Shown in pieces: positions 1-64,000 of a stretch of DNA of 64,000 nucleotides (its first letter is position 1; every line of letters starts with the position of its first letter). The notes beneath the pieces were generated by a model. That model worked only from the letters and a program-made list of their open reading frames with translations. It searched no databases and was not told the origin of the DNA. Position numbers and translations under genes: made by a program. Origin of the DNA: Flavobacteriales bacterium (GTDB lineage: Bacteria > Bacteroidota > Bacteroidia > Flavobacteriales_C > GCA-002722245); contig CANFBW010000007.1 of the NCBI GenBank assembly GCA_947444925.1, forward strand, positions 8,774 through 72,773. Direction: 5' to 3'.

Positions 1-1553
1 AATATTACGTGCGCGCTTATGCCATTGGGTGTCAAACGGCTTATGGTGCTGTCACATGGTTTTATACGGGTTCAGCCCCAGTAATTACTACTGCCTATGA
101 CCCCATCAAAATACATTGTGAATCTGCCACATTTGGTTTTTTATCTGGTGCTATTGGCCGAGATAAAAGAAGTTGCTGTGGTTCAGATGCTCTTGGTGAT
201 AACTTGTCGCAAGTAACTGAATTTGGATTTATTTATGGTGTTTCAAATGCCGATGTTACCAATTCTACCGTAAGCAGTTTAGCTGGCGCATCCATTAAAG
301 ACGTTAGTATTAAAAATACCGCTGCAGTTTTAGCAAATGGTATTTACAATTACCAAGAAGTAACAGGTTTATCACCCAGCACAACATATTATGCTAAGGG
401 CTATAACACCAATTCTCAAGGAACAACATATGGCGCTGTTAAAACATTTTCAACCACTGCTGCATGTGCCGTTTATTATTCATGTACTGCCGCAAACACC
501 TGGGATACCGACATCAATTGCGGCTCTCCAGTAGACGTGCCAACATCAACCAGTATATGCTATATGCGCCATGATTGGGGACCGGTAGGGGGTTTAACCA
601 ATGCAAATGTAGAATGCGGTACAGCAACTTTCATGACCGCAAGACCCTATCGTTTAATCGTTAGCAATGGTGGCCGGGTTTACATGACTGGTGGTAATTT
701 TACTGCTGGATTTCAATTGTCTCTACCAAATACCAATGGTCAATTTGGGCATGATGGAGCTATTTCTTTTGCCAATACTAGCACTACCGCCGCGAGCAAC
801 GAAATCTCGCGATTGACCAATCTTGGTTCTATCGTAGTTAAGGGAGCGTACACCAACAGTCTTAGAATCCCAGTCGGAGGCGAGTATTGCTACAATGGAT
901 CATGGACCAATCAAACAACAGGCAATGGTTCAATAAACGCCGATTACAGTGTAAACCCATCTTTCCCACTCACAAAATACACCAATGCGAGTTGCTATGG
1001 AGCCGTAGAGTTGCCTGTTCAATTGCTGAATTTTGATGCCATTAAAGAAGACCACAGAGTTGATGTTTCTTGGTCAACAGCCTCTGAAATCAACAACGAT
1101 TATTTTGAAGTTCAACATTCCATTGACGGCATAACTTGGAAAACTCTTTCCCATATTGAAGGTGCGGGTAATTCAAATAACATTTTATATTACAACACAG
1201 TAGATTATGACGTTAAGAATTATGACGTAAAATACTACCGTTTAAAGCAGGTTGATTTCGACGGCACACAAGCATACTCTAAATTACGTGCAATCCATTT
1301 TGACGCGAGCAAAATAAATGAACTCCATACGTACGACAATGGCGAACATATTGTTGTTGATGTGCAACAAGCTGGAATTTTTGATGTGCAGATTTTTGAT
1401 GTAAATGGCGCTTTGGTTTACCAAACATCTTTGAACAACAGCATGGAGGATTCGGTACTTTTCGTCGAGAAACACAACCTTACCAAAGGTTTATATTTCG
1501 TACAAGCATTCAATTCAAAAACATCTCTTTCCAAAAAACTTTTATTACAATAA
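1..1553 (+). CDS. Secreted protein with a C-terminal T9SS type-A sorting domain (CTD). It is truncated at its 5' end by the window edge.
   Basis: The ORF is open to position 1, and the listed GTG start at 9 is an artefact. No signal peptide is visible. The C-terminal ~80 aa (..GLYFVQAFNSKTSLSKKLLLQ) fit the Por-secretion CTD pattern. Just before the CTD there is a conserved module, LPVQLLNF...SWSTASEINNDYFEVQHSIDG...YYRLKQVDFDG. The same module occurs in the 2583-3773 and 14596-15744 products. Confidence 0.6.
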   Translation, partial: YYVRAYAIGCQTAYGAVTWFYTGSAPVITTAYDPIKIHCESATFGFLSGAIGRDKRSCCGSDALGDNLSQVTEFGFIYGVSNADVTNSTVSSLAGASIKDVSIKNTAAVLANGIYNYQEVTGLSPSTTYYAKGYNTNSQGTTYGAVKTFSTTAACAVYYSCTAANTWDTDINCGSPVDVPTSTSICYMRHDWGPVGGLTNANVECGTATFMTARPYRLIVSNGGRVYMTGGNFTAGFQLSLPNTNGQFGHDGAISFANTSTTAASNEISRLTNLGSIVVKGAYTNSLRIPVGGEYCYNGSWTNQTTGNGSINADYSVNPSFPLTKYTNASCYGAVELPVQLLNFDAIKEDHRVDVSWSTASEINNDYFEVQHSIDGITWKTLSHIEGAGNSNNILYYNTVDYDVKNYDVKYYRLKQVDFDGTQAYSKLRAIHFDASKINELHTYDNGEHIVVDVQQAGIFDVQIFDVNGALVYQTSLNNSMEDSVLFVEKHNLTKGLYFVQAFNSKTSLSKKLLLQ

Positions 1554-1812
1554 TTGAAATAGCAATTAAGCGAGAGGCTAATTAAATTTAGTTCGACCAT
1601 AAAACCCAATTCATTCAACCATGTGTGCGTGAGCTGGAGAGCATGGCTCGAGAAAATCAGGGTATTCGTGGCGTCCCGCTCCCACTCAAATTTTGGCAGC
1701 AGATCTAGCATCGAACTGGGATCCACAAATTAGGAGGTTATTGTTCTATCCAATTTAACTATAGGACCGTGATTGAAAAGTACGCATTATTTAAATTTAC
1801 TATTTTTGCGTT

Positions 1813-2577
1813 ATGATACATGTAATCAAGATAGGCGGCGGCATTATTGAAGACCAAAATGCTTTGACCCAATTTTTGGCGTCGTTCGCGAAAGTTGAAG
1901 GAAAAAAAATACTTATCCACGGCGGCGGACGCATGGCGACAACGCTCGCCAAAAAGCTGGGCATTGAAAGCAAAATGGTCGACGGGCGACGCATTACCGA
2001 CGATGCCACTTTAGAAGTGGTGACCATGGTTTACGGCGGACTGGCAAACAAAACCATTGTTGCTGGTTTGCAAGCTTTGGGCTTGAACGCTCTCGGACTC
2101 ACTGGCGCCGACGGCAATCTTATTCAAGCGCACAAACGCACAGATTGGGAACAGGATTTCGGATGGGTGGGTGATGTAGACCATGTTAATTCCTCTCTGA
2201 TCATTTCATTGCTGAACCAAGGATTGGTGCCAGTGATTGCACCTCTTTCACACGATGGAAAAGGACATATTCTCAACACCAATGCCGATACCATTGCTTC
2301 TGAAGTAGCAAAAGCGTTGGCAAAACTCGAAGAAACACAGTTGATTTTAGGTTTTGAATTGGATGGTGTAATGAAAAATCCGAAAGATGCCAGCACTGTG
2401 ATCGCCAGCATCAACACGGAAGATTTTGAAAATTACAAAGCAGATGGAACGATTAGCGATGGCATGATTCCAAAGTTAGAAAACGCATTCAAAGCGATTC
2501 AATCGGGTGTAAAAGCAGTGCGCATTTGCAATGCTTTAAAGGTGGGTGATTCAACATCGGGAACCCTCATTCAATAA
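1813..2577 (+). CDS. argB: Acetylglutamate kinase (amino-acid kinase family).
   Basis: 254 aa. The motifs VIKIGGG...ILIHGGG...ITDDATLEVVTMVYGGLANKTIVAGLQALGLNALGLTGADG are close to the Bacteroides-type N-acetylglutamate kinase pattern. No other arg genes are adjacent. Confidence 0.7.
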   Translation: MIHVIKIGGGIIEDQNALTQFLASFAKVEGKKILIHGGGRMATTLAKKLGIESKMVDGRRITDDATLEVVTMVYGGLANKTIVAGLQALGLNALGLTGADGNLIQAHKRTDWEQDFGWVGDVDHVNSSLIISLLNQGLVPVIAPLSHDGKGHILNTNADTIASEVAKALAKLEETQLILGFELDGVMKNPKDASTVIASINTEDFENYKADGTISDGMIPKLENAFKAIQSGVKAVRICNALKVGDSTSGTLIQ

Positions 2578-2582
2578 ATTCG

Positions 2583-3773
2583 CTAAAGCACAAACTTTTG
2601 AGTGATGGCGTCACTTCCGCTGAGTATTCGAACAAAATACACCCCAGCAGCCAGCTGTGAAGGATCAATAAATATGCTTTGCGATGAAGCAGCGCTGTTC
2701 AACAAAAGCACAGCGATCAGCTTTCCATTAACATCAAAACATTGGGCACTCTGTAAATTACTGCCATTGATCGACAATTGTCCACCACCGAAGGAACTAA
2801 TACTAATGTTTTGCTTTTCGCGCAACACAAGCATTTGCGAATAAGTGGTAGCACCATCAAAGTCGACTTGTTTCAATCGATAATAGCTCACTGCGCCCTT
2901 AGCAGTTCTGTCTAAATAATTGTACTCTGCACCCCCATATTGCATGCCTTTTCCATTTTGTTGGTCTATCGTTTCAAAAGATATGCCGTCATAAGAACGC
3001 TGCAATTCAAAATGATCGTTGTTGATTTCACTTGCCGTTGCCCACGTGAGTAAGTTGCCGCTTTTCTCCTGCAAACCCTCAAAAGAAAGCATTTCAACAG
3101 GTAAAGAAACCGCTGTAGCCACCGTCAGATTGTCCATGTACACAAATTGATGTCCATTCTTAGGCCCTGTGACATTTCCAGAACCACGTAAATTAAAAGT
3201 CATTTTTATAACGGAAGTTGTAGAGAGGGTCATGCTGTTTGTGTTTGCCAATCCTGAAATATCAGCAGTTACGCTATTCCAAAATCCATCAGAATAAGGA
3301 GCCTGATTGATGTTTACAAGTATAAATGAAGAACCATACGTAGAACCCCCGTTGACCGAAAGGTAGATTTTCAGCGAATCCATACAACCGCTGTATCCCG
3401 TACCCCAATCGATAATATGAAACGTAAGATTTACACCAACCTTTGCCGCCAAATTCATATACATCATGGCATTCAACTTATTGTCGGATCCTAAATCGGA
3501 AGTATTGTATACCGCCAAGCCATTTCCCGTTGGCGCAGAAATAGCACTGTTGTAGGCTGTTCCCTGCACAGAAGGGCTGAAATAAGGCCAATTGCCCGAT
3601 TCGGCTCTTGCCTCAATTCTACCTGCTGCATTTGACATGGAGGTTGACCACGAAGCACCAAGGCTTGTGAAATCGTCTGAAAAAGGTAAGGTCGCATACG
3701 TTTGCGCTGCAACAATTCCCGTCAGTCCTAAGCATACAATTGTGACAATTGCACTCGCTGCGTTAATCTTCAT
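2583..3773 (-). CDS. Secreted protein with a T9SS type-A CTD.
   Basis: A signal peptide starts at the internal Met (MKINAASAIVTIVCLGLTGIVAAQ). The C-terminus (AGVYFVRILSGSDAITQKFVL) is CTD-like. The pre-CTD module ASEINNDHFELQRSYDG...YYRLKQVDFDG is shared with the first gene. Confidence 0.6.
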   Translation of the reverse strand: MKINAASAIVTIVCLGLTGIVAAQTYATLPFSDDFTSLGASWSTSMSNAAGRIEARAESGNWPYFSPSVQGTAYNSAISAPTGNGLAVYNTSDLGSDNKLNAMMYMNLAAKVGVNLTFHIIDWGTGYSGCMDSLKIYLSVNGGSTYGSSFILVNINQAPYSDGFWNSVTADISGLANTNSMTLSTTSVIKMTFNLRGSGNVTGPKNGHQFVYMDNLTVATAVSLPVEMLSFEGLQEKSGNLLTWATASEINNDHFELQRSYDGISFETIDQQNGKGMQYGGAEYNYLDRTAKGAVSYYRLKQVDFDGATTYSQMLVLREKQNISISSFGGGQLSINGSNLQSAQCFDVNGKLIAVLLLNSAASSQSIFIDPSQLAAGVYFVRILSGSDAITQKFVL

Positions 3774-3921
3774 CTTTACAATGTTAGTTATTCCCCGGTG
3801 CAATGATACGGAGGAAAAACCCACTTGTAAAGAGCAAAAACACTATTTAATATCGAAGGACGACATTATTCGATGAATGAATGCTTTTTACCCGCGAACG
3901 TAAAACTATACGTAGTGATTA

Positions 3922-4173
3922 CTAAAGTTCAATCAACGAAAACTCGAAGCTTTCCATGATTTGGTTGGCCAATAATTTTTTGCACGCCGTCTCCACTTTC
4001 GCCTCTGCTTCATTTTTGCTGGTCGCCTCCAATTCTAAAGAGATGTGTTTGCCAATGCGAACATTTCCAATTTCTGACAAGCCTATGTTTTTCATGCTGT
4101 GTCCTACCGCTTTTCCCTGTGGATCAAGCAATGCCTTCAAGGGCATGATGTCAATTTCTGCTTTAAATTTCAT
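3922..4173 (-). CDS. purS: Phosphoribosylformylglycinamidine synthase subunit PurS.
   Basis: 83 aa, MKFKAEIDIMPLKALLDPQGKAVGHSMKNIGL..VRIGKHISLELEA. This is the typical PurS length and motif set. Confidence 0.85.
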   Translation of the reverse strand: MKFKAEIDIMPLKALLDPQGKAVGHSMKNIGLSEIGNVRIGKHISLELEATSKNEAEAKVETACKKLLANQIMESFEFSLIEL

Positions 4174-4180
4174 GGTAATA

Positions 4181-4885
4181 TTATTTTTTCACTGTTTTTT
4201 TGTTCGACTGTATGTTTTGCGCAATACTGATTGCGAGGTACAAAAGTATAATAAAAGGCATCGCTTGAATGAAAAAAGCGGAAATTAAAAGTGCACAAGC
4301 AAGCAGAAATATGTATTTTATTTGATTGCCCTGCCAGCCAAATCCTTTAAACTTCAATGCCATCAAAGGAAGTTCAGAGACCATTAAAAAGCAAAAAGCC
4401 ACCACAATAGCAGTCAGCACGAAGGCATTGTTCAAAAAATGAAACTGCAGTGCTCCATCGGCTTCATTGAAAACAGACAACGATGCAAAAAACAGGGCGT
4501 TGGCAGGCGTTGGCAAACCCAGAAAGCCCTGGTTTTGACGCTCATCAATATTGAATTTTGCCAAGCGCAAAGCCGAAAATACAGGAATCATAAAAGCAAT
4601 GTAGGGCAAATACGAAGCGCTGTCCGTGATGTCTTTCAGCATAAAAAAAACCAGCATGCCCGGCACAACGCCAAAGGTCACCATATCGGCCAAGGAATCA
4701 AGCTGCTTGCCGAGGCCAGAACTAACCTTCAGCATGCGCGCAGCAAAACCATCAAAAAAATCGAATACTGCTGCAGCCATCATCAACCAAAAAGAAGTGC
4801 TAAAATCCAGCGCAAAGGCACTAACAATGGCCATGCAACCACAAATTAAATTGCACAGCGTTAATATATTGGGTAAATTGAACAC
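4181..4885 (-). CDS. pssA: CDP-diacylglycerol--serine O-phosphatidyltransferase (CDP-alcohol phosphatidyltransferase family).
   Basis: It has the multi-TM N-terminus IPNILTLCNLICG and the CDP-OH phosphotransferase motif DFFDGFAARMLKVSSGLGKQLDSLADMVTFGVVP. The longest ORF reaches 4993, but that would abut the divergent gene starting at 4992. The GTG at 4885 gives ~234 aa, the usual size, so the start is uncertain. Confidence 0.7.
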   Translation of the reverse strand: MFNLPNILTLCNLICGCMAIVSAFALDFSTSFWLMMAAAVFDFFDGFAARMLKVSSGLGKQLDSLADMVTFGVVPGMLVFFMLKDITDSASYLPYIAFMIPVFSALRLAKFNIDERQNQGFLGLPTPANALFFASLSVFNEADGALQFHFLNNAFVLTAIVVAFCFLMVSELPLMALKFKGFGWQGNQIKYIFLLACALLISAFFIQAMPFIILLYLAISIAQNIQSNKKTVKK

Positions 4886-4991
4886 GATTACGCGATTTAT
4901 ATAGTGTTTATGCTCACTCCGCAAAATGTTGAGTGAGCAAATTAAAGAAAATATATTTACTTTTGGCCCGTTTGACTGCTTAAAATTACAC

Positions 4992-6071
4992 ATGACGATC
5001 TATCGACTTCACATACTACTCGCACTATTTTTTGCGGCATCCTTCAAATTGGGGACGGCACAATCGGTTCGAAAATACAGCAACGAATTTTTAAACATTG
5101 GCGCAGGCGCAAGCGCCCTTGGAATGTCAAATGCCAACATTGCCTTGGTAAAAGATGCTACTGCGGGCTATTGGAATCCGGCTGGATTGACCCGACTTGA
5201 AAATAATTTAGAAGTGGCGGGGATGCATGCAGAATATTTTGCCAGCGCATCAAAATACGAATATGCAGCGGCAGCTTTCAAAATTGACGAAGTATCTACA
5301 GGCAGCATTAGTTACCTGCGTTATGGCACTGATAACATACCCAATACCACTGATTTGATCAGCAATGGAGTTATTGACTACGACAGAATAACTTCCTTCT
5401 CAGCAGCTGACAACGCATTTTTGTTTTCGTATGCACGCCAACTAGGAATAGAAGGCTTGAGCATGGGTGGAAGTGCAAAAGTGATTTACCGTCAAGTGGG
5501 TGATTTTGCCTCGGCTTGGGGCTTCGGTCTTGACTTTGGTGCACAGTACAAAAAAGACAATTGGCATTTCGCCGCTGTGGCAAGAGACGTCACGTCAACT
5601 TTCAGTGCTTGGAGTTTTAATCTTGATCAGTTCAAAGAAGTATTTGCACAAACAGGCAATGCACTGCCGAGCAACAGCGTTGAAATGGCCTTACCACGAT
5701 TGATTCTAGCTACAGGCTACCAATTCACCATCCAAAAAGATTTTGGTGTATATCCCGAAATCGATTTGGATCTCACTTTTGACGGCAAAAGAAACACCCT
5801 TGTGTCATCAACCTTTACCAGTATTGATCCACATGTGGGCTTGTTGATGAGCTACAAAAACTTTTTGTTCTTGCGCACAGGCTTGGGCAACTTTCAGCAC
5901 GAAAGTGATTTCAGCGGAAAAAAAGTCACTACTTTTCAACCCAACATCGGCGCAGGTTTTATGTACAAGAAATTTTACTTTGACTACGCGCTCACCAATT
6001 TGGGAGATCAGTCTTCAGCAGCCTATTCCAACGTATTTTCGGTAAGATTCGGCATCAACAAAAGAAATTAA
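4992..6071 (+). CDS. T9SS outer-membrane protein of the PorV/PorQ family (FadL-like beta-barrel).
   Basis: There is a signal peptide MTIYRLHILLALFFAASFKLGTAQS. The motif YSNEFLNIGAGASALGMSNANIAL..AGYWNPAGL resembles the PorV/PorQ N-terminal signature. The gene lies immediately upstream of the PorU-like gene. Confidence 0.5.
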   Translation: MTIYRLHILLALFFAASFKLGTAQSVRKYSNEFLNIGAGASALGMSNANIALVKDATAGYWNPAGLTRLENNLEVAGMHAEYFASASKYEYAAAAFKIDEVSTGSISYLRYGTDNIPNTTDLISNGVIDYDRITSFSAADNAFLFSYARQLGIEGLSMGGSAKVIYRQVGDFASAWGFGLDFGAQYKKDNWHFAAVARDVTSTFSAWSFNLDQFKEVFAQTGNALPSNSVEMALPRLILATGYQFTIQKDFGVYPEIDLDLTFDGKRNTLVSSTFTSIDPHVGLLMSYKNFLFLRTGLGNFQHESDFSGKKVTTFQPNIGAGFMYKKFYFDYALTNLGDQSSAAYSNVFSVRFGINKRN

Positions 6072-6080
6072 ATCACTACA

Positions 6081-9000
6081 ATGAAATTGCGCTTTTTATA
6101 TCTTCTATTTTCCTTTCTAACGTTGAGTGTTTCTGCACAACTGGGCAACAACACATGGATCAACTATTCTCAAAGCTATTTCAAGTTTCCTGTTGCGAAC
6201 ACAGGGATGCACAAAATTGGCTACCAAGCATTGGCTGATGCCGGTATCAACATGGCGAGTTTAAACCCCGACAACTTGCAAATTTTTGGGCGCGGTGAAG
6301 AACAGTATCTGCACATTGAAGGTGGCGATGATGGCACCTTTGATCCACTGGATTATATCTTGCTATATGCCGAAAAAAACGACGGTTATTTTGATGCGCA
6401 GATGTATAAAGATCCTGGTACGAATTCCAATCCGTATTACAGCCTTATCAACGACACTTCGTACTTTTTTGTAACCACCAACACCTCGATCAACAACCGC
6501 AGGATTGAACAAGACAACGATGTGAACTTTGGCGCATACACCGCGGCGCCCTATTTTAATTGCGAACAAGTAATATCGCTCAGCAACCAATACGGCGCTG
6601 GTCTTACTAGTATTATTGACACCCATCTTCCATTCTATATGCCAGGGGAAGGATGGATGGGACCAACTATTTTTATGGGGGGCATTCAATCACACACCAT
6701 TGCTACCCCGTCATATTACGTTCCAGGCGGAAGCGGTACGGTGGAGGCTACAATCATGGGACTCACCAATTCATTCATCTACAAAGACCACCATTTAGAA
6801 GTCTCGTTCAACGGCAAATTGAAAACCGACACCTTTTACGAAGGACACAATTTTTTGAAATTGAATTACACCTTTCCTGCAGCCGAGTGGGCCAGTTCAT
6901 CAGTACTTAAATTTGAGAGCAATTCAAGCGACACAACAAATACTGCCGACCGCAGTGCCGTGGGTTATGTAAAAATGAAATATCCGCGCACTTTTGACTT
7001 AGGCAATGCTACCAGCCAATACCTGGAGGTGCTGAACGGAACAGGCAAGGCCTTTCTCTCCATGTCCAACTTCAACAACCAAAACAGCACAGCGTGGCTC
7101 TTTGACATCAGCAACCACAAAAGAACCATCGTCAGCAAAGTGGGAGCCGTGTTTAAAACACTGGTACCGAACAGCCTTGCGCCAACAAAAAAATGCTTGT
7201 TGACCACGGAAGCCAACTTCATTAATGTAGCACAACTTGAACCGGCCATTTATGGTGTAAGCTCATTTACAGATTACAAAACTTTGTCGCAAAGCAATGG
7301 CGGATACGACTACTTCATCTTAACAGTAAAAGAATTCAAAGCTGAAGCTGAACTTTACAAAAATTACCGCAACAGTGCTGGCTATAAAGCGGTAGTCATT
7401 GACATGGAAGAACTTTACATGCAATACGCCGACGGCATTAGAAAACACCCTATGTCGATTCGCAATTTTGCAAGGGATATCATTAAAAACTGGGGCACCA
7501 CGCCACAGTACTTTTTCCTTATTGGAAAGTCGATTCAACCCGGCACACCCGATTCAAAAACGGAAAGTAATACTGTACTCAATAGCTCACGCCGCAACGC
7601 CATCAACTACGCAAACAACAAAATCCCCACATTTGGCCACCCCGGATCTGACGTATTTTTAACAGCGCAAATCAGCGATTCTTCTCTTTTCGATCCAGAC
7701 ATCGCCATCGGTCGCTTATCGGCTGTCAAAGCAAGCTCCATCACTGATTATTTAAATAAGGTTCAAGAATTCGAAAACAACCAACAAGATTATTGGATGA
7801 AACGTGTTTTGCACTTTGGCGGTGGAACAGAAGAAAGCCAAGGCGCTACATTCGCTGCCTATCTTAACGGATACAAAAACATCATACAAGACACCTGCTT
7901 TGGTGGAACTGTAAATACTTACTTAAAAAACACAACGAATCCCTTACAATTAAACGTATCTGACTCCATCCGCACAAATATCAATGACGGCTGTTCTTTA
8001 ATGACCTTTTTTGGACATGCCTACGGCGAAGGTTTCGACCAAAACATTGATGCGCCTGACAGCTACACAAATCAAGGGAAATATCCGTTAATCATAGCCA
8101 ACTCATGCTTAATTGGAAACATACATTTACCGTCCTTCAGCAGTGGCAGCGAAACCTGGGTCCTCCCACCAAACAGGGGCTCTATTGGCTTTTTAGCTTC
8201 GGTTTCTTTGGGAATTCCGAGTCCACTCAATGAATATTCGAAAGCATTTTACACCAATTTGGGTCAAAAAAATTACGGAAAAGGTTTGGGTAAAATTCAA
8301 CAAGCCGCCATTCGCAGCGTGCAAAAACCACAAGGCATTTTATTGACCGACGACGACTTAGTGCAAGATGTTTGTATGATGATGACCTTGCATTGTGATC
8401 CAGCCATCGTGCTCAATGCACATGCAAAACCTGATTATACGCTTTACGGCACAAAAGGTAAAACACAGCCTATGGTGACCGTAAATCCGGTGGAAGTAAC
8501 CTCGGAATTAAACACTTTCACCATTACCATGGACATCGCCAATCTCGGCAGAGCTGTCACTGATTCCATACAAATACGAATCATTCGATCCTTCTCTACT
8601 AATGCTCCAGATACAGCGTATCTCAAGCGAATACTCAGTCCGAAATTCAAATCCACCGTGCAATTTACCCTGCCAGTAGAACTTATCAATGGCGTTGGAC
8701 TCAATCATTTTAAAATATCCGTCGACAGCGAAAATGCCATCGACGAGCTCGATGAAGACAACAACATTTATGAATTTGACCTCACCATTCGCTCAAGTGG
8801 TATTGTGCCGGTGTATCCTTACAAATACGCCATTGTGCCAAAAAAATCAATCGTACTTAAAGCAAATACGGTAGATCCTTTTGCGGGAGAAAGAAAGTAC
8901 ATTTTTCAAATTGACACCAACAAAAATTTCTCGTCGGCTTCGCCAATGTTTTATGAAGCCGCAATTACCAAAAGCGGAGGTGTGGTAGTGTGGGATCCTG

Positions 9001-11243
9001 CCAATGATCCCGGTTTAGCGAATATTTTCAACTCATTGCCAAGCAATACCACATTGGCAACACCTACTGTGTTCTTTTGGAGAGTTAGTCCTGACTCAAG
9101 TTATGCCCATAAATTCACATGGAATTACAGCAGTTTTCAGTACGTGCAAAATAAGGTGGGTTGGGGACAAGCGCATTTTCAACAAATTGACGAAGATGAA
9201 TTTAATTTCATCGACCTCAATGAAACAACCCGTTCCTTCTCCTTTTTACAACACATTAAAGAAATTAAAGCAAGTGCCTGCAGCTGGCTAAACGACTGCA
9301 ATCAATTGCGCATCGATGGGGCCTTAAAAGCTTACTATACCCTTAGTGTTACCAACCTCATCATGATCAGTGTAATTGATCAATACAGCTTAGAGCCTTG
9401 GGATGTAAATTCCATCAGCTACCACAACCAAATCAACTACAACAATGCATACAGCATCCCTACTTTTGGCGACAAAATTTTTTGGTTCAAGGCCAACGAC
9501 GGCACCGACAATTCTGTTATTGGAATGAACAGTGTGCTTAGCGCTGCAAAAGATGGTGACTACATTGTAATGTACAATCAGCGCTACCCTTACTTCAAAG
9601 AAAACTTCAACAACCATGGTGCCAATGGCGCAGCATTTAAAACAGCTTTGCACGATTTGGGCGCTAACACCGATTCATTGAACAATTATATTGGTGCAGT
9701 TGGAAGTTGCCCATTTCCCTATATTTTAATAGCACAAAAGGGAAATCCATCGTACACCAAAGAAGCCTTTTCGAACAATTGTGGCGGAGTAACACTCACA
9801 AGCAGCATGAGCAACAACTGGATCAACGGCAACATCACGTCTCCGCTTATAGGTCCAGCTCTAAAATGGACTTCCCTTCACTGGCAAAGCACAAGCACTG
9901 AACCTTTAAACTTAAAAGACACCCTTAGCATCAGTGTATTTGGCGTTAACCTCAACAACAATGAAACGCTCTTAACAAAAATCCTTGCGCCGTCGGCAGA
10001 TGTGCTGCAACTCGACACACTGGTAGATGCAAAAACATATCCGTTCGTTCGCTTGGAAGCATACCTGGCCGATGATTCAATGCATACACCTGTGCAACTC
10101 AAAAGATGGCAAGTGGTGTACGACGAGGTAATGGAAGTTGCCGTAAACCCTAACGCGACTTTCTCCATCACGAGCGATTCGTTGCAACAGGGCAACAACT
10201 TTAAAATGACAGTGGCCCTGGTAAATATTTCTGAAACCGATGCCGACAGCCTCCAAGTCACGTATTGGTTTACCGACGCGTCAAACAACATTTCAACAAA
10301 ACAGTACCGCTTGTTGCCACCGCTAAAAGCGGGCGCCACGTATATCGACACCGTACAGCTCAGCACCATGAACATCATGGGCGACAACCGCTTATGGTAT
10401 GAGGTCAATCCATACACCGGTCCAAGACCTTGGCAACTAGAACAACACCACTTCAACAACAGTCTCGAGGCGCAATTCTCGGTGTTTCGCGACAGAACAA
10501 ATCCTTTGCTCGACGTTGTTTTTGATGGTGTGCACATCATCAATGGAGACATTGTGTCACCAACTACTTTGATCACTATTCAGTTGAAGGACGAAAATAA
10601 ATTTCTCGCCCTCGATGATCCAGCGCTTTTCAAAATTTACATCCGCGATCCAAACGGTGTTATTACCATGCTGACGCCAAAAGATTTTACTTTCTATCCT
10701 GCCTCACTGCCCGAAAATAAAAGCAGAATTGAAATCAAAGGCAACTATACTCTTGATGGAAAATATGAATTAATGGTGCGCGCCAGCGACCGTTCAAACA
10801 ATAAATCTGGACTAGGAGATGGTGCTTACGACTACCGTATTGAATTTGAAATCATATTGAAATCCAGCATCACCAATGTCATCAACTGGCCGAATCCGTT
10901 TACCACCAGCACGCAATTTGTGTTTACTTTAACGGGCTCAGAAATTCCTACTGATTTCCGTATCAAAATCATGAACATCACTGGCAAAGTAGTCAAAGAA
11001 ATAGGACTCGATGAACTCGGCCCAATCAACATAGGTAAAAACATCACGCAGTACAAATGGAATGGCACCGATGAATTTGGTGATATACTTGCAAACGGTG
11101 TTTACCTCTATGAAGTTATTGCTAAAATCAACGGACAAGACATCGATACAAGAGAAGTGCAACTCCACACTAACCAAGGAGAAAGCACTTTGCAAAGCAA
11201 GTTCTTCGCAAAAGGATTAGGCAAAATGTACATCATGCGCTAA
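6081..11243 (+). CDS. Very large PorU-like C25 (gingipain-family) cysteine peptidase, a candidate T9SS C-terminal signal peptidase.
   Basis: It has a signal peptide. The N-terminal pattern WINYSQSYFKFPVANTGMHKIGYQAL..GINMASLNPDNLQIFG resembles PorU. The catalytic-type motifs FGHAYGEGF (His) and LIIANSCLIGN (Cys) are present. At 1720 aa it is much longer than typical PorU (~1100-1300 aa). Confidence 0.5.
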   Translation: MKLRFLYLLFSFLTLSVSAQLGNNTWINYSQSYFKFPVANTGMHKIGYQALADAGINMASLNPDNLQIFGRGEEQYLHIEGGDDGTFDPLDYILLYAEKNDGYFDAQMYKDPGTNSNPYYSLINDTSYFFVTTNTSINNRRIEQDNDVNFGAYTAAPYFNCEQVISLSNQYGAGLTSIIDTHLPFYMPGEGWMGPTIFMGGIQSHTIATPSYYVPGGSGTVEATIMGLTNSFIYKDHHLEVSFNGKLKTDTFYEGHNFLKLNYTFPAAEWASSSVLKFESNSSDTTNTADRSAVGYVKMKYPRTFDLGNATSQYLEVLNGTGKAFLSMSNFNNQNSTAWLFDISNHKRTIVSKVGAVFKTLVPNSLAPTKKCLLTTEANFINVAQLEPAIYGVSSFTDYKTLSQSNGGYDYFILTVKEFKAEAELYKNYRNSAGYKAVVIDMEELYMQYADGIRKHPMSIRNFARDIIKNWGTTPQYFFLIGKSIQPGTPDSKTESNTVLNSSRRNAINYANNKIPTFGHPGSDVFLTAQISDSSLFDPDIAIGRLSAVKASSITDYLNKVQEFENNQQDYWMKRVLHFGGGTEESQGATFAAYLNGYKNIIQDTCFGGTVNTYLKNTTNPLQLNVSDSIRTNINDGCSLMTFFGHAYGEGFDQNIDAPDSYTNQGKYPLIIANSCLIGNIHLPSFSSGSETWVLPPNRGSIGFLASVSLGIPSPLNEYSKAFYTNLGQKNYGKGLGKIQQAAIRSVQKPQGILLTDDDLVQDVCMMMTLHCDPAIVLNAHAKPDYTLYGTKGKTQPMVTVNPVEVTSELNTFTITMDIANLGRAVTDSIQIRIIRSFSTNAPDTAYLKRILSPKFKSTVQFTLPVELINGVGLNHFKISVDSENAIDELDEDNNIYEFDLTIRSSGIVPVYPYKYAIVPKKSIVLKANTVDPFAGERKYIFQIDTNKNFSSASPMFYEAAITKSGGVVVWDPANDPGLANIFNSLPSNTTLATPTVFFWRVSPDSSYAHKFTWNYSSFQYVQNKVGWGQAHFQQIDEDEFNFIDLNETTRSFSFLQHIKEIKASACSWLNDCNQLRIDGALKAYYTLSVTNLIMISVIDQYSLEPWDVNSISYHNQINYNNAYSIPTFGDKIFWFKANDGTDNSVIGMNSVLSAAKDGDYIVMYNQRYPYFKENFNNHGANGAAFKTALHDLGANTDSLNNYIGAVGSCPFPYILIAQKGNPSYTKEAFSNNCGGVTLTSSMSNNWINGNITSPLIGPALKWTSLHWQSTSTEPLNLKDTLSISVFGVNLNNNETLLTKILAPSADVLQLDTLVDAKTYPFVRLEAYLADDSMHTPVQLKRWQVVYDEVMEVAVNPNATFSITSDSLQQGNNFKMTVALVNISETDADSLQVTYWFTDASNNISTKQYRLLPPLKAGATYIDTVQLSTMNIMGDNRLWYEVNPYTGPRPWQLEQHHFNNSLEAQFSVFRDRTNPLLDVVFDGVHIINGDIVSPTTLITIQLKDENKFLALDDPALFKIYIRDPNGVITMLTPKDFTFYPASLPENKSRIEIKGNYTLDGKYELMVRASDRSNNKSGLGDGAYDYRIEFEIILKSSITNVINWPNPFTTSTQFVFTLTGSEIPTDFRIKIMNITGKVVKEIGLDELGPINIGKNITQYKWNGTDEFGDILANGVYLYEVIAKINGQDIDTREVQLHTNQGESTLQSKFFAKGLGKMYIMR

Positions 11244-11299
11244 GTAAAATAAGCGACCAAAATTAAACGCAGTGCCACTAAAATGATACTTTTGCCCTC

Positions 11300-12934
11300 A
11301 TGTTTCAAAAAATAAAATTTCCACTACTCGCAGTGCTTTCGGGCTTACTTACTGCGCTTTCATTTCCGCCCTACAACTTCACCCTTTTTGCTTTTGTTGG
11401 CTTAATCCCACTGCTCTATATGGAGCACAAAATAAGCGCCGTTTCAGCCGGAAAATTGAAAGTATTTGGACTGTCCTATCTCGCTTTTTTTACGTGGAAT
11501 TTAACTTGCTGCTACTGGATCTATTTTGCAAAAGATTTTTCTACTGGAGACTATGTTTTGATTGGCGTTGCCTTTGAAGTGCTGGTCAACAGTTTGCTTT
11601 ACGCATTGATGTTTTTGCTTTTTCACGTCTGCAAAAAGAAATTAAACAAAACACTGTGGCCCTTTCTATTTATTGCAATGTGGCTCTCACTGGAATACAT
11701 TCACTTTCAAGATTGGGAATTGTCGTGGCCTTGGTTGGTGCTTGGCAATGCATTTTCCAACATGCCCTACCTCGTGCAGTGGTATTCAGTCACAGGCGTT
11801 TTAGGTGGCAGTTTGTGGGTGCTCACTATCAATTGGATGTTGCTACAAGCTGTGATTGTATGGCGCGAACATAAGAAATTCAATCAAGATGCATTTCGAA
11901 TTTTAATTCGCACCGACTTATGGATTCTGGCGCCAATGGTGATTTCTGTGGCTCTCTACCTGTCCTATGAGGAAACCGTAAAACCTGTTTCAGTGGTGGT
12001 GGTGCAACCCAACATTGATCCCTACAACGAAAAGTTTACATCGATGACATCCGCCCAACAGATGCACAAAATCTTAAGCTTAGCGAAGACAAAAATAACA
12101 GACAGTACGCAATATGTTTTACTGCCCGAAACCGCCATACCCAATGGGGAGTGGGAAGAACTGTTGTCGGAATCCGCCAATATCGACAGCCTGTCCACGC
12201 TGTTCAATGCACATCCGAAAACAAAAATCATCAGCGGCTTGTCTTCTTATGCTGAAGTATTTCCAAAAAACTTAATTGATCTTCCCGTATCCTTTCGCAA
12301 AGACGACCAAGGATGGTATGAATCGTACAATGCCGCAGTGCAAATAGACACCACTTTCAATTTTCAAATCTACCACAAATCGCTGTTGGTCATTGGTGCC
12401 GAAAAAATGCCTTTCGCAAATTTACTGAAACCGCTCAGTTCCCTCATCATTGATTTTGGCGGCACCACAGGATCGCTCGGTGTGCAAAGCGAACGCAGTT
12501 TACTTTATGCGCCCGACTCATCTATGGCGATTGCTCCCATTATTTGTTACGAATCCATTTACAGCGATTACGTCGCCGACTATGTGCAAAAAGGAGCGCA
12601 GCTGCTCTTCATCATGACCAACGACGGCTGGTGGGACAACTCGCCGGGCTATCAACAGCACTTCGCGTTTGCGCGTTTGCGCGCCATTGAAAACCGCCGC
12701 AGCATAGCTCGTTCTGCCAATACCGGCATCTCAGGTTTCATCAACCAGCGTGGCGACATTGTTGACGCCAGCGAATACTGGACAGATGCTGCACTATCGT
12801 CTACATTGAATGCAAATACCGAACTGAGTGTATTCAGTCGCTTTCCCAGATTCTTAGGTACTTTGGCATGGATCACCGCCTCCGTACTGCTGTTGACCAC
12901 TCTGATTCTCTTCTTCAAAGGAAAGGCAGTATAG
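11300..12934 (+). CDS. lnt: Apolipoprotein N-acyltransferase.
   Basis: 544 aa. There is an N-terminal polytopic membrane region (SFPPYNF...) followed by a carbon-nitrogen hydrolase domain (ICYESIYSDYV). This is the Lnt architecture. Confidence 0.8.
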   Translation: MFQKIKFPLLAVLSGLLTALSFPPYNFTLFAFVGLIPLLYMEHKISAVSAGKLKVFGLSYLAFFTWNLTCCYWIYFAKDFSTGDYVLIGVAFEVLVNSLLYALMFLLFHVCKKKLNKTLWPFLFIAMWLSLEYIHFQDWELSWPWLVLGNAFSNMPYLVQWYSVTGVLGGSLWVLTINWMLLQAVIVWREHKKFNQDAFRILIRTDLWILAPMVISVALYLSYEETVKPVSVVVVQPNIDPYNEKFTSMTSAQQMHKILSLAKTKITDSTQYVLLPETAIPNGEWEELLSESANIDSLSTLFNAHPKTKIISGLSSYAEVFPKNLIDLPVSFRKDDQGWYESYNAAVQIDTTFNFQIYHKSLLVIGAEKMPFANLLKPLSSLIIDFGGTTGSLGVQSERSLLYAPDSSMAIAPIICYESIYSDYVADYVQKGAQLLFIMTNDGWWDNSPGYQQHFAFARLRAIENRRSIARSANTGISGFINQRGDIVDASEYWTDAALSSTLNANTELSVFSRFPRFLGTLAWITASVLLLTTLILFFKGKAV

Positions 12935-13095
12935 TAAAACACCACTTTCACTGATCCGACAAAAACAACCATTGACCTTTTGACTTAAACCCGTGCTCGA
13001 AAACGAGCAAGGGGCAGCCCTTTTTAATCGTAAATAATTTTACAAGAACAAGTGTCCACCACCGATGGAACACAAGTACATTTAAAGGCGCACTT

Positions 13096-13581
13096 ATGAA
13101 AAATACAATAGACATATTTTTAGTAGACAACGACCAAGAATTTGTGCACTGTTTACGCAAAAGCATTTTGAAACTCGGCAGCCACAAAATAAAAATACAT
13201 TCCTTTCGCTGCGGTGAAGACTGCCTCGCAGAGCTAGAAAAAGAACCCGACCTCATTATTTTAGATCCCCACCTTACAAGTGAATCCAAAAGTGCAATGA
13301 AAAGCGCAGAAGTGCTCAAACGCATCAAAGCAGACATGCCTGACGCGAGAGTCATCATGCTGTCGCCGCAAAAGAAAAATGAAGTGGTACTGAATCACGA
13401 CAGATCCCCAGTGTACATTGCGAAGGGTGATCAGCCAGGAAGTACGCTGGATACGTACGCCGACCAACTCATTTTCAACATCATAATTGAAAACATCAGC
13501 AAAAAAAATCGACACTTCGCATTCTTTCTCATAGTGCTTATACATCTTGGCATGCTGTGCATGATGGTATTGAGTATTTAG
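13096..13581 (+). CDS. Stand-alone receiver (REC) domain protein.
   Basis: IFLVDNDQEF...DLIILDPHL...VIMLS...YIAKGD fit the REC acidic pair, phospho-Asp, Ser/Thr and Lys positions. There is no output domain. The hydrophobic tail may be read-through. Confidence 0.5.
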   Translation: MKNTIDIFLVDNDQEFVHCLRKSILKLGSHKIKIHSFRCGEDCLAELEKEPDLIILDPHLTSESKSAMKSAEVLKRIKADMPDARVIMLSPQKKNEVVLNHDRSPVYIAKGDQPGSTLDTYADQLIFNIIIENISKKNRHFAFFLIVLIHLGMLCMMVLSI

Positions 13582-13634
13582 CGCACAAAGCAACAATTCA
13601 ACAAACACAATATTCACTTTTAAACCAAAGCGCT

Positions 13635-14480
13635 ATGAAAAACAGAGCCAGCAAAATCGTACACTTTATCGACGAAGACAGTAAGACAAAAATGCTGTTT
13701 TCGAAAATGATGCAGCAGATTCCCTCTGCAAAGACCATGTATTTTAGCAGGGCAGAAGAAGCGCTTTTGAGTTGCTGTGTAAAGCCTGATTTTGTTTTTA
13801 TCGACTACTCTGTAAATCAGCGCAAGGGCATGAAATACCTGCCCTACTTCAGACGAACGCTGCCTAGCGCTAAAATTTTCTTGATGTCGAAGCAACACGA
13901 CGTATCCATTTTTGAACTCGCACTTAGCAGAGGTGCCGATTTGTGTCTGCTAAAAGACCGTTTTTCACTAGCCGAAGCTTTTCAAGAAATAGTCTCTACT
14001 GGCGAAAATAGAGACCAGCGTTTGCTGCACCGAAACTTGCTCAGCAACTATGATGAAGGCCGACCACAGCGCCCCCTCTACATTCTCGACAACAACATCA
14101 ACTTCGCATTCAGTTTAAAAAACGCGCTTAAAAAATCGCCACAATATAAGGTGCAATTGTTCAACAATTCAAACGCTCTATTTTCACAATGCAACAAAGA
14201 CGTTGCTGACGTCGTGCTGCTCGACTGCGCAGGTTACGACTGCAAAAGCGGACCCGATATTGTACTTGAACTTAAAGCCCTTTCAGCAAAAACAGAAGTA
14301 GTCATCATCTCAACATTATGCGACCTCTCAATGGCGGCGCGTCTTATGCGCAGCGGTGCTTCGTACATTATGAAAAAATCGGAAGCCAACCTACACAAAA
14401 TAAATGCAGTGTTGCGTGATTTACATGTGAGCCCTTACGAAAAGGCACTGCATTATATTAAAAATGCGAATTTGCACTGA
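13635..14480 (+). CDS. Protein with two tandem receiver (REC) domains.
   Basis: REC1 is KIVHFIDEDS...FVFIDYSV...IFLMSK. REC2 is LYILDNNINF...VVLLDCAGYD...VVIISTL...YIMKK. The start was chosen at the internal Met MKNRASK, and the longest ORF begins at 13557. Confidence 0.5.
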   Translation: MKNRASKIVHFIDEDSKTKMLFSKMMQQIPSAKTMYFSRAEEALLSCCVKPDFVFIDYSVNQRKGMKYLPYFRRTLPSAKIFLMSKQHDVSIFELALSRGADLCLLKDRFSLAEAFQEIVSTGENRDQRLLHRNLLSNYDEGRPQRPLYILDNNINFAFSLKNALKKSPQYKVQLFNNSNALFSQCNKDVADVVLLDCAGYDCKSGPDIVLELKALSAKTEVVIISTLCDLSMAARLMRSGASYIMKKSEANLHKINAVLRDLHVSPYEKALHYIKNANLH

Positions 14481-14595
14481 ATCTGCGTTCACCATTACCG
14501 ACAATAACTACCACTCGCAATGCTATTTCAACCACTAATAGAATATTCAATGCGAAAGCCTCAAAATACCTGTACAACGTAGGAAGACAAGCATC

Positions 14596-15744
14596 ATGAA
14601 AAATCCAACACACATAAAACAAAACACAGTATTGGCGTCAGTTTTGGCCCTATTTACATTCACTATCACAGCCCAAACCTTTGGTCCCTATGGAGGCAAT
14701 TCGTTTGCCAATGTTGCACTTTCTGATTCATCAGTAAAATGGAATAACTCCTCTTATGTCACCAATTTAAATGATCGCTTGCAAGCCACCTCCTCTGCTG
14801 CAATTTCAACGGCAGGCGCATATTCTTCTTATTTAGTGGTGAACAATTTCAATTTAGCACTTGATCCACAATCGACCATATTAGGTATTAGTATAGAAGA
14901 AAACAGAATGACCAATTCAACACCCACAACAAAAGACCATTGCATTGCTCTTTTCAAAAATCGATTGCCCATCCGCAGCGACAAAGCCAACAACGCGTCA
15001 TGGGCGAGCACCAACACTTTCACTACATTCGGTTCTTCAAGCGATATTTGGGGGACCACACTGACCGCTGTGAAACTCATCTCGAGCGACTTTGGCGTAG
15101 GATTTTCGGTCGAAAAATCACGCGGCGCCGGAAGCTTCACAACAAGCATTGACCATATGCGCATTACCATTCAAAGCAGACCGCTTTCCCTTACTGTAAA
15201 ATTTGGACGAATGAACGCCAGCTTCAACAACACGGTGGTTGAACTCAATTGGAACACTTACAGCAAATTGAACAACGACCATATTACAGCAGAAAAATCA
15301 GTCGACGACCTGCATTTTGATACCCTTGCCACCGTTCACGGAAAAGAAACATTCAACAGCATGAGCTGCTACAAAGTTGAAGACAGCAATCCTATTTACG
15401 ACAACAATTACCACCGCGTGGTGCAAGTACATTTTGAAGGTATCCATAAAATAGTTGACAGAAATGCTATCCATTGTAAACGAGTGCTTGCAGCAGAAGT
15501 GTCGCTCTTTCCAAACACCTGCAATGCGCAACTCAACATCAAGGTACCCGAAAACGAAAGCAGCATCAATGTAGAAATCAGAGATGTCAGCGGAAACATC
15601 GCTTATCAAGGCACATTAACACCGCGAAACGGGTACAGCAGCATCGACATCGCAGCGCTTGCATTGGAAACCGGAATGCATTTTGCGAGCGTCAGCACCG
15701 ACAACTTTTCACTCAACAAAGTTCTTTCCTTTTACACAGAATAG
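14596..15744 (+). CDS. Secreted protein with a T9SS type-A CTD.
   Basis: There is a signal peptide. A pre-CTD module of the same family as in the first two cargo genes is present (VELNWNTYSKLNNDHITAEKSVDDLHFD..YHRVVQVHFEG). The C-terminal ~80 aa are a CTD (SLFPNTCNAQLNIKV...HFASVSTD...). Confidence 0.5.
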   Translation: MKNPTHIKQNTVLASVLALFTFTITAQTFGPYGGNSFANVALSDSSVKWNNSSYVTNLNDRLQATSSAAISTAGAYSSYLVVNNFNLALDPQSTILGISIEENRMTNSTPTTKDHCIALFKNRLPIRSDKANNASWASTNTFTTFGSSSDIWGTTLTAVKLISSDFGVGFSVEKSRGAGSFTTSIDHMRITIQSRPLSLTVKFGRMNASFNNTVVELNWNTYSKLNNDHITAEKSVDDLHFDTLATVHGKETFNSMSCYKVEDSNPIYDNNYHRVVQVHFEGIHKIVDRNAIHCKRVLAAEVSLFPNTCNAQLNIKVPENESSINVEIRDVSGNIAYQGTLTPRNGYSSIDIAALALETGMHFASVSTDNFSLNKVLSFYTE

Positions 15745-15862
15745 TCGTTCTTTCCCGAAGTTTTCAATCCCGAAAATAAGCACCCTATTGCAATGGGGTG
15801 CTTATTTTTTTGCAGCACACCCAAACTTCTTTGTGATTCCTGCGTAAAGCAAGAAAAAAAAC

Positions 15863-16546
15863 ATGAATTGCATAATTGTCGATGACGATCTGGTTTCCAT
15901 TAAGTATACAGAAACGCTAATCAAAAAAAATCCATTGCTGCACTACCTGGGCTCATTTACCTCGGCCTCTGCTGCAGTAGCCGCCCTTGAAGATTTAGAT
16001 GTTGATCTTATATTTCTCGACGTGGAAATGCCAGAAATGACCGGCTTCGAGTTCATTGCACAACTCAAAGACATACCCGCCATCATATTCATCTCCAGCA
16101 AAAAAGACTATGCAGCAGACGCCTACTCTTTCAAAGCTTCAGATTACTTGGTAAAACCAGTGCTTGAGGCACGTTTCAACACCTCAATAAACGAGCTTGC
16201 CGAGCGCAAAAAAATTACTGAACAACGCAAAACCATCGACGATTCATTTTTCGTAAAAGACAAAGGTCGATTCATTCAGGTTTTCATTACCGACATTGTG
16301 TTTTTAGAAGCGCTCAGCGATTACGTTCAAATCAATACCGCCGATAAAAAATACACCATCCTATCGTCGCTAAAAGCGATGGAATTCATACTTCCGCAAA
16401 ACTTCAAAAGGGTGCACCGCTCCTTCATTGTCAACAAATACAAAATTTTGGAGTTAGACGAACAGGTGATCGTAGTACAAGACAAAAACATTCCATTAAG
16501 CAGAAGTCACCGCAGTGATTTCATGCAGTGGATCAGCGTGTTGTAG
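15863..16546 (+). CDS. LytTR-family two-component response regulator.
   Basis: The REC domain shows IIVDDD...LIFLDVEMPEMTGFEF. The C-terminal LytTR DNA-binding domain shows FFVKDKGRFIQV...RVHRSFIVN. Confidence 0.8.
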   Translation: MNCIIVDDDLVSIKYTETLIKKNPLLHYLGSFTSASAAVAALEDLDVDLIFLDVEMPEMTGFEFIAQLKDIPAIIFISSKKDYAADAYSFKASDYLVKPVLEARFNTSINELAERKKITEQRKTIDDSFFVKDKGRFIQVFITDIVFLEALSDYVQINTADKKYTILSSLKAMEFILPQNFKRVHRSFIVNKYKILELDEQVIVVQDKNIPLSRSHRSDFMQWISVL

Positions 16547-19500
16547 CCAACCATTTGGTCATTACTTTTTCAATGGTATCTTTCACATAGGGTTTACTCA
16601 CGTAGTCGCTCATGCCAACTTCAAAACATTGTTCAATTTCACCCTTCACTGTACCGGCGGTGAGGGCAACAATTGGCACATCTTTACCCTGCGCCATTGC
16701 CCGAATCGCTTTGGTAGCTTCGTAGCCATTCATGACAGGCATTTGCACATCCATAAATATAATTTTCGCCACTTCTCTGCTAAACGCAGCAACGGCCTCT
16801 TCCCCGTTTAAAGCAGTAGTGATGCGAGCCTTCGGGTGTATTTTCTTCAAAATTGTTTTTGCCAAAAACACATTTACCTCATAGTCATCAACTAACAAAA
16901 TGTGGATTTCCTCTGCATTTTGAAAAGGATGTGCGTCCACCGTAATATTCACTTTCCCTTCATCCTTGACTTCTATGCCCTTCGTCTTTTCAGTATAATT
17001 TTTCAACTCCAACTCAAAGAAAAAAGTGCTGCCAAAGCCTGGCTTACTCGTCAATTGCAGTCGACTGTTCATCAAAGCCAACAACTTGTTTGAAATACTT
17101 AACCCCAAACCAGTACCGCCATACTTTCGGGTAGTAGAGCTGTCTTCTTGTGCAAAGGCTTCAAATATTTTTTGCTGACTTTTAGGATCAATGCCAATAC
17201 CGGTATCACGCACCGAAAAGCGATATAAGCTAGACTTTGCATCTGTACTCAAAGACTCTATTTTCAACTCTATTTCCCCTGCTTCAGTAAACTTCACTGC
17301 ATTGCCCAATAGGTTGATTAGTATTTGCCGTAAACGCAATGTATCAGACATTGCCAAGCAATTTACATCGGGAGCCAAAGTGGTTTTGAGCGCTAGTTTT
17401 TTGCTTTGCGTTTGATAGGAAATTATTTGTGTTGACTCCGATGCGAGATCGCCCAAATGCGTTTTATCAATTGACAATTCCAACAATCCTGCTTCAATTT
17501 TTGAGAAATCAAGAATATCATTGATGATATCGAGCAATGCAGTTGCAGATCGGTATACATTTGACATGTAAATCTGCTGCGTGCTGTCGAGTTGCGACTT
17601 CATCAGCAAATCTGAAAATCCAATCACCCCATTCAACGGTGTTCGGATTTCATGACTCATATTGGCCAAAAATTCCGACTTTGATTTGCTGGCATTCACT
17701 GCTATTTCTTTGGCTTTCAAAATTTCGGCCTCAATCCGCTTTTGCTCAGATATATCAGCATGTGTTCCCACTACACGCAGTGCTTTTCCATTTTCATCAC
17801 AACCAATAACCTTCCCCCTATCTAAAATCCATTTATATGAACCATCCTTGCAACGAAAGCGGTACTCAACGCTAAAAAAAGGAATTTCCCCCTTCAAACA
17901 GCGGTTGAGCTCATAAAAAGTTCTTTCCTTATCCTCAGGATGCAAACGATCTACCCATTCTACAGTGGCATCATTGCCCACTTCTGCACCCTTGTAACCC
18001 AACATAATCTTCCATTGCTCGGAGGTAAAAACCGTATTTTTATGGATATCCCAATCCCAAATGCCATCACCAGATCCCTCCAACGCAAATTTCCATCGCT
18101 CATCGTACAAGCGAATCGTTTCTTGATTTTGCACTTGTTCACTAATGTCTTGAAAAGTACCGTAAACACGCACCCACTTGCTTCCTTGCGCTTGCACTTT
18201 TCCTATGGTCTTCACCCAAATTGTGTTTCCTTTGGCTGTCTCCAGTTGTAAATCCACATCAAAAGGAGTTCCGCATTCTATCGCCTCTTGAATTTTTTGT
18301 GTGATAGCATCTCTGCTCTTGCCATCTTTATAAAAATTAATCGCTGAACTAAGATTAGGCTCAAAATCATAGCTCACCTCGAGTATCTTTTTTGTAATGT
18401 TCGACCATGTTAATTTATCCGTTATCAAATCGTACTCCCACCCACCTACGCGTGCCACCTGACTGGTTTCTTCGAGCAAATTTTTTGTGGCTAAGATCTC
18501 CAGTTCGGCCTGTCTTTGTTTGCTTACATCTTGCACCGTACCTACTACCGATGTCAATTCTCCTTTGCTGTTGCGCACAGGCTTGCCAATGCCCAACACA
18601 TGCTTTATACGCCCATCGGGCAACAGCACGCGGTGCGGATAGGTAAAGCCTTCGCCTGTTTGCAGTGTGTTTTGAATCACCCTGTCCAATTCCATTAAAT
18701 CATCGGGATGAATGCGCGCTCTGTATTTTTGATGTAATACTTCTTGCGTCTGTGGTTCGTCAATTTCAAATATGCGGTAGTGCTCACTCGACCACCATTG
18801 CTCGCTTGTTAACAGGTTGTACTCCCAACTTCCCACTTGTGACATGCGTTGTGCCTCATTGAGTCGGTCTTGATTTTGTTGCATGATGTGCTCCATTTCA
18901 ACACGATCAGAAACATCTCGCGCAATGGCAAAAAGCTCACCCGTTTTTACATCGGGGTTGGTGAACCACTGCAATGTTTTGTAGTCGCCTGAGCTCGTGC
19001 GGTAGCGGTTGATAAAGTTAATGGTTTTGAATCCCTCAGACAATTTTTTCACTTCTTGAAAAGTACTTTCCACATCGTCAGGATGAATAAAGTCGGCAAA
19101 AGGCTTACCTAAAAGATCTTCCTTCTTCCATCCTAAATTCACTGCAAATGCTCCATTAATTTTTTTAAAAAACCCATCAGTACCAGCAATACATATCATA
19201 TCAATAGAGAGTTCAAACAGCTCCTCCATTTTGCGCGCTTCCTGTGTATGCTTTCGTGCTACAATTTGTGCAGTTACTTCAATTGCCAAAATCTCCAAAG
19301 CCCTACGCTGCGCTGCGTCAAGTTTTCGAGGCACTCTGTCAATCACGCACAAAGTTCCCAGCGCATAACCCTCAGGATCAATCAGTGGCTGCCCAGCGTA
19401 AAAACGAATATTAGGATCACCTTGCACCAGTGGATTGTTTTTGAAACGATCGTCATTCAGTGCGTCTTCCACTTCAAACAATTCAGCGACGGTAATCGCA

Positions 19501-19739
19501 TACTGACAAAAAGAAATATCGCGCGGCGTTTCAGGAGCGTCGAGTCCAACCCTCGACTTAAACCATTGTCGGTTGGCGTCAATCAAACTTACCAATGTTA
19601 TAGGAACGCCGCAAATCAAAGAAGCCAACTCGGTAAGTCGATCAAATTCAACCTCCATCTCAGAGTCCATAATATGATACGAATCCAAGGCTTTGAGGCG
19701 CTGCACTTCGTTTTCAGGCATTGGCAATTTGGCTTTCAT
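16533..19739 (-). CDS. Hybrid sensor histidine kinase with GAF, multiple PAS/PAC, HisKA, HATPase and C-terminal REC domains.
   Basis: 1068 aa. The N-terminal GAF-like segment is VPITLVSLIDANRQWFKSRVGL. PAS/PAC repeats follow. The H-box is ANMSHEIRTPLNGVIGFSDLL. The G-box is GTGLGLSISNKLLALMNS. The REC domain is ILLVDDYEVN...IFMDVQMPVMNGYEATKAIR. Confidence 0.85.
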   Translation of the reverse strand: MKAKLPMPENEVQRLKALDSYHIMDSEMEVEFDRLTELASLICGVPITLVSLIDANRQWFKSRVGLDAPETPRDISFCQYAITVAELFEVEDALNDDRFKNNPLVQGDPNIRFYAGQPLIDPEGYALGTLCVIDRVPRKLDAAQRRALEILAIEVTAQIVARKHTQEARKMEELFELSIDMICIAGTDGFFKKINGAFAVNLGWKKEDLLGKPFADFIHPDDVESTFQEVKKLSEGFKTINFINRYRTSSGDYKTLQWFTNPDVKTGELFAIARDVSDRVEMEHIMQQNQDRLNEAQRMSQVGSWEYNLLTSEQWWSSEHYRIFEIDEPQTQEVLHQKYRARIHPDDLMELDRVIQNTLQTGEGFTYPHRVLLPDGRIKHVLGIGKPVRNSKGELTSVVGTVQDVSKQRQAELEILATKNLLEETSQVARVGGWEYDLITDKLTWSNITKKILEVSYDFEPNLSSAINFYKDGKSRDAITQKIQEAIECGTPFDVDLQLETAKGNTIWVKTIGKVQAQGSKWVRVYGTFQDISEQVQNQETIRLYDERWKFALEGSGDGIWDWDIHKNTVFTSEQWKIMLGYKGAEVGNDATVEWVDRLHPEDKERTFYELNRCLKGEIPFFSVEYRFRCKDGSYKWILDRGKVIGCDENGKALRVVGTHADISEQKRIEAEILKAKEIAVNASKSKSEFLANMSHEIRTPLNGVIGFSDLLMKSQLDSTQQIYMSNVYRSATALLDIINDILDFSKIEAGLLELSIDKTHLGDLASESTQIISYQTQSKKLALKTTLAPDVNCLAMSDTLRLRQILINLLGNAVKFTEAGEIELKIESLSTDAKSSLYRFSVRDTGIGIDPKSQQKIFEAFAQEDSSTTRKYGGTGLGLSISNKLLALMNSRLQLTSKPGFGSTFFFELELKNYTEKTKGIEVKDEGKVNITVDAHPFQNAEEIHILLVDDYEVNVFLAKTILKKIHPKARITTALNGEEAVAAFSREVAKIIFMDVQMPVMNGYEATKAIRAMAQGKDVPIVALTAGTVKGEIEQCFEVGMSDYVSKPYVKDTIEKVMTKWLATTR

Positions 19740-19994
19740 AGCTACATTAATCGATTTAAACTGAGTGCGAGCATATTCAATCTTTTGTATTCGAGAACTC
19801 GATGAAAGGTTATATTTGGCGCACGAATTTAAAACACAAATAAACAGGGCTTGACAAACAAGCCCATCCCTTTAACTACCTTTTGTCGACATAGGTTACC
19901 CTTTGTCGGAAAAAATTAACACTTGAGAGATTACAACACGAGAAAATCCTTAGTGCTCTTGATATAGCACTATAATCATCTTAATTACACCCCT

Positions 19995-20042
19995 ATGAAA
20001 ATACTACTCCTTGAAGACGACAAAGCACACCCCACTTGCTGA
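19995..20042 (+). pseudogene. 15-codon remnant of a response-regulator N-terminus.
   Basis: ATG AAA ATA CTA CTC CTT GAA GAC GAC AAA translates to MKILLLEDDK, the receiver beta1 acidic-pair start. It terminates after 15 codons and lies inside a 560 bp intergenic region. Confidence 0.25.
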
Positions 20043-20298
20043 AAAATTTTTTAGACAAAAAAGACCTGGTGATTAAGCCAAAAGAAGGGTGCTTATTTCG
20101 TTGCAGTCATGCAAAGTCAAAATGATGGGCATTCCAAAAGAATACAATCAAAAATTTTTACAAAAAAATGCGCGATTTGAACATAGCGAATGAAAAGATT
20201 CAACATTGTGTGCAAATGCGTCTCAGCTAAAAAGTAACCTTATGCGCAACAGCTCGTAACACATTTTTAAAAAAAACACTTAGCCCAAAGCCACTTGT

Positions 20299-20646
20299 AT
20301 GGAACAGCCAGATAAACAAAAAATATACAACAACATTGTCACCTTCTGCAGCGGAGACGAAGAATCGGCAAAAGAACTGCTGGTACTCATTCAAAGCTCA
20401 GTGCAGGAGGCTGCGCAAGCCTTTGCTCAAATGCAACTTGAGAGACATCCCAACGAAATCGCACAACTGGTGCACCGTATGCGCTTTTCTTTCTCGCTCA
20501 TTGGTTCGCAAGAATTACAAGACCAATCGTTGGCTATTGAAGAAAGTATTGTTGCCAAAAACATGGACGCTGCGTTAACAAGCACTTACCATGTTTTTCT
20601 ACAAAATTTTGAGAATTTGCACCGCGTACTAAAAAATGAGCCATGA
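20299..20646 (+). CDS. Stand-alone histidine phosphotransfer (Hpt) domain protein.
   Basis: 115 aa and helical. It has a candidate phospho-His motif in IAQLVHRMRFSFSLIGSQEL (HxxK/R...G). It sits between the hybrid kinase and a receiver gene. Confidence 0.55.
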   Translation: MEQPDKQKIYNNIVTFCSGDEESAKELLVLIQSSVQEAAQAFAQMQLERHPNEIAQLVHRMRFSFSLIGSQELQDQSLAIEESIVAKNMDAALTSTYHVFLQNFENLHRVLKNEP

Positions 20647-21136
20647 ATAAAGATGGGAAAATGTTGGTCTTTGTTGTCGATGACGACGTATTCTATCTCA
20701 AAACGGTGGTGATGGGTCTCGACAAGCACTATCACACTTCTGTGGTTTTCAAATACTTTTTCAATCCGAACGACCTACTCGCCGAGTTGAAAAAGATTGA
20801 ACAAATGCCCGACCAAATTTGCTCGATTACATTTTGGATTACAACATCTCGGGCATAGACCTATTGAAAGAAGTAAAATCAATTAACAGCGCACTGGATG
20901 TCGTGATGGTGAGTTCGCAACAAAATCTGCAAACTGTCTTTTCAACATTAAAAAACGGTGCGCGTTCGTACATTCAAAAAGGCGACAAGGTGTTGGTGGA
21001 AATAAAAAAAACCATCGACGACAAACTCATCAGCATCAAGCAAGAAGCTCAAAACAAAATTATTAAAAAGTGGATCACTGGAACCTTCGTCGTAGTTGCA
21101 GCAGCAGTTGTGTTAATGCTTTTGATCAAAAAATAA
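20643..21136 (+). pseudogene. Membrane-anchored receiver-domain protein split by a -1 frameshift, so either a pseudogene or a sequencing error.
   Basis: Frame A reads MLVFVVDDD...KKIEQMPDQI and frame B reads LLDYILDYNISGIDLLKEV...VVMVSS...YIQKGD. Together they make one canonical REC domain followed by a C-terminal TM helix (ITGTFVVVAAAVVLMLLIKK). Restoring one T in the T-run at ~20818-20820 gives the in-frame MPDQILLDYILDYNISGID. Confidence 0.55.
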
Positions 21137-21334
21137 ATTACCGCACGTTGCGTCACGCAACGCAAGAAGCACATTTGGCTCTGCTCAATTTTATTTACAT
21201 TCACTGTAGCTTTAGCAGTGAAAAAAAATTGTTTGTCGTCATATTTGCGCTAAATGAAAAACCTTTCAAAGCAATTGCGAAATTTCAAAACCTTTCTCGA
21301 CAGAGGCAGTAAAACGTGATTAAACAATTCCACT

Positions 21335-22894
21335 ATGAGCGCCAGAGCAATCTTCATTTATTCAGCAGTCAGCATTGTCATCCTTGTTGCCATTCTCGGC
21401 TCTTTCTGGCCCGACGCATGGTACAGCATGATCGTTTTCGCACCATTGATCTTAGTAGGCGTAAGAGACATGCTACAAAAAAAACATACGATCAAACGCA
21501 ATTTTCCGCTCATCGGAAATTTCCGCTATATGCTCGAAGCCATTCGTCCCGAATTGATGCAGTACTTTGTAGAAACCGATACCGAAGGCAAACCCTTCAA
21601 CCGTTTGCACCGCAGCATGGTTTACCGTCGGGCAAAAAAAGTAAACGACTCTACCCCTTTCGGCACACAAATGAATGTGTACGCCGCTGGCTACGAATGG
21701 ATGGACCACTCCATTTACGCCAAGCCTTCTAAGTACTACCAAAAACAACCGCGTGTTTTGGTGGGCGGCCCTGATTGCACGCAACCCTATTTCGCAAGCT
21801 TACTCAATGTTTCAGCAATGAGCTATGGCGCTTTGAGTAACGCTGCTGTTACCGCACTCAATCTCGGCGCTAAAAAAAATAAATTTGCGCACAACACTGG
21901 CGAAGGTGGATTGAGTGAATACCACTTGCAAGGCGGCGATGTGATTTGGCAAATTGGTACCGGCTACTTTGGCGCACGCGATTTAGAAGGCAATTTCAGC
22001 GACAGTGAATTTCAAAAAAGAGCCACTTTGCCTCAAGTGAAAATGATAGAAATTAAAATTTCACAAGGTGCAAAACCAGGGCACGGCGGTCTCCTGCCAG
22101 CCGCAAAGAACACACCTGAAATTGCCAAAATAAGAGGCGTTGAGCCTTTCAAAGACGTGCACTCTCCCTCTTCGCACAGCGCCTTTAGCAACCCCAACGA
22201 ACTACTGCTCTTTGTGCAAAAACTGCGCACGTTGTCGGGCGGAAAACCTGTGGGTTTTAAATTGTGCGTGGGCAAGAAAAAAGAATTCACCGACATTTGT
22301 CAAGCCATGTTAGAAACAGGCATCAAGCCCGACTTCATTACCGTTGATGGCGGCGAAGGCGGCACCGGCGCTGCACCCATGGAATTTTCAAATTCAATTG
22401 GAATGCCCATGCGCGATGCACTTGCTTTTGTATCAAACATATTGGTGGGTCTCGATCTTAAGAAAGACATTAAACTGATCGCCTCCGGAAAAGTCATCAC
22501 CGGTTTCGACATCGCCAGAGCCATCGCCATTGGCGCCGATATGGTCAACTGCGCACGCGGCATGATGATGGCCCTCGGCTGTATTCAGGCTTTGCAGTGC
22601 AACACCAATACTTGTCCTGTGGGCGTTGCTACGCAAGACAAGCGCCTGATTAAGGGTCTTGACGTTGGTGATAAATCTGAACGCGTTGCCAATTTTCACG
22701 AAGCTACACTCAAAAGTTTTGTTGAACTTACCACTGCTACAGGCATTGAAAATCCTGAAAATTTGCGCCGTGAGCACATCAACCGCCGTATCAGTCAAGC
22801 CTCAGTGATGAAGTACAGCGAAATCTTCCCTTACATTGAACGCGGAAGTTTGTTGAACAAAGAAAATTTAGAGGCCTACCTCAAGCGCATGTAA
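21335..22894 (+). CDS. FMN-binding glutamate-synthase-family protein (GltB domain-2 like).
   Basis: 519 aa. There is an N-terminal TM segment, then a TIM-barrel region with GGEGGTGAAPMEF and C-x-x-x-C-like motifs typical of the ~500 aa stand-alone glutamate-synthase-domain-2 family. Confidence 0.7.
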   Translation: MSARAIFIYSAVSIVILVAILGSFWPDAWYSMIVFAPLILVGVRDMLQKKHTIKRNFPLIGNFRYMLEAIRPELMQYFVETDTEGKPFNRLHRSMVYRRAKKVNDSTPFGTQMNVYAAGYEWMDHSIYAKPSKYYQKQPRVLVGGPDCTQPYFASLLNVSAMSYGALSNAAVTALNLGAKKNKFAHNTGEGGLSEYHLQGGDVIWQIGTGYFGARDLEGNFSDSEFQKRATLPQVKMIEIKISQGAKPGHGGLLPAAKNTPEIAKIRGVEPFKDVHSPSSHSAFSNPNELLLFVQKLRTLSGGKPVGFKLCVGKKKEFTDICQAMLETGIKPDFITVDGGEGGTGAAPMEFSNSIGMPMRDALAFVSNILVGLDLKKDIKLIASGKVITGFDIARAIAIGADMVNCARGMMMALGCIQALQCNTNTCPVGVATQDKRLIKGLDVGDKSERVANFHEATLKSFVELTTATGIENPENLRREHINRRISQASVMKYSEIFPYIERGSLLNKENLEAYLKRM

Positions 22895-22928
22895 AACAAA
22901 AAAGCCCTTGTATAAAGGCTTAACAAAT

Positions 22929-22962
22929 AAAAAAGCCCCAACCTTTCGGTTGGGGCTTTTTT
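22929..22962. terminator. Bidirectional rho-independent terminator between convergent genes.
   Basis: AAAAAA-GCCCCAACC-TTTC-GGTTGGGGC-TTTTTT. It has a perfect 9 bp GC-rich stem and a 4 nt loop, with an A-run and a T-run on the flanks. Confidence 0.8.
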
Positions 22963-22981
22963 AGAAAGGTAATTTAAAGAA

Positions 22982-25900
22982 CTATTTATTAATTACAACT
23001 TCTCTGGTTGTAACAAATTCGTCGTTTTTGATTGTTACAGTATATACTCCGTTAGCAAGATTTTCGATGTTCATTTCTTGTTTCTCGTTTGCATAAACTG
23101 TGTTTGATACAACCACTCTACCAAATATATCCATCAACTCAACAGTAGCTTTTTCAGATACTACAATGTTCAACACATTGCTTGTTGCAGGATTTGGATA
23201 AACATTGATGATTTGATTGTTTGCTTGTTCTACAACAGCCAGGCCAGCAGTAGTGAAAGCTACAGTAGTAGAATCACCATTTACAAAAGCTAAAACAGAT
23301 TGCAAATCAGATGCATTTACTTGGTGTCCAGCGTTTACAGCAAAACGCACAGTAACCACTGATTGGTTAACGTTGTATTTTTGCATGCTGTTAGAAGTAA
23401 ATCTCAAAGTTTGGTCATCAGAATTTACGTATGACATTGCTTCAGAATTTGCAGTATGATTTACAATTGAACTGAAAGTAAGGTTTTCATTGTATTGCAT
23501 AGAGAAGTCTAAAGCATTCACTGATTTAGAAGTTGAAACAGTTACAGGAACATCCAAATATCCGTCAACAACCGCCGCTTTTGAAATATCAAAAACTACT
23601 CTGTCATTGTTGTCTTGTTTGAAAGCATTGTTTGGTGTTGTAGTAGCATAACTACCGTTAACATCACCAATCATGATACCTCTGTAAGTTTCACTAGCGA
23701 TCACAGGACAGTTAGCAAAATCCAACACCGGAATAGGCAAACAGAATGGAACAACTGGAACTCTTGATTTTGAGAAACCTGTTGAATCACTTGCAGGGTA
23801 AGTAGATGAAATTTTGTAAGACAAGTCTGTCGCTACTTTTGTTGAATCAACAAACAACCAGTCTCTAGACGGTTTTCCGTTTGATACACCAGCATTTGTG
23901 TAGTTCCAAGCCTGTTTAAATTCAGGGATCCTCAATACTGTTCTATGGTTGATTTGTGAAACGTCACCAGCAGATACCAATCCATCTCCATTTACGTCCA
24001 TTGCAACAATTTGGTAAATAGAAGGAATGAAAGAAGCATCCTTCACTAACACTTTTCTAGCAAGCAAAGCATCAGCACCGTTCACAACAGGCATAACATC
24101 AGTTGTACCGATTACATCTTTTTCAATGTTCAAATCCAAACCGTTGCTCAAGCTATAAGTGAATAAGCCATTAAGGTCAGGTTGAACAGCCGTTACAGAT
24201 TTAGCGTTGCATGAAGCATTGTTTCCATAAATGTTGGTAATCAAATGCTCATTCGGGTTTGCAACATTGTAGTTGATAACACTGTTGTTAGACCAAAATT
24301 TCAAAGCACCGTGAAAAGCATCATCTTTGTAAGTAATGTATTTACCAGCTTGAACCCTTTTAGTGCTCACGCCAACAAAATAACTTTCTTCTAAGCTAGA
24401 TACAGAAACTATTGCTGTATCCACTGATTGAAAGTTAGCTGTTTTTGTAAATCCAATGCAAAACAATTCGCCTGTTCCGCTGAAAGTAGCGTTTGCTGGA
24501 GCCGTACCATTGAAGTATGCAGAAATATAGATCACACCATTTGCAGCGTCAATGTTGTTTACAACTTCAACATAGCTAGATGAAATCAAAGCATTACCTA
24601 CTGTTACCGTACCAGTTGGAGTGATTTTTGTTTTGTCATAGTTTACTGTTAAGTCATAACCAATTACATCAGCAACTGGATCAACAGCAACTACAGGCAA
24701 ACAAAAAGCAGCAGGAATACAAGTAGCAGTAGTAGTAACCACTTTGTAAGGAAGCGCATTTGGATCTGGAATTGAAAGAACTACAGCAGCAGAAGTTGTA
24801 ACTGCACTTTTGTTGTCAGTCGCTTTTGCAGTAAAACTTGCAGTACCGATAGTACTAATCCAAGTAGTAGTGAAAGGAGCAGAAGCAACAGAACCAATTG
24901 AAGTTCCATTCACAAAAAACTCAACAGAAGTAACTGAACCATCAGCATCAGCTGCAGCAGCTGTAAGCGTCACCACTGCAGGAGCTGTAAAAAATGCGCT
25001 GCTCAATGGTGAAGTAAGGCTCACTGTTGGAGGAAGATTAATGCTCACAGCAATTGATTTACCAGCAGAAGTTGTAAATGCAGCTCTGTTGTCAGTCGCT
25101 TTAGCAGTAAAAGAATGTGTGCCGGCAGTTGCTGTCCAGTTCATTGTGAATGCAGCTGGAGCAGTAACAGTGCCAATAGATGAACCATCTACAAAAAACT
25201 GCACACTAGCAACAGTACCATCAACATCGGCAGCAGTTGCAGTGATCACAACAACATCACCAACAACAGCTGTAGCTGCAGCATTAACGCTCACTGAAGG
25301 AGCTTGATTGTTTGCAACATTAATCGTTACAGAAGAAGAATTTGCAAATGCAGCTTGATCGTCGGTAGCCTTAGCCGTCAATACATGAGATCCAGCAACA
25401 GACGTGTAGTTTGCAGTGTAAGGAGCATCATCGTCAAAACCCACAGAAAAACCGTCAACAAAGAACTCAACTAAAGCCACAGTTCCATCAACGTCGGCAG
25501 CAGTTGCAGTGATGGCAACAACGTCACCAGTCACAACATTTGCACCATTCAATGGAGCAATAATGCTCACAGTAGGATTAAGATTCGGAGCCAATTTCAA
25601 ACTTGGAATAGAAATCTCAGCACCAGTTGGATTGCTCACAACATAATTTTGAGCACCTCCTGTTGGCGTACCGATTTGGATGTTCAGTTTAAAACCAAAA
25701 ACACCATCTGTAGTAAACTGACCAATCAATACTCTGTTGGTATCAGCATTGGCGCCCATAGAACCACTCAATGAAGACCATGCTCCATCAGAAGTTGAAA
25801 AAGAACCACTAAATTGGCTTTCAACATCAAATACGCCTCCTGTTGGATCAAAACCAAGAAAAGTTACCGCAGCAGGAGTTCCTGCAACACTACCGTCTTG

Positions 25901-26380
25901 AACTTTAATTTGAATACCAGTCGTAGCATCACCACCAGCAAGAACAGTAGCACCTAAAGTACTAAAGATAGATCCATCGGTGTCGTCAGATTTAAGAACC
26001 CCAACTTTTCCGCTGGCAGTTGCGCCAACAGAAAACCATGAATCCAAAGCAACTGTGTTTAATTTAGTGTTGTTAACAGTGATACCATTTGGCGTTGTAG
26101 AACCTCTGTCTTCATTGTTGAAAAAGGTAGTACTCGTTGTAATTTCCAATGGATGTGCAGCAGTACCATAAGCTACTTGAAATTTGTAGCCGGGCAACAT
26201 GTCCGCATACACGCGGTATGTAACAGATCCAATAGGAAGAGTACCAACACTAGCGGCAGTATCAGCGGCAGTAGCAATGTAGTATTTTTCAACCTTGATT
26301 TTCTCCAACCCATTTTGCGCATGGATCAATCCAAACGAGGCGAACAATACGCCCAGGGTTAATTTAAATTTTGTTTTCAT
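22982..26380 (-). CDS. Giant multidomain T9SS cargo protein. It combines the N-terminal domain of the local paralogue family, three tandem Ig-like domains, cohesin-like and dockerin-like segments, and a type-A CTD.
   Basis: 1132 aa with a signal peptide. The N-terminal ~230 aa are ~65% identical to the 34351-35424 product. There are three ~90 aa repeats (..ITATAADVDGTV..FFVDG..TAKATD..). A segment resembles a cohesin. There are Ca-loop-like motifs, AMDVNGDGLVSAGDVSQINHRTV and GDVNGSY. The C-terminus (VYPNPATSNVLNIVV..NGVYTVTIKN...) is a T9SS CTD. Confidence 0.6.
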   Translation of the reverse strand: MKTKFKLTLGVLFASFGLIHAQNGLEKIKVEKYYIATAADTAASVGTLPIGSVTYRVYADMLPGYKFQVAYGTAAHPLEITTSTTFFNNEDRGSTTPNGITVNNTKLNTVALDSWFSVGATASGKVGVLKSDDTDGSIFSTLGATVLAGGDATTGIQIKVQDGSVAGTPAAVTFLGFDPTGGVFDVESQFSGSFSTSDGAWSSLSGSMGANADTNRVLIGQFTTDGVFGFKLNIQIGTPTGGAQNYVVSNPTGAEISIPSLKLAPNLNPTVSIIAPLNGANVVTGDVVAITATAADVDGTVALVEFFVDGFSVGFDDDAPYTANYTSVAGSHVLTAKATDDQAAFANSSSVTINVANNQAPSVSVNAAATAVVGDVVVITATAADVDGTVASVQFFVDGSSIGTVTAPAAFTMNWTATAGTHSFTAKATDNRAAFTTSAGKSIAVSINLPPTVSLTSPLSSAFFTAPAVVTLTAAAADADGSVTSVEFFVNGTSIGSVASAPFTTTWISTIGTASFTAKATDNKSAVTTSAAVVLSIPDPNALPYKVVTTTATCIPAAFCLPVVAVDPVADVIGYDLTVNYDKTKITPTGTVTVGNALISSSYVEVVNNIDAANGVIYISAYFNGTAPANATFSGTGELFCIGFTKTANFQSVDTAIVSVSSLEESYFVGVSTKRVQAGKYITYKDDAFHGALKFWSNNSVINYNVANPNEHLITNIYGNNASCNAKSVTAVQPDLNGLFTYSLSNGLDLNIEKDVIGTTDVMPVVNGADALLARKVLVKDASFIPSIYQIVAMDVNGDGLVSAGDVSQINHRTVLRIPEFKQAWNYTNAGVSNGKPSRDWLFVDSTKVATDLSYKISSTYPASDSTGFSKSRVPVVPFCLPIPVLDFANCPVIASETYRGIMIGDVNGSYATTTPNNAFKQDNNDRVVFDISKAAVVDGYLDVPVTVSTSKSVNALDFSMQYNENLTFSSIVNHTANSEAMSYVNSDDQTLRFTSNSMQKYNVNQSVVTVRFAVNAGHQVNASDLQSVLAFVNGDSTTVAFTTAGLAVVEQANNQIINVYPNPATSNVLNIVVSEKATVELMDIFGRVVVSNTVYANEKQEMNIENLANGVYTVTIKNDEFVTTREVVINK
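24778..25597 (-). repeat. Three coding tandem repeats of ~270-285 bp (Ig-like domains) inside the 22982-26380 gene.
   Basis: The protein-level triplication is visible, and the DNA is periodic. These are coding repeats. They are not CRISPR. Confidence 0.5.
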
Positions 26381-26413
26381 TTTTTAGTTATTAGTATTAT
26401 TTAGGATTGGCAA

Positions 26414-28240
26414 TTAATTATTTGATTGACCAAATTTTGCAACCAAAAGCAAGAAGTCAGATGTGTTAGTGATACCATCTTTGTTGATGTCAGTTGGATT
26501 TGCATTCGTCAAACTTTTTAATGCTACTGTACCATACTCAGACAACCAGCTAGAGTTCGCTTCACTTGCGCTAAAAGCACCTTTATAGTTTACTACAGTG
26601 AAAAATCCATCAGCAGGAGCTGAACTTGCAGAAACCAATTCAGTGGAAGGAATTGCGTGCACTTCCGTAGTCATTGCTGAGTTTGTACCGTTGAAAGCCA
26701 ATGCTACAGTGATACCTGGAACAGATGTAACGATTTGGTTGCGGTCAGTTGTTAAAAATTGAAGCGAGTCAGCTACGCTTGGCGCTGTAGGAATCTCGTT
26801 AAAAAGCAAACCTGTACCAGCCGCATCTTTCTGGAAAGTACCAGAAGTAGCAGTTGTTGTTTTAACCAAATTTCCTTTAGTAAAACCAAAGTGTTTTCCG
26901 TCATTCGCTCTGATGATAACGTTGTCTTTGATGATCAAAGATTGTGGCACTGGGAAAGTTCCGCCAGCAGTTGTCCATGATGCAGCATAAGCAGGTGTAC
27001 CGTTGGTCCATTGGTCATAAGCATCACCTTTTTGAACTGCGTTAGAACGCGCTTGAGACAAGTGAACACCTGAACGGAAGTTAGCAAAAACAGAGTTGCG
27101 GAAAGATCCAGCTGTCATTTCTTTAGCCATCAAACCTGCGTGTCCACAGTTGTCGTAAACGGCATTCACCTTACCGTTAGAAATGAAAGTTGCATTCCAT
27201 ATTTGTGGGTTAGATTGAAAAGGGAAAGTTGATTTATTAACCCCAAACTGATCGTCAGAATCACCTTCAATACCATTGTCAGAAGAACGCAAATCACCAG
27301 AATTCAAAGAGTCAGCAGAAACAGAAAATAAGAATTGTGCTTTACCTCTGTAACCCAAGTCATAGTCAAATTTGTCATCGTCACCGAAAAATTGTGAAAT
27401 GTATTTAACGTTTACTGTACCACCAAAGTATTCCACTTCATCATCACCAGCAGCAATGATCTCAATGTGGTCAATTTTAGTACCTGAACCCACTGAGTAA
27501 AGTGAAAGACCATTCATTTCATTTCCAGCAGATGCACCACCTAGCAAAGCGCCAGTATGTCTCAGAGAAACGTAAGAAAGTACACCTGAGTTATCAGCGT
27601 TGTTTACAGTTGGGAAAGCAGCATCACCAGCGCCGAAACGTGTGTGCGTGCTCACTGCAAAACCTTCTGCGCAACCTACACCATCAACACCTGTTGTAGC
27701 ACTCAATTTACCAGCAGCACTGTTCGCTAATAGCGTTAAATTGTTCGCAGCAGTACCGGCAATAGCAAGTCCACCCCATTTAGAAACGTTGGTCAAACTA
27801 TAAGTTCCATCCATTGGATCAAGATTACTTGTAAAAACAATATTACAATCTTTAGTTCCTGCAGCATTGATTTTAGCACCTCTTTCAATAAAGATAGAAC
27901 CAGTAGCAAGTGGATCTGCATTGTAAACACCTTGTATTACAGCACCCGGATCAATTGTAAGGGTGTAAGGACTTGGCATGTAAAACTGGCCATTCAATTG
28001 CCACAAAGTATCACATCCGAGGTGAACATTGCCGTTGAACACGTTTAAAGTTGCACTACCAACTACTGAACTAGTAACACCTTTAATTGAAATGTTTGCC
28101 TGTGGTCTTGCATTCACTGCAGGGCAGCCACATTTAGCGCCCACCGTGTTTTGATTGGCTTGAGCAAAGCCCGTTGCCATAGCGCCAACTGCTAGTAGGG
28201 CAGTTGTTGCAATTTTTGTAAAATTTTTCATTGTTTTCAT
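26414..28240 (-). CDS. Secreted protein of unknown function ending in a single dockerin-like Ca-binding segment.
   Basis: 608 aa with a signal peptide MKTMKNFTKIATTALLAVGAMATGFAQA. It is Gly/Asn/Ser-rich and beta-rich. The C-terminus DINKDGITNTSDFLLLVAKFGQ resembles a dockerin/EF-hand repeat. There is no T9SS CTD. Confidence 0.45.
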   Translation of the reverse strand: MKTMKNFTKIATTALLAVGAMATGFAQANQNTVGAKCGCPAVNARPQANISIKGVTSSVVGSATLNVFNGNVHLGCDTLWQLNGQFYMPSPYTLTIDPGAVIQGVYNADPLATGSIFIERGAKINAAGTKDCNIVFTSNLDPMDGTYSLTNVSKWGGLAIAGTAANNLTLLANSAAGKLSATTGVDGVGCAEGFAVSTHTRFGAGDAAFPTVNNADNSGVLSYVSLRHTGALLGGASAGNEMNGLSLYSVGSGTKIDHIEIIAAGDDEVEYFGGTVNVKYISQFFGDDDKFDYDLGYRGKAQFLFSVSADSLNSGDLRSSDNGIEGDSDDQFGVNKSTFPFQSNPQIWNATFISNGKVNAVYDNCGHAGLMAKEMTAGSFRNSVFANFRSGVHLSQARSNAVQKGDAYDQWTNGTPAYAASWTTAGGTFPVPQSLIIKDNVIIRANDGKHFGFTKGNLVKTTTATSGTFQKDAAGTGLLFNEIPTAPSVADSLQFLTTDRNQIVTSVPGITVALAFNGTNSAMTTEVHAIPSTELVSASSAPADGFFTVVNYKGAFSASEANSSWLSEYGTVALKSLTNANPTDINKDGITNTSDFLLLVAKFGQSNN

Positions 28241-28948
28241 TTTTTAGTTTTTTAGCTTTTAATTAAGTTCCATAACGAATTACTGAACGAGACAAATTTC
28301 AGCCAACAACCTCACTCCTTGATTAAAGTTGAATTATCAAATGTATAATTCGGAGATAGTTTTATGTTAAGAATGCATCTGCCAGCAACATGCAAACTTC
28401 ACAATACATCGGACATTTGGGCAGAATGTTAAATGTTCAATTGCAGCAGAGAGAAAAAAATCAACTTCAACATTTAAAACAAAAACACTTGCCTTCCTCA
28501 CCAAACAAGGAGACACGAAAAATATAACAAAGCAATTTCACAAAAGTAAAAAGCAACACCGTAAAGTTAAATGTGATCAACGGTATTGTTCAAAGCACCA
28601 AAAAACCATATTGCTTAACAATGAGTTAATCTGACAACTGCTCCTCCACCACTGCAGGGCCTCAATAATGCTGAGCACTGCAAGCCAAAAATCATTTTTC
28701 TTTCAAAAAAAAATGGCACTCACAAACAATTCAATACTGAATTTATCAATTCATAAAAAAACGCAGTCACCACGAACTAATTCCCGACGATAGCACATCA
28801 AAAATTTGCGCATTGTACTTTGCATTGCATGAATCTGCAATAGGGATTCACCAATAAATTACCTAAAAAGAAGGTGAAATGAAATTAAAGGCGAACGAGC
28901 TTAATTTGTAAAACAAATCAAACGCAGCGCTATAGCACTTGCGCCTAT

Positions 28949-29743
28949 TTAATCTTTGACGCAACGCACGCTGAATCCATAGCGTTTTTCCACATAAAAT
29001 CTAAATACCTTAGATTTTCTATAATCCAAATTACGATACCAGAGTTCACTATTGTTCAATGTTGACGACCAAAAATACGCAGTAAACTGAGCGCCGGGAC
29101 TACCTGGATTACCATTAAAAATTCTACATCCGCCGGGAAGCGCTGTGAATCCACTTTCATTGTTTGGCCAAACTGTAAATAGGTCGTCTGAATTGTACCA
29201 ATCATAGCCTCCATTTCCTGCCACCAATTTCGGCTTCTTCATTTTATCAGCTTCGCTGGTACCTCTCCAAGTAATGCTATCGGCCGATAATTTTGCCATT
29301 CCCAAATTCATTTCCAAGGTTTTCCATTCCTCATCACTGGCAATGTGCCAGCCTTCGGGCGCAATGTTGCGTGAATCAACAACCGCATATCCATTGTACA
29401 ACAATCCATATGTAATTGAACTGTTGATGCAACATGCCGCTGTCGTATTTTGCCAATCAACAGCTGAAGGCACAAAATGAATAGAATCACCATTGCGATA
29501 AGTTTTGACCAGCAAATTTTCAGCCATCCACCATTGATTCCCAATTTTTACAGTTTTGTAAACGTTGCCATCGCGATCGCGCATCGTACTTGTTTCATTG
29601 ACAGGCTTTGGAGCAGGAATCGCTTTTTCACAAGCAGAGAATTGCAACATAAAAATCATGAACACCGTCCAAAAAGACAACGCCAAAATCAACTTACTTT
29701 TGTTCACAAATGAATACCTTAAAATAAATTTCTGCATGATCAC
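28949..29743 (-). CDS. Lipoprotein with the Fibrobacter succinogenes major paralogous (FISUMP) domain.
   Basis: The lipobox is FSAC. The hallmark motifs DGNVYKTVKIGNQWWMAENL...GLLYN...EGWHIASDEEW...GFTALPGG.R...FWSST...GFSVRCVKD are all present. Confidence 0.8.
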   Translation of the reverse strand: MIMQKFILRYSFVNKSKLILALSFWTVFMIFMLQFSACEKAIPAPKPVNETSTMRDRDGNVYKTVKIGNQWWMAENLLVKTYRNGDSIHFVPSAVDWQNTTAACCINSSITYGLLYNGYAVVDSRNIAPEGWHIASDEEWKTLEMNLGMAKLSADSITWRGTSEADKMKKPKLVAGNGGYDWYNSDDLFTVWPNNESGFTALPGGCRIFNGNPGSPGAQFTAYFWSSTLNNSELWYRNLDYRKSKVFRFYVEKRYGFSVRCVKD

Positions 29744-29756
29744 TTTACTTTTATAC

Positions 29757-31103
29757 TTAATGCTTTACGAATTTTTTTGTGCTGTACAATTTACCTGCGC
29801 TGATGCGTAAAAAATACAAACCAGCAGTTAAATCTGACACATCGATTGTTTCTGATTTGTCAATTAAACTGCCACCGCTGTTGCTTTCTAACAACAATTG
29901 ACCAAAACTATTGTACAGCGAATATTTGAGTGGTGCTACCGCAGTTGCTTTTACTTTAACCAACAATTCTTCTTCCACCGGATTTGGAAAAAGCTCAAAA
30001 AGAACACTTTCATTTAATTCACTGATCTCTAATTTTGGACAAACTTCCACTATGTCTCTGTTGCTGCACAAACCAGGATAGCAGCACAAACTAGGCACGT
30101 GAACTTTTACCTTGGAATCATAATTACACGCCAGCGAATCGCCGCAACCCACCACCAAATATGTTTTGCAGGCGCTATTGTCTTTGCAACCAAATGAAGC
30201 AGCGTACTCGGCATAATTTGGATCAGTGCAACCACAAGGAATAGGATAATTTAAAAATGGCCGTTGGTGCACATAGTCTGCCGTTGAATCGGCGCCATTC
30301 TTTGCCACGTATCGATGGATCGTTGTGCCGTTTTTATCCAAAATTTCAACGTTCAATGCAAAGGCAATTTTTCCTTTAGTGGTCAGTTGCGCCACCAACA
30401 CCAAATTGCTATCGCGGTTGACACCCATCACTCCATTGCTTTGCAAATACGCATTCTTGCTAACGAAGCTGTTTTTTTTAACCAATGATCCAAAAATGGT
30501 AGAATCATTTCCATCTAAATCCACAATTCCACCTTCAAAAGAAGAAACCGGAAGAAGCGACATCGTATCCAGTCCATCTGCTGTGGTCAAGGGAATTCCA
30601 GCCGCAGCCGCACTGTTCTTTAATAAGCCACCATCAATGGGCACGCTGCCGCCATCGTTGTTAACGCCACCAACAACAGAGCCATTTCTGTCGAGAGACT
30701 TTGGCGTTCCAAAATAGGTTTTGCCACTTGGTTTTGAAAGCGATGTTTGACCAAGCGTGAGCCAGGTGTCGAGCGCCAAAGTGCTTTCACCAAAACGCGC
30801 GACATTAAAAAATCGAGCATGGCTTTGTCCTTCTAAAGTATGGTTGTAAAAGGTAGAATCTCCTGAGAACATCAACTCGTGTTCAGCGTCGCCAAAAAGT
30901 TTCAAAAGTTTGCATCCCGGCTCCATATCAATATACACCCGATAGGTTGTTGAATTCACTGGAAGCACTGATCCTGTTGTGTCGGTGGCATCGTTAGCGT
31001 CAGACACATAATACGTTTCTATCCTCACATTTTCAAGTTGCGCAGGCAACACAAAAACAGAAAGAAGCAATAAAAAAAGTAAGGTATTTTTTTTGGTTTT
31101 CAT
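29757..31103 (-). CDS. T9SS cargo protein. It is a member of the local N-terminal-domain paralogue family and has a Cys-rich middle region.
   Basis: There is a signal peptide. The N-terminal domain is ENVRIETYYVSDANDATDTTGSVLPVNSTTYRVYIDM...LDTWLTLG...VLVAQLTTKGKIAFALN. The middle contains 14 Cys (CGCTDPNYAEYAASFGCKDNSACKTYLVVGCGDSLACNYD..). The C-terminal CTD is LFPNPVEEELLV...AGLYFLRISAG. Confidence 0.55.
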   Translation of the reverse strand: MKTKKNTLLFLLLLSVFVLPAQLENVRIETYYVSDANDATDTTGSVLPVNSTTYRVYIDMEPGCKLLKLFGDAEHELMFSGDSTFYNHTLEGQSHARFFNVARFGESTLALDTWLTLGQTSLSKPSGKTYFGTPKSLDRNGSVVGGVNNDGGSVPIDGGLLKNSAAAAGIPLTTADGLDTMSLLPVSSFEGGIVDLDGNDSTIFGSLVKKNSFVSKNAYLQSNGVMGVNRDSNLVLVAQLTTKGKIAFALNVEILDKNGTTIHRYVAKNGADSTADYVHQRPFLNYPIPCGCTDPNYAEYAASFGCKDNSACKTYLVVGCGDSLACNYDSKVKVHVPSLCCYPGLCSNRDIVEVCPKLEISELNESVLFELFPNPVEEELLVKVKATAVAPLKYSLYNSFGQLLLESNSGGSLIDKSETIDVSDLTAGLYFLRISAGKLYSTKKFVKH

Positions 31104-31191
31104 GCACGTTTGTTTTTTTCTTCTCAGCAGATCAACTCTCTACCTACTTCTTTCTTCCTTATTTTTGAATCGATGTTGATTGTATTAACAG

Positions 31192-34100
31192 CTATAATTT
31201 ATACGACAAACTCAAAATGAAATTCGTTCCGAATTGATATCTATCGTAGTTCCAAATATAATTGCCTTGGTACTGATAAGCCCTTATTCTCGCTGCATTA
31301 AGTATGTCGGTAACCCGAAAACTAGCACTGAAAGACTTGCCGATTTTTTTTGAAATTTTCAAATCCAAAAGATTTCTTGGCAATTCGTACACCGAAGGAA
31401 TTTGACTCGTAACATCTCCTGCAATCACCAGTTTTGGCCCCTGCACATTGTAACTCAATGTAACTTGTAATCCAATGGAATCAGAAGTGTAAGTCAAGAT
31501 GCTGTTCACTAAATAAGGTGCCTGACCAAACAAAGTACGTGTTTGTGCCGCACCAAAAGTACCATCGGCTCTTTTTTCAGAAAAGGTGGAACGCGAATCA
31601 ACAAAAGTAACATTGGCTCTGAATTCAAAATATTTGGTCAATTTTTTCTTGCCCTCCAATTCAATACCGCGCAACCAAGCTAGATTGGGATTGTTTTCCC
31701 AGGTAAATCCTGTAGCGTTGTACAACTCAATGTAGTTCATGAAATCTTTGTAAAACAAACTTAGCGATACGTTGTCACCAGATTTGAAATACGATTCTAA
31801 ACGCAAATCATAATTGTTGATGTTCACCATTTTTAAATTAGGATTTCCCCTTACTCTATCGTTCAATTCATAGTCGTAAACGTCGCTGGTCGATAGCTCA
31901 CGCAAGCCGGGACGCGCAACAGTTTGACTAAAATTAAAGCGCAAATTAATGGGCGACTGCGCATCTTTTCTCAACTTGTATATAGCAGAGATACTTGGCA
32001 AAAAGCTCACTTGATTGAGTTTTCCTGGATTGGAAGCTCTACGGGGATCATTCACTGGTAAATTCAAAGAATCAGCCAACTTACTGTCTGTGTAGAGATA
32101 CGCTTTTTCCACGCGCAGTCCGCCCGACAAACGCAATCGGGGTACAATACTGTAATCGGCCATGGCGTATGCGGCGCTCACATTACTAAAACCCATCACG
32201 TGATTGTCTTGATTGTCACTAAACAAATACCCTCTTAAAGCACGGTAGGTATTTGCCTCGGGAACAGGAATGAAACCAAAAAAATCCAATCCCAAAGGAT
32301 CACTTCCAGCATTGCTTGAATTAACAACATAGTTGCCCATATTGCCGCTGTTGATGTTGGTTAAACCTATTTGATCATAGGCCCTGTCGATGCGCTGAAA
32401 AGCAGCGCCAAATTTTATTTTTCGCACAGCATCGGCCACTCCATTGCCTTTCAATGGAAGTTCAACAGCCAATCGCGAATCAAAAACATTCTCTGTCAAA
32501 TATCTGAAGTAGCGGGCTGAATTGTTGATTTGCGAATTTTGCAATGCTGGATTTGGCGAGATTTCTGCTCTTTTGAAATCCGGTACAATACTTTTTCCAT
32601 CGGTGTAAGACGCATTTCCTTCTATTTTAATTTTATGCCACGGAATGTAATGCTCTAATTTTGCCTGATAAATAAATTGCTTTCGTGACTCATACAATTG
32701 TCTTTGCACATCGGCAAACGCATCGCCCGCCCTTGAAGCCACACCAACGTTGTTGGTGCCATTCACATTGGGCATAAAAATTAAATTGATGCTGTGATTT
32801 TTGTGGTATTTGTACATCACATTCACCAAAGCGCTCCACTCATTGGTTTCTCTAGTTATCTTTTGTGGAAAACTGATCGTATCAATATAAACTCCATTGG
32901 TAGGACCGCCAGTAACTCGGCCATAAGTGCTATTAGGGTCGTATTGCGTTGCACTCGAATACCTAAAGCCAGCAAGCAAACCAAGTGGTCTTCCAAAAAA
33001 ATTCAGCTGGTTACCAAAGGTGATACTTTGTGTGGTATTTAAGGGCGCTTGCCTATTTGTAGTTCTCCAATTATTGGGCAAACTTTGATTGAATTGCACT
33101 GCGCCAGCATTCATTATTTTGTAAGCATCACCTTGGTAAGTGCCCTGGTTGTATTTTTCCAAAGCAGCATTATAAGCATTGGGATCATTGAAATTGCTTG
33201 CGCCAAGTAAACCCATTTTTTGAAACACCAACTTGTCGTAAGTCTGCGACGATGCTCCGCTAGAACTATAAATAGAAGAGGTACTAACACCTACCGATTT
33301 TAAAAAATCGCCATAACCCAAGGCAACAAATTCTTGATATCTATTCGGCTGATTGTTCAACAATTGATAGTCCTTCATGCTGTGGTCTCTAAAACCATTG
33401 TCATAGCCCAACCAATCCGTTGCGCTGTGCTGCGAACTCACCACCTCTTTAAATGTGGTTTGCGCATTGTAACCAATGGCACTTTCAACAGTGATGGCCA
33501 ATTTTTTTGGATACTCTTTTGTTTCCACCGAAATATAAGCTCCCGCCCAATCACCAGGTAAATCGGGACTCGCAGTTTTCGCAATCACCACATTGTCGAT
33601 CAACGCGGCAGGAAACATATCCAATCTAATGTTGTTCGTAAATGGATCTAAAGTTGGAATTCGAGAACCATTGAATGTTGTTTTTACATAGCGGTCACCA
33701 ATACCCCGCACCGTAATTAAACCACCGCTGGATGAAACACCAGAAACCCTCGTCACGGCAGCAGTTAAATTTGCATCTCCCGTTTTTTTCAATGTCTCAG
33801 AAGAAATGTAGTCGAGTGTAACAGCAGACTTCTGCTTCACCTCCTCCATGTAGGTATCCTTTGCTTTTGCTTTTTTTCCGCCAATTACAATTTTATTGAT
33901 AGTGGTTACCGCCAAAGGCAGTACAAAATCCTTCACAAGCACCGCTCCACTTTTTACTTGAAAACTATCCGTCATCGTTTGATAACCTTTCAAGGAAACA
34001 GAAATTTCTTGCCCCAATGAATCCGAAATATTAATTAAATAATTTCCCTTTAAGTCGGTGGTAATATCCGTCAATCCATTTGCATTCAGCATAAAGTTTA

Positions 34101-34215
34101 CACCCAACAAGGGCATTCCGTTTTCATCGCTTATCTTTCCTTTTATCGTTCCTTGCGCGAACAAAAATGACCCTGCTAGTAAACTAAAGACTACTACAAA
34201 AAAACATTTTTTCAT
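31192..34215 (-). CDS. TonB-dependent outer-membrane receptor with an N-terminal carboxypeptidase-regulatory-like domain.
   Basis: ~1007 aa. The signal peptide is MKKCFFVVVFSLLAGSFLFAQG. The CarbopepD_reg-like segment is TIKGKISDENGMPLLGVNFML. A plug region and a long beta-barrel follow. No SusD-like partner is adjacent. Confidence 0.7.
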   Translation of the reverse strand: MKKCFFVVVFSLLAGSFLFAQGTIKGKISDENGMPLLGVNFMLNANGLTDITTDLKGNYLINISDSLGQEISVSLKGYQTMTDSFQVKSGAVLVKDFVLPLAVTTINKIVIGGKKAKAKDTYMEEVKQKSAVTLDYISSETLKKTGDANLTAAVTRVSGVSSSGGLITVRGIGDRYVKTTFNGSRIPTLDPFTNNIRLDMFPAALIDNVVIAKTASPDLPGDWAGAYISVETKEYPKKLAITVESAIGYNAQTTFKEVVSSQHSATDWLGYDNGFRDHSMKDYQLLNNQPNRYQEFVALGYGDFLKSVGVSTSSIYSSSGASSQTYDKLVFQKMGLLGASNFNDPNAYNAALEKYNQGTYQGDAYKIMNAGAVQFNQSLPNNWRTTNRQAPLNTTQSITFGNQLNFFGRPLGLLAGFRYSSATQYDPNSTYGRVTGGPTNGVYIDTISFPQKITRETNEWSALVNVMYKYHKNHSINLIFMPNVNGTNNVGVASRAGDAFADVQRQLYESRKQFIYQAKLEHYIPWHKIKIEGNASYTDGKSIVPDFKRAEISPNPALQNSQINNSARYFRYLTENVFDSRLAVELPLKGNGVADAVRKIKFGAAFQRIDRAYDQIGLTNINSGNMGNYVVNSSNAGSDPLGLDFFGFIPVPEANTYRALRGYLFSDNQDNHVMGFSNVSAAYAMADYSIVPRLRLSGGLRVEKAYLYTDSKLADSLNLPVNDPRRASNPGKLNQVSFLPSISAIYKLRKDAQSPINLRFNFSQTVARPGLRELSTSDVYDYELNDRVRGNPNLKMVNINNYDLRLESYFKSGDNVSLSLFYKDFMNYIELYNATGFTWENNPNLAWLRGIELEGKKKLTKYFEFRANVTFVDSRSTFSEKRADGTFGAAQTRTLFGQAPYLVNSILTYTSDSIGLQVTLSYNVQGPKLVIAGDVTSQIPSVYELPRNLLDLKISKKIGKSFSASFRVTDILNAARIRAYQYQGNYIWNYDRYQFGTNFILSLSYKL

Positions 34216-34350
34216 TGTGGTGATTTTTCCTTCAAAAGCATCAACAAAGGGCATTGCAAAAATCGCGTACAGTTTTTAATTGCTCTCGACAAACAATTTC
34301 TGCGATTTTATACAAAGCTCCACCTCGCTCACATTTTCTGGTTTTTTGAA

Positions 34351-35424
34351 TTATTGGATTTTAATTATTTTCTGAGTGCTCGTTAAATCACCGCTCGTCA
34401 TTTGCAATAAATATTGTCCGCTTGAAAGTGCTGAAATATCAATTTGCGCATTGTAGTGATCGCTAACATTGTTCATTGTATTTTGATACACCTTTCTTCC
34501 GTCAATCGTGTAAATAGCACAATTGAAATCCATGCTTTTATTTGTGTTCAAAATGTCAATGGTCAACACATCATTCGCTGGATTTGGAAAAACACGGAAT
34601 GAACTTGTTTTGTCCAATTCAGCAACAGCGCTAATTACATCAGAAGAATAGTTTAGATTCGACAACACTGTGCCATCTCCTGCAGGAGCTTTCGCGTAAA
34701 ATTTATGTGCACTTAAGTCGGGAGCACCCAATTGAAAATTCAACTCGAAAGAAAAAATACCATCTGTGGTAAACTGTCCAATCAACACTTTGTTACTGTC
34801 GGCATTTGCACCTTGTGCACCGCTCAATGCCGACCATGCGCCATCGGCCAAAACAAAAGAACCACCAAATTGACTTGCCGCGTCAAACAAATCTCCCAGC
34901 GGATCAAAACCAACAACTGTAACTGCTTGAGGACTTCCGGCAACCATACCATCTGCTGTTTTTAGTGAAGCGCCATAAGTCAAATTCGTGCTGCCCAAAA
35001 TAGTACTCGTGCTAAAAATAGAACCGTCTGTATCATCACTTTTAGGAACGGCCATTTTTCCGGTGGCACTTGCGCCAACTGACAACCAGCTGTCCAACAT
35101 CACCGTATTTTTTTTCACGTTAACAACGCTGATTCCATTAGGAGTTGCAGCGCCTCTGTCTTCATTGTTAAAGAAGGTAGTGGTCGTAGCGATCTTTAGC
35201 TGATGACCAGTTTCGGCAAAGGCCGCTTGAAAGTTATAGCCCTTTTGCATGTCGATAAAAATGCGGTACGTCACCGAACCAATGGGCAAAGTGCCCACAC
35301 TTGCAGCTGCATCGGCTGCATCAGACACGTAATATTTTTCAACGATCATTCGTTCGAAACCATTTTGGGCTTTCGCCACTCCAGCTAGGAAAAAAAGTCC
35401 TAGTGCTATAAATATTTTTTGCAT
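34351..35424 (-). CDS. T9SS cargo protein consisting of the paralogue-family N-terminal domain plus a type-A CTD.
   Basis: 357 aa. The N-terminal domain is VEKYYVSDAADAAASVGTLPIGSVTYRIFIDM...TTTTFFNNEDRG..TPNGI...LDSWLSVG...KSDDTDGSIFST...VLIGQFTTDGIFSFELN. The CTD is VFPNPANDVLTIDIL...GQYLLQMTSG. Confidence 0.55.
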   Translation of the reverse strand: MQKIFIALGLFFLAGVAKAQNGFERMIVEKYYVSDAADAAASVGTLPIGSVTYRIFIDMQKGYNFQAAFAETGHQLKIATTTTFFNNEDRGAATPNGISVVNVKKNTVMLDSWLSVGASATGKMAVPKSDDTDGSIFSTSTILGSTNLTYGASLKTADGMVAGSPQAVTVVGFDPLGDLFDAASQFGGSFVLADGAWSALSGAQGANADSNKVLIGQFTTDGIFSFELNFQLGAPDLSAHKFYAKAPAGDGTVLSNLNYSSDVISAVAELDKTSSFRVFPNPANDVLTIDILNTNKSMDFNCAIYTIDGRKVYQNTMNNVSDHYNAQIDISALSSGQYLLQMTSGDLTSTQKIIKIQ

Positions 35425-35461
35425 AAAAATTGGATTTTATAAATTGTTAGTAGTTAATATC

Positions 35462-36265
35462 TCATTTATTATCACTTAAGCGCAAAGCGTCAAATTTCAC
35501 TTCTTCGCCTTCTGCATCGGCACATACAAAACGAACAGCGCCACCTGATGGAGTGCCCACTTGAATATTTAAATCAAAAGATAATTTTCCGTTTGTGGTC
35601 AGCTGCGCGATCAAAACTTTATTGCTGGCCGTTGGTCCTTTTGATCCACTTAAAACACCAGTAAAAGCGGCCCACGCTGCATTGTTTGAGCTGAGCATTA
35701 CTGCGTTGCTATCGTTGTTGAAGAAACCCACATCCAAATTAAAAGGTTTAATCATCGGAAGATTTCCATTCATAAAACCATCACTTTTGTTCAAGCTACG
35801 GCGTTTCAATACGGAACCATCAGGATCTTCCGATTTCAAAACACCAGCGTAATTGCTGGCTGCAGAGCTAATGGTGATCCATGAATCCAAGGCATAAGCC
35901 TTTTCGTTTACTTTCAAATAACTGACGTTGTAGCCTATCAAAGCACCACAGTTAACATTGTTGTAAAAAGCGGTGGTCGTTTTTATTTTTAATGGATGTT
36001 TTTCATCGCCATAAACCACTTGCAAAGAATAGTTGGGTTTCAAATCAACGTAAATCCTATACGTCACACTTCCCTTTGGCAGCGCAGCGCCGAGGGTGTC
36101 AGCAAAATCTGCAGAATCTGCTACATAATATTTTTCTACGATGATTCCCTCCAATGCACTTTTATCATCGTGTGTCAATTTGACCTCACTTTGCGCCATG
36201 GCATATTGTGAAATCAAAAGTCCAAAAACCAGTGCTGGAAATAAATAAAATCGTTTCATCTTCAT
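35462..36265 (-). CDS. Secreted protein made of the paralogue-family N-terminal domain only, with no CTD.
   Basis: The signal peptide is MKMKRFYLFPALVFGLLISQYAMAQS. The domain is IIVEKYYVADSADFADTLGAALPKGSVTYRIYVDL...KTTTAFYNN...LDSWITIS...KSEDPDGSV...VLIAQLTTNGKLSFDLN. Confidence 0.5.
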   Translation of the reverse strand: MKMKRFYLFPALVFGLLISQYAMAQSEVKLTHDDKSALEGIIVEKYYVADSADFADTLGAALPKGSVTYRIYVDLKPNYSLQVVYGDEKHPLKIKTTTAFYNNVNCGALIGYNVSYLKVNEKAYALDSWITISSAASNYAGVLKSEDPDGSVLKRRSLNKSDGFMNGNLPMIKPFNLDVGFFNNDSNAVMLSSNNAAWAAFTGVLSGSKGPTASNKVLIAQLTTNGKLSFDLNIQVGTPSGGAVRFVCADAEGEEVKFDALRLSDNK

Positions 36266-36470
36266 CGCTCTATTAATTGAAGCGAAGATCCACAACTAAG
36301 GTGTAGCTTAGTTTTAGCAAGCATTATGATTTGGTTAGGCTTGTGTTAATTCAGAACGCAGATTGCGTTAAAATAATTTACATTAATTTATTGTTGTTGC
36401 GCGCATCAAAAAAAATTGACCGCAAAAATTGCCTCACAAAAGCAATGTGAAAAGCACAAAAGACATTTGC

Positions 36471-37499
36471 TTAAAATGAGCTGAAAGGTGACGCGTCCAG
36501 TATGAGTCCCTTTTTTTCAGACACCCGGTATTTGTAAATCAACGATATTTGGTTGGCAGAAGCCGACGACCAATATCTTCCCATTTCAGAGCCAGCATAA
36601 ACATCGTAACTGTATCCAAATGTTAAGTTTTTGTATTCTAGGCCGAGTAAAAAAGCCATTGTACCATTGAGTCGAAACCAAGTCGCCAAAGTAAGTTTTG
36701 AGTTTTCTTTGAAACGGTAATCCAAATATAGGCCAGGCGTTACTTCCTGCATGCCGCCTTGCAAATTAATCCGCACATTGGGTGCCACATCAATTTTATG
36801 GTCGCCAATAATTTTAATTCCAGCTTGAATTGAAAATCTTTTCGTTAAATCGTCTTTGCTTGAAATCACCGAAACATTTGGCGTGTTCAAATGATATCCT
36901 GCCACACCCACAAAACAATTTATTTTTCCATCGGTCTCCGTTTTAACAGGATTGTAATACCACATGGCGCCAAAGCCAAAATCCTGATGCAATCGTGTAG
37001 TATTTAGTAAATTTTCAGTGATTGCATTCGTCGAAGAATAACTTCCATTGATGTACTGCTCATCAAAAGACAAGTCGCCAATAGTCAGTGACCTTTGTCC
37101 AAACTCCCCCAACAGGGCAACGCTCAAATGTGCAGCTACCGACAATTGCAAATCATAACCCACAGAAAGTGACACGTTGAAATTGCGAAAAGCCCCCGCC
37201 ACATCGTTTTGCAAATTCAATCCAAGGTCAAATTTGCGATGGTTGTCGTTCACATACAAAGGATAAAGAATACCCAACGACGACGAAGTATATCCTTTTT
37301 GAATATCCGCCAATTGGTTTTTGTAATTGGCAATGACTTGCAAATCGCCATTGGCGCCCAAAATCGCAGGGTTCAATAAAATCGGATTCGCATACGCCTG
37401 CGTTAAACTTGCGTCTTGCGCAAATGCACCACTACAAACAAAACACAGTAATACCAATTGAAACAAGACTATTCTAAATATTTTGTTGTTCGTTTTCAT
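36471..37499 (-). CDS. T9SS membrane protein of the PorP/SprF family.
   Basis: 342 aa with a signal peptide. The mature N-terminus QDASLTQAYANPILLNPAILGANG matches the PorP/SprF signature (QDPQFSQY..NP..NPA.AG). It lies immediately downstream of a type-B CTD gene, the canonical pairing. Confidence 0.75.
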   Translation of the reverse strand: MKTNNKIFRIVLFQLVLLCFVCSGAFAQDASLTQAYANPILLNPAILGANGDLQVIANYKNQLADIQKGYTSSSLGILYPLYVNDNHRKFDLGLNLQNDVAGAFRNFNVSLSVGYDLQLSVAAHLSVALLGEFGQRSLTIGDLSFDEQYINGSYSSTNAITENLLNTTRLHQDFGFGAMWYYNPVKTETDGKINCFVGVAGYHLNTPNVSVISSKDDLTKRFSIQAGIKIIGDHKIDVAPNVRINLQGGMQEVTPGLYLDYRFKENSKLTLATWFRLNGTMAFLLGLEYKNLTFGYSYDVYAGSEMGRYWSSASANQISLIYKYRVSEKKGLILDASPFSSF

Positions 37500-37502
37500 G
37501 GC

Positions 37503-40500
37503 TTAGCGAATTAAGTTGACAAGACCCTTGTCGTTGATGATACTGCCGTCCATTTTACTTCCTCGTACAAAAAAAACATAGGCTCCTTGCGGCATCTCTT
37601 CTCCTGAATTTTGTTTTTTTCCGTCCCAGCCCGTTTGAATATTTTTCGACAAAAAGATGGCTTCTCCCATATTGTTGAAAATCGCAAATTCAAAATCTTG
37701 AATCTCCTCGCCACGCACAAAGAGCACATCGTTTTTTCCATTGCCATTTGGCGTAAATGCCGCGGGAAGCCAATAATCGTGGGTCTTCACCACCACTGTT
37801 TTTGCACCTGAAGCACTGCAACCAAAAATTGTGGTGGCAACTACAGTGTAGGTTGTTGTCGCATCGGGACTCGCGAAAGGATTGGAAATACCGGCATTAC
37901 TCAATCCGGCAGAAGGACTCCAAACATACTGCACACCACCACCTGCCTGCAATTGCAATTTTTCTCCTTTCGCTATCGTGTCGTTTTTTATTTCAAAAAC
38001 CGATGGCAAAGTATGTACCAACACCTGTACTTTTTTAGACAGCGGCGCACAACCATAACCCGAAACCGTCAACGTATATTCTGTTGTTGAATCAGGACTG
38101 GCAGCGGGATTTGCAGCCGTTGAATCGCTCAATCCTGCTGAGGGCATCCATCGGTACGCTTGTCCAGCTATCGACGGTGCTCCAATTTGAATTTCATCTT
38201 TTCGACACAGCGCAACATCAGCTCCTGCATTCGCCTGAAGTTCTGAAACCACGGCTTCCATTTGCGCGCTTGCCGAACATCCGCTGAGAAAATTTTTAGC
38301 AGCAAGCGTTATTGTTTTTGTACCGCCACTGGCGTAAACAATGGCACTCGGATTTTTCACATTTGAAATCAAAGGCTTTGCATCGGCACCAAAATTCCAT
38401 TTAAAACTTACTCCAGTAGAATCACCACTATTAGTGAAAGCCAAAGCAGCACCTGCACATTTGGGACCCAGTGTAGTACTCGCCAAATCTATGCGTGGCG
38501 TAGCTTTGATCAGCAATGAATCCGATATAGAAGTCACACAACCAAAATTATTTTTCACATCCAACAACACTGTTTTCGTGCCCGAAGTTTTGTAAATCAC
38601 TGAGGTGGGCGTTTGCGCATTAGATGTTTCTGCCGTGGCATCAGCGCCAAAATCCCAAAAATAAGTTTGGCCCACTATCTTTGTCCCACTAAAAGAAAAA
38701 GTTACGGGCACATTCGCACATACCGAGCCCGACGATGTGAAAGCCGCCACCGGCGAAGGATTTACAGTAATGGTTTGCGACTTGCTATCGTTCACCGAAC
38801 AGCTCGGTACAAAAACTTTGTGCGTGATGGTATAGGCGCCCGCATTTGCATAAATAAAATCGGCAGGATTTTCATCTGTTGAAACACTGGGAGTACTGCC
38901 CAATCCAAAAGTCCATTGGTGCGTAACACCCGTACCTTTGCTGCCAGCACTGTAAACATTGATTCCGTTTCCTGCGCAACCTGGTCCCGACAAAGTAAAA
39001 GTGGCATCGGCACCCGCAACTACGTTTACTGTTTGCAACACCGTGTCAGTCCACAAGCCATAACAAGAAGGTCCGTCAGAGACAATGAGGCGCACTGATT
39101 TAAGTCCGGCAGAAGCATAAGTCACCGCAATCGAACCCGCCGCACTACTTGTTTGTGGCGTTGCCGTAGCGCCAAAATTCCATGCAAAACTTTTATTTCC
39201 CCCTGCTCCCGCCAAACTGTTGAAAGTGACAGTACCCGACGGAAAACAAACTGCGGTGCCATTCAGCGGATTAAAATTTGCGTTCACCAAACCCACTACC
39301 AACAGGCCATAAATGTTCACAGGTACTGCACTTGAAATGAAAGAATTGTCGCCCAGTTGTCCAATCAAATTATTTCCGCTGCCGCAATAAACACCATTGA
39401 CATTGTCATCGAGTATGGCTGCACAAAAATCTTTCCCTGCTGAAACAGCAAGTGCATTTTGCAAAAACCCAACGTTTTGTATGCCGTGCATTTGTAATGC
39501 ACTCAGTCGATTGCTTCCTGTTGTATTGTCGCCCAACTGACCTTTGGCATTGGCACCCCAAGTCCAAATACTACTGTCGCTCAACACCACAGCGCTGAAA
39601 CCAAATCCGGCAGCAACACTTTTTGCTGCGCCAAGGCCCTGCACAGTCATTGCTTTCGCTTTGCTGATGGCACTGCCATCACCCAACTGACCACTGGCAT
39701 TTCCTCCCCAAGTTTTTACAGTGCCAGTGGCAAGCACTGCTATAGAATGATCGGCACCGCCATCGATGCTTATGACTTTATTTAAAAAAGTATTGCTCGC
39801 ATTGTCTAACACCAAGTGAGGTAGGGAGTCCTTTCCGCCAAAAACACCGCTCCCTGTTTGTCCGTTGGTCGCATTGCCAAATGCACACAGCGTGCTGTCT
39901 CGAAGCAACACCAAGCTATGTGTAGCGCCAGCAGCCGCTTCAAAGGCCTTACCCAAAAATCCCACGTTGCCAATGCCATGTACTTGAACAGCAGTGAGCG
40001 TTTCGCTTGTAGAATTATTTCCCAATTGTCCATTGCTATTTCCTCCCCAAGTCCAAACACTGCCGTTTTCCATCACTGCAATAGAATGTACATCTCCAGC
40101 AGCGATTGAAAAAGCAGAAAGCCCCGATGGAAGTCCTTGCACCAAAACCGGAAACAAACTTTGCGTGCGCGTACCATTGCCCAATTGACCATTGCTGTTG
40201 CTTCCCCATGCTACAATTCGGCCATCGCAAAGAATGGCTAAGGAATGGTTCGCCCCTGCAGCAATGGCTGTAGCATTTGTTAAGAATCCACTGTTCAGTA
40301 CACCTTTCACCTGAACAGGCACATTACTTTGTGTTGTTGAATTGTTGCCCAATTGTCCGTTGCTGTTGCCTCCCCAAGCCCATACTTCTCCATTGGTTTT
40401 AAGGGCCAAAGTATGTGCGTCACCACACGTCAAATGATGGGCAATACAATTCGCAGGACGCGCATTGTGCACTGCCGCCGTTAGGCTTGAGTCACGAACG

Positions 40501-40937
40501 GTGAAGCCACTCGAATTACCATTTAAATAACTGTGAATGGTAAACAAATCAGTGCTGTCAATTTTCAATGAATCGCTGGCAAAACGAATCGCCAACAGCG
40601 CTTTTCCCTGCTCAACATTTTGCAAGCTGCTAGAGGTGAAACGCAAGATTTTTGTTGTTGTATTGTAAAAATAAAGCTCCTCTAAATAATTAGTTAAATC
40701 AATAATGGTATCAAAACGCAATTTGGGTTGATTGAATTGCAAAGAAAAATCCAAAGCAGTGATATCAAAATTTGCTGTTGCCGATACTTCAACAGTTACC
40801 AAACCATTTTTTACTGTTGGTTTCGACATGAAAAACACCACTTCATCTTTTGGAAGAGAAGTTTGTGCTGCGCCAATTTTGGAGAAAACCAAAAGCAACA
40901 ACAGAAATATAAATTTTGCACAAAGTTTTTGTTTCAT
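37503..40937 (-). CDS. Giant cell-surface protein with RCC1-like repeats, PKD/Ig-like domains and a T9SS type-B CTD (SprB-type cargo).
   Basis: 1144 aa. There are at least seven RCC1-type repeats (W.WG.N..GQLG.N/G). PKD-like beta domains follow. The C-terminal ~90 aa LPAAFTPNGNGKNDVLFVRGEEIQDFEFAIFNNMGEAIF...WDGKKQNSGEEMPQGAYVFFVRG match the gliding-motility-associated type-B CTD. Confidence 0.75.
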   Translation of the reverse strand: MKQKLCAKFIFLLLLLVFSKIGAAQTSLPKDEVVFFMSKPTVKNGLVTVEVSATANFDITALDFSLQFNQPKLRFDTIIDLTNYLEELYFYNTTTKILRFTSSSLQNVEQGKALLAIRFASDSLKIDSTDLFTIHSYLNGNSSGFTVRDSSLTAAVHNARPANCIAHHLTCGDAHTLALKTNGEVWAWGGNSNGQLGNNSTTQSNVPVQVKGVLNSGFLTNATAIAAGANHSLAILCDGRIVAWGSNSNGQLGNGTRTQSLFPVLVQGLPSGLSAFSIAAGDVHSIAVMENGSVWTWGGNSNGQLGNNSTSETLTAVQVHGIGNVGFLGKAFEAAAGATHSLVLLRDSTLCAFGNATNGQTGSGVFGGKDSLPHLVLDNASNTFLNKVISIDGGADHSIAVLATGTVKTWGGNASGQLGDGSAISKAKAMTVQGLGAAKSVAAGFGFSAVVLSDSSIWTWGANAKGQLGDNTTGSNRLSALQMHGIQNVGFLQNALAVSAGKDFCAAILDDNVNGVYCGSGNNLIGQLGDNSFISSAVPVNIYGLLVVGLVNANFNPLNGTAVCFPSGTVTFNSLAGAGGNKSFAWNFGATATPQTSSAAGSIAVTYASAGLKSVRLIVSDGPSCYGLWTDTVLQTVNVVAGADATFTLSGPGCAGNGINVYSAGSKGTGVTHQWTFGLGSTPSVSTDENPADFIYANAGAYTITHKVFVPSCSVNDSKSQTITVNPSPVAAFTSSGSVCANVPVTFSFSGTKIVGQTYFWDFGADATAETSNAQTPTSVIYKTSGTKTVLLDVKNNFGCVTSISDSLLIKATPRIDLASTTLGPKCAGAALAFTNSGDSTGVSFKWNFGADAKPLISNVKNPSAIVYASGGTKTITLAAKNFLSGCSASAQMEAVVSELQANAGADVALCRKDEIQIGAPSIAGQAYRWMPSAGLSDSTAANPAASPDSTTEYTLTVSGYGCAPLSKKVQVLVHTLPSVFEIKNDTIAKGEKLQLQAGGGVQYVWSPSAGLSNAGISNPFASPDATTTYTVVATTIFGCSASGAKTVVVKTHDYWLPAAFTPNGNGKNDVLFVRGEEIQDFEFAIFNNMGEAIFLSKNIQTGWDGKKQNSGEEMPQGAYVFFVRGSKMDGSIINDKGLVNLIR

Positions 40938-41125
40938 TGCATGAAAAGCATTGTTATTGCTTTAATGCAAAAGTCCTCAAACTATGTTAGCACAGTGTTT
41001 TTACTTTATTAAGTTATGGTCAATAAATTGTCACTCCTACGGTAGCGTATGTTATTTAATTGATAAACTAGAGGGCACAAAAAACAATCGTCCACCCATG
41101 CGCTGAAAACACAAAATCTGTAAAA

Positions 41126-41161
41126 CAAAAAAACCATCCTGATTACTCAGGATGGTTTTTG
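41126..41161. terminator. Rho-independent terminator directly after the 3' end of tRNA-Gln.
   Basis: AAAAAA-AACCATCCTGA-TTAC-TCAGGATGGTT-TTTTT. The stem is 11 bp and perfect, with an A-run on one side and a T-run on the other, so it is orientation-independent. Confidence 0.6.
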
Positions 41162-41232
41162 TAGTCCCACCAGGACTCGAACCTAGACATACACAACCAA
41201 AATGTGCAGTGCTACCATTACACCATGGGACT
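41162..41232 (-). tRNA. tRNA-Gln (anticodon UUG).
   Basis: The reverse complement is AGTCCCATGGTGTAATGGTAGCACTGCACATTTTGGTTGTGTATGTCTAGGTTCGAGTCCTGGTGGGACTA. The acceptor stem is AGTCCCA/TGGGACT. The D-arm is GTGT-AATGGTA-GCAC. The anticodon stem-loop is GCACA-TTTTGGT-TGTGT with anticodon TTG. The T-loop is GGTTCGAGTCC. CCA is not encoded. Confidence 0.85.
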
Positions 41233-41441
41233 GTTAGCGAAGCGCAAATTTAGGTTTTTTGTCAATATCCACAAACTTTCGTGCAGATTTTCTCACAATT
41301 CCCCATTCACTAGGGTAATTTTCCCTTTCAATCTAATTTTTATAAGCCTATTATTTTGCTAAATTCGCGATGGTTAAAAACAAAAGTGTAAAATAACCAA
41401 GGCTCAAAACCGAGGTCAACATACCAACAACAAAAAGAAAA

Positions 41442-44400
41442 ATGGAAAATCTGTATAAAAAATACAACAACCTTTTCGGCTGGATTACCTTCGCCATCGC
41501 AGCAACAACCTACTGCTTAACAGTTGAACCCACTGCAAGTTTTTGGGACTGCGGCGAGTTCATCGCCTCTGCCTTTAAATTAGAAGTGGGTCACCCTCCG
41601 GGAGCACCATTGTGGATGATGGTGGCACGTGTATTCGGCCTACTGGCTGGCAACGACGTTACACAAGTGGCCTACTGGGTGAATATCTTCTCGGCACTGA
41701 GTACGGCCTTCGCCATTCTATTTTTATTTTGGACCATCACCGCTCTTGCCAAAAAAGTGGCGCTGCAAAGTGGTGAACTTACCAAAGGAAAAATCGCCGG
41801 CATCATCATCAGTGGCTTCATTGGCGCTGTGGCGTACACCTTCACCGACACCATTTGGTTTTCAGCAGTAGAAGGCGAAGTTTACGCCTCTTCTATGTTT
41901 TTTACCGCCATCGTTTTTTGGCTCATCCTGAAATGGGACGCTATTGCCGATGAAAAATACGCCGACCGCTATTTGATCCTCATCGCTTATTTGATGGGAC
42001 TTTCCATCGGTGTCCATTTGTTAAACTTATTGACCATACCTGCATTGGTATACGTTTACTACTTCCGCAAAAACAAAGTCATTACGCCTGTTGGCTTTGT
42101 AAAAGCAGGAGCCATTGGTGTGTTAATATTGGCCTTGGTGCAATACGGCGTTATTCAAAGCTTGGTGAAATTTGCCGCTAAATTTGAATTATTTTTCGTC
42201 AATTCATTGCACATGCCTTTCAACAGCGGCGTTGTCGCTTTTGCCTTGCTCATCATTGGCGGTGTTGTTGCCGGCACAATCTATGCCCGCAAGAAAAAAT
42301 TGTATTTGATGCACACCTTGATGATGTGCTTTGCCGTGATTTTAATCGGTTACTCTACTTTCTTATTGATCGTTATTCGTTCGGCAGCCAATACGCCAAT
42401 GGATGAAAACAATCCTGAAAATGTATTCAGTCTTTTGCCTTACCTCAACCGTGAACAGTACGGCGACCGTCCGCTGTTGTACGGACAAACTTTCAACTCT
42501 GTGCTCGATGAGCAAGACCCTTATGCCGATGAAAATCCTACTTACTACAAAGATGAAGTAAAAGACAAAAGCAATTATTTGATCTCTGACGACGGCAAAG
42601 ACAAAACCTACAACTACAATCCTAAAACGATGAAGGTTTTGCCGCGTATGTACAGCAGCGAAGACCGTCACAAAAAAGCATACGAAGCCTGGTTGGGCTT
42701 TAAAGACGGACAACGCGGTAAAAAAGTAGACCTCGGTACCGAAGTAGTATACATTCCTACACATGCCGACGACATTGAGTTTTTCTCACGCTACCAATTC
42801 AACTTCATGTATTGGAGATACTTTATGTGGAATTTCGCCGGCCGTCAAAACGACCTACAAGCCAGCGACATCAACGAAAAAATGCAAGGCAACTGGATCA
42901 GCGGCATTGAAATGATCGACAGTGAAAGAGTGGGCAAAAAAGATTTATTGCCTACACCATTGAAAGAGAACAAAGGCAGAAACTATTACTTCTTCCTTCC
43001 TTTGATCTTGGGATTGATTGGCCTCATCTTTCACTTTACCAAAAGTGTAAAAGATGGATTTATCGTGCTCCTCTTGTTTTTCATGACAGGTATCGGCATC
43101 ATCATTTATTTGAACCAACCGCCTTACCAGCCCCGCGAAAGAGATTACGCCTATGTTGGCTCCTTCTACACCTTCGCCATTTGGATAGGTTTAGGCGTGC
43201 AGGCGCTCATCTTCTTTATGACGAGCTTCAAAAAACAAAGTGCGAATTTAACCTTTGTGCAAAAATTAGAAAAAGCAGGTTCTAAAGAAGTGGTTTACGC
43301 CGGTTTGGCGGGCATTGTGCTTGGCCTTCTCGCCTACATGATGGAAAACAAGGGCTTTGGTTATTCGCTAATGTTTATTGGCGCTATGCTGGCCGCCGTG
43401 CCGGTATTGTGCCATTACCTCGGACAAGCCATTGAAAACGAAACAGGCAAAGCCTTTTTGGCGCTTGCTGCCACGGTGGGGATTCCTTACTTGTTGGCCG
43501 CCAACAATTGGAATGACCACGACAGATCCAACAGAACCAGCGCCCGCGACATCGCAAAATGCTATTTGCAATCGTGCGCGCCCAACGCCATTCTCTTTAC
43601 CAACGGCGACAACGACACTTTCCCATTGTGGTATGTACAAGAGGTAGAAGGCTTCCGTACCGACGTGCGCGTGGTGAATTTGAGTCTCCTCAACACCGAC
43701 TGGTTCATCAACCAAATGAAACGCAAAGCTTACAACAGTGAACCAGTGCCTTTTTCGTTGACCGAAGATTTGTACCGCGAACGCAACCGAAACGCAGTGC
43801 TGGTGCTTGACCCTACCAACAAAGACATTGAAGCGCGTCTCGCTACTTTCACCCCTGAACCATTGATGAACAAATGGAAACAAATGTGGACGCAAGGCGA
43901 AGACATCGACGTGTTGATGAGAATCATTGCCAACGACACCATCAAGGAATTCAAATTCCCTATCGGCGACGGCAGCAAATCGATGGAATTCATCACCACT
44001 AAAATTGTGCGCATTAAAGTGGACTCTGCTACGGTAGTGGCCAACGGAACGGTGACCAAAGACATGATCAACCGCATACCAAAAGAAATTACTTTCAACT
44101 TGGGCAGCGGCTACATCTACAAAAACAAAATGATGGTGCTCGATTTACTCGCCACCAACGACTGGAAGCGTCCGATTTATTTCTCGGCTACCGTTGGCTC
44201 TGAAAATTTCTTCGGCCTGCAAAACTATTTCCGCAAAGAAGGTTTGGCTTACCGCCTAACGCCCATCAACAGCGCCAACAGCGAAAACCAACAACGCGGC
44301 GACTTTGGCTACACCAACTCCGACACGCTGTACAACAACATCATGAACAAGTTTGCTTGGGGTAACCTAGGCGACACCACCATCTACATTGATGAGCAAA

Positions 44401-44822
44401 ACGCCAACCTCAGCGCCCACCTTGGAATGCTTATGCAAACACTCGCTGGTCAGCTGATCAACGAAGGCAAAAAAGACAGCGCTATCAAGGTACTCGACAA
44501 AATAGCAAGTGTTTTTCCAAACAAAAACTTCCCTTACGACGAGCGCTATATGATTGACGTGGCGAACAACTATTTGTTCATCGGACAAAAACAAAAAGGA
44601 ATGGCGATCTTCAACATACTGAAGAAAAACTTCTACGAAGATTACTACTACTTCATGGCGATGGCGCCAAAATTCGGCAAAGATTCTTTCGGCTACTACA
44701 ACGGTGACCAGCGCATCAAATACGCGCAATACCGCATCAGCCGCTTGCTTGAACTGGCAACACAGTATAAATTCGACGAAAAGCTGATCAAAGATTTACA
44801 GTCGAAATTAATTGAACAATAA
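41442..44822 (+). CDS. Giant polytopic membrane protein of the DUF2723 / TMEM260-like family (glycosyltransferase-like).
   Basis: 1126 aa. The N-terminal motif TVEPTASFWDCGEFIASAFKLEVGHPPGAPLW is characteristic of DUF2723. There are many TM helices and a long C-terminal soluble region. Confidence 0.6.
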   Translation: MENLYKKYNNLFGWITFAIAATTYCLTVEPTASFWDCGEFIASAFKLEVGHPPGAPLWMMVARVFGLLAGNDVTQVAYWVNIFSALSTAFAILFLFWTITALAKKVALQSGELTKGKIAGIIISGFIGAVAYTFTDTIWFSAVEGEVYASSMFFTAIVFWLILKWDAIADEKYADRYLILIAYLMGLSIGVHLLNLLTIPALVYVYYFRKNKVITPVGFVKAGAIGVLILALVQYGVIQSLVKFAAKFELFFVNSLHMPFNSGVVAFALLIIGGVVAGTIYARKKKLYLMHTLMMCFAVILIGYSTFLLIVIRSAANTPMDENNPENVFSLLPYLNREQYGDRPLLYGQTFNSVLDEQDPYADENPTYYKDEVKDKSNYLISDDGKDKTYNYNPKTMKVLPRMYSSEDRHKKAYEAWLGFKDGQRGKKVDLGTEVVYIPTHADDIEFFSRYQFNFMYWRYFMWNFAGRQNDLQASDINEKMQGNWISGIEMIDSERVGKKDLLPTPLKENKGRNYYFFLPLILGLIGLIFHFTKSVKDGFIVLLLFFMTGIGIIIYLNQPPYQPRERDYAYVGSFYTFAIWIGLGVQALIFFMTSFKKQSANLTFVQKLEKAGSKEVVYAGLAGIVLGLLAYMMENKGFGYSLMFIGAMLAAVPVLCHYLGQAIENETGKAFLALAATVGIPYLLAANNWNDHDRSNRTSARDIAKCYLQSCAPNAILFTNGDNDTFPLWYVQEVEGFRTDVRVVNLSLLNTDWFINQMKRKAYNSEPVPFSLTEDLYRERNRNAVLVLDPTNKDIEARLATFTPEPLMNKWKQMWTQGEDIDVLMRIIANDTIKEFKFPIGDGSKSMEFITTKIVRIKVDSATVVANGTVTKDMINRIPKEITFNLGSGYIYKNKMMVLDLLATNDWKRPIYFSATVGSENFFGLQNYFRKEGLAYRLTPINSANSENQQRGDFGYTNSDTLYNNIMNKFAWGNLGDTTIYIDEQNANLSAHLGMLMQTLAGQLINEGKKDSAIKVLDKIASVFPNKNFPYDERYMIDVANNYLFIGQKQKGMAIFNILKKNFYEDYYYFMAMAPKFGKDSFGYYNGDQRIKYAQYRISRLLELATQYKFDEKLIKDLQSKLIEQ

Positions 44823-44837
44823 AGCCTACAACGGTGA

Positions 44838-45491
44838 ATGTGCAATGCGCATTCACCGTTTATTTTGAGCCCGCAAAAAATGTATTTGGTTAAAAATCCA
44901 TCCTTTCTCAAAAAAGTTTTTCCCTCTTTGCTTTGGAAAGTAAAAACCAAGGAGAAGGAACTCTACCTTACTTTTGACGATGGACCGCACCCCCGCATTA
45001 CGCCTTGGGTGTTGGATGTGCTCGACCAATACCAAGCCAAAGCTACCTTCTTTTGTGTTGGCGAAAATGTAGAGAAATACCCTGCTGTTTATGAGGAGAT
45101 TTTGCGCCGCGGACACACTGTGGGCAACCACACCCAAAACCACCTCAACGGCTGGAAAACACCCACTAAAGAATACGCTGAAAACACGGCACTCTGCGCC
45201 AAATCGGTACAAAGCAAACTCTTTCGTCCGCCCTACGGCAAAATAAAAACAACGCAAATCAAGCGCCTCAAAAAAGACTATAAAATAGTAATGTGGTCGG
45301 TGATCAGCGGTGATTTCGACAAAAAACTAATGCCCGAAGAGTGCCTCAACATTGTGGTGCAAAACGCCGACAAAGGCAACATCGTTGTTTTTCACGACAG
45401 CGAAAAAGCCGAAGCAAACCTGCAGTTTTCACTGCCCCGCGTGCTGAACCATTTCACGCAAATCGGCTGGACATTTAAGGCTTTGCAATAG
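44838..45491 (+). CDS. Polysaccharide deacetylase (NodB-homology domain).
   Basis: LTFDDGPHPRITPWVLDVLDQYQAKATFFCVGENV...RGHTVGNHTQNH, which are the NodB motifs. The start could instead be the Met at 44880. Confidence 0.8.
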   Translation: MCNAHSPFILSPQKMYLVKNPSFLKKVFPSLLWKVKTKEKELYLTFDDGPHPRITPWVLDVLDQYQAKATFFCVGENVEKYPAVYEEILRRGHTVGNHTQNHLNGWKTPTKEYAENTALCAKSVQSKLFRPPYGKIKTTQIKRLKKDYKIVMWSVISGDFDKKLMPEECLNIVVQNADKGNIVVFHDSEKAEANLQFSLPRVLNHFTQIGWTFKALQ

Positions 45492-45677
45492 CACCGTTCC
45501 TACTTATTTCTGTCTCCTTCTCTAAAAAAATGCCGCATTGCCCCTTGTGCTACATTTTGTATATTTGTTTGTAATTGTTCGCCACCGTGCCGCTAGGTTT
45601 AAAATAAATCGGTGAATCATACGGGCCATATCAGGAATACAAACACTAGCAATGCGCAACAAGTACTCTCGAGTAAG

Positions 45678-45715
45678 TTTGTCCTCCTGAGGTACTCCGA
45701 AGGATCTATCGCCCC
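45678..45715. repeat. Short repeat copy A of the MITE-like family around the MNT pseudogene.
   Basis: TTGTCCTCCTGAGGTACTCCGAAGGATCTATCGCCCC. Its core is inverted at 46000-46021 with 1 mismatch. It is repeated directly at 46066-46130 with a 37 bp internal insertion. Confidence 0.6.
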
Positions 45716-45757
45716 TTTTGGCACATCACGTACAATGCCGATAAGCACATTTGGTTT

Positions 45758-46286
45758 ATGCTGTTAAATAAGGAGAAAATATTTCGCACAATACAAGCGC
45801 ATGAAGCATCCATCAAAATGTTTGGAGTGAAGAATCTTGCGGTGTTTGGTTCCTTTGTGCGCAACGAACAAAACGAAAATTCTGACATTGATTTCTTTGT
45901 TGAATTTGAAGACGGCAAAAAAAACCACGACAATTACATCGACCTAAGCCCCCCTAAGACCACCGCAATTTCGCCAGACTTGTGACAGAAGTGGCGCTAG
46001 ATCCTTCGGAGTACGTCAGGAAGACAATCATTCTCGAAAAACCTATATGGAAAATCGTTCGCATTTGTCCTCCTGAGATTTGAGATTAAGAGGAGAAACG
46101 AAGTTTCGGTCTTTGAAGGATCTATCGCCCTAAACATAAATCTACTGGTACGATTCCGGATAATTATGTTTCTTTTTAGAAGATCTTTTCAAAAGAAAAA
46201 TTGATTTGGTGACCCCTCCATCCATGAGTCCATACATCGGCCCATAAATCATTAAAGAACTGGAGTATGTCGCACTATCCGCTTGA
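45758..46286 (+). pseudogene. MNT-type (minimal nucleotidyltransferase, HepT/MNT-like) antitoxin-family gene disrupted by a repeat insertion and an in-frame stop.
   Basis: The N-terminal part VKNLAVFGSFVRNEQNENSDIDFFVEFEDGKK..YIDL has the NTase GS motif and acidic residues. It diverges at ~45945. The C-terminal part resumes in another frame at 46164 (LEDLFKRKIDLVTPPSMSPYIGP). It is followed by a TAA stop at 46245 and then IIKELEYVALSA. The intervening ~220 bp carries repeat copies B and C. Confidence 0.55.
46000..46130. repeat. Inverted (B) and direct (C) copies of the short repeat, lying inside the disrupted MNT gene.
   Basis: B is GATCCTTCGGAGTACGTCAGGA at 46000-46021. C runs 46066-46130 as TTGTCCTCCTGAG..(37 bp insert)..GAAGGATCTATCGCCC. 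Confidence 0.55.
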
Positions 46287-46314
46287 TCAGCCCTTTCAAT
46301 CCCATAACTTCCTC

Positions 46315-46827
46315 TTAGCTCACAAACAAAGCCTTCAATTCTTTTGCTTCATCGGGCTGCATTCTACCGGCCAAAATCAAACTCAATTGCTTGCGTCGCA
46401 AAGCCGCGTCAAATCGCGCTTGTTCCAACTCTGATTCAGGTATCAACGCTGGCATCGCCACCGTTTCGCCCTTTTCATTCAAGGCCACAAAAGTGTACAT
46501 CGCCTCGTTGCACTTTATTTTAATGCCCGTCAACTGACTTTCTTTGTACACCTCAATAAACACTTCACACGACTTGGTGAAAGAGCGCGACACCTTGGCT
46601 TCTAGCGTCACCACATTGCCCAACTGAATGGGTTGCTGAAAAGAAACATTGCTCACGCTGGCGGTAACCACCACTCTTTTGCAAAAGCGACCGGCACAAA
46701 CGGCACCAATAATATCCATCCAGTTGAGCAGCTGCCCACCCATCAAATTTGTCAAAGTATTGGTATCATTGGGCAACACAATGTATGTTGCAATTGCCAG
46801 CGTATCTTTTGCTTTAATTCCTGTCAT
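46315..46827 (-). CDS. Acyl-CoA thioesterase (hotdog fold, YciA/BFIT-like).
   Basis: 170 aa. LPNDTNTLTNLMGGQLLNWMDIIGAVCA..RFCKRVVVTASVSNVSFQQPIQLGNVV matches the acyl-CoA hydrolase hotdog signature. Confidence 0.75.
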   Translation of the reverse strand: MTGIKAKDTLAIATYIVLPNDTNTLTNLMGGQLLNWMDIIGAVCAGRFCKRVVVTASVSNVSFQQPIQLGNVVTLEAKVSRSFTKSCEVFIEVYKESQLTGIKIKCNEAMYTFVALNEKGETVAMPALIPESELEQARFDAALRRKQLSLILAGRMQPDEAKELKALFVS

Positions 46828-46860
46828 TGTTCTATATTTATTGCTCTAAAATAGTGTTTT

Positions 46861-47403
46861 ATGGAATACCAGTACCTCAAAGCCTTGCATATTATATTTG
46901 TTGTCACTTGGTTTGCTGGACTCTTCTACATCGTTCGCCTCTTCATTTACCACGCCGAAGCCCAAGACAAGCCCGAACCCGCAAAAAGCATTTTGCAAAC
47001 GCAGTACAAAATCATGCAAAAAAGATTGTGGTACATCATCACTTGGCCCTCTATGATCATCACTGTTTGCGTGGGCACCTACCTAATGATCGCTGGCAAC
47101 CACTATCAAATGGGCTGGATGCACGTTAAACTGCTTTTTGTTTTTTTACTGGTGCTGTACCACCTCGGCTGCCACCGCATATTTTTGCAATTGAAAAACG
47201 ATGAAATTAAATTCTCGTCGATGAAGCTGCGCATATGGAATGAAATCTCCACCCTCCTGCTTTTCGCCATTGTATTTGTAGTGGTATTGAAAAGCGTATC
47301 CGACTGGCTCTATGGCGTAGTTGGCCTAATTTTACTCGCCGCATTGCTGATGGTGGGTATTAAAATGTACAAAAAAAACCGCGCGAAAACAGAAGAAAAA
47401 TAA
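46861..47403 (+). CDS. hemJ: Protoporphyrinogen IX oxidase HemJ (CopD-like membrane protein).
   Basis: 180 aa with 4-5 TM helices. YLKALHIIFVVTWFAGLFYIVRLFIYHAE matches the HemJ/UPF0093 signature. Confidence 0.8.
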   Translation: MEYQYLKALHIIFVVTWFAGLFYIVRLFIYHAEAQDKPEPAKSILQTQYKIMQKRLWYIITWPSMIITVCVGTYLMIAGNHYQMGWMHVKLLFVFLLVLYHLGCHRIFLQLKNDEIKFSSMKLRIWNEISTLLLFAIVFVVVLKSVSDWLYGVVGLILLAALLMVGIKMYKKNRAKTEEK

Positions 47404-47467
47404 ATCGCCGCAGTGCGCCTTGAACATCAAATACAAATCTTTTTTTATCTATTCTCTATCGCATAAA

Positions 47468-47487
47468 CACACGTTTAGCTAAACGTG
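47468..47487. promoter_or_regulatory. Perfect 20 bp palindrome ACACGTTTAGCTAAACGTGT in the hemJ-SBBP intergenic region. It is a candidate operator or hairpin.
   Basis: It equals its own reverse complement. It lies 65 bp after the hemJ stop and ~260 bp upstream of the 47748 gene. The following tract is not strongly T-rich, so a terminator role is uncertain. Confidence 0.3.
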
Positions 47488-47747
47488 TATTTATACGGAT
47501 AAATAAACGAATACGCGCACCAAAACCACCCATCTGCTCATGGTGTAGTGACAACAAATAAGAGCACAAATGAATAAAATAAGCGCTAGCTTTGAACTGT
47601 ATCACATATGCCTGTATCAAATCGACGAGCTAGATATATAAATAAAACAAAATAGACATATATGGCGGCTATGAGCAATTGCTCATAGCCGCTCGTTAAG
47701 GGCAAGCTTAAGTCAAAATTGCTCAATGCTTAAACAATTAAAAGAAA

Positions 47748-49463
47748 ATGAAAAAACAAAATTTACTAATATCAGCAATTGCAATCTTCGGATTTGCAAC
47801 AATTACCAAGGCTCAAAATGTTCGAGCTTGGGGTACTTATTACACAGGTACTGGGCAAGTATGGCCGAACGGAGAAGAAAGAGGGAATTCCTGTATTACC
47901 GATGCCGCAGGCAATGTTTACATGGTTGGGTTCACAAGTTCAAATTCAGATATAGCCACAGCTGGAGCACATCAAACTGTTTATGCTGGGGGCCCTATCA
48001 GCTCTGGCACGGGAGGTTATGATGCGTTTTTAGTAAAGTTTAATTCAAGTGGCGTAAGACAATGGGCTACTTATTACGGAGGGAGCGAAAATGATAAAGG
48101 AATTTCTTGCGCTCTTGACGCTTCAGGCAATGTTTACATGATTGGCTCTACAAGTTCTACATCAGGTATAGCCACAGCAGGAGCCCATGAAGCTACAGTT
48201 AATGATGGCTTTTTAGTAAAGTTTAATTCAAGTGGAGTAAGGCAATGGGGCACTTATTTCGAAGGCAATGGTAATGCCTGCACTACAGATGCTTCCGGTA
48301 ATATATACATAGTTGGATTAACAAATTCCACTTCAGGTATAGCCACCACAGCAGGGGCGCATCAAACTGTGATGTCGGGCAGTGATGACGCTTTTTTAGT
48401 AAAGTTTAATTCAAGCGGAGTAAAGCAATGGGGTACTTATTTTGGAGGTGCTTCTTCTAGTGCTTCCGGAATGGAAAAGGGATTATCCTGTGCCACAGAT
48501 GCTTTAGGTAATGTCTATATGGTTGGGCAAACACCTTCCACTTCCGGCATAGCCACAGCAGGGGCTCATCAAACTATTTATGGCGGAAGTTCTTGTGATG
48601 CTTTTTTAGTAAAGTTTAATTCAAGTGGAGTAAGGCAATGGGGCACATATTATGGCGGCCCAGATGAAGATATAGGATATTCGTGCGCTACCGACGCATC
48701 TGGCAATGTATATTTAGCTGGTGATACACAACAAGGATCCTTTACTTCATCAGGCATGACAACAATAGGATCGCATCAAAGTGCTTATGGTGGTGGTTAT
48801 AGTGATGGATTCTTAGTAAAGTTTGATTATAACGGTCAAAGGCAATGGGCTACATATTATGGCGGCCCAAATGAAGATATAGGATATTCGTGCGCTACCG
48901 ATGCATCAGGTAATGTTTACATGTCGGGGGGCACACAATCTACTAGCGGTATAGCTACATCAGGAGCACATCAAACTACATTTGATGACGCGTTTTTAGT
49001 TTGTTTCAACTCAAGTGGAGTAAGACAAAGCGGCACCTATTACGGTGGCATCAAAAATGTCTGCACTACCGATGCTTCAGGCAATGTATACATGACGGGG
49101 TATACACAATCTAATTCGGGAATAGCCACAACAGGAGCGCATCAAACCGTTAATGGAAATAGTGGTTACAGCGATGCTTTCTTAGTAAAATTTAATGGTA
49201 TAAGTTTGGGTATTAATGAAACTATAAATGATAAATTATTTTCAATTTACCCTAACCCTGCCCAAAGTATAGTCAATGTAAAAGCTGATGCCAAACTTAT
49301 TGGCACTGTTTACACTATTTATGACAACACAGGTAAAGTAGTTTTATCAGGAACAATAAATGCTGAAAACACAAGCGTTGAGTTGGGAAATTTATCGGTA
49401 GGTATTTATTTGTTCAGTGCAGGAGAAAATGTGCAACAGACATTTAAAGTGATTAAGGAATAA
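47748..49463 (+). CDS. SBBP-type (beta-propeller) repeat protein with a T9SS type-A CTD.
   Basis: There is a signal peptide. About eight repeats follow the pattern DAFLVKFNSSGVRQWGTYYGG..D.G.S.A.DASGNVYM.G.T.STSGIAT.GAHQT. The C-terminal CTD is FSIYPNPAQSIVNVKA...GIYLFSAGENVQQTFKVIKE. The DNA-level period is ~180-210 bp. Confidence 0.7.
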   Translation: MKKQNLLISAIAIFGFATITKAQNVRAWGTYYTGTGQVWPNGEERGNSCITDAAGNVYMVGFTSSNSDIATAGAHQTVYAGGPISSGTGGYDAFLVKFNSSGVRQWATYYGGSENDKGISCALDASGNVYMIGSTSSTSGIATAGAHEATVNDGFLVKFNSSGVRQWGTYFEGNGNACTTDASGNIYIVGLTNSTSGIATTAGAHQTVMSGSDDAFLVKFNSSGVKQWGTYFGGASSSASGMEKGLSCATDALGNVYMVGQTPSTSGIATAGAHQTIYGGSSCDAFLVKFNSSGVRQWGTYYGGPDEDIGYSCATDASGNVYLAGDTQQGSFTSSGMTTIGSHQSAYGGGYSDGFLVKFDYNGQRQWATYYGGPNEDIGYSCATDASGNVYMSGGTQSTSGIATSGAHQTTFDDAFLVCFNSSGVRQSGTYYGGIKNVCTTDASGNVYMTGYTQSNSGIATTGAHQTVNGNSGYSDAFLVKFNGISLGINETINDKLFSIYPNPAQSIVNVKADAKLIGTVYTIYDNTGKVVLSGTINAENTSVELGNLSVGIYLFSAGENVQQTFKVIKE

Positions 49464-49717
49464 GCCAGCCCTTAACAGCGTGCAAGCGCCATAACCCTGC
49501 CGCAGGCGCAACACAGGGTTACGATCGCCTGCACGCAAAACGTTATGGGCAAGTTTAAAAAACGACACATGGACAGAGTATGGAAAATTTTAACTTTGTC
49601 ACTTCTTGACAATCATTAACGACTGAAGAACAAATAATAAAAAGTGGAGATCAGCAACCATATTAAAAACGGGGCGACACCGAAAAGCCAAACGAGTAGG
49701 AAATAAAAATATAAAAA

Positions 49718-50545
49718 ATGAAATATTTACTCATCATTCTATTTACCGCATTTATAACACATCATTCTAATGCACAAATTACATTAGAGCAATCTTATGC
49801 CGATGGCCAAGGATTATCAATAATTAAATTAGAAAATTCTGGTCAAAAGTATTTACAATACGATTTAACTAATCAAATTGTGAAACTGTATAATTTAGAC
49901 CATTCGATTTTCAAGACTATTTCGCTACCCACACTTCAACCTTCAACTCAATTGTTAAGTATTAGTTACATTTCTGAAAATTTATTTAACTCTGACAACT
50001 TAATTGAAATATTATGTTTTAAAAAAAATTGGTTGCCGACAACCGTAACCACTAGTGGAGAGGTTAAAGTAATTAATGAAAATGGCAATGTGATTTTTTC
50101 AGGGGACTCTATGGTAGTGGTTGAACAAAGATCAACCACATATTATGGCTATGATGACAAATGTCCTTTTATCTATAATACTACAAATGGAACCAAGATG
50201 ATTTTGTATTCTTATAAATCATCAGACAAAGAATTTAAAGTATATTCTTTACCAGGTACCCTTGTGGCGTCTATCAAGCAAATCAATGACATTAATTTAC
50301 AACAATTACCTTTCCCTAATCCGACAAATAACAATATTACCATTGCTTATCAACTTCCTCTTAACAAACAGGGCAAGTTAATAATCAATGACCTGTCAGG
50401 GAAAATAATTTTAGAATATAGCATAGACAATACCTTTGACAATGTAATTATTGAAACAAATAGCTTAGCTTCCGGTAATTATTTTTTTTCTATCTATTCT
50501 GACAATCAAAAATTATCAACCGGCAAATTTGTTGTAACAAAATAA
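49718..50545 (+). CDS. Secreted protein with a T9SS type-A CTD.
   Basis: 275 aa. The signal peptide is MKYLLIILFTAFITHHSNAQ. The C-terminus LPFPNPTNNNITIAYQL...GNYFFSIYSDNQKLSTGKFVVTK is CTD-like. Confidence 0.5.
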   Translation: MKYLLIILFTAFITHHSNAQITLEQSYADGQGLSIIKLENSGQKYLQYDLTNQIVKLYNLDHSIFKTISLPTLQPSTQLLSISYISENLFNSDNLIEILCFKKNWLPTTVTTSGEVKVINENGNVIFSGDSMVVVEQRSTTYYGYDDKCPFIYNTTNGTKMILYSYKSSDKEFKVYSLPGTLVASIKQINDINLQQLPFPNPTNNNITIAYQLPLNKQGKLIINDLSGKIILEYSIDNTFDNVIIETNSLASGNYFFSIYSDNQKLSTGKFVVTK

Positions 50546-50607
50546 AGCTATGTTAGAAATAAAGAACCTGCCCATAACATTGGGTTTAAAGAAATTGGGG
50601 GTTCAGT

Positions 50608-50721
50608 GGTTAATTGAACATTCTACCTCGCATCAACATTTGTGGTAGCTTGACAGTTTAGTGCTCCGAAATCGCCAACTTCTTAAACCCACAAACCGTT
50701 ACCAGTAATTGTATGAAGACC
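50608..50721. repeat. Intergenic repeat A, copy 1 (~113 bp).
   Basis: GGTTAATTGAACATTCTACCTCGCATCAAC.TTTGTGGT...TTGACAGTTT.GTGCTCCGAAATC... is ~85-90% identical to the copy at 50910-51022. Confidence 0.7.
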
Positions 50722-50722
50722 C

Positions 50723-50862
50723 CCGCCTCGCTTAGCGAAAACAACGCTAAGCGATCTTAGCACTCCCAAAGCCTTCGGCTTACCATTTAATTACAAGAGG
50801 CGAAGCCTCTAAAATAGCGATCCCGCTTAGCGAAAAGAAAATGCACGCTAAGCGGGGCAAAG
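50723..50862. repeat. Structured intergenic repeat R, copy 1 (~140 bp, MITE/REP-like).
   Basis: It is >90% identical to the copies at 51985-52124 and 53358-53498. It contains four copies of the near-palindromic 9-mer CGCTTAGCG/CGCTAAGCG forming two strong hairpins. It also has small GCCTTCGGC and GAGGC-GAA-GCCTC hairpins. The ends form an imperfect terminal inverted repeat. Confidence 0.8.
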
Positions 50863-50909
50863 TAAACTTTTTGTTGGCGCTTGCGATAACGTTCAATGGC
50901 GGGTGACGT

Positions 50910-51022
50910 GGTTAATTGAACATTCTACCTCGCATCAACTTTTGTGGTGTATTGACAGTTTTGTGCTCCGAAATCCGCTTCTTCGCCAAGCCCGAAACCG
51001 TTAGCGGTAATTGTAGCAGACC
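50910..51022. repeat. Intergenic repeat A, copy 2.
   Basis: See copy 1 at 50608-50721. It lies ~70 bp upstream of the 51094 gene. Confidence 0.7.
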
Positions 51023-51093
51023 TCAATGAAAGCATAAAAAGTCAAACATTCGTTCATTTAAAATGTTAATCTTGTAATAAAAAAAAGACAGTA

Positions 51094-51912
51094 ATGATCA
51101 CTCAAATTGAAAAAATCAAAAAGACAATTGAACCCTTAAGACAAGAGATCATTCATCATAAAGTTTATTCAGCCATTAAAGACATAGACGACTTAAAAGT
51201 ATTTATGCAATTTCACGTATACGCTGTTTGGGACTTCATGTCTTTATTGAAAACTCTACAAAGCAACTTGACTTGCACATCTGTTCCGTGGTTTCCTAAA
51301 GGAACTGCAGACACAAGATATCTTATTAATGAAATTGTTGCAGGTGAAGAGTCAGATATAGACCTAAATGGCATAAGGAAAAGTCATTTTGAATTGTACT
51401 TAGATGCTATGAAACAATGCGGGGCAAACACTTCTAAAATTGAAGTTTTTACAGATGTATTAAAAAATACTGGCGACTTTGATTCTGCTTATTTGGCTTC
51501 AGAAACTCCAAAGGAAGCAAAAGATTTTGTTGACTTTACTTTCAAAGTCATTGAAAGCGGTAAAGACTATTTACAATCAGCTATTTTTACTTTTGGACGT
51601 GAAGACCTCATTCCAGGTATGTTTATCTCGATAATAAATGAAATGCACAAGAACTTTCCTGACGACATTTCTTTTTTTAAATACTATATCGAAAGACACA
51701 TTGAAGTTGATGGCGACCACCATAGCCATCTTGCGATACAAATGACAGCCAATCTGTGTAAAGACAACGAACAATATTGGAAGGAAGCAGAAGAAGCAGT
51801 TATAAATTCATTAAAACAAAGAATTGAATTGTGGGATGGTGTATACAAACAGTTGACTGAAAGAACAACTACTGCTAACAGCAGCTACAAGAAATTGGCA
51901 GATCACTTGTAA
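51094..51912 (+). CDS. DUF3050-family protein (heme-oxygenase-like / TenA-PqqC-like helical fold).
   Basis: 272 aa. I.PLRQEIIHHKVYSAIKDIDDLKVFMQFHVYAVWDFMSLLKTLQ is the pattern I recall for DUF3050. There is no signal peptide. Confidence 0.5.
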   Translation: MITQIEKIKKTIEPLRQEIIHHKVYSAIKDIDDLKVFMQFHVYAVWDFMSLLKTLQSNLTCTSVPWFPKGTADTRYLINEIVAGEESDIDLNGIRKSHFELYLDAMKQCGANTSKIEVFTDVLKNTGDFDSAYLASETPKEAKDFVDFTFKVIESGKDYLQSAIFTFGREDLIPGMFISIINEMHKNFPDDISFFKYYIERHIEVDGDHHSHLAIQMTANLCKDNEQYWKEAEEAVINSLKQRIELWDGVYKQLTERTTTANSSYKKLADHL

Positions 51913-51984
51913 AATATGACTTCATGCTTCGTCAAGTGCAGTGCTAAAATCCCGCCTGAACGCTACGCTGCAAAACGCTATTCA

Positions 51985-52124
51985 CCGCCTCGCTTAGCGT
52001 TCTTTTCGCTAAGCGATCTTACTTCTCCCAAAGCCTTCGGCTTACCATTTAATTACAAGAGGCGAAGCCTCTAAAATAGCGATCCCGCTTAGCGAAAAGA
52101 AAATGCACGCAAGCGGGGCAAAGG
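51985..52124. repeat. Structured intergenic repeat R, copy 2.
   Basis: It begins 70 bp after the stop of the 51094-51912 gene. It has the same four-9-mer hairpin architecture. Confidence 0.8.
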
Positions 52125-52234
52125 TGCGACAAAAAAATTACGCTTGGATAGTTTTTGACTAACTTTACACTGACAAAAAAAGTGAAGACCAGCGTCCACT
52201 TTGAAAAACAGAAACAATTAACAAAAAAATCAAA

Positions 52235-53317
52235 ATGAAAAATCGATTACGAAAAATAATTATTTTATCATCGATAATGATGATAAGTACATGTGTTTTA
52301 TTTTTGGTTAGTTGTAATAAAGAACCGCAGCAAAATGGACCCAATGGTTCTCCTTTTCCACAGTTATCCGCAAATGAAATGTTAGGTATTTGGGAACGGG
52401 CTGATGGGCAAGCAACAACCTATCTAAAAATAGAAGGAACAGTTGCAACAACTTGTAATAACGGAACGGAAACAGTAGGAACTTTTGATTCTTCAGTACC
52501 CTCTGTAACATTTGTTGTAAATGGGACAACGCATGAATTCAAAATGAGAATGGAACAAGGACTTCTAATATTAGACGTTCCACCTACTAGTACTAATCCT
52601 AATCATGTGGAAACTGAATACCATAAATACGACACCTGGCCTTGCGGTGGCAGTAATGGTGGGTTTATGGCAACCGATATAAATGGTAATTGGGAACACA
52701 TACCGTCAGGTACTATTGTAGAAATCAGTAGTGCAAGTGGTAATGGAATATATAAAGCTGGTTCTGCTCCGTCAGGAGCAATAGGGGGCAATAGCTTAAC
52801 CCAAGTAACATATCAAAGTGGTGGTAATTGGGAGGCTTTAAACCACATATATTATTCAACAGGATGGTCAACTTCCGGCACTTTAGTCAACCTTGTTATG
52901 GCAAGTGATAAGAAAACTTTTAACATTGGAACTGCAGTTTATACAAAGCAAATTCCAATTTCATATAAAACATATAATATCGCTGTTGGGTATAATCCTA
53001 ATGACCCATACATGTCTGATATCAATGTAAATGATCTTCTAATTGGTGGAGTAAGTTGCGGATTTACTTTACTAAATTCAGGAGTTACTTCACCTGATTG
53101 TTCAAGCAGTAATTCTTTTTACGTTATTAGTGAATCTCAACTAAAATACGATGGCCGTTTTGATGTAGTTGTTAAATATACCATTGGAACTGATCCCTAT
53201 GTGTGGGAAAACGGTTCCAGAATTGATCCTGCGGAGCTTACAAGTACATGTAATACATACAAATTTATTCGAGGAAATCCTTCTTTCGGTAAAGTAGTTT
53301 ACTTAGTAAAAATGTAG
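52235..53317 (+). CDS. Lipoprotein of unknown function.
   Basis: 360 aa. The signal peptide plus lipobox is LFLVSC-NKEP. It is rich in G/N/T/S and predicted to be a beta-rich extracytoplasmic protein. I recognise no family. Confidence 0.4.
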   Translation: MKNRLRKIIILSSIMMISTCVLFLVSCNKEPQQNGPNGSPFPQLSANEMLGIWERADGQATTYLKIEGTVATTCNNGTETVGTFDSSVPSVTFVVNGTTHEFKMRMEQGLLILDVPPTSTNPNHVETEYHKYDTWPCGGSNGGFMATDINGNWEHIPSGTIVEISSASGNGIYKAGSAPSGAIGGNSLTQVTYQSGGNWEALNHIYYSTGWSTSGTLVNLVMASDKKTFNIGTAVYTKQIPISYKTYNIAVGYNPNDPYMSDINVNDLLIGGVSCGFTLLNSGVTSPDCSSSNSFYVISESQLKYDGRFDVVVKYTIGTDPYVWENGSRIDPAELTSTCNTYKFIRGNPSFGKVVYLVKM

Positions 53318-53357
53318 CTTACGAGAATAGTTTATTCGTTTAAATTGATCAAAACCA

Positions 53358-53498
53358 CCGCCTCGCTTAGCGTTCTTTTCGCTAAGCGATCTTAGCACTC
53401 CCAAAGCCTTCGGCTTACCTTTTAATTACAAGAGGCGAAGCCTCTAAAATAGCGATCCCGCTTAGCGAAAAGAAAATGCACGCTAAGCGGGGCAAAGG
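53358..53498. repeat. Structured intergenic repeat R, copy 3.
   Basis: It begins ~40 bp after the stop of the 52235-53317 gene. It abuts the 3' end of the minus-strand gene 53510-54148. Confidence 0.8.
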
Positions 53499-53509
53499 TA
53501 CCTTTTGTT

Positions 53510-54148
53510 TTACAAATGGTCAGGAACACTGGCTGCATTTGCGGGCGTAGGATCGTTTTCTTTTATTCTTTTGCGACACAAACGTTCTATCTCCACAACA
53601 TTGTCAACTCCCGAAAGTTCAATAGAATCAGCAACAAATCTATCTGGTCCGTTTTTTTTGCTCACCATTTTACCTGTTCTCAGCTCAAAAGTGATGTCGC
53701 CCTTTGCAAAGTTTGCCGCAATATTTCCCGTGAATTGCTCCCAATCGTAAGCATTTAAAGCGCCGCTTCTGTATCTTAAAAAGCGCGTGGGAGTTCCTAC
53801 AAAATAGCCTCCCTCTCGTACTGCATTTCTAATAGCAAAAATCATCAACCCAATACCTACTAAAACAAAAACTCCTATAATGACACCGGGCAATAGCATG
53901 GGCGCCAAATTTTCTGCCGAACCAACAACTTCTTCGCCATTACTTGTGAAATGTACTTCTTCACCCCGCAATAGCGGTCCAAAAAAAACAACCACAAAAA
54001 TACTGATGAATCCACACCAGAAAATAGCAAAGGCAAACATGATTATTGTCGTTCCTCTGGCTTGAAATCTTTTTGCTTTTGCGGCAAATTCAATTTTTTC
54101 TGAACCTATCACAGAAATAAGCTCTTGGGGCAAATCGGCAGAGTACAT
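53510..54148 (-). CDS. Two-TM membrane protein of unknown function.
   Basis: 212 aa. The TM helices are IIMFAFAIFWCGFISIFVVVFFG and LLPGVIIGVFVLVGIGLMIFAI, followed by a ~110 aa C-terminal soluble domain. Confidence 0.4.
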   Translation of the reverse strand: MYSADLPQELISVIGSEKIEFAAKAKRFQARGTTIIMFAFAIFWCGFISIFVVVFFGPLLRGEEVHFTSNGEEVVGSAENLAPMLLPGVIIGVFVLVGIGLMIFAIRNAVREGGYFVGTPTRFLRYRSGALNAYDWEQFTGNIAANFAKGDITFELRTGKMVSKKNGPDRFVADSIELSGVDNVVEIERLCRKRIKENDPTPANAASVPDHL

Positions 54149-54493
54149 AGTCGTTAGTTTGAAGGCGAAAATATAAAAAAATATTTAGCTGGTCTACAGC
54201 GCGAGATGGGCAGCGACAGCAAGCATTTAACCATTCGATACTGTTTCCGTTTGAATTTCTGCGCCCCGGCATAAATAAAATAAAGTCTGGCAGCCTACGA
54301 TTTTGCGTCGCAAAAACAGCGCTTAAACAAACAAGCGCATTGCGACTGCACATCGCAAAAGCAAAACATCATCCAAAAAAACATAATTTTAGCGTCTTCA
54401 ATAGCATAGCATTAATCACATGCGCAATTGTTACTTTAGAATGGCACGCAGCAACTACTTTTAAAAGAAGTAGCAGCTTAAATAAAAGAAGAA

Positions 54494-55936
54494 GTGAAAA
54501 AGGCAGAAAATAAAGAACTTGGCTGGACTGCTTGTCACAAATGCCAAGGGCGCGGCAAAAAAAGTCAGCAGCTCCGCAAAAGTGTGCGCCTGCACTACCA
54601 AAAGGCCTTGGCTGAATTTGAAAAAAACAAAAGCGAAGGCAACCCGCCGGCGCGCCCCAAGGCTTACCCACAAACCTGCGCCACCTGTGCCGGATCAGGT
54701 TTGCTTGCTGCTGCCACTGCGCCCGCTCCCAATACAGAAAACTATCCCCACCTTGCCATTATTGGCGCAGGCATTGGCGGTGTGGCCCTTGCAGTGGCTT
54801 GCTTGCACCGCGGCATTCCGTTTACGCTTTACGAGCGCGACAACAATTTTAATGTTCGCGCACAGGGCTACGGACTCACCGTGCAACAAGGCGCCAAAGC
54901 ACTGCTAGGATTGGGTGTGCTTGCGCTAGAAGGTGCTTTGATTTCTACGAAACACGTGGTGCACAGTGCAGATGGAAAAGTGATTGGGGAATGGGGAATG
55001 AGAAAATGGCTGCCCACGCAGCAACAAAAACCTCCCAAGCGCAGCAATATGCTGATCGCGCGACAGGCCTTGCGCCTAGCGCTGCTCGAGCAAGCGGGCG
55101 GACACAAGACCGTGCACTGGGGCCATCAACTCATAGATTTTAAGGAAAGTGCACATGGCCTTCAGTTGCGCTTTCAAGTGGATGGCGAAATAAAAAGCAC
55201 CAAAGCTGACTTAGTAGTGGGTGCCGATGGCATACGTAGTTCGGTGCGCAAGCTATTGATCGCCGATGAGCTGAGTCCTTTGCGCTACTTGGGCTGCATG
55301 GTGATATTGGGAATTTGTCCGCTGGCAGCGCTCAAAGGCCTTGAGAGTTCTTTGCTTGACTCGGCCACGGTTTTTCAAACTGTCAATGGCAACGACCGCA
55401 TTTACATTATGCCATACGACGCACACTCGGTGATGTGGCAATTCAGTTTTCCGCTGCCCGAAAAAGATGCTAAAGAATTGGCTGCACAAGGCGCTGGTGC
55501 GCTCAAGGCAGAAGCCTGTCGACGCACCCAATGGCATGTGCCCATACCGCAAATTTTATCGGCTACCACAACAGCACAAATTATAGGTTACCCTGTGTAT
55601 GACCGCGCACTGCTGCAAGCAAAATTGTTAGCAAATGCGGGACGCGCAACGCTGATTGGCGACGCAGCACACCCTATGAGTCCCTTCAAAGGACAGGGCG
55701 CAAACCAAGCGCTGCTCGATGCACTGGCGCTCGCGCGCGCAATTGCCGCCGGGTGCAAACCCTCATCTCATTGGCGAACAAGCGGACTGCGACAAAGTGT
55801 ATTGACCGCCTTTGAATCAGAAATGATAGAACGCAGCGCATCCAAAGTGAAAGACTCAGCCGAGGCGGTGCTCCTGCTGCATTCCGAAACGGTGCTTCAG
55901 GAAGGCGATGCACCAAGGGGGCGGCGTGTAAAATAG
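54494..55936 (+). CDS. FAD-dependent monooxygenase (UbiH/salicylate-hydroxylase-like) with an N-terminal CxxCxGxG zinc-ribbon extension.
   Basis: The GTG start is as in the ORF track. The N-terminal ~75 aa contain CHKCQGRGKK and CATCAGSG, a DnaJ-type CXXCXGXG pair. The dinucleotide fold HLAIIGAGIGGVALAVACLHRGIPFTLYER follows, then the monooxygenase motifs ..GDAAHPMSPFKGQGANQALLDA. Confidence 0.7.
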   Translation: MKKAENKELGWTACHKCQGRGKKSQQLRKSVRLHYQKALAEFEKNKSEGNPPARPKAYPQTCATCAGSGLLAAATAPAPNTENYPHLAIIGAGIGGVALAVACLHRGIPFTLYERDNNFNVRAQGYGLTVQQGAKALLGLGVLALEGALISTKHVVHSADGKVIGEWGMRKWLPTQQQKPPKRSNMLIARQALRLALLEQAGGHKTVHWGHQLIDFKESAHGLQLRFQVDGEIKSTKADLVVGADGIRSSVRKLLIADELSPLRYLGCMVILGICPLAALKGLESSLLDSATVFQTVNGNDRIYIMPYDAHSVMWQFSFPLPEKDAKELAAQGAGALKAEACRRTQWHVPIPQILSATTTAQIIGYPVYDRALLQAKLLANAGRATLIGDAAHPMSPFKGQGANQALLDALALARAIAAGCKPSSHWRTSGLRQSVLTAFESEMIERSASKVKDSAEAVLLLHSETVLQEGDAPRGRRVK

Positions 55937-56093
55937 CAGTGGCGCAAAAAGCGCACCTCAAAGCATATTGTGTTTTACAGGAAATTTGATGCCTCTACAA
56001 TTGAAATAATAAGGATATTACACGACCGTATTGATCTACAAAATAAATTGAAAGATTAAAATCAACATACTCTCACTTAAACCTCCCAAAAAC

Positions 56094-56819
56094 CTATATC
56101 TTCTCCAAATCTTCAGGATGGTCAATCGCCAGCGTTTCATAGCTGGTAATGCCAACTTTAATGGTGTACCCTGCCTCCAGCCATCGCAATTGTTCGAGCG
56201 ATTCGATGCGCTCTAAGTGCGACGGTGCCAATTGAGTGATGGCCTTTAACACTTCTGTTCGGTAACCGTACAAACCAATGTGGCGGTAGTAAGTATGGCG
56301 GCTCAACCACTCTTGGGGGCTACCCGATTTTTGTCCGGGAATAGGCGATCGCGAAAAATACAAGGCATTGAAATCGGTACTGAAAACAATCTTCGGCAAA
56401 TTTACATTCAGCAGGTCGGCAACAGTATCAATCTTTTTGGCGAGGGTTCCAATTTGCGCATCGGCACTGTTGAAACAGGCGATCAGCTGCTCCAATTGCT
56501 CGGGCTGAATAAAGGGTTCGTCGCCTTGAATATTGATCACCACATCGTAGTTTCCGCCCACTTTTTCGAGGGCTTCCATGCAGCGGTCGCTGCCCGAAGG
56601 ATGGGCGGGCGTGGTCATCACCACCGCGCCACCAAAGCTTTTGACATGGGTAAAAATGCGGTTGTCGTCGGTGGCCACCACCACTGCACTCAAACTCTTG
56701 CATTTTGACGCCTGCTCGTAAACCCTTTGTACCATTGATTTTCCTTGAATATCCACCAAAGGTTTCCCCGGTAAACGGGTAGATGCGTAGCGCGCAGGAA
56801 TGATGCCTAAAATTTTCAT
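56094..56819 (-). CDS. kdsB: 3-deoxy-manno-octulosonate cytidylyltransferase (CMP-KDO synthetase).
   Basis: The start is at the internal Met, MKILGIIPARYASTRLPGKPLVDIQGKSMVQRV...VVATDD, which is the KdsB N-terminal signature. That gives 241 aa. The longer ORF (to 56921) would overlap the divergent aminotransferase gene. Confidence 0.85.
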   Translation of the reverse strand: MKILGIIPARYASTRLPGKPLVDIQGKSMVQRVYEQASKCKSLSAVVVATDDNRIFTHVKSFGGAVVMTTPAHPSGSDRCMEALEKVGGNYDVVINIQGDEPFIQPEQLEQLIACFNSADAQIGTLAKKIDTVADLLNVNLPKIVFSTDFNALYFSRSPIPGQKSGSPQEWLSRHTYYRHIGLYGYRTEVLKAITQLAPSHLERIESLEQLRWLEAGYTIKVGITSYETLAIDHPEDLEKI

Positions 56820-56903
56820 GGGTCTAAAATAGTGAATTTTTCTGCACGTCACTTTGCACAGCCTTTGCTGCTCCGCGTTAAAAAAATAAGTATTTTTATT
56901 ACC

Positions 56904-58058
56904 ATGAATTTTCAGCACCACTTAAGCTCCAAACAACCCGACGTTGGCACCACCATTTTCGCAGTAATGACGGGCCTCGCCAACCAACACGGCGCGGTGA
57001 ATTTAGCGCAGGGTTTTCCGAATCTTGATGTTGATCCAAAGTTGATCGCGCTGGTTGACCAGCATTCGCGGGAGGGCAAAAACCAATACGCGCCCATGCC
57101 CGGATTGCCGGCCTTGAAAGAAAAAATTGCCGCTAAAATTGAAGAACAGTACGGCGCAATATACCACCCGATCAACGAGGTACTCATCACCGCAGGCGCT
57201 ACACAAGCCATTTACGCTACTTTGTCGGCCATTGTTTTTCCGGGCGACGAAGTGATCGTGATTGAACCCGCTTACGACTGCTATGAGCCTGGCATCAAGC
57301 TCAACGGCGGTGTGCCCGTGCGCACGCAATTGACCTTAGACATGAAAGTAGATTGGACCGATGTTAAAAATAAAATATCACCCAAAACACGCGCCATCAT
57401 GATCAACACGCCGCACAACCCAACGGGCAGTGTGCTGCGCGCCGAAGATCTGCGCACCCTTGAAAAAATAGTACACAACACCAACATCATCGTCATCAGC
57501 GACGAGGTATACGAACACATTGTTTTTGACGGAGAAAGACACGAAAGTGTTTGTCGCTACCCCGCCCTGGCCGAGCGCAGCGTGGTGCTTTTTTCTTTTG
57601 GCAAAACTTACCACGTCACAGGCTGGCGTTTGGGCTATTGCATAGCGCCCGAAAACATCATGAAAGAAATTGTGAAATGCCACCAGTTTCAAACCTACTG
57701 CATTCACACACCGGTGCAATATGCAGTGGCCGACTACCTCGACCACAAAGAAAAATACCTGGAGCTGAACGCCCTTTTTCAAGAAAAAAGAGATTACTTT
57801 TTATCGCTCGTAAAACAAACCCGCTTCAAAGCGCTGCCCTGCGCCGGCACCTACTTTCAATTGCTGAGTTATGCTCATTTATCGGAAGAAGGCGACCGCG
57901 AATACGCCAAACGCCTGACGATAGATTATAAAATTGCTGCCATTCCGATTTCTGTTTTTTACCACAATTTCAGAGACGACAAAATCCTGCGTTTTTGCTT
58001 TGCAAAGAAGAACGAAACATTGGAAAAAGGAGTGGAAGGCTTAATGAAAATACAATGA
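56904..58058 (+). CDS. PLP-dependent class I aminotransferase (methionine/glutamine aminotransferase, YbdL-like).
   Basis: The start is at the internal Met MNFQHH. NLAQGFPN...YAPMPGLPALKEKIA...SFGKTYHVTGWRLGY carries the lysine of the SFGK-type PLP site. That gives ~384 aa. Confidence 0.8.
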   Translation: MNFQHHLSSKQPDVGTTIFAVMTGLANQHGAVNLAQGFPNLDVDPKLIALVDQHSREGKNQYAPMPGLPALKEKIAAKIEEQYGAIYHPINEVLITAGATQAIYATLSAIVFPGDEVIVIEPAYDCYEPGIKLNGGVPVRTQLTLDMKVDWTDVKNKISPKTRAIMINTPHNPTGSVLRAEDLRTLEKIVHNTNIIVISDEVYEHIVFDGERHESVCRYPALAERSVVLFSFGKTYHVTGWRLGYCIAPENIMKEIVKCHQFQTYCIHTPVQYAVADYLDHKEKYLELNALFQEKRDYFLSLVKQTRFKALPCAGTYFQLLSYAHLSEEGDREYAKRLTIDYKIAAIPISVFYHNFRDDKILRFCFAKKNETLEKGVEGLMKIQ

Positions 58059-58840
58059 GAAAAGATCTGAATATAGCACTGGTACAAAGCCAGCTCGCAT
58101 GGGAAAATGCACAAGGCAACTTTGACATTTTTGATGCCCACTTGCGCGCGATCAACGACGCCGACCTGATCGTGCTGCCCGAAATGTTTTCTACCGGATT
58201 TTCAATGGACCCAGCACGTCTCTCCGAGTCGATGCAAGGCGCTACAATGCAGTGGCTCACGCAAAAAGCGAAAGAAAAAAACTGTGTGATAACAGGCAGT
58301 TTCATCGCCGAAGAAAAAGGAAAATATTACAACCGCCTCGTGTGGATGCGTGCTGACGGCACTTACGAATGTTACAACAAACGCCACCTCTTTCGCATGG
58401 CGGGTGAAAACAATCAGTATACCGAAGGCGATCAAAAATTAATTGTAGCGCTGAAGGGCTGGAAAATTTGTCCACTCGTTTGCTACGACCTGCGCTTTCC
58501 GGTATGGAGTAGAAACGTGGCGCTGCAATACGATATTTTATTGTACATCGCCAACTGGCCCGCAGTGCGCAGGCATCCGTGGAAAAGTTTACTAGTGGCA
58601 CGCGCCATTGAAAACCAAGTTTACGTGTTGGGCTTGAACCGCGTGGGGAATGACGGCCAACAGTTGAATTACAGTGGCGACAGCGCCGTAATCGATCCGC
58701 GTGGAAACTACTTGGCACAGGCCAAAGAAGGTGCCGAGGAAATTATTCAGCTGTGTTTGAAAGATACTTATTTGCAAGAATGCCGAGCGGCTTTTCCAGT
58801 GCATTTAGATGCCGACGACTTTACACTTAACGCGCAATGA
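58055..58840 (+). CDS. Carbon-nitrogen hydrolase family, omega-amidase (YafV-like).
   Basis: The start MRKDLNIALVQ overlaps the aminotransferase stop by ATGA. The nitrilase-superfamily motifs are LIVLPEMFSTGF (Glu), NRLVWM..KRHLF (Lys) and CPLVCYDLRFP (Cys). Confidence 0.75.
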   Translation: MRKDLNIALVQSQLAWENAQGNFDIFDAHLRAINDADLIVLPEMFSTGFSMDPARLSESMQGATMQWLTQKAKEKNCVITGSFIAEEKGKYYNRLVWMRADGTYECYNKRHLFRMAGENNQYTEGDQKLIVALKGWKICPLVCYDLRFPVWSRNVALQYDILLYIANWPAVRRHPWKSLLVARAIENQVYVLGLNRVGNDGQQLNYSGDSAVIDPRGNYLAQAKEGAEEIIQLCLKDTYLQECRAAFPVHLDADDFTLNAQ

Positions 58841-60443
58841 CATTCCACTCTATCTCCATCTCCCAGTTGGCACGCACGGTAAGGGATTTTTCGTAAAACA
58901 CAATTTTTTCGGGCTGTACCTGCTGGTAGTAGTTACCACTGTCCCAACTTTTGTTTTGATTGCCATCAAAAATCAGCTTCAGTGTATATTCATCAGGCGT
59001 TAAATTTTTGTAATCAAAAGTCATTGCAGCAGCACTAAACATTTCCTCTTTCACTACTTCTTGGTGCGATGAAAGCAATTGCAGCACAAAGGGACTTGCT
59101 GCTTCGCTCACATTTACTTTCAGCAACAATGAGCCGAAAGCACTTTCTTCGGGCAGCGTAAACGAAGAGACAATGGTGTCGAGGTTGCTGCGCCCGTAAA
59201 TGTCGTTCAAAGCACCAGGGAAAAACTTCACCTTGCACGATTTTGCAGGCAATGCTTTTGATTTTATGGCCAATTTTCGGGGACTGCTAAGCGCACAGCC
59301 AAAGGGGATTGTAGCGCTGTCTTGGGTGATTTGTATGAAAGCCGGATCAACCTTATCAAGTGGAAAATTGAAAGCAAAATAAAGCGAATCGCCAGGCACC
59401 ACCAAAGGCACTTTACTTTCCTTAAGCAACTTGATGGGCAAATTTTTAATCGACTTGGCGTCTTTCAAAAAATAAGTAAGTGTATCACTGAAATCGCTAG
59501 ATTTTACACGCAGCACCAATGAATCAGCTGGGGTCAAATCTTTGCGCAACCACAGCACCAAACTGTCGCCATCGTTGTACATTTCTTTGTGATGCAGCAC
59601 GCGTTCTTCGCTTTCAAAAGAAAGCATTTTGTCTTTGCTTTTGGCATTGAACGACAACAACAAGGTTTTTTCGTTCATTAATTTTTGTGTTGACAAAAAC
59701 TGACGTTTATTGGGCATACTGAAAGTGGCCATCGACACCTTGGTCAAAGTATCCTTCACAGATAGCGGTGTTGATAAAAAGCCGATTTTTTCGTTGGGCT
59801 GATCGTAGCGGTAATTGTTGTTTAGATCTTTGAGCGCAAAGGTTTTGTAGTTTCCCTCGTGAATATTGTGAATAGCAAAATGCCCGCTCTTGTCACTTTT
59901 ACCAAAATAAGCAGGAAGGCTTTTGGCCACGCATGAATCGGGCGCATCTGAAGGATAAAGCAGCACCAGCATATCGCTCTCAGGCAAACCATCATAACTA
60001 TTTTTAACTGTTCCCTCCACTTTTAAAAAATCGAGACGGCTACCCGTAGCAAAAACCAGTGTGCCATTGGGCCAAGCATTTCCCTCGGTATAGTCAACAA
60101 TGCCTTCGCCAAAAAACAAAGAATAGGTGGTGTTTTCGCGAAACAAAGTATCAAAAAGCAAAATCACTTTTTTGCCTTTTACCGTCAACTTAGGAAAGCT
60201 GCTTACAGGCGGTGAAATGACTAATTGTTGCTGAATATTTTTCAGTTGTACAAATTCGTTGAACTGCAATTCAATGCGCTGTTGATTAAAGTCAAGCGCC
60301 TCATTTGCAGGAAAACTTTTGAGTAATTTTGGAGGCACCACATCTTTGTCGCCACCAGTGAGCGTGCCCACTTGCGCACAGCCAGCAAGTAGTAAAACAG
60401 AGAAAAAAGCAACAATTATTTTCACAATGCAAACATACGGCAT
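58827..60443 (-). CDS. Lipoprotein with an N-terminal bacterial Ig-like (Big_5-type) domain.
   Basis: There is a signal peptide plus lipobox LLLAGC-AQ. DKDVVPPKLLKSFPANEALDFNQQRIELQFNEFV resembles the Ig-like domain pattern common in Bacteroidota lipoproteins. Confidence 0.4.
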   Translation of the reverse strand: MPYVCIVKIIVAFFSVLLLAGCAQVGTLTGGDKDVVPPKLLKSFPANEALDFNQQRIELQFNEFVQLKNIQQQLVISPPVSSFPKLTVKGKKVILLFDTLFRENTTYSLFFGEGIVDYTEGNAWPNGTLVFATGSRLDFLKVEGTVKNSYDGLPESDMLVLLYPSDAPDSCVAKSLPAYFGKSDKSGHFAIHNIHEGNYKTFALKDLNNNYRYDQPNEKIGFLSTPLSVKDTLTKVSMATFSMPNKRQFLSTQKLMNEKTLLLSFNAKSKDKMLSFESEERVLHHKEMYNDGDSLVLWLRKDLTPADSLVLRVKSSDFSDTLTYFLKDAKSIKNLPIKLLKESKVPLVVPGDSLYFAFNFPLDKVDPAFIQITQDSATIPFGCALSSPRKLAIKSKALPAKSCKVKFFPGALNDIYGRSNLDTIVSSFTLPEESAFGSLLLKVNVSEAASPFVLQLLSSHQEVVKEEMFSAAAMTFDYKNLTPDEYTLKLIFDGNQNKSWDSGNYYQQVQPEKIVFYEKSLTVRANWEMEIEWNVIAR

Positions 60444-60461
60444 TCCCTTTTGATTTTAAAA

Positions 60462-61157
60462 TCAGCGCAAGGCCGGCGCAAAAGCCAAGGCGGCCATCGA
60501 TACTTTTGTACTTCCCTGCGCCACTATTGCTGCAGCACAATGCTCCATGGTAGCGCCGGTCGTAATGACATCGTCAACCAACAGCACGTGTTTGTAGTGC
60601 TGTCGCACTTTAGAATTGAGCTCAAAGGCCACTTGAATATTTTGCCAGCGGCTGTATTTGTTGTAACGCGTTTGACTTTCTTTTTGCTTCACGCGGCGAA
60701 GGTAATTGGGCAGCAGCGGAAGCTGCAAATATTGGGCAATGCCTCGCGCGATTTTTTCGCTTTGGTTGTAGCCGCGCTTTCGGCGCTTGCCCCAGCTCAT
60801 TGGTACGGGAACAACAGCGTCAATATCAAGATCTAGCAAGTGCAGTGCAGCAGCCAATTGTTGGCCAAAATAAAAACCCAATTCGGCCTTGTTTTTGTAC
60901 TTCAAATGATGGATCAAGGATTGACTCACACCTCCCTTCACAAAGGCAAACAGCGCTATCGCTCTTTGCACCTCTACTTTACCGTAAAATAAAGCATCCA
61001 TTTCACCTTCAGTTTTTTGCTGCGGCAACAGGTGAATTTGCGCACTACAAAGCAAGCACACAAAACGCTCATTTTCGAGCAAAGACGCAGCACAGTGCAC
61101 ACAATCTGTAGAAAAAAGTAGTGCGCCTAGGTGTTTTAGCATAGGCATATAAATCAA
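60462..61157 (-). CDS. comF: ComF-family / phosphoribosyltransferase-domain protein.
   Basis: An N-terminal Cys-rich zinc ribbon (CVHCAAS...CLLCSAQ) is followed by the PRTase motif HVLLVDDVITTGATMEHCAAAI. Confidence 0.7.
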   Translation of the reverse strand: MIYMPMLKHLGALLFSTDCVHCAASLLENERFVCLLCSAQIHLLPQQKTEGEMDALFYGKVEVQRAIALFAFVKGGVSQSLIHHLKYKNKAELGFYFGQQLAAALHLLDLDIDAVVPVPMSWGKRRKRGYNQSEKIARGIAQYLQLPLLPNYLRRVKQKESQTRYNKYSRWQNIQVAFELNSKVRQHYKHVLLVDDVITTGATMEHCAAAIVAQGSTKVSMAALAFAPALR

Positions 61158-61230
61158 GCGCGAGAAAAGTGTGCGGGAATATCAAAAATAACTATATTTG
61201 TGCAAAGGCGACTTTTAACTGCGCACTATT

Positions 61231-62157
61231 ATGGAAAACAACGAAGAAGAAAAGAAAAAAAAGAAGGGCGGATTTATCATGGGGGCATTGATAGCAGCAA
61301 TAGCTTTGTTGTTAGGTACATCTGTATTTTTTGGTTGGAAATTGAGCGATACGCAAAATGAGGTCAAAACCGAAATGAAAAAAGGGGAAGACAACCAACA
61401 AAAACACGACAGATTATTGGCCGACCTTAACAAAACAAAAGATTTGTTAGAGCAAGCCAAAACCGGAGATCCTGCTAAAGACCAAGAATTACAAGCGAAA
61501 AGTGCGGAGTTGGAAAAACTGAGAGAGAAACTCAAAAACTACGAAGCAGAAGGTGACATTGAATATTTTAGAAAACTGAAAGCCGAACTTTGGAAATTGA
61601 GAAGTGAAATTCGCGACTTGAAAAAGAAAAACGAAGAGTTGTTGGCAATGAACGCTCAGTTGACAGATGAAAACGGCCAAGCGAAAGAAAAAATAAATTC
61701 ACTTTCTGCTGCAACAAAAGACCTTAAACAAAGCAACCAAGCTTTGGATGCACAAGCTCGATTGGGTGCTAAAATATTGGCGCGCGACATCATCGCGGAA
61801 GGAATTCGCCAAAGAAGAAATTCAGAAAAAGTGACGCACAGCCCGCGCAACGTTGAAAAAATTCGCGTAGCCTTTACTTTAAGTGCCAACTTGGTTGCTC
61901 GTCCGGGAAACAAAACATTGTACCTTCGCGCTACATCTCCCGATGGACAAGTATTTACCAACGGCGGAAATACTTTTAGTTTTGAAGGACGCAGCATCAC
62001 TTTCAGTGAAAAACAAGAAATCGACTATCAAAACCAAGACAAAGACGTTATCATGTACGCCTCGCCTTTTGCTACTGCCTTTGTCGCTGGTAAATACACA
62101 TTGGAAGTATACTTAGACGGTTACCTTTTGGGTACTGCTGTGACAGAATTGAAGTAG
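61231..62157 (+). CDS. Membrane-anchored coiled-coil protein with a C-terminal beta-rich domain, function unknown.
   Basis: It starts with an acidic/Lys-rich N-terminus and one TM helix (GGFIMGALIAAIALLLGTSVFFGW). About 150 aa of heptad-rich coiled coil follow (LEKLREKLKNYEAEG...LKKKNEELLAMNAQL). The final ~110 aa are a beta domain. Confidence 0.4.
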   Translation: MENNEEEKKKKKGGFIMGALIAAIALLLGTSVFFGWKLSDTQNEVKTEMKKGEDNQQKHDRLLADLNKTKDLLEQAKTGDPAKDQELQAKSAELEKLREKLKNYEAEGDIEYFRKLKAELWKLRSEIRDLKKKNEELLAMNAQLTDENGQAKEKINSLSAATKDLKQSNQALDAQARLGAKILARDIIAEGIRQRRNSEKVTHSPRNVEKIRVAFTLSANLVARPGNKTLYLRATSPDGQVFTNGGNTFSFEGRSITFSEKQEIDYQNQDKDVIMYASPFATAFVAGKYTLEVYLDGYLLGTAVTELK

Positions 62158-62159
62158 CT

Positions 62160-64000
62160 TTAAAACAACATTTGAACCTGAACGCCTCCGCTATGAACGG
62201 GGGCGTTGTTGTTGGAGGCCCTGCCCTGATAATTCAAACTTATTTGCATGTTGTCGGCAAACTTGTTTTGCATGCTCAGCGTCCACGTAAAATTGGTGCC
62301 ATTGTGCAAGCCCTCCAACATTTCAAATTCCAAGGGAGAGGAATTCTCAGAGCTTTTGTTGTAGTTGATGCCAATGTAATTGAAAGTGCAATCGAGTCGA
62401 CCCTTGCCCACAAAGTTGTAAGTGACCTCGGTGCCCAACTGCTTAACAATGGTTTTCTCAGTGCCATAAGCCGGCGCATTTTGCTTGTCTTTATAATTAA
62501 AAAGCACGGTTGCCCTTAAATTATTGTTGGGCTGATAAGTCAATTTGGGACTGGCGATATACGCGCGAATACTGTAGTCGCTGACCGAGAAAAACTGAGA
62601 AAACTTTGATTTTGTTTGTTCCTCTGAATTCAAAAGTATCGACCACCTCGAAGAGAAATTCCAGCGAATATTCAACACTTTACTCAGCAGAGAGCGAGAC
62701 TCAAAACCGCTGGTCAGCAAGGTTTTGTTTTGATTGTCGGCATAGGTAAAATCAATGGTGTACAGCGGATTTCCGCGGTTAAAAAACACCGTGTTTCGCA
62801 ACGACGAATTGGTGCTCACCAAACTCGTATCGGCCACGTTTCGCGCATAAGGCACAAGCGCTTGTGCTTCGGCACTCTTGTTGGTTTTCATCACTGTTCG
62901 ATAGGCCAACTGATTGTGGAATTTCGACAAAAAAAGTGGGAGCCCTTTTAAATTTTGGGCCTTAAACAGTTTAGAAAACTGCACATTCAATACTTCATTG
63001 AATTGGGTTGAAAATGTTTTTACATAATCTTTAGTCGGCGTGTACACTTTGATAAAGCGAGCTGCATCGGGAAATTTGGCGATTTCAAATTCATTGAGTT
63101 GCTGCACAGCATCATTGTTATAGTCGATCCAAGCATACACTCCCTGTCCCGCCACCACTTGTATGTATGAGAACTCCCTTTTGAGTTCTAAACCACTGCC
63201 GAACTCATAATAGGTACGTGTGTTTACAAAACCATTAAAGGCATTGAGCATTAAATCCATTTTATTGAGCAAGGTGTTTTCAGGTGTTTTCACCGAAGTG
63301 AGGTTAGAATCAACAATGTTCAACGATCGGTAAATAGACGACAAGGTCAGCTGTACATTTTTGTTTTGATTCAGCGCAATTTTGCCCTGAAAATTGTCAG
63401 CCTCCGTACTTCTTTTGAAAACATTGCTTTGCGCCGCAAAATCATTGCGCCTGTCGTAGGACAGCGAAAAAGTGTTTTTTACATCTTCTGCAGAACTGAG
63501 GAAGGCACCACGTTCGGTATAAATAAAACTACTCTTCAACAAGGTGTCGTTGCTGCTGTTTTTAAACTGGTCGTTGTCTTCTTCGGCCTTGAGTCCAAAA
63601 ACAAACCAACCCGCTTTTTGCGACAAAGTAGTGTTGTAGCGCAAAAAAGTACTGTTCGTGACCGCACCAAAACTCTGCAAAAAACTTGCATTACCCGAGA
63701 GTTTGGTGCCAAAGCGGTTGGCAACATTTACTTCACTGGCGATCTTATAACCCTTATAAAATGCGCCTTTGTTGAAAAACGACGATGACACATTGAGCAT
63801 TTGCGCGGCCGACTTACGCAAGTCGAATTTAAGTGCGCCAAAGTGTTCGTCTTCGGGCGTTGTGCTTAAGGAAGCAATGTTCCAATCGCGCTCAAACTCT
63901 GTACTTCTGAAACGCTCGATAGCTGAGAAATTTTTGTTGACCAATTGGTAGTCGGCCGTAGATTTTAACACCCACGCACTTGTGGCAGTATCTATTTTCT
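62160..64000 (-). CDS. Large outer-membrane beta-barrel-like protein. Its 5' end is truncated by the window edge.
   Basis: The ORF is open beyond 64000, and the GTG listed at 63971 is internal. It is rich in alternating beta-strand-like segments, N/S/T/Y and aromatic residues. It ends ...GGVQVQMLF with a C-terminal Phe, typical of outer-membrane barrels. Confidence 0.35.
   Translation of the reverse strand, partial: KIDTATSAWVLKSTADYQLVNKNFSAIERFRSTEFERDWNIASLSTTPEDEHFGALKFDLRKSAAQMLNVSSSFFNKGAFYKGYKIASEVNVANRFGTKLSGNASFLQSFGAVTNSTFLRYNTTLSQKAGWFVFGLKAEEDNDQFKNSSNDTLLKSSFIYTERGAFLSSAEDVKNTFSLSYDRRNDFAAQSNVFKRSTEADNFQGKIALNQNKNVQLTLSSIYRSLNIVDSNLTSVKTPENTLLNKMDLMLNAFNGFVNTRTYYEFGSGLELKREFSYIQVVAGQGVYAWIDYNNDAVQQLNEFEIAKFPDAARFIKVYTPTKDYVKTFSTQFNEVLNVQFSKLFKAQNLKGLPLFLSKFHNQLAYRTVMKTNKSAEAQALVPYARNVADTSLVSTNSSLRNTVFFNRGNPLYTIDFTYADNQNKTLLTSGFESRSLLSKVLNIRWNFSSRWSILLNSEEQTKSKFSQFFSVSDYSIRAYIASPKLTYQPNNNLRATVLFNYKDKQNAPAYGTEKTIVKQLGTEVTYNFVGKGRLDCTFNYIGINYNKSSENSSPLEFEMLEGLHNGTNFTWTLSMQNKFADNMQISLNYQGRASNNNAPVHSGGVQVQMLF

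Follow-up and report, generated by a model that had tools for sequence, protein, structure and literature searches.

A candidate Pho-regulated, T9SS-dependent outer-membrane cassette with four paralogues of a previously unnamed domain in uncultured Bacteroidota

The PUSIII (Fjoh_3853-3859) and PUSIV/phoBR (Fjoh_0541-0549) loci of Flavobacterium johnsoniae are among the closest known systems to the cassette described here (Lidbury et al. 2020; PMC8115612). Upon phosphate depletion, F. johnsoniae induces clusters that encode a pf07715+pf13715 transporter, pectin-lyase-fold lipoproteins and proteins with a T9SS signal (PMC8115612), and one of these pectin-lyase-fold lipoproteins has a relative that is predicted to act as a transporter lid (bioRxiv 10.1101/2023.03.17.533168). 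In SusC/SusD PULs and utilisomes, the outer-membrane transporter is TonB dependent and has the N-terminal CarboxypepD_reg extension of Bacteroidota; the gene for an accessory surface protein follows directly 3', and several surface binding proteins are encoded per operon. In the BtuG-BtuB, XusB-XusA, HmuY-HmuR and BT4056-BT4055 systems (Price et al. 2023), a small surface accessory of unrelated fold stands beside a non-SusC transporter. The cassette shares the features of both of these arrangements; its seven genes encode, in order and on the same strand, a first paralogue of an N-terminal domain (P1), a second (P2), a TonB-dependent transporter, a third paralogue (P3), a FISUMP lipoprotein, a beta-helix protein and a fourth paralogue (P4).

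The cassette resembles the PUSIII and PUSIV loci. Like them, it has a TonB-dependent transporter (Plug plus CarbopepD_reg_2) that is not partnered by SusD, an accessory protein of the pectin-lyase/beta-helix fold and proteins bearing T9SS signals, the components being likened by domain content and fold; phoBR adjacency or Pho control is a further likeness, and phosphorus scavenging is proposed for both. In contrast, neither a FISUMP protein nor a four-fold paralogous domain has been reported for PUSIII/PUSIV, and Pho control of the cassette is deduced from DNA motifs. The F. johnsoniae FI/FII beta-helix proteins are lipoproteins encoded beside the transporter, whereas that of the cassette has no lipobox and is paired with P4. 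Similarly, lids and capture proteins of the BtuG, XusB, HmuY and BT4056 type are lipoproteins present in a single copy per transporter, whereas the cassette has four paralogues, three of them predicted to be T9SS anchored, and the fold of the shared domain resembles none of theirs.

A preliminary description of this DNA had placed four clustered paralogues in the 64-kb window (the whole stretch analyzed), and all four ORFs are present where it put them, on the minus strand. P1 (35462-36265; N domain at about 35465-36190) is the bare domain, with a Sec signal peptide but no lipobox and no T9SS C-terminal domain (CTD). Its mechanical ORF extends to a TTG at 36295, and the ATG at 36265 (MKMKRF...), which is the start used by gene callers and yields 267 aa, gives a normal signal peptide. 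P2 (34351-35424, 357 aa; N domain at 34639-35367) consists of the N domain and a type-A CTD; P3 (29757-31103, 448 aa; N domain at 30279-31040) additionally has a Cys-rich module, and its N domain is the most divergent of the four. P4 (22982-26380, 1132 aa; N domain at 25595-26317) continues into three Big_7 Ig domains, cohesin-like and dockerin-like modules that rest on weak matches (E about 0.03) and a type-A CTD. Type-A CTDs (PF18962/TIGR04183) were thus detected on the three longer paralogues and not on P1, as had been proposed. The remaining members, likewise on the minus strand, are the transporter (31192-34215, 1007 aa), the FISUMP (Fib_succ_major) lipoprotein (28949-29743; PF09603, E = 3.7e-43; lipobox FSAC) and the beta-helix protein (26414-28240, 605-608 aa), to which precomputed hits assign PF28492 (Beta_helix_4). 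The FISUMP family has been placed among the C-type-lectin-like variable-protein folds (PMC5758913). The beta-helix protein has a Sec signal peptide, no CTD and no lipobox; a CGCP motif at its N terminus is invariant, and a dockerin-like Ca-loop at its C terminus is conserved, with a profile match to dockerin 2y3n_B at E = 4.7e-4. A strong intrinsic-terminator-like hairpin (22928-22963, minus strand; 16 pairs and a T run), 19 nt past the P4 stop codon, marks the end of the cassette.

The domain shared by the N-terminal regions of the four paralogues spans about 240 aa in a MAFFT alignment, which bears out the earlier proposal of one common domain. The identity range of about 65% to about 30% given for it is essentially right, but its upper end was slightly high: identity to P4 over the N-terminal region is 57%, 41% and 34%, and identity to P2 over the domain alone is 59%, 37% and 32%. 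This similarity is well above chance: at E <= 1e-30, a profile of the domain retrieves 618 cluster representatives. Searches with Pfam and NCBIfam models gave no match to the domain, even with the E-value limit relaxed to 5-10, precomputed hits from a newer Pfam release show nothing on it, and no named PDB family was found by sequence; the domain is thus previously unnamed, in keeping with the preliminary description. Structure models were confident (whole P2, pLDDT 89; domain alone, pLDDT 90 and pTM 0.90) and show a beta-sandwich core into which a loop-rich segment of about 105 residues is inserted. Comparison of the model with solved structures revealed no close relative, and none of the lipocalin, hemophore, SusE/F or CBM-like folds suggested beforehand was found among them; weak fold matches include the adhesin tip domains of Als9, UafA, GspB and SpaP. 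In 26 alignment columns, the residue is identical in all four paralogue classes, and 20 of these columns lie in the sandwich core. Acidic and polar residues predominate among the conserved positions, the polar residues invariant across paralogues being E10, D19, S31, T33, Y34, R35, H55, N67, D92, K109, D112, D139, N192 and Q198. No recognizable phosphate-binding signature was seen in the domain.

The receptor, whose start at 34215 agrees with an exact database protein, does not match the SusC/RagA model TIGR04056, and solved SusC/RagA chains match its N-terminal extension only. Its closest curated model is TIGR01782, which we take to be a subfamily of carbohydrate importers, and the score of 178 bits is below that model's cutoff of 310. 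The receptor is assigned to the TonB-dependent transporters outside the SusC/RagA family. No SusD was found anywhere in the block, as noted before, and because the receptor is not of the SusC family, this absence is expected rather than odd. In contrast to SusC/SusD PULs, the cassette also has no CAZymes, and its accessory proteins are predicted T9SS cargo rather than lipoproteins.

The cassette is conserved across uncultured environmental Bacteroidota. At E <= 1e-3, the N-domain family comprises 1496 representatives, or about 1,500 clusters at 50% identity, and 75/75 genome loci retrieved were from Bacteroidota MAGs. Within 76 non-redundant loci, the N domain recurred in 76, the receptor in 67, the FISUMP protein in 50 and the beta-helix protein in 48, and most loci without the receptor were short or cut at a contig end. 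The supposition that homologues neighbour TonB-dependent receptors in other Bacteroidota was therefore borne out, with the same receptor in almost every case. The family occurs almost only inside the seven-gene cassette, nearly all loci carry this one same-strand cassette, and the gene order is near-invariant: an orthologue of P1 is the first gene in 50 loci, P2 is always immediately upstream of the receptor, and P4 comes next after the beta-helix gene in 46 of 49 cases. P3 lies directly downstream of the receptor, between it and the FISUMP gene, in 50/50 loci, and hence where susD would sit, as the preliminary description had pointed out. The beta-helix protein, which had no place in that account, is a fixed member of the cassette. 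For 203 of 214 domains, the nearest neighbour belongs to the same positional class; judged from sequence, the four paralogues are ancient, non-redundant positional orthologue groups. The only fusion partners of the domain are Ig-like, PKD, TSP3 and EF-hand modules and the T9SS CTD, with no fused enzymes, and fusion to stalk or Ca-binding modules and a CTD alone is the architecture expected of a distal binding tip.

Upstream of P1, 69 to 84 nt before its ATG, lies a Pho-box-like direct repeat with an 11-bp period, TTAACACAAGCCTAAC (36334-36349, minus strand), from which weaker repeats continue in the same phase towards the promoter. It matches the cyanobacterial Pho box, which consists of CTTAACCT as 8-bp units with a 3-bp linker (PMC1906773). 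The pattern TTAAC-N6-YTAAC has a single exact match in the window, ahead of P1. The motif, found post hoc and in AT-rich DNA, is present upstream of P1 in 27 of the 43 regions versus 1.3 +/- 1.1 in simulations, and 24 of its 55 matches in 1.1 Mb are upstream of cassette genes. On related contigs, the same repeat precedes pstS (L063), oprP-pst-phoU (L069), a plcP-like gene (L078), ppx (L066 and L072), phoB-like genes (L005 and L032) and a phoR-like gene (L068). The adjacent regulators score best against the PhoB, PhoR and PnpS models, their scores being below the PhoB and PhoR equivalog cutoffs. Phosphate genes flank the cassette in 16 to 21 of the 76 loci; no pst or phoBR genes lie near the cassette in the window, and only about a quarter of loci have such neighbours. 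Since the tandem (C/T)TTAA(C/T) repeats with an 11-bp period ahead of P1 are the same as those before pstS, oprP and phoBR-like genes, the cassette most likely belongs to the Pho regulon. Neither the repeats nor the phosphate-gene neighbours featured in the earlier account, and together they point to phosphorus acquisition.

In light of this, we consider the chances about even that the cassette serves to scavenge and take up phosphorus, depends on T9SS and is under Pho control. It would then be an outer-membrane acquisition machine, induced by phosphate starvation, for a compound that contains phosphorus or is associated with phosphate. Type IX secretion would export P2, P3 and P4 for surface display, with the N domain at the distal tip capturing the substrate or docking on the outer face of the transporter, and import would then be driven by TonB. 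The FISUMP lipoprotein, with its lectin-like fold, and the beta-helix protein might serve as accessory binders, as a lid or as a processing enzyme. P1 may be periplasmic, as it carries a signal peptide and lacks both CTD and lipobox, and could, more speculatively, be a copy of the same binding module that takes over the cargo once it has been transported. As the cassette holds no phosphatase, phosphodiesterase or inner-membrane transporter, no particular cargo is indicated. A point against this reading is that no route is known by which P1 or the beta-helix protein could cross the outer membrane. One unusual solution would be that the transporter works outward like Oar of Myxococcus and exports these two proteins, which have signal peptides and neither a CTD nor a lipobox; an Oar-type transporter is needed for PopC secretion (PMC6434023). 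However, this is one precedent from another phylum, any specific similarity to Oar is putative, and proteins of this class generally serve import, which agrees with Pho control, so that outward export is barely credible.

The earlier proposal that the N domain captures a ligand for the receptor is partly supported, and a receptor-docking or lid role fits the data equally well. It is conceivable, if rather unlikely, that the domain is purely a structural docking or lid module and not a ligand binder, holding the paralogues on the extracellular face of the transporter or on each other in a heteromeric utilisome-like complex in which substrate binding falls to the FISUMP protein, the beta-helix protein or the C-terminal modules. 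Four positional orthologue groups kept together are what would be expected of the subunits of one complex, P3 always takes the susD position, most residues conserved across paralogues are in the sandwich core, and non-SusD lids of several unrelated folds have been predicted for non-SusC transporters. P1, with no export signal beyond Sec, is nevertheless hard to place on the surface, and the P4 domain lies beyond three Ig domains and further modules, far from its anchor, which suits capture over a lid. That the domain is instead an extracellular enzyme of a new kind, such as a Ca-dependent phosphoesterase, whose released phosphate or small product is imported, seems highly improbable: many polar residues are invariant in all paralogues, secreted phosphatases are usual in Pho regulons and the cassette has no other hydrolase, but the beta-sandwich is unlike any known hydrolase and four paralogues per operon, one probably periplasmic, would be unusual for an enzyme.

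We regard it as distinctly unlikely that the cassette is a non-SusCD glycan (carbon) utilization locus, with phosphate regulation incidental or absent, the N domain acting as a carbohydrate-binding module of a new type and the beta-helix protein cleaving polysaccharides as a lyase or hydrolase. The best curated match of the receptor (the TonB-Xanth-Caul subfamily), the lectin-like fold of FISUMP and the right-handed beta-helix typical of pectate lyases and polygalacturonases would all suit such a locus; however, none of the cassette members gave a hit to a CAZyme family, the conserved surroundings include no sugar transporter or regulator, and both the Pho-box repeats and the neighbouring phosphate genes are specific and recurrent. 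Surface adhesins for particles, minerals or algal and cyanobacterial cells, merely coexpressed with the transporter, are a very unlikely alternative. P4 and many family members do have the N-terminal tip, the stalk of Big_7/PKD/Ig repeats and the surface-anchoring signal typical of fibrillar adhesins, in line with the weak fold matches to tip domains, but P1 and P2 are short and stalkless, and coexpression alone hardly explains strict operon linkage to, and invariant interleaving with, one transporter across distant lineages. An adhesive apparatus could also include the neighbours of the cassette, an RCC1/PKD protein with a type-B CTD (37503-40937, minus strand) and its PorP/SprF partner (36471-37499, minus strand), both of which, like the FISUMP lipoprotein, are detected in the block as previously described. 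The N-terminal module of the RCC1 protein is homologous to P4 residues 926-1038 (33% identity, E = 3e-19), and the RCC1/PKD and PorP/SprF pair adjoins the cassette again in loci L005, L020, L027 and L039.

The conserved, operon-like unit described here encodes one TonB-dependent transporter, three type IX secretion system (T9SS) cargo proteins and one Sec-only protein, the latter four all carrying a novel domain; a lectin-like lipoprotein and a beta-helix protein are its remaining products. It lies within a single run of minus-strand genes at 22982-40937. The four proteins that share the domain, here referred to as P1 to P4, each begin with a signal peptide followed by the common domain of ~240 amino acids (the N domain). 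P1 (35462-36265, minus strand; 267 amino acids from the ATG) is the bare domain. In P2 (34351-35424, minus strand; 357 amino acids), the domain is joined to a type-A T9SS C-terminal sorting domain (CTD); P3 (29757-31103, minus strand; 448 amino acids) contains in addition a Cys-rich segment, and P4 (22982-26380, minus strand; 1,132 amino acids) contains three Big_7 domains recognized by Pfam/NCBIfam. The CTDs of P2, P3, and P4 score above threshold in both PF18962 and TIGR04183, and neither Pfam nor NCBIfam places a CTD on P1 or on the beta-helix protein. All four reading frames reported in the preliminary description are present in the window, with three type-A CTD proteins and one bare member, as it had stated. 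The identity to P4 across the other three paralogues is 57%, 41%, and 34%, and the domain-only identity to P2 is 59% for P4, 37% for P1, and 32% for P3. The Cys-rich segment of P3 (residues ~278 to 328, 30120-30270; CGCTDPNYAEYAASFGC...CNYDSKV...CCYPGLC) is kept in all P3 orthologues and is not matched by Pfam; it may represent a mini-module that is rich in disulfides or binds metal.

The proposal that the N domain lacks a named family is well supported. Pfam and NCBIfam place no model on it even at E values of ≤5 to 10, precomputed matches from a newer Pfam release include none on this domain, profile searches of the PDB by sequence gave no match, and a Foldseek search of solved structures revealed no close relative (best E value, 0.034). 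Scanning 61 family members against Pfam and NCBIfam at lax E values returned nothing consistent, and full-text searches of the literature yielded no paper on the cassette or the N domain. Among 5.8 billion proteins there are 1,129 relatives, mostly of ~360 amino acids and consisting of the domain plus a CTD, all of which are labeled either "hypothetical" or "T9SS type A sorting domain-containing." A domain-only profile matched 1,496 of 1.84 billion cluster representatives at an E value of ≤1e-3, 618 of them at ≤1e-30. AlphaFold2 models built with 61 sequences have a pLDDT of 89 for the whole of P2 and a pLDDT of 90 and a pTM of 0.90 for the domain alone. The modeled fold has a beta-sandwich core formed by N-terminal strands (residues 4 to 61) and C-terminal strands (residues 170 to 224), broken by an insertion of ~105 residues that is loop rich yet confidently modeled. 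A fold search with the whole 357-amino-acid P2 model was set aside because the CTD dominated the matches, and the domain was remodeled alone. Lipocalin-, hemophore-, SusE/F-, and carbohydrate-binding-module (CBM)-like folds had been put forward as candidates; among solved structures, neither HmuY nor any lipocalin, SusE/F, or CBM fold shows significant similarity to the confident model.

The TonB-dependent transporter (31192-34215, minus strand) consists of Plug and CarbopepD_reg_2 domains followed by a barrel, with Plug PF07715 recognized at an E value of 2.5e-10. In the NCBIfam scan it matches TIGR01782 alone, over positions 18 to 867 of 868 (E = 2.2e-52; 178 bits versus a cutoff of 310), with no match to TIGR04056 (SusC) at an E value of ≤0.01, and among solved structures only its N-terminal extension matches SusC/RagA chains. 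Judged by these matches, the protein is a TonB-dependent transporter of the Plug plus large C-terminal barrel type and not a SusC. The gene directly downstream encodes P3, and no SusD Pfam match was found in any of the nine block proteins, in agreement with the earlier remark that the receptor has no SusD-like partner. Since the transporter is not a SusC, the absence of SusD is to be expected. With neither a SusC-type transporter nor SusD, the cassette is, by these assignments, not a SusC/SusD-type polysaccharide utilization locus.

The lipoprotein gene at 28949-29743 (minus strand) encodes a FISUMP protein (PF09603, E = 3.7e-43; TIGR02145, E = 2.2e-31) for which both scores exceed the cutoffs; its translation shows the lipobox FSAC. 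FISUMP domains, on which functional information is scant, have been grouped with C-type-lectin-like variable proteins (PMC5758913). The FISUMP lipoprotein of the gene block as first described was upheld by PF09603, TIGR02145, and the lipobox. That description did not mention the beta-helix protein (26414-28240, minus strand; 608 amino acids), which, together with its orthologues, is assigned to PF28492 Beta_helix_4 in precomputed matches. This protein has an invariant CGCP motif directly after the signal peptide, followed by repeats rich in acidic residues; near its C terminus (26414-26500), the loop NPTDINxDGxTDxNDFLIxxGKFGQ is conserved. It contains neither a CTD nor a lipobox. A profile of the C-terminal calcium loop matches dockerin 2y3n_B (E = 4.7e-4). 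An enzymatic assignment for the beta-helix protein was considered and set aside; its body has no sequence relative in the PDB, and the dockerin-like tail alone was matched. The C-terminal half of P4 contains weak dockerin/cohesin-like segments (23900-24100 and 23270-23600; E values of ~0.03), and the P4 gene directly follows the beta-helix gene in 46 of 49 cases. Cohesin/dockerin Pfam scores are below gathering (16 to 18 versus 22.9 bits for Dockerin_1, PF00404; 14 versus 24.1 bits for Cohesin, PF00963). The adjacency and these segments suggest that a cohesin-dockerin-type attachment is possible. Between the FISUMP and beta-helix genes lies a 708-bp gap (28241-28948) that contains no open reading frame of >50 amino acids and no Rfam match; a similar gap of ~500 bp is present in L001, one of the related genome loci carrying N-domain genes (designated here by L numbers).

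The same genes recur elsewhere. A survey using one genome per species yielded 75 loci, all in metagenome-assembled genomes of uncultured Bacteroidota that came from lakes, rivers, groundwater, peat, and sludge, among other sources, and are labeled Bacteroidia, Flavobacteriales, Chitinophagaceae, Lentimicrobiaceae, Sphingobacteriales, and similar. When their open reading frames were searched with the window proteins, a near-constant one-strand order emerged: P1, P2, transporter, P3, FISUMP, beta-helix protein, and P4, with approximate lengths of 270, 362, 1,020, 445, 250, 570, and 1,130 amino acids, respectively. All-against-all clustering of 76 non-redundant loci placed the N domain in 76, the transporter in 67, the FISUMP protein in 50, and the beta-helix protein in 48; loci without the transporter were mostly short or ended at a contig edge. 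The suggestion that homologues of the domain neighbor TonB-dependent receptors in other genomes thus received very strong support. Two submodules, P1-P2-transporter-P3-FISUMP and beta-helix-P4, are usually adjacent and are sometimes permuted or apart (L002, L011, L063, and L079). The four paralogues are old and nonredundant: for 203 of 214 domains, the nearest relative is a domain of the same positional class and not one from the same genome, and 26 alignment columns hold an identical residue across all four classes. The cassette itself encodes neither a phosphatase nor an inner-membrane transporter. Beyond the seven cassette families, no inner-membrane transporter, phosphatase, or TonB/ExbBD gene recurred in the 76 loci. 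Sulfotransferase and flippase neighbors, present in only 7 to 8 of the 76 loci, were treated as incidental.

A probable link to phosphate starvation, which is open to testing, goes beyond the preliminary description. Rfam matches in the minus-strand block and seven related loci were confined to a tRNA and terminator look-alikes; no riboswitch was among them. Upstream of P1, usually 65 to 115 nucleotides 5' of the ATG, there is a direct repeat, TTAAY-N6-NTAAY, with an 11-bp period (consensus, TTAACAnnnnnCTAAC). The repeat was derived post hoc from an alignment of P1 upstream regions of 43 loci and is found in 27 of these 43 regions, versus 1.3 ± 1.1 in Markov-simulated sequences. Its strict form, TTAAC-N6-YTAAC, occurs once in the 64-kb window, at 36334-36349 (minus strand), ahead of P1. 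In 1.1 Mb of related loci, 24 of the 55 motif matches lie just upstream of cassette genes. Copies precede the beta-helix gene twice in L028 and also in L044, an arrangement suggestive of an internal promoter. As the motif was taken from P1 promoters, repeats at Pho-gene promoters on the same contigs serve as the independent control. Tandem repeats are present upstream of pstS (L063:966), a calcineurin-like plcP-type gene (L078:6097), ppx (L066 and L072:1424), and a PhoB-like regulator gene (L005, about 8264-8290, and L032). In addition, four repeats lie ahead of each of two further genes: a PhoR-like kinase gene (L068, about 750-790) and a phosphate-selective porin gene, the first of an oprP-pst-phoU run that immediately precedes the cassette (L069:1736-1780). 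The cassette promoter region thus has tandem PhoB-type direct repeats (8 bp plus 3 bp) in common with pst, oprP, and phoB-/phoR-like promoters of the lineage. The cassette repeat has the PhoB-type form and is nearly the Pho box of cyanobacteria, the source of the consensus used for comparison (CTTAACCT; 8-bp unit plus 3-bp linker [PMC1906773]). The tandem (C/T)TTAA(C/T) repeat with an 11-bp period is a candidate for the Pho box of these Bacteroidota.

The gene neighborhood points in the same direction. Phosphate genes, namely, phoB/R-like genes, pstSCA-phoU, oprP, ppk/ppx, and a plcP-like gene with a glycosyltransferase gene, were recognized beside 16 of 76 loci when strict criteria were applied and beside about 21 of 76 when cluster membership was used; no pst or phoBR genes are near the cassette in the window. 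PhoB-/PhoR-like genes adjoin the cassette in 5 to 12 related loci, and the regulators beside P1 score best with the PhoB, Bacteroides-type PhoB, PhoR, and PnpS models, with scores below the equivalog cutoffs. The pair of a plcP-like calcineurin-like phosphoesterase and a glycosyltransferase (pf04101/GT1_3) beside the cassette at L030:23-1867, L031:5298-7142, L046:16920-18832, and L027:19039-20740 resembles the Flavobacterium johnsoniae phosphate-starvation lipid-remodeling genes Fjoh_4577 and Fjoh_0541; L078 has the phosphoesterase alone, without the glycosyltransferase. A LytTR regulator and a hybrid kinase (15863-19739) were dropped as cassette regulators because the conserved repeat is a PhoB/OmpR-type one and PhoB-/PhoR-like genes take their place in related loci. 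On the basis of the DNA motif and the gene neighborhood, we infer Pho regulon membership for the cassette.

Among described systems, the F. johnsoniae clusters induced by phosphate depletion come closest (PMC8115612). PUSIII encodes a pf07715 plus pf13715 transporter, an S41 peptidase, two proteins with a "T9SS-secretion domain," and FI, a very abundant lipoprotein of the pectin-lyase fold; PUSIV lies inside the phoBR operon and encodes a transporter and the lipoprotein FII (PMC8115612). BT4056, a relative sharing 40% identity with FII, has been predicted to act as the lid of its transporter (bioRxiv 10.1101/2023.03.17.533168). In its working outline, the cassette is like PUSIII/PUSIV, SusCD, BtuBG, and XusAB. 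However, it differs from these in the 4-fold use of an unnamed domain, in T9SS display rather than lipid anchoring, in the presence of a FISUMP member, and in a beta-helix protein that has no lipobox. It is not classed here as a member of the PUSIII/PUSIV clusters, with which it was compared by description.

The CTD proteins probably sit on the cell surface, where their tip domain would capture substrate or cap the transporter, import then being driven by TonB. Expression would answer phosphate starvation, and with such a response the cargo would probably be a phosphorus compound or something phosphate bound. More speculatively, P1 could be a periplasmic receiver with the same binding module, and the dockerin-like tail could tether the beta-helix protein to cohesin-like modules of P4 or of the RCC1 protein of the same block. 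There is good support for the novelty of the N domain and for its link to the receptor; a role in ligand capture is a plausible hypothesis. A docking or lid module would fit the data equally well, and the four paralogue classes and the BT4056 prediction speak for such a role; P1, which lacks a CTD, is harder to place on the surface under it. In longer family members, the fusion partners are only Ig-like domains (Big_7, Ig_7, PKD, and Big_2), TSP3/EF-hand calcium-binding repeats, and the CTD, with no enzyme among them, and this domain order is that of a distal tip on a surface-anchored stalk. Such a layout would also suit an adhesin, a less likely reading under which the linked transporter is hard to explain. 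It is unlikely that the N domain is itself a new enzyme. The lectin-like FISUMP protein would be at home in a glycan locus, and P1 and the beta-helix protein, with neither a CTD nor a lipobox, would suit Oar-like export; the Pho-type repeats and phosphate genes argue for phosphorus uptake over either. We put forward only tentatively the full reading, in which the N domain would define a new class of T9SS-displayed capture/lid proteins for a non-SusC transporter. With a CTD-less, probably periplasmic copy, the lectin-like lipoprotein, and the dockerin-tailed beta-helix protein, they would make up a machine dedicated to phosphorus scavenging under Pho control, one widespread among uncultured Bacteroidota of freshwater, groundwater, and soil. 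Outer-membrane transporters would then be fed in a second general way, alongside that of SusD-type lipoproteins, and phosphorus would be acquired in these habitats by a route not recognized before.

Nutrient uptake by Bacteroidota is understood mainly through SusCD systems, in which the accessory proteins are lipoproteins. The cassette would show that the accessory proteins of a TonB-dependent transporter can instead come through type IX secretion, by means of a domain unnamed in databases. In lakes, rivers, groundwater, and soils, growth is often phosphorus limited. If the Pho-box inference holds, uncultured Bacteroidota of these habitats have a conserved, apparently common phosphorus-scavenging system, which would give models of organic or particulate phosphorus turnover a testable component. 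The candidate Pho-box consensus could be used to predict the Pho regulons of these lineages.

The minus-strand block also contains genes for a PorP/SprF protein and an RCC1/PKD protein with a type-B CTD (both minus strand; Pfam/NCBIfam). The N-terminal module of the RCC1/PKD protein (40580-40920) is homologous to P4 residues 926 to 1038 (23267-23605; 33% identity over ~115 amino acids; E = 3e-19), and this common module ties the PorP/type-B pair, which is also beside the cassette in L005, L020, L027, and L039, to the cassette. One boundary of the block is a strong terminator at 22928-22963. At the upstream edge, a tRNA gene (41162-41232, minus strand) lies immediately upstream of the RCC1/PKD gene and is followed by a strong terminator (41129-41160, minus strand). 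A gene resembling TMEM260 or PMT-family protein O-mannosyltransferases, in some cases with TPR repeats, adjoins the cassette at 41442-44822 (plus strand) and also in ~8 related loci (L005, L002-L004, L011, L017, L025, L036, and L067); its product might glycosylate surface proteins. Further T9SS cargo in the window comprises a C25 (gingipain-family) peptidase with CARDB (6081-11243, plus strand; 1,720 amino acids), a protein with a weak CTD (14596-15744, plus strand; 382 amino acids), and an SBBP beta-propeller protein with a CTD (47748-49463, plus strand); a heavy reliance of the host on type IX secretion is evident.

Follow-up and report, generated by a model that had tools for sequence, protein, structure and literature searches.

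The repeat R, present three times in a 64,000-nucleotide stretch of a Flavobacteriales genome (hereafter the window), is probably a REPIN-type element spread by a REP-associated tyrosine transposase (RAYT), and its copies lie inside a strain-variable, CALIN-like array of attC cassettes. A REP-like mobile element was among the alternatives named in a preliminary description of this locus, and it is the one favored here: each R pairs two REP-like hairpin units, and a RAYT gene is flanked by relatives of R. Both kinds of element are already known; here they occur together in an organism in which neither has been described in detail.

Comparison of the window with itself by blastn returned exactly three copies of R, all on the plus strand and 91-97% identical (Table 1), at the positions first reported and in agreement with the >90% identity given there (91.6-96.5%). 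All three fall within 3 kb, with none in the remaining 61 kb, and are extragenic and clustered, each a sharply bounded discrete unit with unrelated flanks. The distances from the preceding plus-strand stop codon are 178, 73, and 41 nt, inside the 40-190 bp originally noted. R2 starts 1 nt past the degenerate R′ box of attC-4, the site of the DUF3050 cassette, and R3 lies between convergent genes (ORF 52235-53317 on the plus strand and ORF 53510-54148 on the minus strand). In the window there are 11 occurrences of the 9-mer CGCTWAGCG, where 0.18 would be expected by chance, and every one of them is within R. Four such near-palindromic 9-mers had been assigned to every copy, which is correct for R1 and R3, but R2 has three exact ones and a fourth with a 1-nt deletion (right arm of P4, CGC-AAGCG; left arm at 52086-52094). 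The long hairpin CGCTTAGCG-N7-CGCTAAGCG attributed to each copy was recovered, three times in the window with none expected.

Table 1. Features of the cassette array and of the R copies in the window (coordinates count from the first nucleotide of the window; P1-P4, hairpins of R).
Feature	Position	Strand	Details
Array entry junction	47663..47703	+	palindrome 47663-47692, then GTTAAGGGC at 47695-47703; first cassette starts G/TT
Cassette 1	47696..49542	+	SBBP beta-propeller protein with T9SS sorting domain, ORF 47748-49463
attC-1 (SBBP/T9SS cassette)	49468..49550	+	R″ GCCCTTAAC 49468-49476; R′ GTTATGGGC 49542-49550
Cassette 2	49543..50698	+	DUF805 RNA motif leader 49639-49706, then T9SS-sorted ORF 49718-50545
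attC-2 (Repeat A copy 1)	50570..50705	+	R″ GCCCATAAC 50570-50578; R′ GTTACCAG 50698-50705
Cassette 3	50699..51000	+	ORF-less; R1 makes up nearly half
R1, REPIN-like doublet	50723..50862	+	inside 302-bp ORF-less cassette; P1 50729-50753, P2 50769-50781, P3 50796-50810, P4 50822-50856
attC-3 (Repeat A copy 2)	50883..51007	+	left box GCGATAAC degenerate; R′ GTTAGCGG 51000-51007
Cassette 4	51001..51977	+	DUF3050/HamA_HO-like ORF 51094-51912
attC-4, degenerate	51872..51983	+	overlaps 3′ end of DUF3050 ORF; R″ CTGCTAAC
R2, REPIN-like doublet	51985..52124	+	P1 51991-52015, loop TTCTTTT
R2-R3 strain-variable module	52125..53357	+	leader and ORF 52235-53317
R3, REPIN-like doublet	53358..53498	+	P1 53364-53388, P2 53404-53416, P3 53431-53445, P4 53457-53491
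Example REP-like unit	53364..53388	+	foot CCGCCT 53358-53363, then CGCTTAGCG-TTCTTTT-CGCTAAGCG
Example partner REP-like unit	53459..53489	-	foot TTGCCC, then CGCTTAGCG-TGCATTTTCTTTT-CGCTAAGCG

Each R comprises a pair of REP-like units inverted relative to one another. The units are hairpins of 25-31 nt in which a GCYY foot precedes a 9-bp stem capped by the loop (TGCA)TTTTCTTTT, and a small G+C hairpin follows each of them. In every full R, the P1 unit reads on the plus strand and the P4 unit on the minus strand, with foot, stem, and loop alike. The foot varies as GCCT, GCCC, GCTT, or GCTC and is neither GTAG nor CGTC, and within the ~70-nt spacer, two hairpins and the sequence ACTCCCAAAG are conserved. 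The P1 loop of R1 (AAAACAA) is flipped relative to R2 and R3, and the P4 loop of R3 is AAAAGAAAATGCA. As DNA hairpins, the two example units in Table 1 have energies of -11.3 kcal/mol (53364..53388) and -13.5 kcal/mol (53459..53489), both with z -5.1. The 13-nt loop is invariant across distant genomes. The repeats occur as singlets, doublets, and middle-inverted copies.

As a whole, R is 67% self-complementary, with folding z-scores of -4.9 to -8.0 as RNA and approximately -6 as DNA, and the predicted folds are one long foldback for R2 and R3 and four separate hairpins for R1. Covariation across copies, a comparison suggested with the preliminary description, was assessed in an alignment of 11 R copies. 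The four local hairpins were 92% paired in this alignment, with a few G-U pairs and with both-sided changes in five of nine pairs of P1 and one pair of P3, whereas end-to-end pairing was broken wherever P1 varied (6 of 11 copies unpaired at columns 30-151 and 46-135). Compensatory changes thus support the four local hairpins, and the long foldback between the ends is not conserved. Mutually exclusive folds, as first proposed, are predicted in this lineage (R1 versus R2 and R3). Nor is the terminal inverted repeat conserved in R, local hairpins being conserved instead.

RAYT genes flanked by R-type units were found in related contigs, and none was found in the 64-kb window itself. In locus L129, a 188-aa ORF between the left half of an R and a full R exceeded the 80-bit cut-off of the NCBIfam model NF047646 for REP-associated tyrosine transposase, with a score of 106.6 bits, and also matched Pfam Y1_Tnp. 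A RAYT 80% identical to it, P0005, is encoded in L159-L166 and L171-L173, with a full R (88% identical to R3 of the window) at a distance of 66 nt on the upstream side and an inverted half-R close by on the downstream side, and the RAYT of L167 is likewise flanked. R units around the RAYT gene occur in both orientations and include half-copies and middle-inverted copies. The enzyme (188 aa) carries the motifs NHVH and YIHSNP, YIHYNP, or YIHNNP, and its gene, in a thyA-folA-gatA-gatB neighborhood, seems to be present once, at a constant place in the chromosome. One metagenome-assembled genome, GCA_046074525.1, contains both the L167 RAYT and dispersed R copies (L036, L099). P0005 was present in 10 samples, 8 of which also contained exact proteins of the window; the composition of its longer contig (L171) fits the window, and tetranucleotide composition of the short RAYT contigs was non-discriminating. 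This link, made of sample co-occurrence and composition with no single shared contig, suggests that a RAYT may be present in the window's own genome.

The available text of Quentin et al. (2018, PMC6006769) describes Bacteroidetes TnpA_REP of subclass 2.6 as flanked by 'atypical secondary structures' with copies elsewhere in the genome. The enzymes described here share with subclass 2.6/RAYT group 5 a length of ~180-190 aa, the NH[LIV]H and YIHxNP motifs, and a Bacteroidota host, an assignment based on motifs and length rather than phylogeny, and the non-canonical GCYY foot of R fits the 'atypical' structures of that subclass. Such structures are reported in that text, which describes neither a doublet of four hairpins nor a connection with variable loci.

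Relatives of R were confined to contigs of Flavobacteriales/Bacteroidota type among the matches listed. A scan of the genome collection for the bare hairpin pattern was unspecific, yielding mostly chance palindromes, with true relatives at 5 of 116 listed loci. No match to R was obtained by blastn against plasmid and phage collections or by an exact scan of viral contigs, neither R nor A matched an Rfam family at the gathering threshold or at E up to 10, and a literature search with R motif strings retrieved no relevant paper.

Repeat A, left uninterpreted in the preliminary description, is, judged by its boxes and by the strain junctions, an integron-type attC site. Both copies first described are present (50593-50721 and 50895-51022) and their core is >90% identical, but identity over the full 129 nt is 81%, slightly lower than the 85-90% originally given for ~113 bp; they share a conserved central block with TTGACA. 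Four attC sites, identified by hand rather than with IntegronFinder's model, lie within 2.5 kb as imperfect palindromes of 83-136 nt, 3′ of ORFs and in one orientation. The box pairs are CCTTAAC...GTTATGG, CCATAAC...GTTACCA, and GATAAC...GTTAGCG, with the R′ box of the fourth mutated to GCTATTC (TTTATTC in L127); two of the four sites are degenerate, and strains L009 and L127 have intact versions of attC-3. Left boxes are complementary to the beginning of the cassette to which they belong, at 9/9 bases for cassettes 1 and 2 (R″ of attC-1 and attC-2 being exact reverse complements of the starts at 47695 and 49542), at 7/8 for cassette 4 (attC-4 R″ versus the reverse complement of GTTAGCGG), and at 4/8 for the ORF-less cassette 3. 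The R/L spacer is strongly asymmetric, 1 nt versus 5-6 nt (AAAAC/AAACC). For attC-1 and the L003 and L127 sites, the predicted bottom-strand fold (z -3.3 to -5.4) has its R and L stems separated by an unpaired, one-sided spacer of 4 nt, with single-base bulges in the L stem; the corresponding fold of A1 is not significant (z -0.2), nor are A1 and A2 folded alone (z -1.8 to +0.5). No integron integrase or recombinase domain was found in the tested ORFs of the window or in the called genes of sister contigs, and the array is called CALIN-like because the window holds no integrase. Integrons and CALINs are known in Bacteroidota (PMC8618304).

In strains L003, L009, L127, and L157, divergence from the window falls exactly on the attC G/TT junction: L157 homology ends at 49545 (attC-1), L003 joins at attC-1, and L009 has a RelE/ParE-type toxin-antitoxin cassette in place of cassette 3. 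In L127, R2 and the R2-R3 module are replaced by a LamG/T9SS gene plus an 88-aa ORF. The three genes named in the preliminary description as a T9SS cargo, a DUF3050 protein, and a lipoprotein were borne out by a T9SS C-terminal domain (49718-50545), a DUF3050 match (51094-51912), and a lipoprotein-like N-terminus in ORF 52235-53317, which has no Pfam match. The accessory mini-island envisaged there is real, its genes being cassettes that are strain-variable exactly at G/TT, but it was not built by R.

Copies of R also sit at the borders of strain-variable genes, and strain differences begin or end at R borders between the window and L127 (at 53357), L131 and L132, and L104 and L144. The insert in L138 is flanked by an 18-nt direct repeat, CGCTAAGCGGGGCAAAGG, and R3 and a mini-R keep their orientation around an acyltransferase gene that is reversed there. 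Truncated left termini of R stop at ...GCCTCGCTT in two unrelated loci, middle-inverted copies occur in L129 and L036, and other genomes have R with no attC sites nearby. Target-site duplications or direct repeats were found neither at the borders of R1-R3 nor at those of relatives. The L104 copy was considered as an insertion into a small ORF and rejected, as homology to the intact homolog (P0001, L144) stops at R, indicating replacement. Because no clean pair of filled and empty sites was found among the compared strain loci, the mobility of R as a unit is inferred; so is its movement by the RAYT.

The location of R behind genes raises the question of whether it is a structured RNA in the 3′ UTR of the upstream gene, serving as a stabilizer, terminator, processing site, or 3′-derived sRNA. 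A same-strand stop codon precedes all three window copies, and most relatives, by 0-180 nt, the covarying hairpins contain a few G-U pairs, and folding z-scores are strong, yet this role, raised in the preliminary description, appears quite unlikely: Rfam gave no match even at E up to 10, P4 is followed by no conserved U-tract or consistent T-run, terminator-like matches in the region are near chance (10 versus 5.7 ± 2.8), R3 and the mini-R hold their orientation beside the reversed L138 gene, and the RAYT gene is bordered by R copies on both strands, including halves and middle-inverted ones. A host-side RNA effect may exist on top of mobility, as is known for REPs. It is very unlikely that R is a second, non-canonical attC-like site for an integrase or other site-specific recombinase, with the gene-plus-R unit as the cassette. 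The order R-gene-R-gene-R with constant R orientation, the strain differences at R borders (L127, L138, L131/L132, and L104/L144), and the left-terminus truncations at a common sequence are consistent with such a site, but R lacks the AAC/GTT boxes required by IntI, occurs away from attC sites in other genomes, and has loops of 7, 11, and 13 nt, which are incompatible with a double-stranded tyrosine recombinase core site; moreover, no recombinase adjoins any R locus examined, whereas a RAYT does. Two narrower versions were rejected: that R is a variant attC (AAC/GTT boxes are absent, and GTTAGGC in the left hairpin of L104 has the wrong polarity) and that hairpin 1 is a double-stranded 9-7-9 tyrosine recombinase core site (loop length varies).

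A classical MITE, that is, an internally deleted IS of a DDE transposase that recognizes terminal inverted repeats on double-stranded DNA, would match the ~140 bp length, the intergenic location, and the ~30-nt inverted repeat formed by the ends in this lineage. The absence of target-site duplications at the three copies and relatives makes this highly improbable, as does the compensation of left-arm changes within their own hairpin rather than in the right end; no DDE element with R ends was seen, and the associated gene encodes a Y1 HUH enzyme. For Repeat A, the alternative is another REP-like or regulatory repeat, for example one bearing a promoter in its TTGACA segment, to which the conserved central block, the two degenerate sites of four, and the lack of an integrase in the window could point. 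Such an origin is rather improbable, given that the left box matches its own cassette start as expected for integron cassettes, that four independent strain junctions fall at G/TT, that the sites are 3′ of ORFs in a single orientation, that the bottom strand of the better-preserved sites folds well, although A1 and A2 folded alone are not significant, and that promoter-like matches are at chance level. Sigma-70-type hexamers are not known as the Bacteroidota promoter type. R was also considered as an invertible promoter switch and rejected; its middle segment showed no Bacteroidota-type promoter motif, and an inverted middle is found in the L129 and L036 copies but in no strain of this locus.

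Several known systems resemble the elements described here. REP/REPIN-RAYT systems (E. coli BIMEs/REPtron and Pseudomonas REPINs) share with R short G+C-rich hairpins with a conserved 5′ foot, an inverted doublet able to fold as a long hairpin, coexisting singlets and doublets, an extragenic position often just 3′ of genes, a lack of target duplications, and a Y1 HUH transposase gene flanked by its own units, in the case of R in related contigs. Their foot, however, is GTAG or CGTC rather than GCYY, canonical REPINs lack the ~70-nt spacer with its two small hairpins and conserved block, and E. coli and Pseudomonas REPINs are dispersed in hundreds, whereas the few R copies observed to date group together in strain-variable gene islets. 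IS200/IS605 and PATE derivatives likewise combine a Y1 HUH enzyme, subterminal single-stranded hairpins, and an absence of target duplication, but IS200/IS605 end hairpins lie on one strand and the element carries its own transposase, while R units are inverted and the transposase gene is apparently single-copy in a constant chromosomal setting. Correia elements (Neisseria) and ERIC/IRU (Enterobacteria) are also intergenic imperfect palindromes of ~100-150 bp that can affect neighboring transcripts; unlike R, they have true terminal inverted repeats and no associated Y1 transposase, and Correia elements have TA duplications. Repeat A and its cassettes agree with integron attC/CALIN arrays in left boxes of the form ..YTAAC and right boxes of the form GTTA.., complementarity of the left box to the cassette's own start, cassettes swapped at G/TT, a toxin-antitoxin cassette in one strain, and no integrase nearby, and differ in the strongly asymmetric spacer, the decay of two sites, the interleaved REPIN-like elements, and at least one cassette with its own 5′ leader motif (DUF805 RNA).

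On the REPIN reading, R would be non-autonomous, and the genome would most likely encode, outside the window, its cognate enzyme, a REP-associated tyrosine (HUH/Y1) transposase of Bacteroidota type. The RAYT would bind the hairpins of single-stranded R and cleave and religate the adjoining DNA, so that copies could spread without target duplications, and R would have colonized a strain-variable, integron-type array recombining at attC sites. R may contribute to gene turnover at this locus. A further and unlikely proposal is that a RAYT acting on two same-strand R copies excises and inserts the DNA between them, an integrase-independent second cassette system that would share the integron hotspot. 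Candidate R-gene-R modules under that proposal are gene 3, the L138 acyltransferase, and the small ORFs that surround the RAYTs of L159 and L167, and both cassette systems would then act on single-stranded hairpins.

The foot, stem, invariant 13-nt loop, and companion small hairpin described here are, to our knowledge, the first base-level anatomy of the 'atypical' REP-like repeats found with RAYTs of the Bacteroidota class. For annotation, the repeats account for the breaking of metagenome assemblies of this organism at this locus, and R should not be labeled an RNA gene or a terminator. The locus places REP-like repeats inside a decaying integron-type array in a freshwater Flavobacteriales population whose strains differ by whole genes, and RAYT-driven movement of R-gene-R units, if true, would be a new route of gene-cassette exchange.

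The 64-kb window contains three copies of the ~140-bp Repeat R and no more, at the places given in the preliminary description, and the >90% identity claimed for the copies is borne out by measured values of 91.6-96.5%. Its borders are sharp, the flanks of the three window copies are unrelated, and the placement 3′ of three plus-strand genes holds, with R1 starting 178 nt past the stop codon of an ORF for a T9SS-sorted protein, R2 73 nt past that of the DUF3050 ORF, and R3 41 nt past that of an ORF whose 360-aa product has no Pfam match. The motif CGCTWAGCG occurs 11 times in the window, compared with 0.18 expected by chance, every time within R; a twelfth is missing from R2 because of a 1-nt deletion, so the four 9-mers per copy first described are complete in R1 and R3 and disrupted at the fourth position in R2. 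The 9-N7-9 hairpin was found three times in the window versus none expected. The alternative folds suggested earlier were recovered in prediction, R2 and R3 folding as a single long foldback that pairs P1 with P4 and R1 as four separate hairpins (P1-P4).

Positions and sequence features in the window (window coordinates)
Feature	Position	Strand	Description
R1	50723-50862	+	window self-comparison
R2	51985-52124	+	window self-comparison
R3	53358-53498	+	window self-comparison
P1	in each window R		CGCTTAGCG - 7-nt loop - CGCTAAGCG
P2	in each window R		AAGCC-TTC-GGCTT, ACTCCCAAAG just before
P3	in each window R		AGAGGC-GAA-GCCTCT
P4	in each window R		CCCGCTTAGCG-AAAAGAAAATGCA-CGCTAAGCGGG
attC-1	49468-49550, left box at 49468		GCCCTTAAC, exact reverse complement of cassette start GTTAAGGGC at 47695
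attC-2 (Repeat A1)	50570-50705, left box at 50570; Repeat A1 at 50593-50721		GCCCATAAC, exact reverse complement of GTTATGGGC at 49542
attC-3 (Repeat A2)	50883-51007; Repeat A2 at 50895-51022
attC-4	left box at 51872		CTGCTAAC, 7/8 bases match to GTTAGCGG at 51000
RF03081 (DUF805 RNA motif)	49639-49706	+	full length, 81 bits (gathering score 51); 5′ leader of T9SS-sorted ORF 49718-50545, not a DUF805 gene
RF03081, weak partial copy	52177-52228	+	first hairpin only, 25 bits, ahead of ORF 52235
SBBP beta-propeller blades	48010-49196		tandem repeats, periods 183-210 nt, inside ORF 47748-49463
GTCCTCCTGAGGTACTCCGAAGGATCTATCGCCC repeat family	45677-45715; 45993-46027 (-); 46063-46130
ATTTGAGATTAAGAGGAGAAACGAAGTTTCGGTCTTTG mini-insert	46075-46112		~40 nt, nested in hairpin of the 46-kb repeat
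tRNA gene	41162-41232	-	Rfam RF00005, 59.8 bits

A unit scan combining loop and stem detects in each R one unit on the plus strand (P1) and one on the minus strand (P4), both with the same layout of a GCYY foot, a 9-bp stem, and then the loop (TGCA)TTTTCTTTT. R as a whole amounts to a diverged palindrome with 67% self-complementarity, in which P3 mirrors P2 in decayed form. With one unit on each strand, R is a doublet of inverted REP-like hairpins. The P1 loop reads AAAACAA in R1 (50738-50744) versus TTCTTTT in R2 (52000-52006) and R3 (53373-53379), the loop having inverted between arms that are perfect palindromes, with one base substituted in addition.

Species-representative genomes, scanned with a hairpin pattern, and metagenomes, scanned for exact matches, yielded relatives of R which, among the matches listed, lie only in contigs of Flavobacteriales/Bacteroidota type, including four MAGs (two labelled Chryseobacterium and two Flavobacteriales), metagenome contigs of freshwater and marine origin, and L127, which is ~95% identical to the window and represents a sister strain. 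When 11 copies were aligned, the local hairpins P1-P4 were 92% paired, and both-side changes were seen at 5/9 P1 pairs (CGCTTAGCG/CGCTAAGCG versus CGCATAGGC/GCCTATGCG and CGCCGAGGG/CCCTCGGCG) and at one P3 pair (GAGGC/GCCTC versus GTGGC/GCCAC), a pattern showing hairpins maintained by compensatory change. The foldback pairing is lost where P1 varies, with two columns unpaired in 6/11 sequences; therefore, what has been conserved is a group of hairpins formed on a single strand and not the terminal inverted repeat originally proposed. P4 with its 13-nt loop is invariant across the aligned copies, for which the search patterns partly selected, and relatives from a genome scan on stems only (L019, L036, L099, L104, and L105) carry the identical 13-nt loop wherever P4 is present. 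Single-hairpin forms exist, as do copies with an inverted middle segment (P2-P3 between the end hairpins in L129, 2215-2356, and L036, 2828-2900), a product that recombination between the mutually inverted inner arms would be expected to produce. Hairpins of R can themselves be interrupted, since mini-inserts of the ATTTGAGATTAAGAGGAGAAACGAAGTTTCGGTCTTTG type and its variants also lie inside P1 or P4 at L159 2150-2190 and L167 2858-2900 and 5560-5600; these may represent a tiny hairpin-targeting element.

Relatives of R flank a gene for a REP-associated tyrosine (Y1 HUH) transposase, or RAYT. On the metagenome contig L129, a 188-aa ORF is bracketed by the left half of R (P1+P2), 43 nt upstream, and by a full R just downstream; the ORF matches Pfam Y1_Tnp and covers the whole NCBIfam profile NF047646 (REP-associated tyrosine transposase), scoring 106.6 bits where the cut-off is 80. 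Its homologues number 4,614 at E < 1e-10, the named ones being from Bacteroidota and several annotated as RayT. The RAYT P0005, 80% identical to that of L129, sits among the housekeeping genes thyA, folA, gatA, and gatB-aspS, with a full R 66 nt upstream (88% identical to window R3), another R farther upstream, and an inverted P2+P1 half-R directly downstream. A third, P0004 (81% identical), is likewise flanked by R in MAG GCA_046074525.1, which also carries the dispersed copies L036 and L099. REP/REPIN-RAYT systems (a REPIN being an inverted REP doublet) are defined by a transposase gene bracketed by the repeat it presumably mobilizes, with doublets elsewhere in the genome, and RAYT genes bracketed by R units are seen in the R-related contigs. 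P0005 turned up in 10 metagenome samples, 8/10 of which also hold contigs encoding exact window proteins, and the longest P0005 contig read (L171) has a G+C of 0.42-0.445 and a tetranucleotide r of 0.91-0.94, within the range of the window's 8-kb pieces; a RAYT is thus probably present in the window's own genome. TnpA_REP subclass 2.6, as described by Quentin et al. (2018, PMC6006769), is Bacteroidetes-specific, ~179 aa long, and marked by NH[LIV]H and YIH[QN]NP; the R-linked enzymes, compared with it, have 188 aa, NHVH, and YIHSNP/YIHYNP/YIHNNP, and their assignment to the subclass, made from motifs only, is provisional. A second Y1_Tnp gene of 186 aa lies 2 kb from the RAYT on L162 (3275-3835), with no R-type flanking hairpins in the sequence read.

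A mechanism for R can be proposed by analogy with E. coli TnpA_REP and IS200/IS605 TnpA. The RAYT would recognize the hairpin, together with the foot 5′ of it, in single-stranded DNA, cut beside the hairpin through its HUH/Tyr center, and rejoin the ends, so that the doublet is copied or moved. The invariant loop and the foot would serve as recognition elements, and at P1, given its variable stem, shape would count above sequence.

The second repeat, Repeat A, does occur in two copies, at 81% identity over 129 nt and not the 85-90% reported before. Four sites of one design, identified by hand, follow four units, ORF or ORF-less, between 47.7 and 52.0 kb, each reading, in order, ..YTAAC (left box), a single A, an imperfect inverted repeat, AAAAC/AAACC (spacer), and GTTA... 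(right box). A left box complementary to the start of its own cassette is the footprint of integron cassette recombination between G and TT. On these grounds, Repeat A is a predicted attC site and the locus a cassette array. Sister strains confirm cassette recombination: in L003, the T9SS cassette is joined, exactly at GTTATGGGC, to another cassette and attC, L157 departs from the window exactly past AAAACGTTA at 49545, L009 has a RelE/ParE-type toxin-antitoxin cassette in place of the window's R1, and L127 carries another cassette with an intact attC (CCGCTAAC...GTTAGCGG) ahead of the DUF3050 cassette. On the bottom strand, the better-preserved sites are predicted to fold, as DNA, into an R stem and an L stem, the latter with single-base bulges, separated by a spacer of 4 nt on one side only. 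The window ORFs tested and the neighboring genes of sister contigs yielded no recombinase domain, and the array therefore fits a CALIN (an attC cluster without an integron integrase); an integrase may be encoded elsewhere in the same genome. Integrons and CALINs are known from Bacteroidota (PMC8618304, PMC9668308). As the RF03081 motif lies in the leader of a cassette gene, one or more of the cassettes bring a structured leader with them. Across the whole window, GC skew is -0.05 to -0.125 over 1-48 kb and near zero over 48-64 kb, and the array region has the lowest tetranucleotide correlation to the remaining window (0.89).

R copies also border strain-variable DNA. In L127, R2 and ORF 52235-53317 are replaced by a LamG/T9SS gene and an 88-aa ORF, and homology restarts exactly at the left end of R3. 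L138 has an additional acyltransferase gene, oriented the other way and placed between R3 and a mini-R of one hairpin, with the 18-nt CGCTAAGCGGGGCAAAGG repeated at both junctions. Elsewhere in the neighborhood, L136 has a 2.1-kb insert (4050-6260; cf. window 55957-56081) between FAD-binding and CTP-transferase genes, containing degenerate R left halves, an outer-membrane-like ORF, a small antitoxin-like ORF, a tandem 65-nt duplication, and a copy of the GTCCTCCTGAGGTACTCCGAAGGATCTATCGCCC repeat at 84% identity; in the window, the latter family sits in a ~0.8-kb insert with nucleotidyltransferase gene fragments that some sister strains (L153-L155, L158) do not have. L131 and L132 have the same sequence to the right of R and different sequence to the left, homology of L104 to an intact gene ends at R, and small ORFs alternate with R copies around the RAYT. 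Neighbors at such loci are toxin-antitoxin pairs, ORF6N, DUF4143, and unknowns, with no recombinase gene next to R at the variable loci examined. These facts fit alike an accumulation of repeats in dispensable DNA, a role of R as a homology source for recombination, and direct movement by the RAYT of DNA between two R repeats. Two other Flavobacteriales genomes have, beside R copies, diverged ~70-bp duplicates derived from an ilvC-like gene's 3′ end (L099 555-625 and 1548-1616; L019 2880-2960), which looks like repeated integration at a gene end.

The strongest alternative to a REPIN is a 3′ UTR RNA, because R sits past stop codons. R has no U-tract, however, and its Rfam search gave no match at either threshold used; its orientation is unchanged beside a reversed gene, and half-copies and both orientations surround the RAYT gene. 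In addition to being a REPIN, R may still act on its host at the RNA level, something documented for REPs. That R is a second kind of attC is unlikely, as it has no AAC/GTT boxes, varies in loop length, and occurs in other genomes without attC sites. A DDE-type MITE is unlikely because R has no target duplications and compensatory change is local to each hairpin.

The REPIN-like repeat and the attC array are both of known kinds. The novelty lies in the specific R family, in how it is built, and in its occurrence alongside an integron-type array in Flavobacteriales.
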